Shown in pieces: positions 1 to 35,953 of a stretch of DNA of 35,953 bases; positions within the stretch are counted from its first letter, which is position 1; each line of letters begins with the position of its first letter. The notes below the pieces were generated by a model. It saw only the letters and a program-made list of their open reading frames with translations. It did not search any database and was not told the DNA's origin. The stretch is taken from assembly GCA_018985235.1 (NCBI GenBank), contig JADGIG010000036.1:1-35953 (forward strand), in the 5' to 3' direction. Source of the stretch: Sanchytrium tribonematis. Taxonomy: Eukaryota. Made by a program: the position numbers and the translations under genes.

Positions 1-648
1 AACTATGGTGAATTTCGGGCTTCTTCGGTATTTAGTCGTGACTCTAATTATAATTCTCGGAAAAATATTGATAAACCGCAATCCAAATATAATAAGAGAG
101 CTGAATTTAAGGATATTAGCAGCGATACGACTTCAGAAAGCAATTTTGAATCATTAACCGACCTTTCCATTGAAAGGAGGCCACCAAGCTTAACCAGCGA
201 AACCGAATACGATCACCCTTATATCAAAACGAAAGTTAAAAAGAAGGAAAAGCATCATACCACACTAACAATCCCAAAGCCTTTGCGGACACCTCCCCCT
301 AAGCAGGATAGTATTTACCACGACTCACCAGCTGCCCCTCCTCTTAAGCCAAGAAAGGTAGGTGCAGCTTCCGTTGATGAAAGCGATTTTGGCCAAAATT
401 ATACAGATAGTGATGAACTTTCTGACATTTCTAGTTCAATGTCATTTTTAAACGATGAAGAATCTGGCATTTACAGTTCAAGCTCCAAAGCTGAATCTAA
501 GGGTAAGAGACCGAATATGATATCAATAGTTCTTTCTGATAGACCCGATTCTATTTTTAGTGACGATATGCCAGATATGAGAAGAAATCCACACCCTCTT
601 TCGAAACAAGTTTTTAAAAAAAACGAAGTTAGTCCTTCCTTGCATTAA
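1..648 (+). CDS. 5'-partial CDS; Ser/Asp/Pro-rich low-complexity C-terminal region of an unidentified protein
   Basis: Frame +1 is open from base 1 (AAC TAT GGT...) to TAA at 646-648. The ORF-track start at 283 is only an internal TTG. No recognisable domain. Confidence 0.75.
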   Translation, partial: NYGEFRASSVFSRDSNYNSRKNIDKPQSKYNKRAEFKDISSDTTSESNFESLTDLSIERRPPSLTSETEYDHPYIKTKVKKKEKHHTTLTIPKPLRTPPPKQDSIYHDSPAAPPLKPRKVGAASVDESDFGQNYTDSDELSDISSSMSFLNDEESGIYSSSSKAESKGKRPNMISIVLSDRPDSIFSDDMPDMRRNPHPLSKQVFKKNEVSPSLH

Positions 649-797
649 TAAATTGAAGTATGTAATTAACATTTAATTCAGTAATAATTCTTCTTTAAAC
701 TTGAAGATTCAAATTTACATTGACTTTATTAATTTGTTCGGCAACGCCAATCTTAAAGACTATAAACTAATATACTATCTGAAACATAATCTAACTT

Positions 798-2456
798 ATG
801 CTTTATTATATTGCTGTAGATTCTCCCAAGCGCAATACTAGAAATGAAGAGATATCCAAGAAGCCGGTCGAATGGAGGATATTGGAAAATTCAGAGGAAC
901 TTGAGCAGACTTTTCAGGACTATGCGAAGGACAGGTCAAGTAATACCAAAGTCATAATAGAAGATCAGCTGTTTTACGCGGATATTGCAAATTTCGAAAT
1001 AAGATCTATTTATTGGGAAGGACCAGTATTTGAAATGAGACGAGGACTGTGGTTTAGCGAAAATGGAAGCAAATATTTACCTTGCGAAGAAAAACTTTCT
1101 GCCCAACTTGAACAAGGATTTAAGAAATTTTTTGATCAACTGGCTGATATCAATAGCAGTGAAGAGTATAAAAAATATCCTCTTTTTGGTCCTTACTTAG
1201 GTCAATATGTGCTTTATGCTTCAAGATCGTTAGCATATATAGTGATGGATGGTATAACTTCAAAAGTAGCGCAGGCATTAGTGGGAAAATTTTCTAAACA
1301 AGAAGTTTGGGGGACCCGATATTTAAGGGATATAGAAAATATTCCCAAAGAAAAAAAACCTGCGTCAAGTCGTAAAATGTCCGCCAAAGGAGCTCCAAAA
1401 ATTAATGTGAGAAAAGGAAAAACCCCTGATCATTTAATTTTTGTTGTACATGGAATTGGGCAAAAACTGTTCACTAGAGACGGAATTTACACTTTTGCTT
1501 CAGATGTTTCTGATTTAAGAGAGAAGATGGATATCACTATGACAGATTTAAATGTAGTAGACCGTTACATGATGTTGCCCATTCAATGGCGAGAAATAGT
1601 GGAGTTCGGCGTAAACCCTGAGCCTATTTTAAATACGAAAGAAAAGATGTCAGATATAGGTCTGAGTAGTTCCATCGACTGCGAAGGTGTATTACAAATG
1701 AAATCCAACGAGACTTGTTTGCCAAGCATTGATGAAATTATTATTCCTACGAATCCTTACCGAAATATTATCAAGGATGTTTGCTTAGATATATTACTTT
1801 ATATGACAGATAAGCACCGGATCTCTATGCTCCAAACTGTTGCAGAGGAGCTGAATAGAGTTCATAACCTTTTTTTGAAAAATTTTCCTGATTTTAAAGG
1901 CAGTATATCTATGATAGGACATTCTTTAGGGACTCTGATTTTATTTGATCTGCTAAGTATGGAAAAAGAGGAATTTTTGAAGTTCGAAATACCGCCATTA
2001 GTATTTTGTCCGTTGACCTTATTTTTTCTGGGGAGTCCTGTATCAATGATTCGTCTTTTAAACGGCGAAATCATCAGGCCTATTCATACTGAAGATAAGA
2101 AAGAGGGCGTAAAAAGGCTTCGGATCAAATATTTATACAATATTTATCATATGTTTGATCCTATAGCTCACAGAATGGAGCCTATTATCAGCCGAAAATT
2201 TCCAAAAGAACCTGTTCAGGTCTTTAAACAGATCATAATACAAGAGGAGGATGCATTCTTAGCCGAGTTTAATCCATTGAGGAAGAGAGTAGACTTTGTT
2301 CTACAAAGTGGTTATCTCGAGTCAGCGTATCAGTATTTGAGCGCAATATCTCAGCATAGTAATTATTGGACAAATTCTGAAATTACTTCATTTCTAGCCA
2401 GAGAACTAGTGGAAATCCATAAGTTTGAGAATGAATTGCCGATAAATAAAGTTTAA
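798..2456 (+). CDS. DDHD-domain intracellular phospholipase A1 (Ddl1/DDHD1/SEC23IP family)
   Basis: 552-aa ORF with LIFVVHGIGQ, lipase motif GHSLG, and DDHD-domain motifs FFLGSP, NIYHMFDPIAHRMEP, RVDFVLQ and SQHSNYW; N-terminal SIYWEGPVFEMRRGLWF segment. Confidence 0.92.
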   Translation: MLYYIAVDSPKRNTRNEEISKKPVEWRILENSEELEQTFQDYAKDRSSNTKVIIEDQLFYADIANFEIRSIYWEGPVFEMRRGLWFSENGSKYLPCEEKLSAQLEQGFKKFFDQLADINSSEEYKKYPLFGPYLGQYVLYASRSLAYIVMDGITSKVAQALVGKFSKQEVWGTRYLRDIENIPKEKKPASSRKMSAKGAPKINVRKGKTPDHLIFVVHGIGQKLFTRDGIYTFASDVSDLREKMDITMTDLNVVDRYMMLPIQWREIVEFGVNPEPILNTKEKMSDIGLSSSIDCEGVLQMKSNETCLPSIDEIIIPTNPYRNIIKDVCLDILLYMTDKHRISMLQTVAEELNRVHNLFLKNFPDFKGSISMIGHSLGTLILFDLLSMEKEEFLKFEIPPLVFCPLTLFFLGSPVSMIRLLNGEIIRPIHTEDKKEGVKRLRIKYLYNIYHMFDPIAHRMEPIISRKFPKEPVQVFKQIIIQEEDAFLAEFNPLRKRVDFVLQSGYLESAYQYLSAISQHSNYWTNSEITSFLARELVEIHKFENELPINKV

Positions 2457-2481
2457 TATAGAAGAGCTTTATTCCGAAATA

Positions 2482-2817
2482 TCAAATTTGACTTGGGTAA
2501 AGAAGAACACGAACTTCCTTACCAAACCACTCAGGGTTAACATTTTTAGCAAACTTAGCTCTGACTACGCCACCATTACCATGAAGACCTGTGATTTTGC
2601 CCCATACGGTTCTTTTTTTACTAATTTTACCATCGCGTCCTCGTGCGGCAGTTTTGGCATGATATACAATAACAGCTCTTTTACCCAAGTAAAATTCAGA
2701 GTCTTCGCGTGTATTTGCGTTCTCAATTCTTAATAGTGCTGTGTGTTCATGTAAATTATGCTTGCCTCTTCTAAATGAAATCAGTTTCGAGTGTGCATAC
2801 AATCTACCACCTGCCAT
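2482..2817 (-). CDS. RPL33: 60S ribosomal protein eL33 (L35Ae), intronless
   Basis: 111 aa; RLY...ALLRIE...FYLGKR...VWGKITGLHGNGGVVRAKF...VRVLLYPSQI matches the eL33 family from end to end. Confidence 0.96.
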   Translation of the reverse strand: MAGGRLYAHSKLISFRRGKHNLHEHTALLRIENANTREDSEFYLGKRAVIVYHAKTAARGRDGKISKKRTVWGKITGLHGNGGVVRAKFAKNVNPEWFGKEVRVLLYPSQI

Positions 2818-2903
2818 TATGAATTACAAATATTTGAGTTTGTGAATTTTACGCTCACGTGTTTTATTTGAAACAAAATGCCGATTTCATCCCCACAAAT
2901 TCT

Positions 2904-3437
2904 TTATTGAATTAATAAGAAAAGCAGATATGCGCTCCAAACTAAAGAGAAAGAGGAACTTCTTACACTGCCATCACCACCACTTCCTCCTGGGGTGAAA
3001 AAAGTTATAGGCTTAGAAGAAGAATCTTGAAAAGCTCCTATACAATTTCCAACATTTGACGTTGCTGTGTTGTTATCATGAAGAATTAGATAGTATCCAC
3101 CTGAATTTTGTAAAGTCACAGCTTCACCTGTAACAGCATCTTTGAAGTCAGGACTAGGTTTCCATTTGTATGATGTTGCACTTCCAACCACGGCTATTGT
3201 CTTCTGATTTTTTGGATTACGGTCATTCATCTGAAGCTTGATTGCAACATTTCCAGTGTTCTGGTCACTTGCAAATTCCCATTTTAACTCATATTCGTCA
3301 CCAAATCCAATTAATTCTGATTTATCAGAGCTGGTAGGATCAGGTGCAATCCAAGTTACTAATTGATCACCAGCATCCCTGTTGCACACAAATTGAGTGC
3401 TGTTATCAGCTGCCAATATTGTGAAACTAAAAATCAT
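2904..3437 (-). CDS. Small secreted, probably GPI-anchored cell-surface protein (possible Kre9/Knh1-N-like Ig fold)
   Basis: Short hydrophobic N-terminus; beta-rich core (YELKWEF, VAIKLQM, SYKWKP, GGYYLILHD); Gly/Ser linker followed by a hydrophobic C-terminal tail (FSLVWSAYLLFLLIQ) typical of GPI signals. Confidence 0.65.
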   Translation of the reverse strand: MIFSFTILAADNSTQFVCNRDAGDQLVTWIAPDPTSSDKSELIGFGDEYELKWEFASDQNTGNVAIKLQMNDRNPKNQKTIAVVGSATSYKWKPSPDFKDAVTGEAVTLQNSGGYYLILHDNNTATSNVGNCIGAFQDSSSKPITFFTPGGSGGDGSVRSSSFSLVWSAYLLFLLIQ

Positions 3438-3608
3438 TTGTTAAAGTTATGTGTTTTCGATTAATATCACAAGAAATTAATTAATCACCAATCAAGTCAT
3501 TTTCGTATCAGTCGGATTTGGTATTGATTTGATTGCAATAAATTGGGATTGGGTTTATTACATAGCGAATTGATTTCAAATAAATAAGGAGTAGTTTGAG
3601 TTTCATTT

Positions 3609-4230
3609 ATGTCTAGCGAATACGATTTACTTTTCAAATTGCTTCTTATTGGAGACTCTGGTGTCGGTAAGTCTTGCTTGTTACTCAGATTTGCTGATGA
3701 CACTTACACCGACTCTTATATTAGCACCATTGGCGTGGATTTTAAAATTCGAACTATTTCACTTGAAGGTAAAACAATTAAACTGCAAATATGGGACACA
3801 GCAGGGCAGGAGCGCTTCAGAACAATAACTTCCTCGTACTACAGGGGTGCACATGGTATCATGATCGTTTACGATGTAACTGATATGGATTCTTTCAATA
3901 ACATTAAAGTTTGGCTTCAAGAAATTGACAAGTATGCAAATGAACAAGTCATCAAAGTTTTAATCGGAAACAAAAGTGACTTGAGCAATAAGGTGGTGAC
4001 TTCTGACATGGCACAGCAATTGGCAAAAGATTATAACATGGAATGGATGGAAACGAGCGCAAAAGACAGCAACAATGTTGAAGACTCTTTTTTGCTTATG
4101 GCTAAACAAATCAAAGATAAGATGGCCAATCAGCAACAAACTGTAAATATTGTTAACTTAGGACGATAAGAAGAAAACTATTGACATGAATGCTACCCAA
4201 GTTCAACCAAACGGAGGTGGATGCTGCTAA
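3609..4230 (+). CDS. YPT1: Rab1/Ypt1 GTPase, join(3609..4142,4162..4230), 200 aa
   Basis: [48 protein letters not shown] and ETSAK motifs. Removing the 19-nt intron restores the tail [22 protein letters not shown] with the CC prenylation motif. Confidence 0.96.
4143..4161 (+). other. 19-nt spliceosomal intron GTAAATATTGTTAACTTAG (phase 0)
   Basis: GT...AG ends and a TTAAC branch-like motif. Removal is needed to reach the Rab1 GGGCC* terminus. Confidence 0.92.
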
Positions 4231-4250
4231 TAAACTAGTTTACTCGGTAC

Positions 4251-4697
4251 TTATTGAAACATTCTTCCGACAGCTGCTCTCGCATACGGGATATAACTCA
4301 AAGAGTACCAGACCAACGCTAAATACTGAAGTATTATGCAAACAAATACTAGAGCCTTATTCTGTAATACTATTGCCACAACTAGTGTCAAAACCATCAT
4401 TACAATGTAAAGTATAGTCGCTAAGATTCTGCTAGAGGCGAACATACTGCCAAGTTGCCTCTTAAATCCAATGATAAATCCTGTGGAAAATAAACTTATA
4501 ACATTGCCAACGGTATATAGAATTGCAAACAAGCCGACTAGTCCAATTGATAAAAACAAAGTACTTAAAAATGAGATCACGAAACCAGTGATAATGCAAC
4601 CTATAAACGCATACATTCTCTGAGTGTAAGTAAGGCTAAACATTGAGCCTAAATTATCCCTGTCATTAGAACCAACTAGATTTGATAAACTATCCAT
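4251..4697 (-). CDS. SFT2: Got1/Sft2-family vesicle transport protein (SFT2D-like)
   Basis: 148 aa with four TM segments; motifs LTYTQRMYAF, FAILYTVGNVISLFSTGFIIG, MFASSR and QYLALVWYSLSYIPYAR. Confidence 0.92.
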   Translation of the reverse strand: MDSLSNLVGSNDRDNLGSMFSLTYTQRMYAFIGCIITGFVISFLSTLFLSIGLVGLFAILYTVGNVISLFSTGFIIGFKRQLGSMFASSRILATILYIVMMVLTLVVAIVLQNKALVFVCIILQYLALVWYSLSYIPYARAAVGRMFQ

Positions 4698-4736
4698 ATT
4701 CCTTCCTAAATTCGTGTTTCAAATATGTAAAAAAAT

Positions 4737-5210
4737 TTATTCAATGACCTCAAAAATCGGTTCAGTAGATGGTTTTCGACTACTTGGATTCATTTTTCTG
4801 TCTTTCGGCAAATCCAATTTTGGCTTTTCTGGAGCAATAGGAATTGGTAACAGTACCTTAGGGGATTTTAAAATCATTTCCACTTGTTCTCTCAAATCCT
4901 TGGTTTCTTCCTCTGTGAAATAGGCTCCAGGGTTAAAAGAGTTAGACCGGCTGTTACTCAACTCACCTCTTTCCCTTTGCATCTTCCTGTGAGACTCTTC
5001 CGTATTTGGTTCATTGGATTTACCGATTGACCTTTCCCTCGGAACTAATTTCCAAAAATGATTCATTAAAATCCCAATATTTCCGACCACCAAAAAACCA
5101 GTCAGGATTCCAAAATAAATCCATTTTTTACTTTCCACAGAGTCTGTAGTAAAAATGGTGGCTAACGCAATAGCATATAGGAACAAGGATAAAAATATTT
5201 TTAGCCACAT
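4737..5210 (-). CDS. Hypothetical protein with two N-terminal TM segments and a charged, Pro-rich tail
   Basis: ORF fills the gap between SFT2 and GDB1. First ATG at 5210 (MWLKIFLSL...); the track start at 5267 is a TTG. Confidence 0.65.
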   Translation of the reverse strand: MWLKIFLSLFLYAIALATIFTTDSVESKKWIYFGILTGFLVVGNIGILMNHFWKLVPRERSIGKSNEPNTEESHRKMQRERGELSNSRSNSFNPGAYFTEEETKDLREQVEMILKSPKVLLPIPIAPEKPKLDLPKDRKMNPSSRKPSTEPIFEVIE

Positions 5211-5353
5211 TCTGAAAGTGAATGCTAATTTAAGAAAAACATATATATATGATGTGGACAATGACAATTAAACATTACCGACTTTATGCTATGGACATAA
5301 ACTGCTTCTCAAAAATAATTCATTAAATTACTTTTTTCTAGGGTCAAACAAGA

Positions 5354-8300
5354 ATGATGATTTTAGATTTGCAAAACGGCCCAGATTTTGTTCGCCTACT
5401 TACCGACAAATTGACTCTTTTTTCATTTGTAACCGGGAAGCTTTTATTTGATAATGAAAATTATAATATTAGTGTGGATCAGCCGTTAAAGCTTGGGATC
5501 CCGGTTGGTTATCACCGAATTATCTTCTCGAGAAAAAACACTACTAAAGAGATCACCATATTGAGATTATCTTTCCATCCCAGCAAATTGAGAATTCAGA
5601 CAATTATGCCAAAATGGTGTTCAGATTTATCCCAGATTGTCAAAGTTGCCAGAGATTCTCATTTCAATGCAATTCATTTTACTCCACCACAGTTGAGAGG
5701 TGGATCCAACTCTCCTTATAGTATAAAGGACCATCTTGATTGGCATGAGTATAAGGAGCGAGATTTTGTAGGTCTAACTAAAGACTTGCGATATTTCGTT
5801 GATGTGGTATGGAATCACTGTTCCAACGATGCACTTTGGATACGTAAGCATCCCGAGTGTGGCTACAACCTTAAAAATACTCCACATCTCATTCTTGCTT
5901 TCATTGTAGATGAGTGCATTTTACAACTAAGTGAAGAGATTGACGGCCCTTGTGATAATGTGGAGCACATTGTCTACTTACTTAGAGTCAAATTAGAAAA
6001 CAGTGATTTGTTTAAATATCTCGTTGTACACGATACCTCATCTGAAGTTGATAATAAAGCCGTACCCGAAATGAACCGTGAAGATCTCAAGCGTTTTGTG
6101 TTAGACCGCGGGCTAATTCGAAATTACAAGAAAAATGGCACTAAGCTCACCAAGTCGGTTGTTGATTATTTGTCGAAAATGTCTTGGGATCTTGAACATT
6201 TTATTAAAGATGTGAATGACGCTATACTTTTAAACATGAAAGGCGATATTGACGAAATTTGTCAAAATATAACCAATACGCTAAAATATGAGCGACTTGA
6301 TGAAAACGGTCCATTGAAGGGTAACATATCGATAAAATCACCTATTTCTGATACCTATTTTTCTAGATTTGGAAATTCAGAAGAGACAATTATGATAAAT
6401 AATGGTTGGGTCTGGGGAGCAAACCCTCAAGAAAATTTTGTGAAAGACGGATACTACAAAAGAAAAGTGGTAATATGGGGTGATTGTGTCAAATTAAATT
6501 ATGGTGATAAATATGAAGATTGTCCTTACTTATACGATTACATGAGAACTTATACAAACTCCATGGCAAAAATCTTTGATGGATTTCGGATTGACAATTG
6601 CCATTCGACCCCACTGCATGTTGCTAAATATCTATTAACGGAGGCTCGAAAAATTAATCCCGGTCTTTATATTTTTGCTGAATTGTTTACAGGAAATGAA
6701 GATATGGATAAACACTACGTCAGGGAACTAGGGCTTCATTCTTTGATTAGAGAAGCAATGCAATGTTGGGACGCAAATGAATTAGGGAGACTTGTGTGGA
6801 AATATAGTGGGGATCCTCTAGGCAGTTTACATCCTGCTGGCATAACCCACCAGCAATATGACCTGACTCAAAATTTACCAAATGATTGCACAATCTTCAG
6901 CGATCCTCACGCTATATTTTTTGATATGACTCATGACAATGAAACTGTTTCTCAAAAAAAACAAGTGGCAGCATCAGTTGAACAGGCTGCTTTAGTAGCA
7001 TTCAGTTGTGCTGCAATAGGTAGCTCAAGAACTTATGATGAGATTTTGCTGAAGCATGCTAATATCGTTAATGAAAAGCGAATCTATCTTCCAAAACCAT
7101 TTGAAGATCTACAGAGCATTGGGATGTTTAAATTGAGAAGAATATTAAATCAACTTCACGAAACATTAGTAGACTACCCAGAAATATATGTTCATCAAGA
7201 GCACGACATCATACAAGTCAGTAGACTAAACCCTAAAACCCTTAAAGGTTTTCTTCTTGTATGTCGTACAGCATACAAAAATACCCCCTCTTTATCACCA
7301 TGTCTAGATATTCCTATTGAAAAAGGCAGAGTGCTGCCTCGGTATTACTCATATTTATCAGAACTAAATCCTAATTATGACAAGAAATACTTATACGACA
7401 TCGACACCAATTTGACTTTGCAATCTTGGGAGTCAGATATAGAGTCTTCTCTTGAAGAATACCTGAAAAATATTCAGTTGGAGTATCCAGCTTTTCACAT
7501 TTCACACGAGCCGTATCAATTTTCTAAAATACATTTGCATAATAACTTTGCCCCTGGTAGTATTATCATTTTTGAGACTGTCGCCAACGAATGTTTATCC
7601 CCTACTGTTAGACAGCTGGGATTTTTGAATTACCCGATTTCAGAATTGATCATCTCAATATCAGAGCAAAGAGATGTTTTACATGGTATCAGTTTATCGG
7701 AATGCTTAAAAGATATTTCTACACAAGATTTAAATATATTGTTGTATAGAACACACGAGGAAGAACGGGAATACAATGTGGAACCCTACTTGATACCTAA
7801 TTATGGATATTTCAAATATTGTGGACTTCAAGGGATTGTAAGTGCCTTGGAAGAAATTGTTAAATATAATAATTTAGGGCATCCAATTTATCAAAATCTT
7901 ATGCAGGGCAGCTGGTTGATGGACTATGTCATCTATAGAATCCAACAATACCCACATCAGTTACATAGTCTGATTGAATGGTTACGAACTAGATTTTCAT
8001 GTATAAATTTATTACCAAGATACGTAATTCCTCGGTATTTTACCGCCATTATCTTCAGCGTGTATGAAAAAGCAATTGAGTTGTTTGTAGCAAAGTGTCC
8101 CAAATGGGTTGCCAATAGCAATATAATCATTCAAAAATTGACTTTGACAAGTATACAGATGATAGGTCCAACGAAAAGTACTGGTTTGACAAAAACATTA
8201 AATGGAATGGCAGCTGGTCTACCACATTTTGCAGTTCAATATATGAGGTGTTGGGGAAGAGATGTATTCATTAGTTTAAACGGTCTATATACGATTTTGG

Positions 8301-9593
8301 GACAGCAGCAGATTGCAAAGGAGCATATTATTGCATTTGGCAGTACTTTGAAACATGGCTTAATTCCCAACCTTTTAGATAAACAGATAATGCCAAGGTA
8401 CAATTGTAGAGATGCGGTCTGGTTTTGGCTTTACAGTATTCAAAAATATTGTGAAACTTACGATGAATCCATTTTGAAAGAAGAGATTTTGCGAAGATTT
8501 GAAACTGATGAATTTATTCCCATAGAAAATGGGTTTAAACTAAAATATTCACTTATAGACTTAATTATAGAGGCTCTTACGAAACATTTAAACGGCATCG
8601 AGTTTAAGGAATATAACGCAGGCAAAGAGCTTGATCAATGTATGCAAAATTCTGGTTTTCACATCAAAATTGCTACAGACTTAAATGGGCAATTAAGGTC
8701 ATACATTGCTTATCAAAAAAATTATGAAGGAAATCCGACTTCAAATGCTCAAGAAACGGGTTTCATTTATGGAGGTAATAAATGGAATTGCGGAACCTGG
8801 ATGGATAAAATGGGGAGCTTTGATAAAAACTATGGAAAGCCTGCTACTCCTAGAGATGGCGCAGCTATTGAAATTCAAGCATTATTATACAGATCATTGG
8901 TCTGGCTTGGTTCTTTATTTAAAAAGGGCGTCATTAAGCAAAGTGGTGTTTACTTTGGCGAAAAACTTGTCGAATTTGAAAATTGGTCTCAAATCATCAT
9001 GTCTAATTTTGAGAGTATGTTTTATGTACCGTTGGATACAGCCAATCCTCTTGTAAAGCAAAGAGGCTATTACAAAGACACCGTCGGAAGTAGCTCGCCC
9101 CAGAGTGATTATGATGTGAGGCCTAATGTATTTATTGCGATGGTAGTTGCACCAGAGTTATTCAATATGAAGCACTACGCCATTGCCTTGGAGACTGGTA
9201 AATGTTTAATAGGTCCTTTAGGAATGAAAACATTATCAAATCAAGATCCAAAATACAGAGGTTTTTATGACAATAATAATACTTCTGACGTTTCAACTGG
9301 AAAAGGCTGGAATTATCACCAAGGTAATGCCAACTAATGTAGGACCGGAATGGGTTTGGGTGAAAGGTTATTACGAAATGGCTAAATTTCAATTACAAGC
9401 TATGCTTCGTCAGGATATTGAAATAGACTTACAAATTTATAACAATGAACTTGCTAAAAACGAATATAGAGGATTACCCGAATTAACAAACGAAGACGGA
9501 AGCTACTGCTATGATAGCTGCTCCACCCAGGCTTGGAGCGGTGCTACATTATTAGAATTTTTTCACAAGAAATATAAACTTGAAAACAAATAA
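5354..9593 (+). CDS. GDB1: Glycogen debranching enzyme, join(5354..9323,9343..9593), 1406 aa
   Basis: IHFTPPQLRGGSNSPYSI, DVVWNH, GFRIDNCHSTPLHVA, AELFTG, DMTHDNE, AAGLPHF, RCWGRD and GTWMDKMG motifs. After splicing it reads NYHQGPEWVW...GLPELTN...QAWS. Confidence 0.96.
9324..9342 (+). other. 19-nt spliceosomal intron GTAATGCCAACTAATGTAG (phase 1)
   Basis: Removal exactly restores the conserved debranching-enzyme motif NYHQG-PEW (CAA G|GA CCG GAA TGG). CTAAT branch motif. Confidence 0.95.
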
Positions 9594-9619
9594 ATTTGTT
9601 TCGAAATTGAAAGCTTGAA

Positions 9620-12600
9620 ATGATTGGACACTTTATCAAATCTACAGTTTTTGAAGTCTTCTTCTTGTTGGCTAAAGATAATGAAATAATTGACAAGCTG
9701 GTAGCAATTGGCCACCTGACAGATGTAGTGCAAAACTTGGCATATATTTTTTATTACACAATTCCATGGGGGAATCCTGTTTTCCAAAATATATGCATGT
9801 ATTTGAATTTGAATTTTAAAAACAATGTTGTTTTTGCAATTTCACTGTTATTCATCTTGTTATTCATTTTCAATTTCTCATATTTATGTTGGCAGGTTCA
9901 ATCAAATGGCAGTATACACACCACAAAGATCTTAGCCGTCACGAGGTATCAGTATGGTTTGCTTAGTACTTTACTGTTCTTTCCAACTTTAGAACAACTG
10001 TTAAATAACATAGAATTTGATACAGGCTTGGCATTGTTTATTGCTTTGGTATGTATTATGGTCTTAATTGTCTACTGCATTATTGTTTGCTTAGGGGCAT
10101 TCTTACTATTTTCTCCAACGCCGAATGTGAGATCTCATACAGGTAGAAATAGCCAGAGAATCGATTTATTTGAAATTTTGTTCAAAGTGTTCACTGCAAT
10201 CGGATTTGGATTTTTTGATCCTAAAATAGGATGTTTTGTTCTGCTCCTTGGTTGGACCATCTTGTATACATCCAGTTTCATCGCTCCTGCCTTTTATAAT
10301 TTCTCTAGCAATATTATTAGAAGTGGTTTTTTTCTTGGGCTTTTGATTTCTTCTTTGAGTTCAGTAGCAGTTACTTTTAATCCAAGTCGAAGGTACTATT
10401 CATGTTATTTAATGATTGTTGGATTTATTTTGAGTTCATTAGTTGGAATGATTATCTATTATTTTTACATAAAATCTAGAAAACTACCTCCTGGAATTTT
10501 TTTCTACGCGCTGAAATGCATTGAATCACGAGGGTCAAGTTCAAGTATTAAATATCGAAGTATGCTTCGAAATATAACTGATGAATGGATTAGTACCATG
10601 TGGAGCCCATTGGAAGTTGTGAATGTAATTCAGATACTATGTAATATCGTTTACTCTAAAAATAAGGAAAGTTTTATACACTCCTTGGTCATGAATCAAG
10701 AGGAAGATGAAAATGAAAAAGAGAATGAAGTTTTAGAGGCAGATGTAGTAGAAAAACGAGAGGGGCGAAAAGATGAGAAACTGCTTTACAAAATATCAAT
10801 TAACTTCAATGAGATCGCAAGACTAGTTTGTTTACAAGTGTATGAATCTGGGAAAAACAGATTCGAGACCTCCACATGGATTTCTGCACAATATCTTATG
10901 TTTCTGGAATTTTCAAACGATATATTTCCCAACTTAAAAAACTTGAGGAGTTTGAAATTTCATGCAGAAGAATTATTGAATCGAACGTTTTTAGAGGAAA
11001 AATCAATTGATGTTCATTATGTATTGTTCTCGTTTTACAAAATGAAGGTATTTGAAAAAGCAAGAACTAAAAAAGGATATTTGAAAAAGGTTGTTGATAT
11101 TGTTGCTTTTCAACACGACAAAGATAAATTTATTGAAAATCTTCATCTTGTGATTAATTCTGGAAAACAATTGGTATCCCTTCTTGAAAAAAACCTTTTA
11201 ACATTTGATTTGTTCGTATCTATTTCTTCTGATTTCCAAATGCATTGGAACCTCGCGAAAGAATATTTGAAAAAAGGCCTTAATCGAGAACCGATGTCAG
11301 GGGAGCTTTTGCTCCTGTTCAAAGAGTCAACTTTTATTTTTGATAAAAACAAGGATTTAGGATTTTATCTAAATTCAGTTATGAATGCAAATGCTAGGGC
11401 AAGCGAAGAAAAATTATTGGGAAGTCTAGAAGACAACGAAATAATGATAGAGAAACATAAAAAATCATTATTTCAGACTCGAAATCACCTACCCATGCAC
11501 TTGGCAAGAGTTTATAAATTTTCGGAAGTATTTTTCAGAACACAATTTATTCTAGCATTGTTATTGTACGTATCATTCTTCTGCTTAGTATTGTTCTATT
11601 TGAAAGATCAAGACTTATTTCTTATCAAAGAAAACTATAAAGTTCTGACATACGGAATTAGTTGCCAATCATTTTTTTATAACAAATTTTCTTTTCAATA
11701 TCTTCAGAACAGTTCTTTTTTTCAGGCTTGCGGTGATGACGTTATGTATATGAAGGCTGAATGGAAAGAAATATTGACCTCAGACTATCTCAAGCAATTA
11801 AAACCCAGTCCATTCGAACTAAATGTGACCAACTTTGATAATGATTTGGAGTATACATCATTTGGTATTCAAAATGGCGATTTTCAATGGAATGCGAACA
11901 ATTTTCTAAAAGACACCTCACAGGATATCAATATCAATCAAAATATGGCATTTATTAATCAGAACTATCTAGAGTTTTTTAAATCTATTCACGAGACAAG
12001 TGAATCTAAGTTTGACGCATTACTGGCCAAATTTTTGGTTTATTTTGGCGCTTTCTACTTTTTATTAATTGTCTCTCTATTTCCCATGAGTTACTATCTC
12101 TACAATTCTATTAAGCTGGATATGTATTTGAGATTTATGTAGGAAGGTAGATGAAAATTGTTTTTCGTATTCACAAGAAGCTATTAGGTTTAAATTTGAC
12201 CTTGACTATCTGTACCAAATAAGCCTAAAAACCGTTGACAAGTGGTCAAAAGCCACGTCTGAGTATGTGCAGACTTATGATATAACCCGAAATCTCAAAT
12301 TGAAACTTCTAATTCTATTAATGTTATATTTAGGATCTGCAGGAGTAGCATATTATATTCAAAATAGTGCTAGTGATTTATTAGGAAGATACTATGATGC
12401 CGCAGTTTGGATGAGAGTGAGGACATACTACGATTATGCACTTATCTCAAGTGCATCCTACTTTGTGCAAATGCAGCTTAGTAACAATAGCCAGGATATC
12501 ATCCTGAGGGCAAAAAATGCCATGATTTATAATCTCGAGGCTCATAAAAATGTAACCTCATCATTTTTTAAAGGATTGACAGTAGAGGGAGTTTCTATAT

Positions 12601-13055
12601 TGAATGGCACTTCACCTGCAGAGTTCTGGAATATGGAAGATACCAAATTGTATTTTGGCAATAATTGTGTAGAACTGACCAATTGCAACTCTCCTGTACT
12701 TGGTCATCGTGGAATAATGATGACCTCTAAATTATTAAAGTCTATCAGCAATTTGCAGTGGAGTGATGACATAGTTCTTTACCAATTGTCAATTCTTGAA
12801 TCTTCACGATATCTTGATTCCCAATTACGCTTTCTAGAAAAAATTGATATTGAATTCGAGAGTAGATACCAATTTGTAGAAGACGCGTGTGGTTTTATGA
12901 TTGGAATTTGCATTTTGATGCTACTAGTTGTTTACAAATTGTCCATGAGAACCATTAAGCAACTCGCTAGAACTCATAATCGAATAAAAATATTGAAGGA
13001 GATATGTGTCGGAACAGCGGTTGGCCAGGAATCTCTCAAGAATATTGCTGAATAA
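9620..13055 (+). CDS. Multipass membrane protein resembling the TmcB/TmcC (tiny macrocysts) family, join(9620..12123,12143..13055), 1138 aa
   Basis: About 8 N-terminal TM helices, a TPR-like helical region (VYESGKNRF...YLMFL; SIDVHYVLF; AKEYLKKGLNREPMSGELL), then further TM pairs. A 19-nt intron joins the two track ORFs in frame. The family call is by resemblance only. Confidence 0.7.
12124..12142 (+). other. 19-nt spliceosomal intron GTATTTGAGATTTATGTAG (phase 2)
   Basis: Removal gives GAT AT|G AAG GTA GAT..., which stays open into the 12267-13055 ORF. Same length and -6 A as the other introns. Confidence 0.85.
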
Positions 13056-13333
13056 ATTCATGTTCTACAAGGAACGCACTCTAAAATTAACAAATGAGAG
13101 CCTGTTTAGTTGTTTTTTTTTCATTTCAGCTAATCAAAATTTATAGAATAATTAATCGAAAAGTTTGAAAGGGTATCAACGTATTTACTTAAATAGAAGT
13201 ACATGATCATGTAGCCGGGAAGGTACTCCACCTCTTCTTTGTTTTTATGGATAAAGATCAGAGATCGAATTAAAGTGAATGCTGAGAACTTACCCACCTC
13301 TTGCTGATACAAAACTAAACTGATATTAATAGG

Positions 13334-13960
13334 ATGAGTTGTACGAGTTATAAAGTCTTTGGCAGCTCAACTCTTCCCGAGAGAGGAAATGGATTATTAG
13401 TTTGGGATCATGCAAGCGCTCATACTGGACCAGAAATTGAATTATACTTCCAGAATAAAAATATTAATGTTATTAAAGTTCCGGCAGGAACAACAGGTTA
13501 TTGTCAGTTGCAGATGTTGGTTTGATTAAAAGTTTTGAGGCAGACATTTGAAAATCAATTTTAGACTTCTATAATGAACAAGTGGATGAATTTCAAGCAG
13601 ACCCAAACAAGCTAAAAATCTTCCAAAAACCAGGAATTGTAAAATTTAGAGACTGAATTGTCTTTGAATGGGCAAAATTGACTCCTGAGATTATTGAAAA
13701 AACTTTAAAAACTTGTTATTTGACTAAAAACGTTGAGAAATTACATATGGCAAAAGTAACTGGCTTAGGTAGTTTTTTAAAATTTAGGTTCACAATTCAA
13801 TGCATCATTTAAGCGTTTTTCAGTTTCAAATGCACTTTTAAAAGGATAAACATACTCGATGACTGCAGAAGAGTTCAAAATACACAATTTGATGAAGATG
13901 TTCCTCGATTTGAAGCACAAGAAGAAACCATTGATTTAACTGGTAAAAATGAATAAATAT
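13334..13960 (+). mobile_element. pogo/Tigger-like DDE_1 transposase remnant (C-terminal half, frameshifted)
   Basis: GLLVWDHASAH...IKVPAGTTGYCQ(VADVGLIKSF in the next frame) and EWAKLTPEIIEKTLKTC; contains stops and frameshifts. Confidence 0.8.
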
Positions 13961-14119
13961 ATGAATTAAGTAATTATTTATTGAGTTGAGTATACTGGCG
14001 AAATTACTCACTCAAGTCCCCCAGGGAAGTTAAGCTGGTAAAGATTTTATATGGGTAACAGTGCATTAAAAAAGCGATTAACAAGGAAAGACTTCAAAAA
14101 GCTCTTGATAAAGTGTTTA

Positions 14120-15610
14120 CCCCCCGGAAAATTGAATAGATTTTAGTAAATACTTTTTGTAACCAAAAATGGCAGACAAAAAGCAGACACCGGTAGAGAC
14201 TAAAAGAAAAGCTTTGCACAAGCATCCCAGACCAAAAGGCGCTACTTTCTGCACCAGCTCATCTAAAGAACCCCAAAGAAATTTCCAGAAAATAGAATAC
14301 AACTCCAAAGACGATATTGGAGAAAAAATGCGCAAAATATTTTAAATTTTAAAGGGAAAAAAACGCGAAAATTGGCACCACTTGGACATAATATGAAATT
14401 TGCGAGTATCAAAGAAACTACTATTGAAAGAATCAAGTTTATGATGGATTGAAAAATGGTTATTAATTAAAAAAATGGATTGGAAAATGGATTGAAAACC
14501 AGAAATTAGAATGTGTATTAGATGATTCTTTCAAAATATCATTAAACTGGTACAAAGCAATGCTAAAAAGAAATGGATTAATCAACAGATTATCTACTTA
14601 ATCCACTAAAAAAGAAAATATGGAACTGGCAAATTCGGCTGCACAATACATTTATGATGTTAGAAAAGAATCTGCAATTACACGGAAGACAATATTTTAT
14701 TTATAGATGAAATCGTTATTTGGATGGATGTTGGGAAACCGAAGCCTGTTGCGAAAAAAGAGGCATATGTAGTTCCTTGTTTCCAATGAAAAAACAAGTG
14801 CTACATTTATGATTGCAAAAAAGAAAAATGGATCAAAAATTATACCATTTATTGTAAATGCAAAAAGTGCAGCTAAATTAGACACCATTGAGATCAAAGA
14901 AGATTGTGTTATGGAATATACTAAAAAGGGATGGGTAACTCAATCATTATTAGTCAAATATTTAAATTACATTTTAACATTTGGAAATGCATTGCTCATT
15001 TGGGATCATTGTTCAGCACATGGAGCATCTAAATCAGGAAACACTATGAGTGAATTTTTAGACAATAAGAAACCAAATGCTTATATGTTCCAAAAGGCGC
15101 AACTGGGTATTGTCAAGTAGCAATTATTAGATTTTTAAAGTGTAATATCAGAAAGTCTATCAGAGCCTTTTATACTAAACAAGTTCACAATTTATGGAAA
15201 AATTCTGAGTTGTCAAAAGTATTATATAAACCACTTATTGGTAATTTGAGAAATGGATTGTAGAGCATTGGAATCAAGTTCCACTTTCCATTATTAAAAA
15301 TGGTTTAAAAACACGTTACTACAGTGAAACTATTGGAGATTTGCACATTGGAAAAAGACCAAATGTTTGACCCAGTTATGGCTTCTTTAACTAGAGGTCC
15401 AGCATATTCTGACTCATTTGATTTTTACGATGATATTGAGGTTACTGATGAAGGATTTCCAGTTTATGACTTTGAAAATCAAACTGAAGAGTCAGAAGTG
15501 ATGGTTTGCTCATTGTTAAGTGAAGAAGAAATTTATTGATTTGATAGAACTTTTTTATTATGGGGGGATTGTATTTTTATAGTCAAAATCTTATCCCATT
15601 CTCCCGGGGG
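14120..15610 (+). mobile_element. Second, longer pogo-like DDE_1 transposon remnant with possible eroded TIRs
   Basis: FIDE-like first Asp, KGWVTQSLL, ALLIWDHCSAH and VPKGATGYCQV motifs. Imperfect inverted ends CCCCCGGAAAATTGAATAGATTTT (about 14121-14144) and AAAATCTTATCCCATTCTCCCGGGGG (15585-15610). Confidence 0.75.
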
Positions 15611-16093
15611 AATTTATTAGGAGGAAGGAATTGGATGGGTAAACACTTTATTACTTTCTGAGGTGATGTTTGTGGTTGATTGACTTCACTTGAATGATCC
15701 GCTGCTATTTAAAAGAACGATGTCTTATTAAGAATTGTGTGCAGGATGATGTAATCACATGGGATCCTGTTTGTGCTGTTGGTGACACTTCAGATGTTCG
15801 AGTGTGTGACATTGTACCGATAACTTAGTGTACGATGTCAAGTTTTAAAAAGAAATAGAGTAAGCGAAGATACTGAGTTAGAATGAGTTTAAATAATTTC
15901 TTTGAATTAAAGGACTTATAATATAGTCAATGGTGTGTCAGGAAAAAATAGAAGGAACGCTGAATGGCACAATGACCACAATGGAAGCCGAATTGGTTTA
16001 ATTCCAAACACGACAAAAAAGTCAAATGAAAAAGAAATTAGAGACCAAATACGGGTGTATCATAAACAGATTGAATAAGAACATCTTTTCAAG

Positions 16094-16114
16094 ATCGGGA
16101 ATTTCTATCGGGAA
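16094..16114 (+). repeat. Left inverted repeat of the YR element (two ATCGGGAA motifs, 13-nt period)
   Basis: ATCGGGAATTTCTATCGGGAA read directly from the sequence. Confidence 0.85.
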
Positions 16115-16139
16115 ATAAAATAAATATTTTTTGAAACAT

Positions 16140-18034
16140 ATGCCATCTCTTCAATCTTCTCCCAAGAAGGGAAATCTGGATAGTCTATTATTAACTCAAA
16201 TGAATACTCGTATGGAGAGTACAAATGAAAAATATGGAACTTGCATTAATGTATTTATTAAATTTTGTAATGAGAATGAATTCGATTATGAAACGATTTC
16301 AAATCGAACACCCGTCATTATTGCTGGCTTTCTTGAGTATGTTTCTTTTGTCAGAGCTAATAAAGTGTTGAAAGATACATCCTGTGTTTCCTATATTAAT
16401 GCAATAAAGATGTTTATCGAGATAAGTTATTTTGCGATTGGGATATGGCTCTGGAACCATCTCTGTACCTGAAGGAACAAATTAATAAAATATCAAGTTT
16501 AAAAGATGCCGAGGATCAGTCTGAAAGTGATCATTTAGATGACTTGTTAGAATCTGAGTTTGGTGCATTTGCACTGGAAATTAGGCAAATTCCATTAAAA
16601 GAAGACAGTAGAGAATTAAAAGGCGATCCATTTAGTTCAAGATTCTTAAAACGATTTTGCAGTGGAATCCAAAGAGAATTAGCTAGGTTGGATAAAAATA
16701 AAAAATCAGCCAATATTTTTACTGTAAATGATTTGGTGCAGATTGAAGAATCATGGAACTTGTCAACTGTTTGTAATGGTGAATTGCTGTATTTAAAAAC
16801 ATTTATTTTAACTGGTTTTTGGTTGTGGTTAAGATTTAACGATTTACAAAAATTACAATGGGAATCTATAAAAAGAAATTTGCTAGATGTAGAACTAGAC
16901 ACCACATTTAAATATCACAAGATTTTCCTACATGCCAGAAAACATGATGACTCTACAACAATAAGAAATTTATATAAACGAGTACATAAATCTGAATTGC
17001 CATTTTGTGTATTTAACTGTTTAAATTTACTTAAAGAATATGTATCAAAAAATAGAGAGATCAAGGATACAGATTTAGTGTTTCCTAATTATAAAATAGA
17101 GAAAAATTGTTTATTAATTAGCGATTTCACCCAACATTTGGAATCTAGATTCTTTTGTGGTACTTTAATCTAATATAGGTCGAATAAATAAATTACTAAT
17201 TGAAGTAGGAGTATCCGACGGTAATAAGTATACAACCCATGCTATGCGTCGCAGTCAATATATGGTATTTTTTGCACCAAATACACTTACTTTGGATGCA
17301 GAGGCAAACTTTGGTGGATGGGGTGAGGGTTTATCGGGGAAACGTATGTTGAGTGTGTATTTGATTAATAACTCCTTGGATAGTGATTTGGCAATTACAG
17401 ATGGTTTGAGACCAACCCCTCGTCTAATGGAACACAAATATTTTCTAAATATGACACCAATTCCAATTGCAATCAGATAAAATGCATGTTAGAAGAGTTT
17501 AAGAATGAGTTAATTAGTGCTCTTGTAGGTAAAATTGTAGTTGCCACGACATTAGATCATGAAAATACACCAAATGAAAGTAATCGGGGTGTTACAAGGG
17601 ACACTTTAGAAAATTTAAATTTAGAAGCAGGTTTGGCAGAGACTCAATGCCCTTTAATACCTAAAAGTACCTTCAAAACATGTAATGCCTGCTAATTTGC
17701 TCTTCTTTCATATTACAATCAAGGGGTTTAACGAGCAAATATTTCTCAAATACACCAAATTGGACAAATGTTTATTTCATTTTGTACCAATCGTCAATTG
17801 GGGGGATAATATGGTTGTTACTAAGACATTGAGTAATCGTATTAGAAAAAGAATGAGAATTCTTGAGTATTTCCAAACAAGAGGTGAGGATCAGTACATG
17901 GAATTAACATCGGGTATGACAGCTGCACAAATTCCATTATTAATTTCACTACCAAGAAAAATGCGGGAAGGAAATCAAGAAAGAAGTCTACTTCATCACT
18001 TGAGTTAGATTTAGTAAGTGAAGATGACAACTAA
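16140..18034 (+). pseudogene. Tyrosine recombinase gene, frameshifted, with a 19-nt intron
   Basis: KGDPFSS motif; catalytic signature LWLRFND (R), ARKH (K), YTTHAMRR (HxxR), FGGW (W) and MLSVYL (Y). Frameshifts near 16412, 17475 and further downstream. Confidence 0.85.
17160..17178 (+). other. 19-nt spliceosomal intron GTACTTTAATCTAATATAG in the tyrosine recombinase
   Basis: Removal gives TGT G|GT CGA ATA..., joining the R/K half in frame to YTTHAMRR. CTAAT branch motif with A at -6. Confidence 0.85.
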
Positions 18035-18108
18035 ATAATTTAGTAGTAAATATGTATGGTTATATTTTCTGTTTTGATATTTACTACTGTTTATATGTGA
18101 AAGTTTGA

Positions 18109-18129
18109 TTCCCGATATTAATTCCCGAT
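18109..18129 (-). repeat. Right inverted repeat of the YR element
   Basis: TTCCCGATATTAATTCCCGAT; its reverse complement ATCGGGAATTAATATCGGGAA is 19/21 identical to the left copy. Confidence 0.85.
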
Positions 18130-18984
18130 ATGGTATAAATTCACAAGGAGTTTCTGCAACATCGGGAATTTATTTAAATCTTCAATTCGCGTCGCATAGA
18201 CATATAAAATGCATCAATGGAATGCTAGTAATGATAAGAGTTGATTACAGTTTAAAGATAATTTATTTTTATTCCCGAACTTCTCCCGTATATACACATT
18301 GATGCAGCAAAGGCAGCACAAGAGAACATAATCAATTGAAGATTGATGCCACCATGTTGCTTGAAATAGGAATAAATGAGGCGATGGTAGGGCCATATCA
18401 GCACTTACCACAGCATTAGATGACCCAAATCTTGCACAAACTGTTTTCAATCTTTTTAATTACATTGATGGAACTGTAGTAGGGCGTGGTGTTAAATTTT
18501 ACAATATTTGAATAAACAGACCAAAGATACATTTTGATTTGCCTGATTTAAAATTGAATTGACCAGGATGACTTTCCAGGACTTTTTTGCAATTCAATAC
18601 CTTGATGTTTTATAAAAGTAAGGTATTGGAATTGCACTAATTTTGCGCAATATTTTAGCAATCATTGTGGCTAATTGAAAACTTGTTAAGTGTAATGCAA
18701 CATCGAATGACAAACTCGGCTCTACCATTTATCTTCTTTGCAAATGCGTTTTGGACATGATTACCCCCAAGCGCTGAGGCTAGAGGGATCTAAATAAAAG
18801 GTAACAACAGGATTATTGTATACGCAGTCCCCAACTGTGTGTTCACAATTGTCTGGCTGGTTTAACTCTGAAAAAGACTTGCACGGGAAATTCTGGCGTA
18901 GTCGCATAGACATTTACCCGGCTATTGCATCGGCCTAATTCTTTGTTTATCAGTACTATTTATCCAATGCAAACTTGTTTACTA

Positions 18985-19200
18985 TTGATGTAATACCTTT
19001 GACACGTCTTTGCGTGATCTGCGAAATGTTTTTCCAATTGCGGCTTGTTATTTTATTAAATTCTTTCCTTCAAAGGCAACTATTGCTACCGTGTCTTCTA
19101 AAACTCTGTTAACGTGCATTTAAAGCTCTGACATATACTTTATCTCCAATGTTTAGATTTTGATTGTTTTTGTTCTTGTTAATTTCTTCAAATCTATCCC
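18985..19200 (-). mobile_element. LTR-retrotransposon integrase C-terminal (SH3-like) remnant
   Basis: NLNIGDKVYVRALNAR*QSFRRHG / IVAFEGKNLIK*QAAIGKTFRRSRKDVSKV resembles the gypsy-type 'GD.V.v...GP..I....g...rr' pattern. Confidence 0.5.
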
Positions 19201-20789
19201 CTGATTTGATAAATTCGGGTTAAGTTGGTTTTGAATGTGAGATTTTTGATTTTTGGGAACTTCAACCGGAAATGGCAAATTTTTTGGTACCTCAATGTTA
19301 TTTGTGATGTATTTGGAATTCTTCTAGAAGACTCAAAAATGGTAAATGTATTTAGAGCAAAATTTGCGTTGAAAAAGATAAGAAATAATATTTCAGATAT
19401 TCTTAAAAAAATACAAACAATACCCGAACTTTTTCAAATCAATTCAAAGGTAGTATAAAAGCATTTCAATCTGGCACTCCAGATACACAAAAGATCTCGA
19501 AACTTGAAAACATCGTCAAAGATGCTTTTACAGGACATTTAGTTAAAATTACCAAATTAACAAAACATTTGACCTTCAATCACGCGCTATCTTAACTAGC
19601 TGCTTGGTATTTTATTTCACTTCTAAAATTATCAAATTGAATTTTAAAATTGAAAGGTGTTAAATTGGATAATTGAAATAGCTGCTGCCACTAATGATCA
19701 ACAAATTGATAATCTTTTGATAAATATCGTTTTCAAGATTAGTTTTACCAGCACAAAATGCTAATTTATCTTTGAATTTTAATCAGTATTGTAATAAAGA
19801 ACGCATAAGGAGATCGGGTAATAATGCTAGGCTGAAAGGCGAAGATTCGATTGATTTAGATTCGTGATCTCTTTGGTTTTAGATTTGGTTTTAACCTTAG
19901 CTTTTAATTTGGGTGTTGGGCGACTGGCTGGGATGTTTGATTTTTTTGATTTTTTGTTGGATATACAGATGGTTGGCAAATGGTATTTTGATGTGGTCTG
20001 TGTTGGTGTCAAAAGATCAATAGATGCTGCTGCTGTTTGGTCATTTCTGTTAAATCTGGATCTGGATCTGGATATGAATATAAAAGGTCAATATGATTGA
20101 TATTTTCAATGCTCTTATTGGTAGGATCTGTAGATGACTTTTTAAAATATTCATCATATGGAATTCTTGAATCTTTTTCAAATTCATTGTTTAGAGGTAG
20201 AAACCGTCAAAATTAGAGAATAAATCGATAAAATAGCTTATTTCGTGAAATCAAAATTAACAAAATTTTATTGCTTCGATTTAGAGGCCCTTGTCTAAAA
20301 TTGAATAGGTGAAATATGAAATAGTTTTGGTGCTGGGACTTACTCTATATTTTGTCAAATATGGTTTGCGAGATGGTAATATTCCACCAGTTTTTTAATC
20401 TCGAACCCAATGCTCTATATTCAAGGGAGAAGATCCCAAACTCTATTGAAAGAAGTGGTGTTGCAAATCTAGGGAAAAGTTTCACATGACACACTTCAAA
20501 AATCCAGTCAATGACAAAGCCAAAAACTATTTCCAAATTTAACTTTCAGTGATAACTCTTTCATTCTAGATAAAATTATCGTGTCCAGAATGCCAATTCA
20601 TGATGTTGGCTCGAATAAATTTGTTATTTGCAATTCTACTAAATTTTCAGGCAGGTATGGACACTAAACCTATCTAAGTTCAGTTTATTCAAAAAAATCA
20701 GCTAATGGAGGTTATGATGATAAATCTCGAGCAAAAGACGCTGTTAGTCCACTCAAGTCCTTTAAAAGAGACTCGGATCTTTCCCAGTA

Positions 20790-21880
20790 TCACCTTTTAA
20801 AATCTATTCGCATCCAGATTAAATTTCTCATTTGGACATTTTCTACCAAATTAACGCATCCATCAAGAAATGAGTAATTAGTATCACCATTTTGACTATA
20901 GAAATACATATATCTCATGTAATAGTCACAATCTCTGTGGTCAATTTTTAATGCATCTAAAGAATGAATCAGTTTCAAATTGGGGTTTTTGGAATGAATC
21001 ATTTTCAAATTTAATGGTGAATAAACATCAGTATCCTGTTTATGAATCACAACTTCTTTAGATACCATGTCAATGGCCATAAATGCAATAAATCCAACAG
21101 AATTTACCATATTACCATATTTTTTTAAAGGTGATAATTTGACATAATTGAAGATAATCGTTTTCTCATCAAATCCAAAGAACAATCTGGCCGCTACACT
21201 TTTCACATTATCTTTTCTGTACATCTTGGTGCTGATGCACTGAATTTTAGATTTCTGCTCAAAAACTTCGACCATTTTAAAATTGATAAGATCTTTCATT
21301 TTAGTGTCCTGGACCTCTTACTTCAATACAGTTGTGGCAGCAGATTCACTATATCCCTTAATATGCTGCATCTGACTAGATAACATGCTGGTGTTGATTT
21401 TGCTTGATTTTTCTTCCCGCTGAAAATTTGCCTCAGTGTCTTCTTTGAACTCCTTTACGACTTTATTAATGTCATTAATATATATTGATATGACAAATTT
21501 ACCAAAAGGATCATCGGATTTCTCTTCAAGCATGATTTTGTAGGCTTTGATGTAATAAAGAAAATAATCACTAACTCTCCAGATGGATGATATGGTCAAA
21601 TGATGGTATTTGCCTCTTTATCCATGAATTCCTGCACTTCTTGCTCTTTGTGCTGCAAGAATAGTAGATACTGCTCTTTTGTGGAGAAATTGGAATTGTT
21701 TTTTGAGATATCTGGCCTATAAATCATGAGATGGTCTTTCCCAAGCAGCTTTAAAATACTCAGTAGCAAATGCTAATTGATCCAATGTATATGATTTGTA
21801 AGCAGAATTGAAGAATTCTGCTAATTTATTAAATTCTTGCACAAATTGAATTAAATCAATAAATTTGAATTTATCAATTT
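20790..21880 (-). pseudogene. Degenerate ORF of unknown (probably TE) origin
   Basis: Track ORFs 21318-21599 and 20790-21299 are in one frame, separated by a single TAA plus 6 codons. A coding-like frame continues upstream with a stop and a frameshift. Confidence 0.45.
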
Positions 21881-22800
21881 AATTCATACGCAGTATCAAT
21901 AGTAATGAAAAACCTGAATGTATTTAAATACAGTCTATTTACGATGACTTCTTTGATTACATCTTCTGGAGCAATGTCCTTTTTGATCATGAGTGGTCGC
22001 ATGTCTTGTATAGTGTCCAAAAGGGCATTCTTTTGAATACTAATGAAGACAAATAAGTAATTGGATGGTACTGGGGATTTTCTTGAATATGATCTTTAAT
22101 CCAGTTAATTAAATAATGTATATCTTGGTTGACTAAGTGGTTGATGGGATAATGATAGTTGAAGGATTAGTTCTTGACGAATGTAGTTCATTCTTTTATT
22201 TTCGCCTTCGCGGTCATTGTGGTTGGATCAGTGATTAAATGTTTCATAAGAGAGCAGACTAATACAAAGATGGTCATTAAACCCAATTCTCTGTAATAAT
22301 CGTTTCTGAAAATTCCAAACATGCTGAACTTTCTTGCGATATTTTTAAATAAAAGGCGATTTTTTTTTGAAGAAAAAACAATTTGACAGCCCCAAATCCA
22401 TAGAACAATTAATGCCAGTTTACATCTTGGGAGAGTTTGAAATCAAAGTATGGTGTCAAATTTAACAATGTTCGAATCAACACTTCTTTCAAACTAGCCT
22501 GTAAAATGCACCAAATATCCATCTTTTTACTTAATCAATAATACATCTTCATTTTTTGATTTGACTTTCAATCCCATACTTACAACTATCTGAAATCAAA
22601 GCACGTGCACTAAAATAGAAATATCCGATATTTCTAACGGTAAAATAAGACTACTATCAATTGGTCGTGAAATTAGACAACAAAATGAATCTTAATGTCA
22701 TGTTTTTCACCGGCAAATGAATGGCGGGTCACAAAAACTCAGTCTATTTGACAACCAACTACAAATGCTAGTGATAATCCATCAAACCATGGTAAATTCT

Positions 22801-23790
22801 CTTTTGGTGACTTTGAAGTTGCATTAAGCGATTTGCCAAATGGGAAAACTGCAGGACCAAATGAAATAAATTTAGAAATGCTCAAAAAGTATCAACTTTC
22901 TGGAAAAACTGCTTAAGTGGACAAAGCTATGTCTATGGAGTGGCTGCTTACCTAAACTATGTTATAGTAGTGATCTGAAGGACTTAATAAAAAGGGTGAT
23001 GTCTCAAATCTAAAAAATTTCCGTTACATTTGTCTTTCCTCACATGTTCGAAAGTTATTGGAAAAGATGATTCACAATACGACTGAATCCAAATTCACTA
23101 GTTCAAATAATTCTCTAAATCCAAAGTGACCAGCATGGTCAATTGGCGTTTTCTACGAACGTGATTGGTCGGTAATATCAAGAATACTAAGGGAAGCTAT
23201 CTTGATAAGCTTTCCAATTATTTACTAATGGATGATTATCTGAAGTGTTTAATAAATATGATTTTTAAAAAAGGTGCCCAATGTACAAACAATGAGGATT
23301 TATGAGTCATGTTTGACTATTCACATTCTATTGAGGTGGAGCGATTTTTATCAGCAATTTACTAGCCATACAGTCCATAGACTCAATAAATCAACCAAAA
23401 ACATTAAATACTATTCAAATCCAAATCTATGAAATCCATCAGCACCTAATCAAAACTCTCCATCAAGCTATTAAAGAGGCAAATACCATACAGATTTATT
23501 GTAAGATGTGTAAAATGCCATGAAAATCATAAATTTGCTTTCACACCAAATTATGATTCCAACGAATTTGCATTTAAATCTACTCACCACTGACACAAGA
23601 TTACACTTATTACAGTCAATACATGAATATGACAAGTGTTATGACTCATTCATTGCCCAAGTGTTTTACACAGATGCGTTTTATAAAATCAGATTAGGGG
23701 ATTGCACTTGGTGCCATCTTTATCTTATCCAACAAAACATTCAAATTACTAGATGCTGAACTATTTGCCATTCTTGTTACAAAGCCAAAT
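22801..23790 (+). mobile_element. Non-LTR (LINE) reverse transcriptase remnant
   Basis: ALSDLPNGKTAGPNEINLEMLKK and LNKKGDVSNLKNFRYICLSSHVRKLLEKMI match the N-terminal RT subdomains; a CxxC-like piece (GDCTWCH) lies downstream. Confidence 0.8.
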
Positions 23791-23999
23791 GGTGAAATAT
23801 TTTGGTTAGTCCTTAATTAACGTCTTCTAAATACCATGTTGGTGATTGTATGCCAGCCATTGCCTTTGATTATAAATTTACTAAACGCATTGGTGGGATC
23901 CTGTTATTTTAGTTTTTTTAACATGTCTGACGGTTACAGAGACTGGGGAATTATCAAGCTTTGAGACAAGTAATGGTCGCCAATATTGTTTGAAAAGAC

Positions 24000-24470
24000 C
24001 TGCTCAAAATGCTTGTTGTTCTCCAGGTTTATTTCAACACAATTTAATGCAAATTTTACGACATTTGAAGAAAATGGGTCTACATATTGATGATTTGATT
24101 ATTCATGACCGTTAAATGAATGAACACAAGCAGCAGATACGCTAATTGATTACAACATGCAACAAATTACATTTTCGCATAAATTGGGAAAAAGCGCAGA
24201 TTTGTCACAGTAGTATATTTGAGATTTGAGGTTGTTAGCATTGGTTATAGGTTCAAAACGGACTATTTCAAAGATTTACACATCATTGTCAGTTCCAAGT
24301 CTAAGAAAGAAGTACAACGAATCATCGGCATGATCAATTGGGTTATTCAAATTTAAAGGGATATGAGGTGCTAATTCAACCATTTGTATGATACTAAAGC
24401 ATGACAGATTCAAGTGGACTGATGACGCAGAAATTTCAGAAACAAAGAATATAGAATTAAAACATTTCAC
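24000..24470 (+). mobile_element. Ty3/gypsy reverse transcriptase/connection remnant
   Basis: PGLFQ, HIDDLII (YxDD-like), KSKKEVQRIIGMINW and LKHDRFKWTDD across frameshifts. Confidence 0.7.
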
Positions 24471-24708
24471 AAAAAGGGATTTGATCTCTTCTGTGGTGCA
24501 TCAAAACACAGAGTTAGGAGTTCCTTACACCAGAATGGGCGAATCAGTGTCATTATTTAACAAGTGTTTAACAGAAACAGAGAGCTTCTGAAATTCATTG
24601 AGAACTAAGGAAGGTATATGTGTATTGGTGATAACGGGTATGCAACATGTTCACACTATTTTATAGTTTTGAGTTACATTAAAAGCCGGATGATTAAGCA
24701 TCAAAATT

Positions 24709-24990
24709 TCAAGTTAACACTATATTGTTGTGGATAGAGTGCTTGCTTGTTTTCAAGTTTATTGTGTATTGATTTTGATTAATATGTCTGGATTCAAACA
24801 AACAGCCCGAAAGTATTATTAGATTCAGGATCAAAGCTTCAATAAAGGGGTGTGACGGTCCACGACCTTGACGAGTTCTTGTTTCGCTAACAGCAGCCAA
24901 ATTTTTATCATATTGTAACATGAATCTTGTCAAAATTCTAGTATTGCCAATTAAACTTTTTATATTAAATAAACCAATTCTAATGATATT
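24709..24990 (-). mobile_element. LINE APE-type endonuclease remnant
   Basis: IRIGLFNIKSLIGNTRILTRFMLQYDKNLAAVSETR matches the N-terminal EEP motifs (N...ET). Confidence 0.65.
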
Positions 24991-27390
24991 GTTAATTGCT
25001 GATAGTGTTCGTTAATTATTAGGATATGGTAAAGGCTTAGATGGCCAATCAATGAAACAGGATCCAAATGTTGAAATTAAACAATTTTTAGCTTATTTTT
25101 GATTTCTCTTATGAATGTTTGTTTATAAGGAGGTATACCAATGTATTAATTTGAAATGCAGTAATGTGGTAGTATTTATTAATAAGAAGGTCATGTATGT
25201 GTTTAAGATTTTTTAATTTTATATTTTTTTGGTATTTATATTGAATTTAACTTGAGTTGCGATGAGTAATTACTCGGTGGAGGAGAATCTTTGGATTGGA
25301 TTTACTTGTGTACCGAAGGGGAGATAATGGACATCTTGTAATAGGTTGCAATAAAAATTACTAGTGAAGTGCTCTACATACACAGCCATTTGTTTAAAAT
25401 TCAGACACATGTAAATTGCAAGCGAATTTAAGAATTAAAACAATTGCTCTAAAAGACGCGGAATTAATTTCAAGTTGCAATTGGAGGAACTGAAACGCTT
25501 TCAGAGACACATGGTAAAAAAGGTGATCCCTTGGTGTATATGTGAAACTCCACTTGAGCAGAATAATTCTACTGCTTTGTGTGACTGTGTGTATTTAAGA
25601 TACTCCAGTGGAGCACAACTTAAATTTGTTCAACTCGGTCTGATACAAACTAATCATTTTAAATGAAATTTGTTTGTATACATAAGTAAATTTTATTGAT
25701 CACTAGAGGTACTATTTCTTTGGGGTTTATTTCGTACTCAACCCAATTGGTGTGGATTTCGGTTTGATGCAATATTTGAATTCACTGTAATTTTAATTTT
25801 GCAATTAATACATCTAATGAATGTAATTTACCCAAATCAACAACCAATTCTGAAACACAATTTCAAATACTAGTGATCCACTGAGTTCCCTCAGCATCAA
25901 TACCCGTACATGGTAAATGAAATACTCTTTTAATAGCATAATACTTTTTCAGTGTCATTCTTTCAAAAATCTCCGGTACTCCATTTGGGCCAAAATATTG
26001 AAAAAAATAGCCTCTGGACTACTACCTTCAAAATACAACATCCATTAAACTTCAATTATATTTGCATTTAATTTTATCTTTATATATTTGATTATTCTGT
26101 CATACTTGGATTCGATTTACTATTTTGGTAAAAAAAGGTAGGATTTGTAATGACAGCAGCAGAATAATATAGTTTAAATAGTTGATATGGCTCATAATTA
26201 CGCTAAAATTACTTGGTTTTGGTATGAAATGGATTAAAACGATCACTCATATTGAAATATCTACTCGGTTTAAGCCGTAATTCCACGCTATCGAATTCTT
26301 TCGTTTCTACAATGAATGATGTTGATAAATCACCTTCAACGTGTTCCAAAAAATCTTAAAATTATTATCCAATCAAAGATTATGAGAAAAATCTAGATAT
26401 ATGAAAAAACTGTTACTATTAATTGGAGTGATTGCTCTAGTATTTTAAAAATGAGTTTTACTCAAACTGAGTATAAAATTTATTCCGACACAAAGGGAAA
26501 CGACCATCTGAAATCTTGAAATCAAAATGCGTCTTGGTTGGAGGTGATGTCAATCGAATTCCTAAAAAGATGAACTTCATATTTTTTAGAATCAGAAGTC
26601 AAGAAACAAAACTTGGAATATTTACCGCCCCCAGATACACTGTTATTGGCTAGTAATATTGTGGATTCGAAGGAATCAGCTTTACTATCTCGTAATTTTG
26701 ATAACAAGAATAACGATACCAAGGCAATTCACATTATAAATAGAAAACCCGTAGTTGAAAATATGGTGGCAAAAATTCACGACTATATTCAAAGTGGGTT
26801 GTGGATCGTAAATTTGTGTTCAAACCCTACATTGCCAAGGATTTTATTCGAAATTGTCAACAATTTTAAGTAGCAATTCATGTTAGAATTAGATTTCATT
26901 AATGAATCAAGTCTAGCAGGTACCATTAGATTACTGTCAGTCGTAATAACACGATTGGATCAACGGAACACTTGTAAAATTGAATTTAATTCAAATATAA
27001 TACCTAAATTTGCAGCATTAGGGGAGAAATTGTGAGTCTTCTTCTACAATATTTCACCACTACCGCTTAATATCGCAGGGTAGTTAATAAAAGTAATCAA
27101 GTTTCTTTTAACTTGTTCTCTATTTTTTATATTAATCTCATTCACACTCTGAAATCTCAATTTAATTAAAAATTGTTCGACCAACATGAGCTTTGAAGTC
27201 AATAAGTTCAATTACATAATGAACTTACAATACAAGTTAACCTATCTTTGACCATTTCTGCCTCAATGTAAAAATAAATAATTTCAACTGATTGTAAATG
27301 CAGATAAGATGATTTACTGGGGTTTATGGCTTTATATAGCCCATATAACCTTCTAGTTCTTATCCATAAGCAGATAACACACCTATATTC

Positions 27391-27575
27391 CCATTCAAAA
27401 GTTCATCGAACGCCTTGCAATCAAGAACATTTTCCAGAGGCAGCCAATCTCTTTCATTTAAATAGTTCTTATATCGTGTATCGCTTAATGCTTGATATGT
27501 TGCAACTGCATCTCTACTAGTTCTTTTGAATCTTATTTCTTTTAACCGATTTACAGTGTAATGCCTGACATGCTC
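27391..27575 (-). pseudogene. Chromodomain-like remnant, probably TE-derived
   Basis: HYTVNRLKEIR...TRYKNYLNERDWLPLENVLDCKAFDELL resembles Y.Ve.i...R / W.p.enl..C; flanked by stops. Confidence 0.45.
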
Positions 27576-27632
27576 TTTCCACTAGCTTTAAACTTTTTAA
27601 ATCAACAAGAAAATGCGTGAAAACAATTTAAA

Positions 27633-28354
27633 ATGAAACCAAAACCAAGTAAAAATGTCGTTGACTTTGGATTGGCAACTGCGTTGAGTGGTAAAATGAC
27701 ATTTGATTCTGATGAGAGTACTAAGAGTGATTTAAAAGAGCATTTGAATCTCCGATCACAACCCGATCTTTTTGACCAATCAAATTTAGCCAATCAAGAT
27801 ATTAGAGATGATTCAGAGTCATCTAGTTCAGATGAATATAGCGACATTGAAATGGACCAATTAGTTGAGTCCAATCAAAATTTGGATCAATCACAAATTT
27901 GGATCAGTCACAAATTAAAGCACCCACAAAAGCCCATGATCCTGCCGATGCTAAATCCAAGGTCAAGAAAGCTGTCTTCGAGCATTAAAATCCCATATTT
28001 TTCAACCCATTGAATTCCGGTAACAAATCTGATGATGCCTCAGCAACCTTGAATGCACTGGCAGATCCTCTCGTAAATCAAAAGAGCACCACTGCCACCC
28101 TATCCTGTCGAAAAGGTCAAAGACAAACCGACTGAGTTTTTAATTTGATTGAAAATGATCACTTTCCAGTATGCAAATGGAAACCAGACACCACCATTGA
28201 AAACATTTTCTCACACAGTGATTATCATTACATTGTAAACAATATCTTGGCATATCCTGATACATCAAAATTTATTGATAAATTCTCCACCATCTTCTTA
28301 TCGCCAAAAACTGAGTCAGAAATCCAAGTCAAGTGCATTCTATTAAACAGGTAA
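27633..28354 (+). mobile_element. Low-complexity ORF1/gag-like TE remnant
   Basis: Fragmented Ser/Asp/Lys-rich frames; loosely similar to the minus-strand piece near 19680-20100. No catalytic motif. Confidence 0.3.
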
Positions 28355-28546
28355 TCTATCTTGAGTTAACCCAGCTACACATTGCCATCTCAAATCATTT
28401 CGCATTTTGTTGCCAACCAACCATTCAAATATGCGATTTGAGTAAATGAGGAACCTTACGCCACTTACCAGGAATCGAATTATGAACTAGCATGTTTATT
28501 CTTGCTTCTTTTTGCAAGTCATCTCAATTAAGTCCAAATTCACTTT

Positions 28547-28844
28547 TGGACCAATATTTTCTTTGGAGATGAAGCTTATTTTGAGTTAAACAATTGTAGT
28601 GCAGGTCAGCAATTTGTGTACCTTACTTTAGAGGTGAGTTACAACGATCACGTAGAATAATGGCATATATGTGTATTTCTTACAAATTTGGTCCAATATT
28701 TATACATTTCTTGGAGGCAAACACAAGTGTAACTGCAAATGTCTATCAAAGACAGATAATTCCCAAAATTGCTAGCAGTTTAGTAAATAGCCAGTCGAAT
28801 TATAGAGTAGTAAATAATGAACCATACGCATTTATTGATGATAA
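28547..28844 (+). mobile_element. Tc1/mariner transposase remnant
   Basis: WTNIFFGDEAYFEL...MAYMCISYKFGPIFIHFLEANTSVTANVYQRQII...YAFIDDN carries the first two catalytic Asp contexts. Confidence 0.75.
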
Positions 28845-29321
28845 CCGTTGTCTCACTGGGGTGATGGATCTTTGGAGGCATTATCGGCTGAATTGAAGGG
28901 TGAAAGAAATGTTGCTTGAAGATATGCTATACTTTGGGACAGATATGGTGAAATTTAAGGTATAATTTGATAACATAGGAATTTATTGAAGATAGATTAT
29001 TAAATCACTTGGATATAGACTACATAAAAGCATCTTATTTGGGTATTCCAGGTAGATTGAATAATATCTTGACTCGAGGTAGTAGGGCATATACAATAAA
29101 TAGTTCGCTAGTTATTTTAATTGTAATGAAAGCGAGTTGAAGGGTAAAAATTTGGGGAACGTAGTTTAAAAGATTTATTGAATGCACTTTACACAATTGA
29201 ATGATTTAATTATTAATAAGGATGGAACCATCATTTAGAAACGATTAAGAGGTAGTAGAACGCTTCTTCCATCAAATTCATATGAAATTCTAGTGTTGAA
29301 AGTGACAGATTTCATGCAGAG

Positions 29322-30150
29322 GTGCTTTTATCTCCTTCAAATGACTCCGCGCCAATTCAAAATTTTCGCGATACAGCCAAAATCAGACCTTCACGACCGG
29401 ATATTACTCATCATGCTGTCAAATATGATCAGGAAATTCCCCATTTGCAGAAAAATTACCTCAGAATCTCTTATTTAAATATAGACGGCATTCCCGCAAA
29501 ACAAAGATCTGTTGCTCCAATGATGGATTTTTCTCAATCAGATATTATCATATATGGAGAAGCCAAAGCAGCACGTTAAAAATCATTAGACCCAGCCATT
29601 GTATTTAAGACAGAGACTGAGAATCATCAATATGGTCTTTGCGTTGCTTTGAACAGGAAATATAAAAATCAAGTGCTTTCTATAAGATATTTTTTACCTT
29701 ATCATCTCCGAATTTGGAATATTGGTAATTACATTTAAAATTAAATTGCCAAAATCTTTTATTATCGGTGACTCAAACAAGTCTATTTTAAAAGAAATTG
29801 CACCTGGTTCATATAAACTTGGGAAAGACATGCTTTCTAGCTATTCTACGGATCTCAAACAACTCAATAAAGAGCTAGATGATGAAACACTGGTCAATTC
29901 ATGAAACCCCAAACTGGACAACCCAGTAACATTATATGATCAAAAGACTTGATAAGAAAAGAACTACGTTCCAAGTGGACCAAAGATTATCCCACGCATT
30001 TCAATCAAGAGTTCGTAAATGCTCCAAATCATTTCGCATTTGTGATCTTGTATAAAATTAAAAGAAGTGGTAAACCACAAGGTGTATAAAATTAAAAGAA
30101 GTGGTAAACCACAAGGTGAAGATCTGGTCGATAAAGAGATGCTCCATGTG
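29322..30150 (+). mobile_element. LINE ORF2 remnant (APE endonuclease to start of RT)
   Basis: LRISYLNIDGI...DIIIYGEAK, FIIGDSN, and KRSGKPQGEDLVDKEMLH. Confidence 0.7.
30049..30116 (+). repeat. Perfect 2 x 34-bp tandem duplication
   Basis: TGTATAAAATTAAAAGAAGTGGTAAACCACAAGG occurs twice, head to tail. Confidence 0.95.
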
Positions 30151-31182
30151 TGTTCAGCTCGTTATATAGCATTAACCAGTCCAGTACTTGGGATTTAAAA
30201 TCTCGGCTACTGGATTGAATCTTAATCAACTAGTACAAAGTAATCTCAAGGCTGCCCGTCACCGAGTGAAAGCATTGGTCAGGTTCGGTATTGATATTGA
30301 AAAACCATCGTATAATTTAGGGTGTTATCATTGCCACTGATACCTTTGATAGTAAAATACAGTTCTAACAACATAACAGCATTTTCTATTTCTATGGTAA
30401 ATGAGGCATTTTCGCACTTATCATAGGCAGTAAGAAAGCTAGGCCATATGCGTGCACATTCTGACCTATCAAATATGAAAACATGTTTTAAAACAAGGCT
30501 ATAAACGGCTATAATAAATAAATGAATTGAACATTAAAAATTGATAATTTTACTATTAAATGTAAGAAAAATGTAATATTTTAAGTTGTAATGTGTCCTA
30601 GTGCTTGCGATTGGTCTTTTAATAGTTAAATTAGCTATATTTAATATATTATTTTGTTGTTTTCACAGTAGCAAAGTCACTATAGATTTTAAAAAGTTAC
30701 TAATAATAAATAGAAGACTAATGACACCCTCAAGCTAATTAATTTGTCAATTTTATTTTATTTTATATAGTCACTATAGATAAACAAAACACTTGAAGTT
30801 TTGCAGTTACTTTAATAAGCTATATGGATATAATACAATGGACTCGTATTATTCATTGTACTTCTACGTTGATGTTGCATCACTCCCAATTCTGTTATAA
30901 AAGCCTTCAAAATAACACAAACAAAAGCTGAAATTTTGCATAATACTAATAAAACATTTATTTTAAATTTGTATGTTAAATAACTCCGGCAAGGATGTTT
31001 CAAATTTAACAAAAGTTTGAAATTTTTTCCTAGTCTATTTATTGACTATTAGAGTGTTTGCGATTGACGCTTACAAATAAATTTTCAAAATGTTTGGAAA
31101 TACCCCTTTGTATCTCCTTTAAATTTTTGGAAAATCACGTGAAAATAACCCAGTTTTGAAAATCCAATTTGCAAATTTTAAA

Positions 31183-31491
31183 ATGACCAAAACAGCTTCT
31201 GAAAACGATGAAAAACAAAACAATGATGACACAGCTTCAAAATCAAGTAGCGAAAAGCAGAAGAAGTCACAATTTCGTTGGAATTCTTTCGCAAAAGACC
31301 GATGTGTCAGTGGAGCCGCTGGAGAATATGAAGAATACGACCAAATTTACCAAGAACTTGTGGATTTATATTCAGCGTATTTAACAGATCATAATGAAAA
31401 CAAAGAAATAAAAGAAGAATAGAAAAAGAAATTAGTAGAAGATGAAAAGCATGCATTGGAATTTAGAAAAAACGCTGCTGAAATTAGATAA
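31183..31491 (+). pseudogene. Harbinger-type accessory ORF (Myb/SANT-like) remnant
   Basis: QFRW...SGAAGEYEEYDQIYQELVDLY followed by a charged coiled segment; one in-frame TAG at 31420-31422; convergent with the transposase. Confidence 0.6.
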
Positions 31492-32322
31492 CAACACTGC
31501 CACACTATACATTGCAGAAACCGGCTGCAGCATGATTTTTTGGTTCTTATAATAATCAATAAATGCCCATTCTCTAACAACCTTTCCAAATCCCCATTCT
31601 ACACAGATTCGAAAAGAACTCATGCAAGTAATAAACAATCGCATTTCACGGGTGTTGTTTGTTGTTTTGAAGGGCGAAATGATGTGTTTTCCAACTTGAT
31701 AAGCTGGGTCACCATATACAAATAGTCTGATATTTGGGAAATATGTTTTGAAAATATTCTAATTTTGATAACAAACCAGATGCACGTAATATTGATATAT
31801 CATGCTTTTTACCATCAAATACGTCACTCAAATGAATAATAAGCCCATTCCACAAAATGCAAGATTGATATTTTAAGACGTGGTGACGTTTATTATACAT
31901 AAGGCGTGGAATAAATCTGACCGTACCGTCAATAAATCCAATTACAGCATGCTCTGATTTTGAGCGAGAGTGATATAATCATGGGTAAAAAGATGTTCGG
32001 GGAAATCGAGAAGCCATTTGAAGTTATAATAAATATGATTAAGCACAAAATCACAAATACGGCTTATTTTAGACTGCTCTATTCCAAAATATACTACCAA
32101 GTCGCTTAATCTGTTCGGGTAAGACATTCTCTTCAAAAATACACATAAATCTACTGAACCATTAGATAATTTCATTGTGCTAGGGATTTCCAGTAAATCC
32201 TGCAATTCACAGATGTCTGATTTGTAAAATCGAAAGTTAATCCATGCATCGGAGTCTGTAATTGCATTGAAATTGAATTTAACTGCGGGGACAGATGGTC
32301 TGTGTCTTGCTTTCTTTCCCAT
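31432..32322 (-). pseudogene. DDE_Tnp_4 (Harbinger/IS5-like) transposase, frameshifted and internally deleted
   Basis: NFRFYKSDI, FLKRMSYPNRLSDLVVYFG, IGFIDGT, HVLKYQ, DGKKHD, YGDPAY and RICVEWGFG motifs. Confidence 0.9.
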
Positions 32323-33058
32323 GGTAATGGAAATTAAAGTCAAATGACGGAAAAGCATCTGTATGCCAAACCCCAAAACCCCAATAAAGCAAATTTTATT
32401 ATTTTTACAATAATTTTCGAATCGCAAAGATGGAGCAAGGATTTTCAAATAAATTTTCAAACCATTTGAAACTGATTTGAAATTTCAAATCGCAAACACT
32501 CTATTTGCTAGCTTAAAGTAATAAAAGGATAATAAAAACGTTATTTGTTATCACTTAAGAAGTAAAAACTCCAAAATGTTGCAAATTGACTGTGGACTTT
32601 CAAAACTCAGTTGTTGGAGTGCTAATTAGTTCCTTTTATAGCTTTTTAATTACATCTGCCAATAGGTATGTTGTCTTACATAACTTGATTAATGACATAT
32701 AGATCATGAAACAAAATGTTAATATTCATTTTATTTTCGACCAATCATAAAAAAGAAACTAAATTTCACAAGCGGATTTTGTACAAAATAAATTATTTTA
32801 CTTCAAAAATTATAAAATTTTGTCCCACCGTTCAGTCACTTAAAGGAGCAATTGTCCTACTAAAGTCAAGGAATTTAAATTTTATTTGCGATAGGGTGAA
32901 ACATGTTAAAATTTCTAACCCTTCGCATAGCGGCGAAAAAAAGTAAAAACAAGTTAACAACAGTCCCCAGTGGTAGATTTGACTTAGATATATATACAGA
33001 TGACGATTGCTGACAATATTTTAGATTCTTAAAAGAAGACATCATTTTACTGTTTGAT

Positions 33059-33298
33059 TTAATAGAGATGTTCTACGCTTCCTTTTGTATTCAATGTCAG
33101 ATTAGCGAACTCATGCAATAATTTATTAGCCTGTTTCTCTTTTCCATCCTTATCCATTTTATCTGATAACGCGCCTCTTTCTACACTAGCTCGTTGATCA
33201 GAAGGTTCAGAGTCTTTGAATGCATTCAAAAGAGATTTAAATTTTCTTGAGCAACTTCCAGCATTTGTATTATGCTTATACTTAGCTTTTAATGACCC
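33059..33298 (-). pseudogene. Second Myb/SANT-like Harbinger accessory ORF fragment
   Basis: GSCSRKFKSLLNAFKDSEPSDQRAS resembles the recognition helix plus 'raSG' of this ORF family. Confidence 0.4.
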
Positions 33299-34882
33299 GC
33301 TATGATAGAATATGCAAGGGGAAAATTACGAAACAAGCGTAAACGTAAACAGAAATCGCAAGGTCCCTATAAGGCTTGGAAAATCTCTTTTTGATTTGGT
33401 GAGCGATTTTCTTGTTTAGTTTGTGCAAAAACGTCAACCTATTTTTTAAAACTCAACAAACATGTGAGAAATATTTTTAAAATCATGAAATAGTAGATAT
33501 TAATGACTTCTCTTGTCGTCGGTAATGTTTTTAGACCACTCGGTTGTATATTTTCTACATTTAGACGCGATTTAAGTACGACCCAAATTTTAAAATTTGA
33601 ATTCAACACTTAAAAAATGTAATTTGAATTTAAAAAACACTTGAAAGAAAAGAAAATAGGTAGCTAAAATAATTTCATATCCATTCATCTCAAATTTTAG
33701 CTTTTAAATGGTATGGCCAGAGTGTGACAACATTTTAAAAATACTATTTTTATTTACGGACAAAATTAACTGTGAAACAATTCATTTACATTGTTATTAT
33801 TGACATTGTTATTAACAAAATATAACGTTGGGTAATTACATGTATAAAGTATAATGTGGTGGAGAAATAAGGATAATTATAGGTTATTTTAGGAAATGAA
33901 GAAGAATCAACAGAACATTACTCATTAATTGAGCAGAAAGAGCCTCTTGAGAATATCAGTGTACTTCAGATGTTTATCAATGATCAAGATACCCATACAC
34001 TTCTGTCAAGTTTATGTCTATGCAGAAAAGAAACGAAGATGAAAAAGTGAGAGCTAAACCAGTAAAATAAATGCAATATACCAATACAATCTGGGCTCGC
34101 GTGGCGTGGCCAAGGTGTCGAAGATTTGTTGAACTTGAAATAAGCGAGAAATGACTATATTTTCAGTAAATATCACTGAAAATTTACTTTATTCTCAAAT
34201 AATGTCACAAATTGTTTTTATATTCTAACATTTAAGATCTGTCAGGAAAATCAAATATACACGCCCATGTATCTAGGAATGCGGTAAATATGGTTTCCAT
34301 ATCTTTATTTGGAATAGGTACTGCTATTAAAAACCTACTTCCATCGTCCATTATTGTAAAATCCTGTCTTTTATCGCCTCTTTTTTAATAATTTGTCTTT
34401 TCTTGCTTTTTTTAACAAGACAATTTAATTTCATTCCAGTGCATTCCCGCGTGACCTTTAATCCATTTTGTGCTCACTTTTATGTATAATTCTGCATGGA
34501 TGGAAGATGCTGCATGATTCTTTGATGATGATGTACATGTAATTTGTTTGATTTTAATGACATTTTTAATATATAAAATGCAACTTGCCATATGTTATCC
34601 CCGAAGTGATGCATCAGTAAATATAGATTCAGATAACTTCATTTGTTGTACCTTAGCGATTATTTGGTAAATTTGATTGATTTGATGCCGATGACTGGAG
34701 TTGAACATGTTTTAAAGTCCAATGAAAAAGATGTAAATTTGATTTGAATCCAATATTTGAATCTTATGATTATGGTATTTATCGTGTAATTTATCCCAAC
34801 GGTGCTGTTGAAATATTTTGGTATTCTAGTTGATTTCTTAAAAAATCCTCGTAATAGTGTCTAGTATTAGAATAGATTTGCA

Positions 34883-35433
34883 TCACGGCGTCTTCACAGC
34901 CAGTACCAAAAGTATAAGCAAATTGATTTGATACTTTTGGCGAGTTGGATCACTAATGATTCTGTTGATATCTCCGTGAAAAAATAGCAGATGATCACTG
35001 ATTAATGGTCCAATTTGAGTAGGCCCAATTTTATGAGCAATGGACTCAATCAACATAATTCCATTAATGCATGATCCAGATGACACTCCTAGTCGTGTAA
35101 TAGGATCTTCTACATCATAGTCATTAATTATGCAGCTTGATCCTGTAAACATTATTTATAAAATTCAATTCATTATTTTTTCTAATTTGGACCATGCCAC
35201 AATTATAGTCACCAATCATAAAGAAATTATTAGATGATGCACGTCTTACATTTTAATAATTCATTATAAAACACATTTCCATCAATACTATTTGTCTTAT
35301 GTAAAAATACAATGAAATAATCACAAAATTGGACAAATAGAATGACTGGTGATTCAAACAGTACTATTGGATAACATTGGATGAATATATAGTGCCATTC
35401 CCAGTTGGGTAGACTCTGTTCTATTTGTGACAT
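34883..35433 (-). mobile_element. LINE APE endonuclease remnant (C-terminal half)
   Basis: FFMIGDYNC (GDFN-like), PITRLG...SCIN and ISDHLL (SDH) motifs occur in the expected order. Confidence 0.7.
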
Positions 35434-35953
35434 ATTTTATATTCTTGAACTTTGAGTGGAATTTTGAGAGTCTGGCCTCTGCGTAATTTTAATCCGGAAG
35501 GATTTCTCCAATTGTCTCAATTCCATCATGATCATAATATTCCCGGAGACCATTGGGCGTACGGAATTCTAATTTATACATGTTATTGTTGTTGTCGTGG
35601 AAATTGGAGTCAATTTGGTATGTATTGAATGGAATTGGGAAATATTCTGGATCGACAAATGTCATGGAATTTTTGATAAGTATTTGTGCATTAAAAGAAT
35701 GTGCTGGTGGTAAATCTTTTAATTTTGCATTTGAATTTAAATTACTCTGTTGTTTGTGGTCATTATATTCAATTGTGATAATTTGTGGGGATTTACAAGG
35801 ATCTGGTGGGCTGATATTGTATTTCTTTTCAGATGTATACTTCTGTGGCACAGGTTCTTTTTTTCTAAAATTATAATAATTAACTTGTATTATTTCCTCA
35901 AAAGATCTAGACCAAGTACGTCGGCAATGGGATTATTAACACCCTTAATATAG

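What the first reader, a model, noticed from the sequence alone, without database searches (positions are those of the whole stretch)
4143..17178. Fixed-length 19-nt spliceosomal intron system in a fungus-like nuclear genome
Seen in sequence: four independent frame breaks are each repaired by removing exactly 19 nt. They are GTAAATATTGTTAACTTAG (Rab1, 4143-4161), GTAATGCCAACTAATGTAG (GDB1, 9324-9342), GTATTTGAGATTTATGTAG (Tmc-like, 12124-12142) and GTACTTTAATCTAATATAG (recombinase, 17160-17178). They align without gaps to GTA-N7-YTWAY-N-TAG|G, with an invariant A at position 14 (-6), no polypyrimidine tract and all three phases used. No longer intron was found in the window. Established: typical fungal introns are tens to hundreds of nt. 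Introns this small are known from heterotrich ciliates (Stentor 15-16 nt, branch A also at -6) and chlorarachniophyte nucleomorphs (about 18-21 nt), and known microsporidian introns are slightly longer. Inference: the spliceosome acts as a ruler, forming a 14-nt lariat loop, and probably has reduced or modified U1/U2AF/SF3 components. This would be convergent miniaturisation in an early-diverging fungal lineage.
Basis: partly seen in the sequence, partly recalled or inferred. Interest (0 to 1): 0.93.

Follow-up and report, generated by a model that had tools for sequence, protein, structure and literature searches.

The report
Tiny 19–21-base introns in sanchytrid fungi
Four genes of what is likely a sanchytrid (an alga-parasitising fungus) are each interrupted by a 19-base stretch with intron ends, and relatives break at the same spots with likely 19-21-base introns, so this group likely has the shortest introns yet seen in fungi, which its published gene lists did not model.

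Summary
The four 19-mers are present with GT..AG ends, A at -6 and phases 0/1/2/1. Homologues fix the 19-nt cut in GDB1 (restores NYHQGPEW, contiguous in 111 of 119), the TmcB-like gene (gap-free against 4 intronless relatives) and Rab1 (five orthologues diverge at the same codon). The recombinase intron lies in a decayed element and is least secure. The organism is very likely a sanchytrid: its Rab1 clusters with Amoeboradix gromovi, and Rab1-GDB1 synteny is shared. Length is narrow, not fixed: back-translation of relatives' unspliced proteins gives 19, 20, 20 and 21 nt, with A at -6 fitting each time. The constant is the 5-nt branch-to-AG tail, as in Stentor. The guess of reduced U1/U2AF/SF3 is not supported: the published A. 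gromovi annotation lists them. It does not list Slu7 or Prp18, which Stentor also lacks. No RNA run was listed, so splicing is inferred. Sanchytrid proteomes were predicted without an intron model, and my searches found no report of these introns. Tiny-intron systems are known elsewhere; this would be a new, independent fungal case. The scan's earlier notes describe 26-30-nt Rozella introns, not these.

The parts
4143..4161 (+). 19-nt intron in Rab1/Ypt1, phase 0, GT..AG, branch A at 4156 (-6)
   Evidence: five orthologues diverge right after the same V codon; P0124 decodes 8 of 8 exon-2 codons after a 20-nt intron; spliced protein ends in CC like 109 of 116 homologues
3612..4230 (+). Rab1/Ypt1 CDS (exons 3612-4142 and 4162-4230)
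   Evidence: Pfam Ras; 90% cluster includes a named Amoeboradix gromovi protein
9324..9342 (+). 19-nt intron in GDB1, phase 1, with an in-frame TAA inside
   Evidence: removal restores NYHQGPEW, contiguous in 111 of 119 homologues; four other removals tested do not; relative P0002 fits only a 20-nt intron at the same site
5354..9593 (+). Glycogen debranching enzyme GDB1 CDS (exons 5354-9323 and 9343-9593)
   Evidence: Pfam GDE_C is split between the two ORFs, profile positions 3-294 and 293-367
12124..12142 (+). 19-nt intron in a TmcB-like membrane protein gene, phase 2
   Evidence: gap-free junction against 4 intronless homologues (two named sanchytrid proteins); P0246 stops at the same codon
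9620..13055 (+). TmcB-like gene CDS (exons 9620-12123 and 12143-13055), member of a sanchytrid clade of this family
17160..17178 (+). 19-nt intron-like segment in a tyrosine-recombinase (Crypton-like) element, phase 1; least secure of the four
   Evidence: Both flanks resemble tyrosine-recombinase clusters. No homologue found. A variant copy has A>G at -6
16119..17480 (+). Decayed tyrosine-recombinase ORFs (SAM-like N-terminus, further frame break near 16400-16540, catalytic part)
   Evidence: (Phage_int_SAM, below cut-off)

Best explanation
Four genes in this window are interrupted by 19-base GT..AG segments that are likely ordinary major-spliceosome introns shrunk to a 19-21-base minimum in what is likely a sanchytrid fungus, with the branch A predicted to sit five bases before the 3' end. 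Shown: the sequences, the frame repair, the homologue-defined junctions in three host genes, and the same break points in relatives. Inferred steps: (1) U1/U6 read a short GTA 5' site and U2 pairs with YTWAY directly upstream of N-YAG, with no pyrimidine tract; (2) branching at the -6 A makes a 14-16-nt lariat loop, whose lower limit is probably set by fitting the 5' site and branch helix into the active site; (3) the 3' AG is chosen by its fixed 5-nt distance from the branch A, a substrate type that in yeast does not need Slu7/Prp18, and these factors may be lost here as in Stentor; (4) deletion bias in a reduced parasite genome eroded the few remaining introns to this floor; (5) retention gives a premature stop within 9 codons in all four, so NMD (Upf1 listed in A. 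gromovi) would clear unspliced RNA. I put about 0.9 on real tiny introns, about 0.75 on a lineage-wide narrow peak, and about 0.4 on the Slu7/Prp18 step.
For: Junction fixed by homologues: GDB1, TmcB-like, Rab1. Same break in independent records: P0002 (20 nt only), P0123 (19), P0124 (20), P0244 (21), P0242 and P0246 (stop inside the intron, length unknown). Null for a fit at 19-21 nt: 5 of 1500 random tails for each gene. Spliceosome core, Dbr1 and Upf1 are listed for A. gromovi. Stentor's branch A is at position 10 of 15 and 11 of 16, a 5-nt tail, and Slu7 and Prp18 were not found there (PMC9505925 passages and table). Slu7/Prp18 are dispensable at short branch-to-3' distances, and Prp18 is proposed as a ruler for a 10-nt minimum in yeast (PMC10711555 and PMC10158995 passages).
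Against: Splicing and branch-point use are not observed directly. Only 4 introns in the window and 4 length estimates in relatives; those estimates come from back-translated proteins, not DNA, and P0123 and P0244 have only 1 and 0 exon codons to check. No genome was available, so the genome-wide length distribution is unknown. A 74-nt candidate exists in the recombinase. The -6 A is G in another recombinase copy. The absence of Slu7/Prp18 rests on a table covering 3757 of 7220 A. gromovi proteins, built from ORFs that introns can split, searched with identifiers I recalled. C. merolae lacks Slu7/Prp18 yet has long branch-to-3' distances, so the loss does not force this geometry.
Confidence: 0.82

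Rival explanations
1. Strict 19-nt ruler: the spliceosome measures total intron length, helped by reduced U1/U2AF/SF3.
For: All 4 window introns are 19 nt. One relative's Rab1 intron fits 19 nt. A species-level mode of exactly 19 is possible, as Mikrocytos has 217 of 224 introns at 16 nt.
Against: Orthologous introns fit 20, 20 and 21 nt. P0123 (19 nt) and P0002 (20 nt) share a longest contig of 34,762 nt, so probably one organism uses both lengths. U1, U2AF and SF3b subunits are listed for A. gromovi.
Confidence: 0.1
2. The introns are real but only the short tail of a broader distribution; longer introns exist elsewhere in the genome and this window is unrepresentative.
For: Small sample: 3 host-gene introns in 12.2 kb of CDS. 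Microsporidia keep a few 76-nt introns among ~25-nt ones (PMC6349667). A 74-nt candidate lies in the recombinase.
Against: All 8 measurable cases (4 in the window, 4 in relatives) fall at 19-21 nt. No longer candidate with homologue support was found in any host gene.
Confidence: 0.15
3. The breaks are assembly errors, frameshifted pseudogenes or programmed frameshifts that resemble introns by chance.
For: The recombinase is a decayed, multi-copy element with another frame break. Run X1 may be the window's own source and gives no independent check.
Against: Five Rab1 orthologues, 98-100% identical in the core, diverge at the same codon with unrelated tails. GDB1 and TmcB-like relatives break at the same codons. 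6-7 extra codons must be removed, not shifted, to match homologues.
Confidence: 0.03

Closest known systems
Heterotrich ciliate tiny introns (Stentor coeruleus, 15-16 nt; PMC9505925, passages and table seen)
   Same: GUA start, AU-rich, branch A at -6 whatever the length (5-nt tail), no pyrimidine tract, U1/U2AF/SF3 kept, Slu7 and Prp18 not found
   Different: 4-5 nt longer (lariat loop 14-16 vs 10-11 nt); clearer YTWAY branch motif; unrelated lineage; parasite with a small genome; window introns lie in the 3' part of genes (0.73-0.94 of CDS) whereas Stentor's are 5'-biased
Chlorarachniophyte nucleomorph introns (18-21 nt) and Mikrocytos mackini introns (16-17 nt) (PMC10245619, section 7 read)
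   Same: Narrow size class at the lower limit; the same size range as the nucleomorph
   Different: Nucleomorph is intron-rich (over 800 in about 300 genes) against about 0.24 per kb of CDS here; Mikrocytos keeps only 17-19 spliceosomal proteins, while A. gromovi lists many more
Microsporidian short introns (Encephalitozoon cuniculi, ~25 nt; PMC6349667, introduction and passages read)
   Same: Fungal-lineage parasites with few, very short GT-AG introns
   Different: Shorter here (19-21 nt); no 5'/ribosomal-protein bias (eL33 has no intron); essential C-termini depend on splicing; spliceosome not obviously reduced
Myxobolid and dicyemid short introns (median 22-27 nt; PMC13644364, first third and passages read)
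   Same: Parasite-associated convergent shortening with U2AF retained
   Different: There the putative branch A moves away from the AG as length grows; here A at -6 fits all 8 measurable cases

Membership tests
U2-type spliceosomal introns | GT..AG ends whose removal restores the conserved protein | tested here: met
   for three host genes; recombinase by frame and motif only
U2-type spliceosomal introns | Branch motif able to pair with U2 (YTRAY-like) near the 3' end | tested here: met
   5, 5, 3 and 4 of 7 matches to the yeast branch consensus (recalled), A at -6 in all four; YTNAY fits 4 of 4 measurable relatives
U2-type spliceosomal introns | Excised from mRNA as a lariat | not testable with these tools
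   No RNA holder listed
U2-type spliceosomal introns | Major spliceosome encoded by the organism | tested here: inconclusive
   Proteins listed for the relative A. gromovi, and U1-70K and Dbr1 for S. tribonematis; no genome for the window; no credible snRNA in the window
U12-type introns | Extended U12 5' site and branch consensus (recalled); minor-spliceosome proteins | tested here: not met
   Sequences lack the consensus; 0 rows for the recalled K1315x identifiers; U6atac hit in the window at E 0.5, below gathering score
Heterotrich-type tiny-intron system (works-like comparison) | Branch A at -6 independent of intron length | tested here: met
   By sequence only: 4 window introns plus 19, 20, 20 and 21 nt fits in relatives
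Heterotrich-type tiny-intron system (works-like comparison) | Genome-wide narrow length peak | not testable with these tools
   No genome held; 8 of 8 measurable cases are 19-21 nt
Heterotrich-type tiny-intron system (works-like comparison) | Slu7 and Prp18 absent | tested here: inconclusive
   0 rows by name, K or KOG identifier in the A. gromovi table, which covers 3757 of 7220 proteins
Introner / transposon-derived intron family | Near-identical intron copies beyond the splice signals | tested here: not met
   The 7 middle bases differ among all four, and orthologous introns diverge completely
Sanchytriomycota (organism) | Closest named relatives are sanchytrids; shared gene order; about 35% GC | tested here: met
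   Rab1 core 160 of 162 identical to A. gromovi P0242; TmcB-like clade of 7 rows with both named sanchytrids, SH-aLRT 100; A. gromovi has AGL and Rab1 on one contig; GC 0.35-0.37 over the first 10 kb vs about 35% published
Sanchytriomycota (organism) | Sister to Blastocladiomycota in a tree | tested here: inconclusive
   GDB1 tree (47 of 120 sequences): window + P0002 form a long branch outside the 32-row Zoopago/Mucoro/Dikarya clade, position unresolved

The most novel reading that the evidence does not exclude
Sanchytrids splice almost only 19-21-nt introns, the shortest in Fungi, with a spliceosome that keeps U1, U2AF and SF3b but has lost Slu7 and Prp18. Together with Stentor this gives a cross-kingdom rule: loss of the step-2 pair goes with a branch A locked five bases from the 3' end, and this permits collapse of introns to the physical minimum.
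Probability: 0.35. Interest if true: 0.8.

Novelty: new member of a known kind. Interest (0 to 1): 0.62.

Why it matters
It would add a fungal phylum to the short list of lineages that reached the lower size limit of spliceosomal introns, at a length below the ~25 nt reported for microsporidia. The spliceosome appears much less reduced than in Mikrocytos or microsporidia, which helps separate intron shrinkage from spliceosome loss. The shared -6 geometry and possible shared Slu7/Prp18 loss with Stentor make a direct test of what sets the branch-to-3' distance. In practice, sanchytrid proteomes were predicted with TransDecoder on genomic contigs. The public Rab1 proteins of the window and of A. 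gromovi lack their prenylation tail, the window's GDB1 lacks its last 80 or so residues, and A. gromovi BBP appears as two adjacent ORFs. Gene-loss and domain-loss claims for this phylum may therefore need rechecking.

Tried and rejected
No RNA holder listed for 3400-13100. Run X1 is DNA and may be the window's source; it shows no joint at the introns and is not independent. No genome held. The metagenome scan with GDB1 gave 28 loci at 29-43% identity, none a close relative. Of these, 20 contain the NYH[QN] site: 19 are uninterrupted, and L021 has a roughly 53-nt intron one base earlier, so I cannot say whether the GDB1 intron position is ancestral. Alternative GT..AG removals were rejected by alignment: GDB1 16, 34, 37, 43 nt; TmcB-like 28, 43 nt. 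For Rab1 the 10, 19', 28, 31 and 37 nt alternatives also restore the CC end and are rejected only by where orthologues diverge. The 103-nt candidate at the DDHD end was rejected: it would continue into the frame antisense to eL33. In-frame (3n) introns of 15-30 nt in 12,246 nt of CDS: one candidate, in eL33, rejected because it would remove Pfam-matched sequence. The 23-aa GDB1 insertion has no fitting GT..AG. 20-nt signal matches at 662-681 and 18288-18307 join no ORFs. Looser GTA..A..YAG counts peak at 19 nt (16 vs 6.1) but also at 27 nt (14 vs 5.3), so I do not use them. Rfam: only a chance-level U6atac hit. Recombinase homologue search: only itself. I recalled Pseudoloma neurophilia as having many 15-16-nt introns; the text seen gives it 2 introns, so I dropped that. 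Literature searches for a prior report: sanchytrid+intron (2 papers), Sanchytrium+introns (5), Amoeboradix+spliceosom (1), Sanchytriomycota+intron (4), Amoeboradix+intron (9), 'shortest introns'+fungi+chytrid (0), 'tiny introns'+spliceosom+fung (12). In the two sanchytrid papers I searched, 'intron' occurs only in a reference title; the others I saw as listings only. The main supplementary PDF and one large table of PMC8371127 could not be read, one PDF had no text, and subscription journals are not covered.
Full report
Observation. The four 19-mers stand at 4143-4161, 9324-9342, 12124-12142 and 17160-17178 exactly as written. Removing them lengthens Rab1 from 185 to 199 aa (new end GGGCC), GDB1 from 1326 to 1405, the TmcB-like protein from 840 to 1138 and the recombinase from 257 to 353; phases are 0, 1, 2, 1. 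A bare GT..A..AG 19-mer is not enriched (68 vs 57). A relaxed signal over lengths 13-40 gives 4 hits at 19 nt and at most 2 elsewhere. Because several other GT..AG pairs also repair each frame, I tested the junctions against homologues.

GDB1. 111 of 119 homologues have exactly one residue between NYH[QN] and PEW (6 had no match, 2 had 18 residues). Only the 19-nt removal, of five tested, reproduces this. Pfam GDE_C is split at the same place, profile positions 3-294 and 293-367. The nearest relative, P0002 (unnamed ENA record, 53% over the region searched), is an unspliced translation that runs off at the same codon. Of lengths 8-29 only a 20-nt GT..AG intron decodes its tail to G-P-E-W and two further fitting codons.

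Rab1. Five orthologues, 98-100% identical over 162 core residues, agree up to ANQQQ[TK]V and then differ completely: the window's own P0243, the named Amoeboradix gromovi P0242, and ENA records P0123, P0124 and P0244. Requiring GT..YTNAY-N-NAG and a matching exon, lengths 12-40 give one solution each: 19 nt (window), 19 nt (P0123, 1 exon codon checked), 20 nt (P0124, 8 codons), 21 nt (P0244, 0 codons; the stop is the acceptor). P0242 stops inside the intron and gives none. Random AT-rich tails fit 19-21 nt in 5 of 1500 trials. 109 of 116 other Rab1 homologues end in CC or CxC.

TmcB-like gene. A search of 1.84 billion representatives gave 24 hits, five of them close relatives. Four are uninterrupted, including named A. 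gromovi and Sanchytrium tribonematis proteins. They align without a gap across the 19-nt junction; the 28- and 43-nt alternatives leave gaps. The fifth, P0246, stops at the same codon.

Recombinase. Both halves resemble eukaryotic tyrosine-recombinase clusters in the ESM Atlas, which is a lead only, and the H-x-x-R motif (recalled) lies downstream of the 19-mer. No homologue was found. The element has a second frame break, and another copy in run X1 has G at the -6 position plus three more changes in 112 nt. This intron is plausible but unproven.

Organism. The Rab1 cluster, the TmcB-like clade (7 rows, SH-aLRT 100), Rab1 and GDB1 on one A. gromovi contig and GC of 0.35-0.37 place the window in Sanchytriomycota. 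The GDB1 tree (47 of 120 sequences, chosen for taxonomic spread) shows a long branch outside the terrestrial fungi but does not resolve the sister group. I did not determine the species. How many organisms the ENA records represent is unknown; the five Rab1 tails all differ.

Mechanism. What stays constant across the 8 measurable cases is the 3' end, YTNAY-N-NAG with A at -6; total length varies by 2 nt. That is the Stentor arrangement, where the branch A is at position 10 of 15 or 11 of 16 (PMC9505925, passages and table). In yeast the shortest natural branch-to-3' distance is 10 nt, Prp18 is proposed to impose it, and Slu7/Prp18 are dispensable when the distance is short (PMC10711555 and PMC10158995, passages). 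By that convention the distance here is 5. The A. gromovi eggNOG table (PMC8371127 supplementary file 4, searched by term) lists U1-70K, U1A/U2B'', Luc7, Prp40, U2AF65, U2AF35, BBP, SF3B1, SF3B2, SF3B4, PHF5A, Prp8, a Prp16/Prp22 helicase, Cwc25, Isy1, Dbr1 and Upf1. It has no row for Slu7, Prp18, Prp39, U1C, Smu1/RED or the minor-spliceosome identifiers tried. That table covers 3757 of 7220 proteins, the ORFs may be split by introns, the identifiers were recalled, and the S. tribonematis sheet is mostly cut off, so absence is only a lead. Stentor also lacks Slu7 and Prp18, but C. merolae lacks them while keeping long distances. The loss may therefore permit this geometry without forcing it. 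I conclude that a largely conventional major spliceosome likely works at its steric floor on few introns (about 0.24 per kb of CDS in this window), and that the 3' AG is likely picked by distance from the branch A. Splicing itself was not observed.

Comparison and novelty. Tiny-intron systems are known: heterotrichs 15-16 nt, Mikrocytos 16-17, nucleomorphs 18-21 (PMC10245619, section 7), myxobolids median 22 (PMC13644364, first third and passages), E. cuniculi about 25 (PMC6349667, introduction). Earlier notes of this scan describe 26-30-nt Rozella introns (not checked). The sanchytrid genome paper predicted ORFs with TransDecoder on contigs (section 18) and mentions introns only in a reference title. 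Seven searches showed no report of sanchytrid nuclear introns, within the limits of an open-access library and unread supplements. I file this as a new member of a known kind: a further independent arrival at the intron size floor, likely the shortest in Fungi so far.

Verdict. Observation confirmed; interpretation partly supported. Real tiny U2-type introns about 0.9; narrow 19-21-nt system across the lineage about 0.75; strict 19-nt ruler about 0.1; the Slu7/Prp18 step about 0.4, and the whole novel case 0.35. Interest 0.62.

Noticed in passing
window 8684-8752 (GDB1 residues 1111-1133): A 23-aa insertion absent from the closest relative P0002 and the other homologues aligned; no GT..AG removal fits it, so it is probably a real loop insertion.
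   Followed up: partly
window 4143, 9324, 12124: All three host-gene introns lie in the 3' part of the CDS (0.89, 0.94, 0.73), the opposite of the 5' bias described for microsporidia and Stentor. n is small.
   Followed up: partly
window 5354 onwards: GDB1 of the window and of P0002 lacks the N-terminal PF14699 domain that most full-length homologues list; only about 140 nt separate it from the upstream gene, so a missed exon is unlikely.
   Followed up: partly
window 9620-13055: The TmcB-like family forms a sanchytrid clade of 7 rows; the intron is present in 2 of 6 aligned members and absent in 4, implying intron gain or loss within the clade.
   Followed up: partly
window 13100-35953: Mostly transposon debris: DDE_1-like (14773-15120), tyrosine recombinase (16119-17480), DDE_Tnp_4 (31432-31978, minus), many short broken ORFs. 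The gene-dense part ends abruptly at 13055.
   Followed up: no
window 1-1500: Run X1 contigs differ from the window at 22 listed positions in the first 1.5 kb but at only 1 between 1.5 and 13.7 kb, suggesting a heterozygous or collapsed block.
   Followed up: no
window 16465-16538 (+): A 74-nt GT..AG candidate with A at -6 could bridge the upstream frame break of the recombinase; a plain frameshift in a decayed element is equally possible.
   Followed up: partly
A. gromovi annotation, PMC8371127 supplementary file 4, rows 1135-1136: BBP/SF1 appears as two adjacent ORFs on one contig, as expected if an unmodelled intron splits it.
   Followed up: no
window 30050-30115: An exact direct repeat of about 35 nt read by eye in the sequence.
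   Followed up: no
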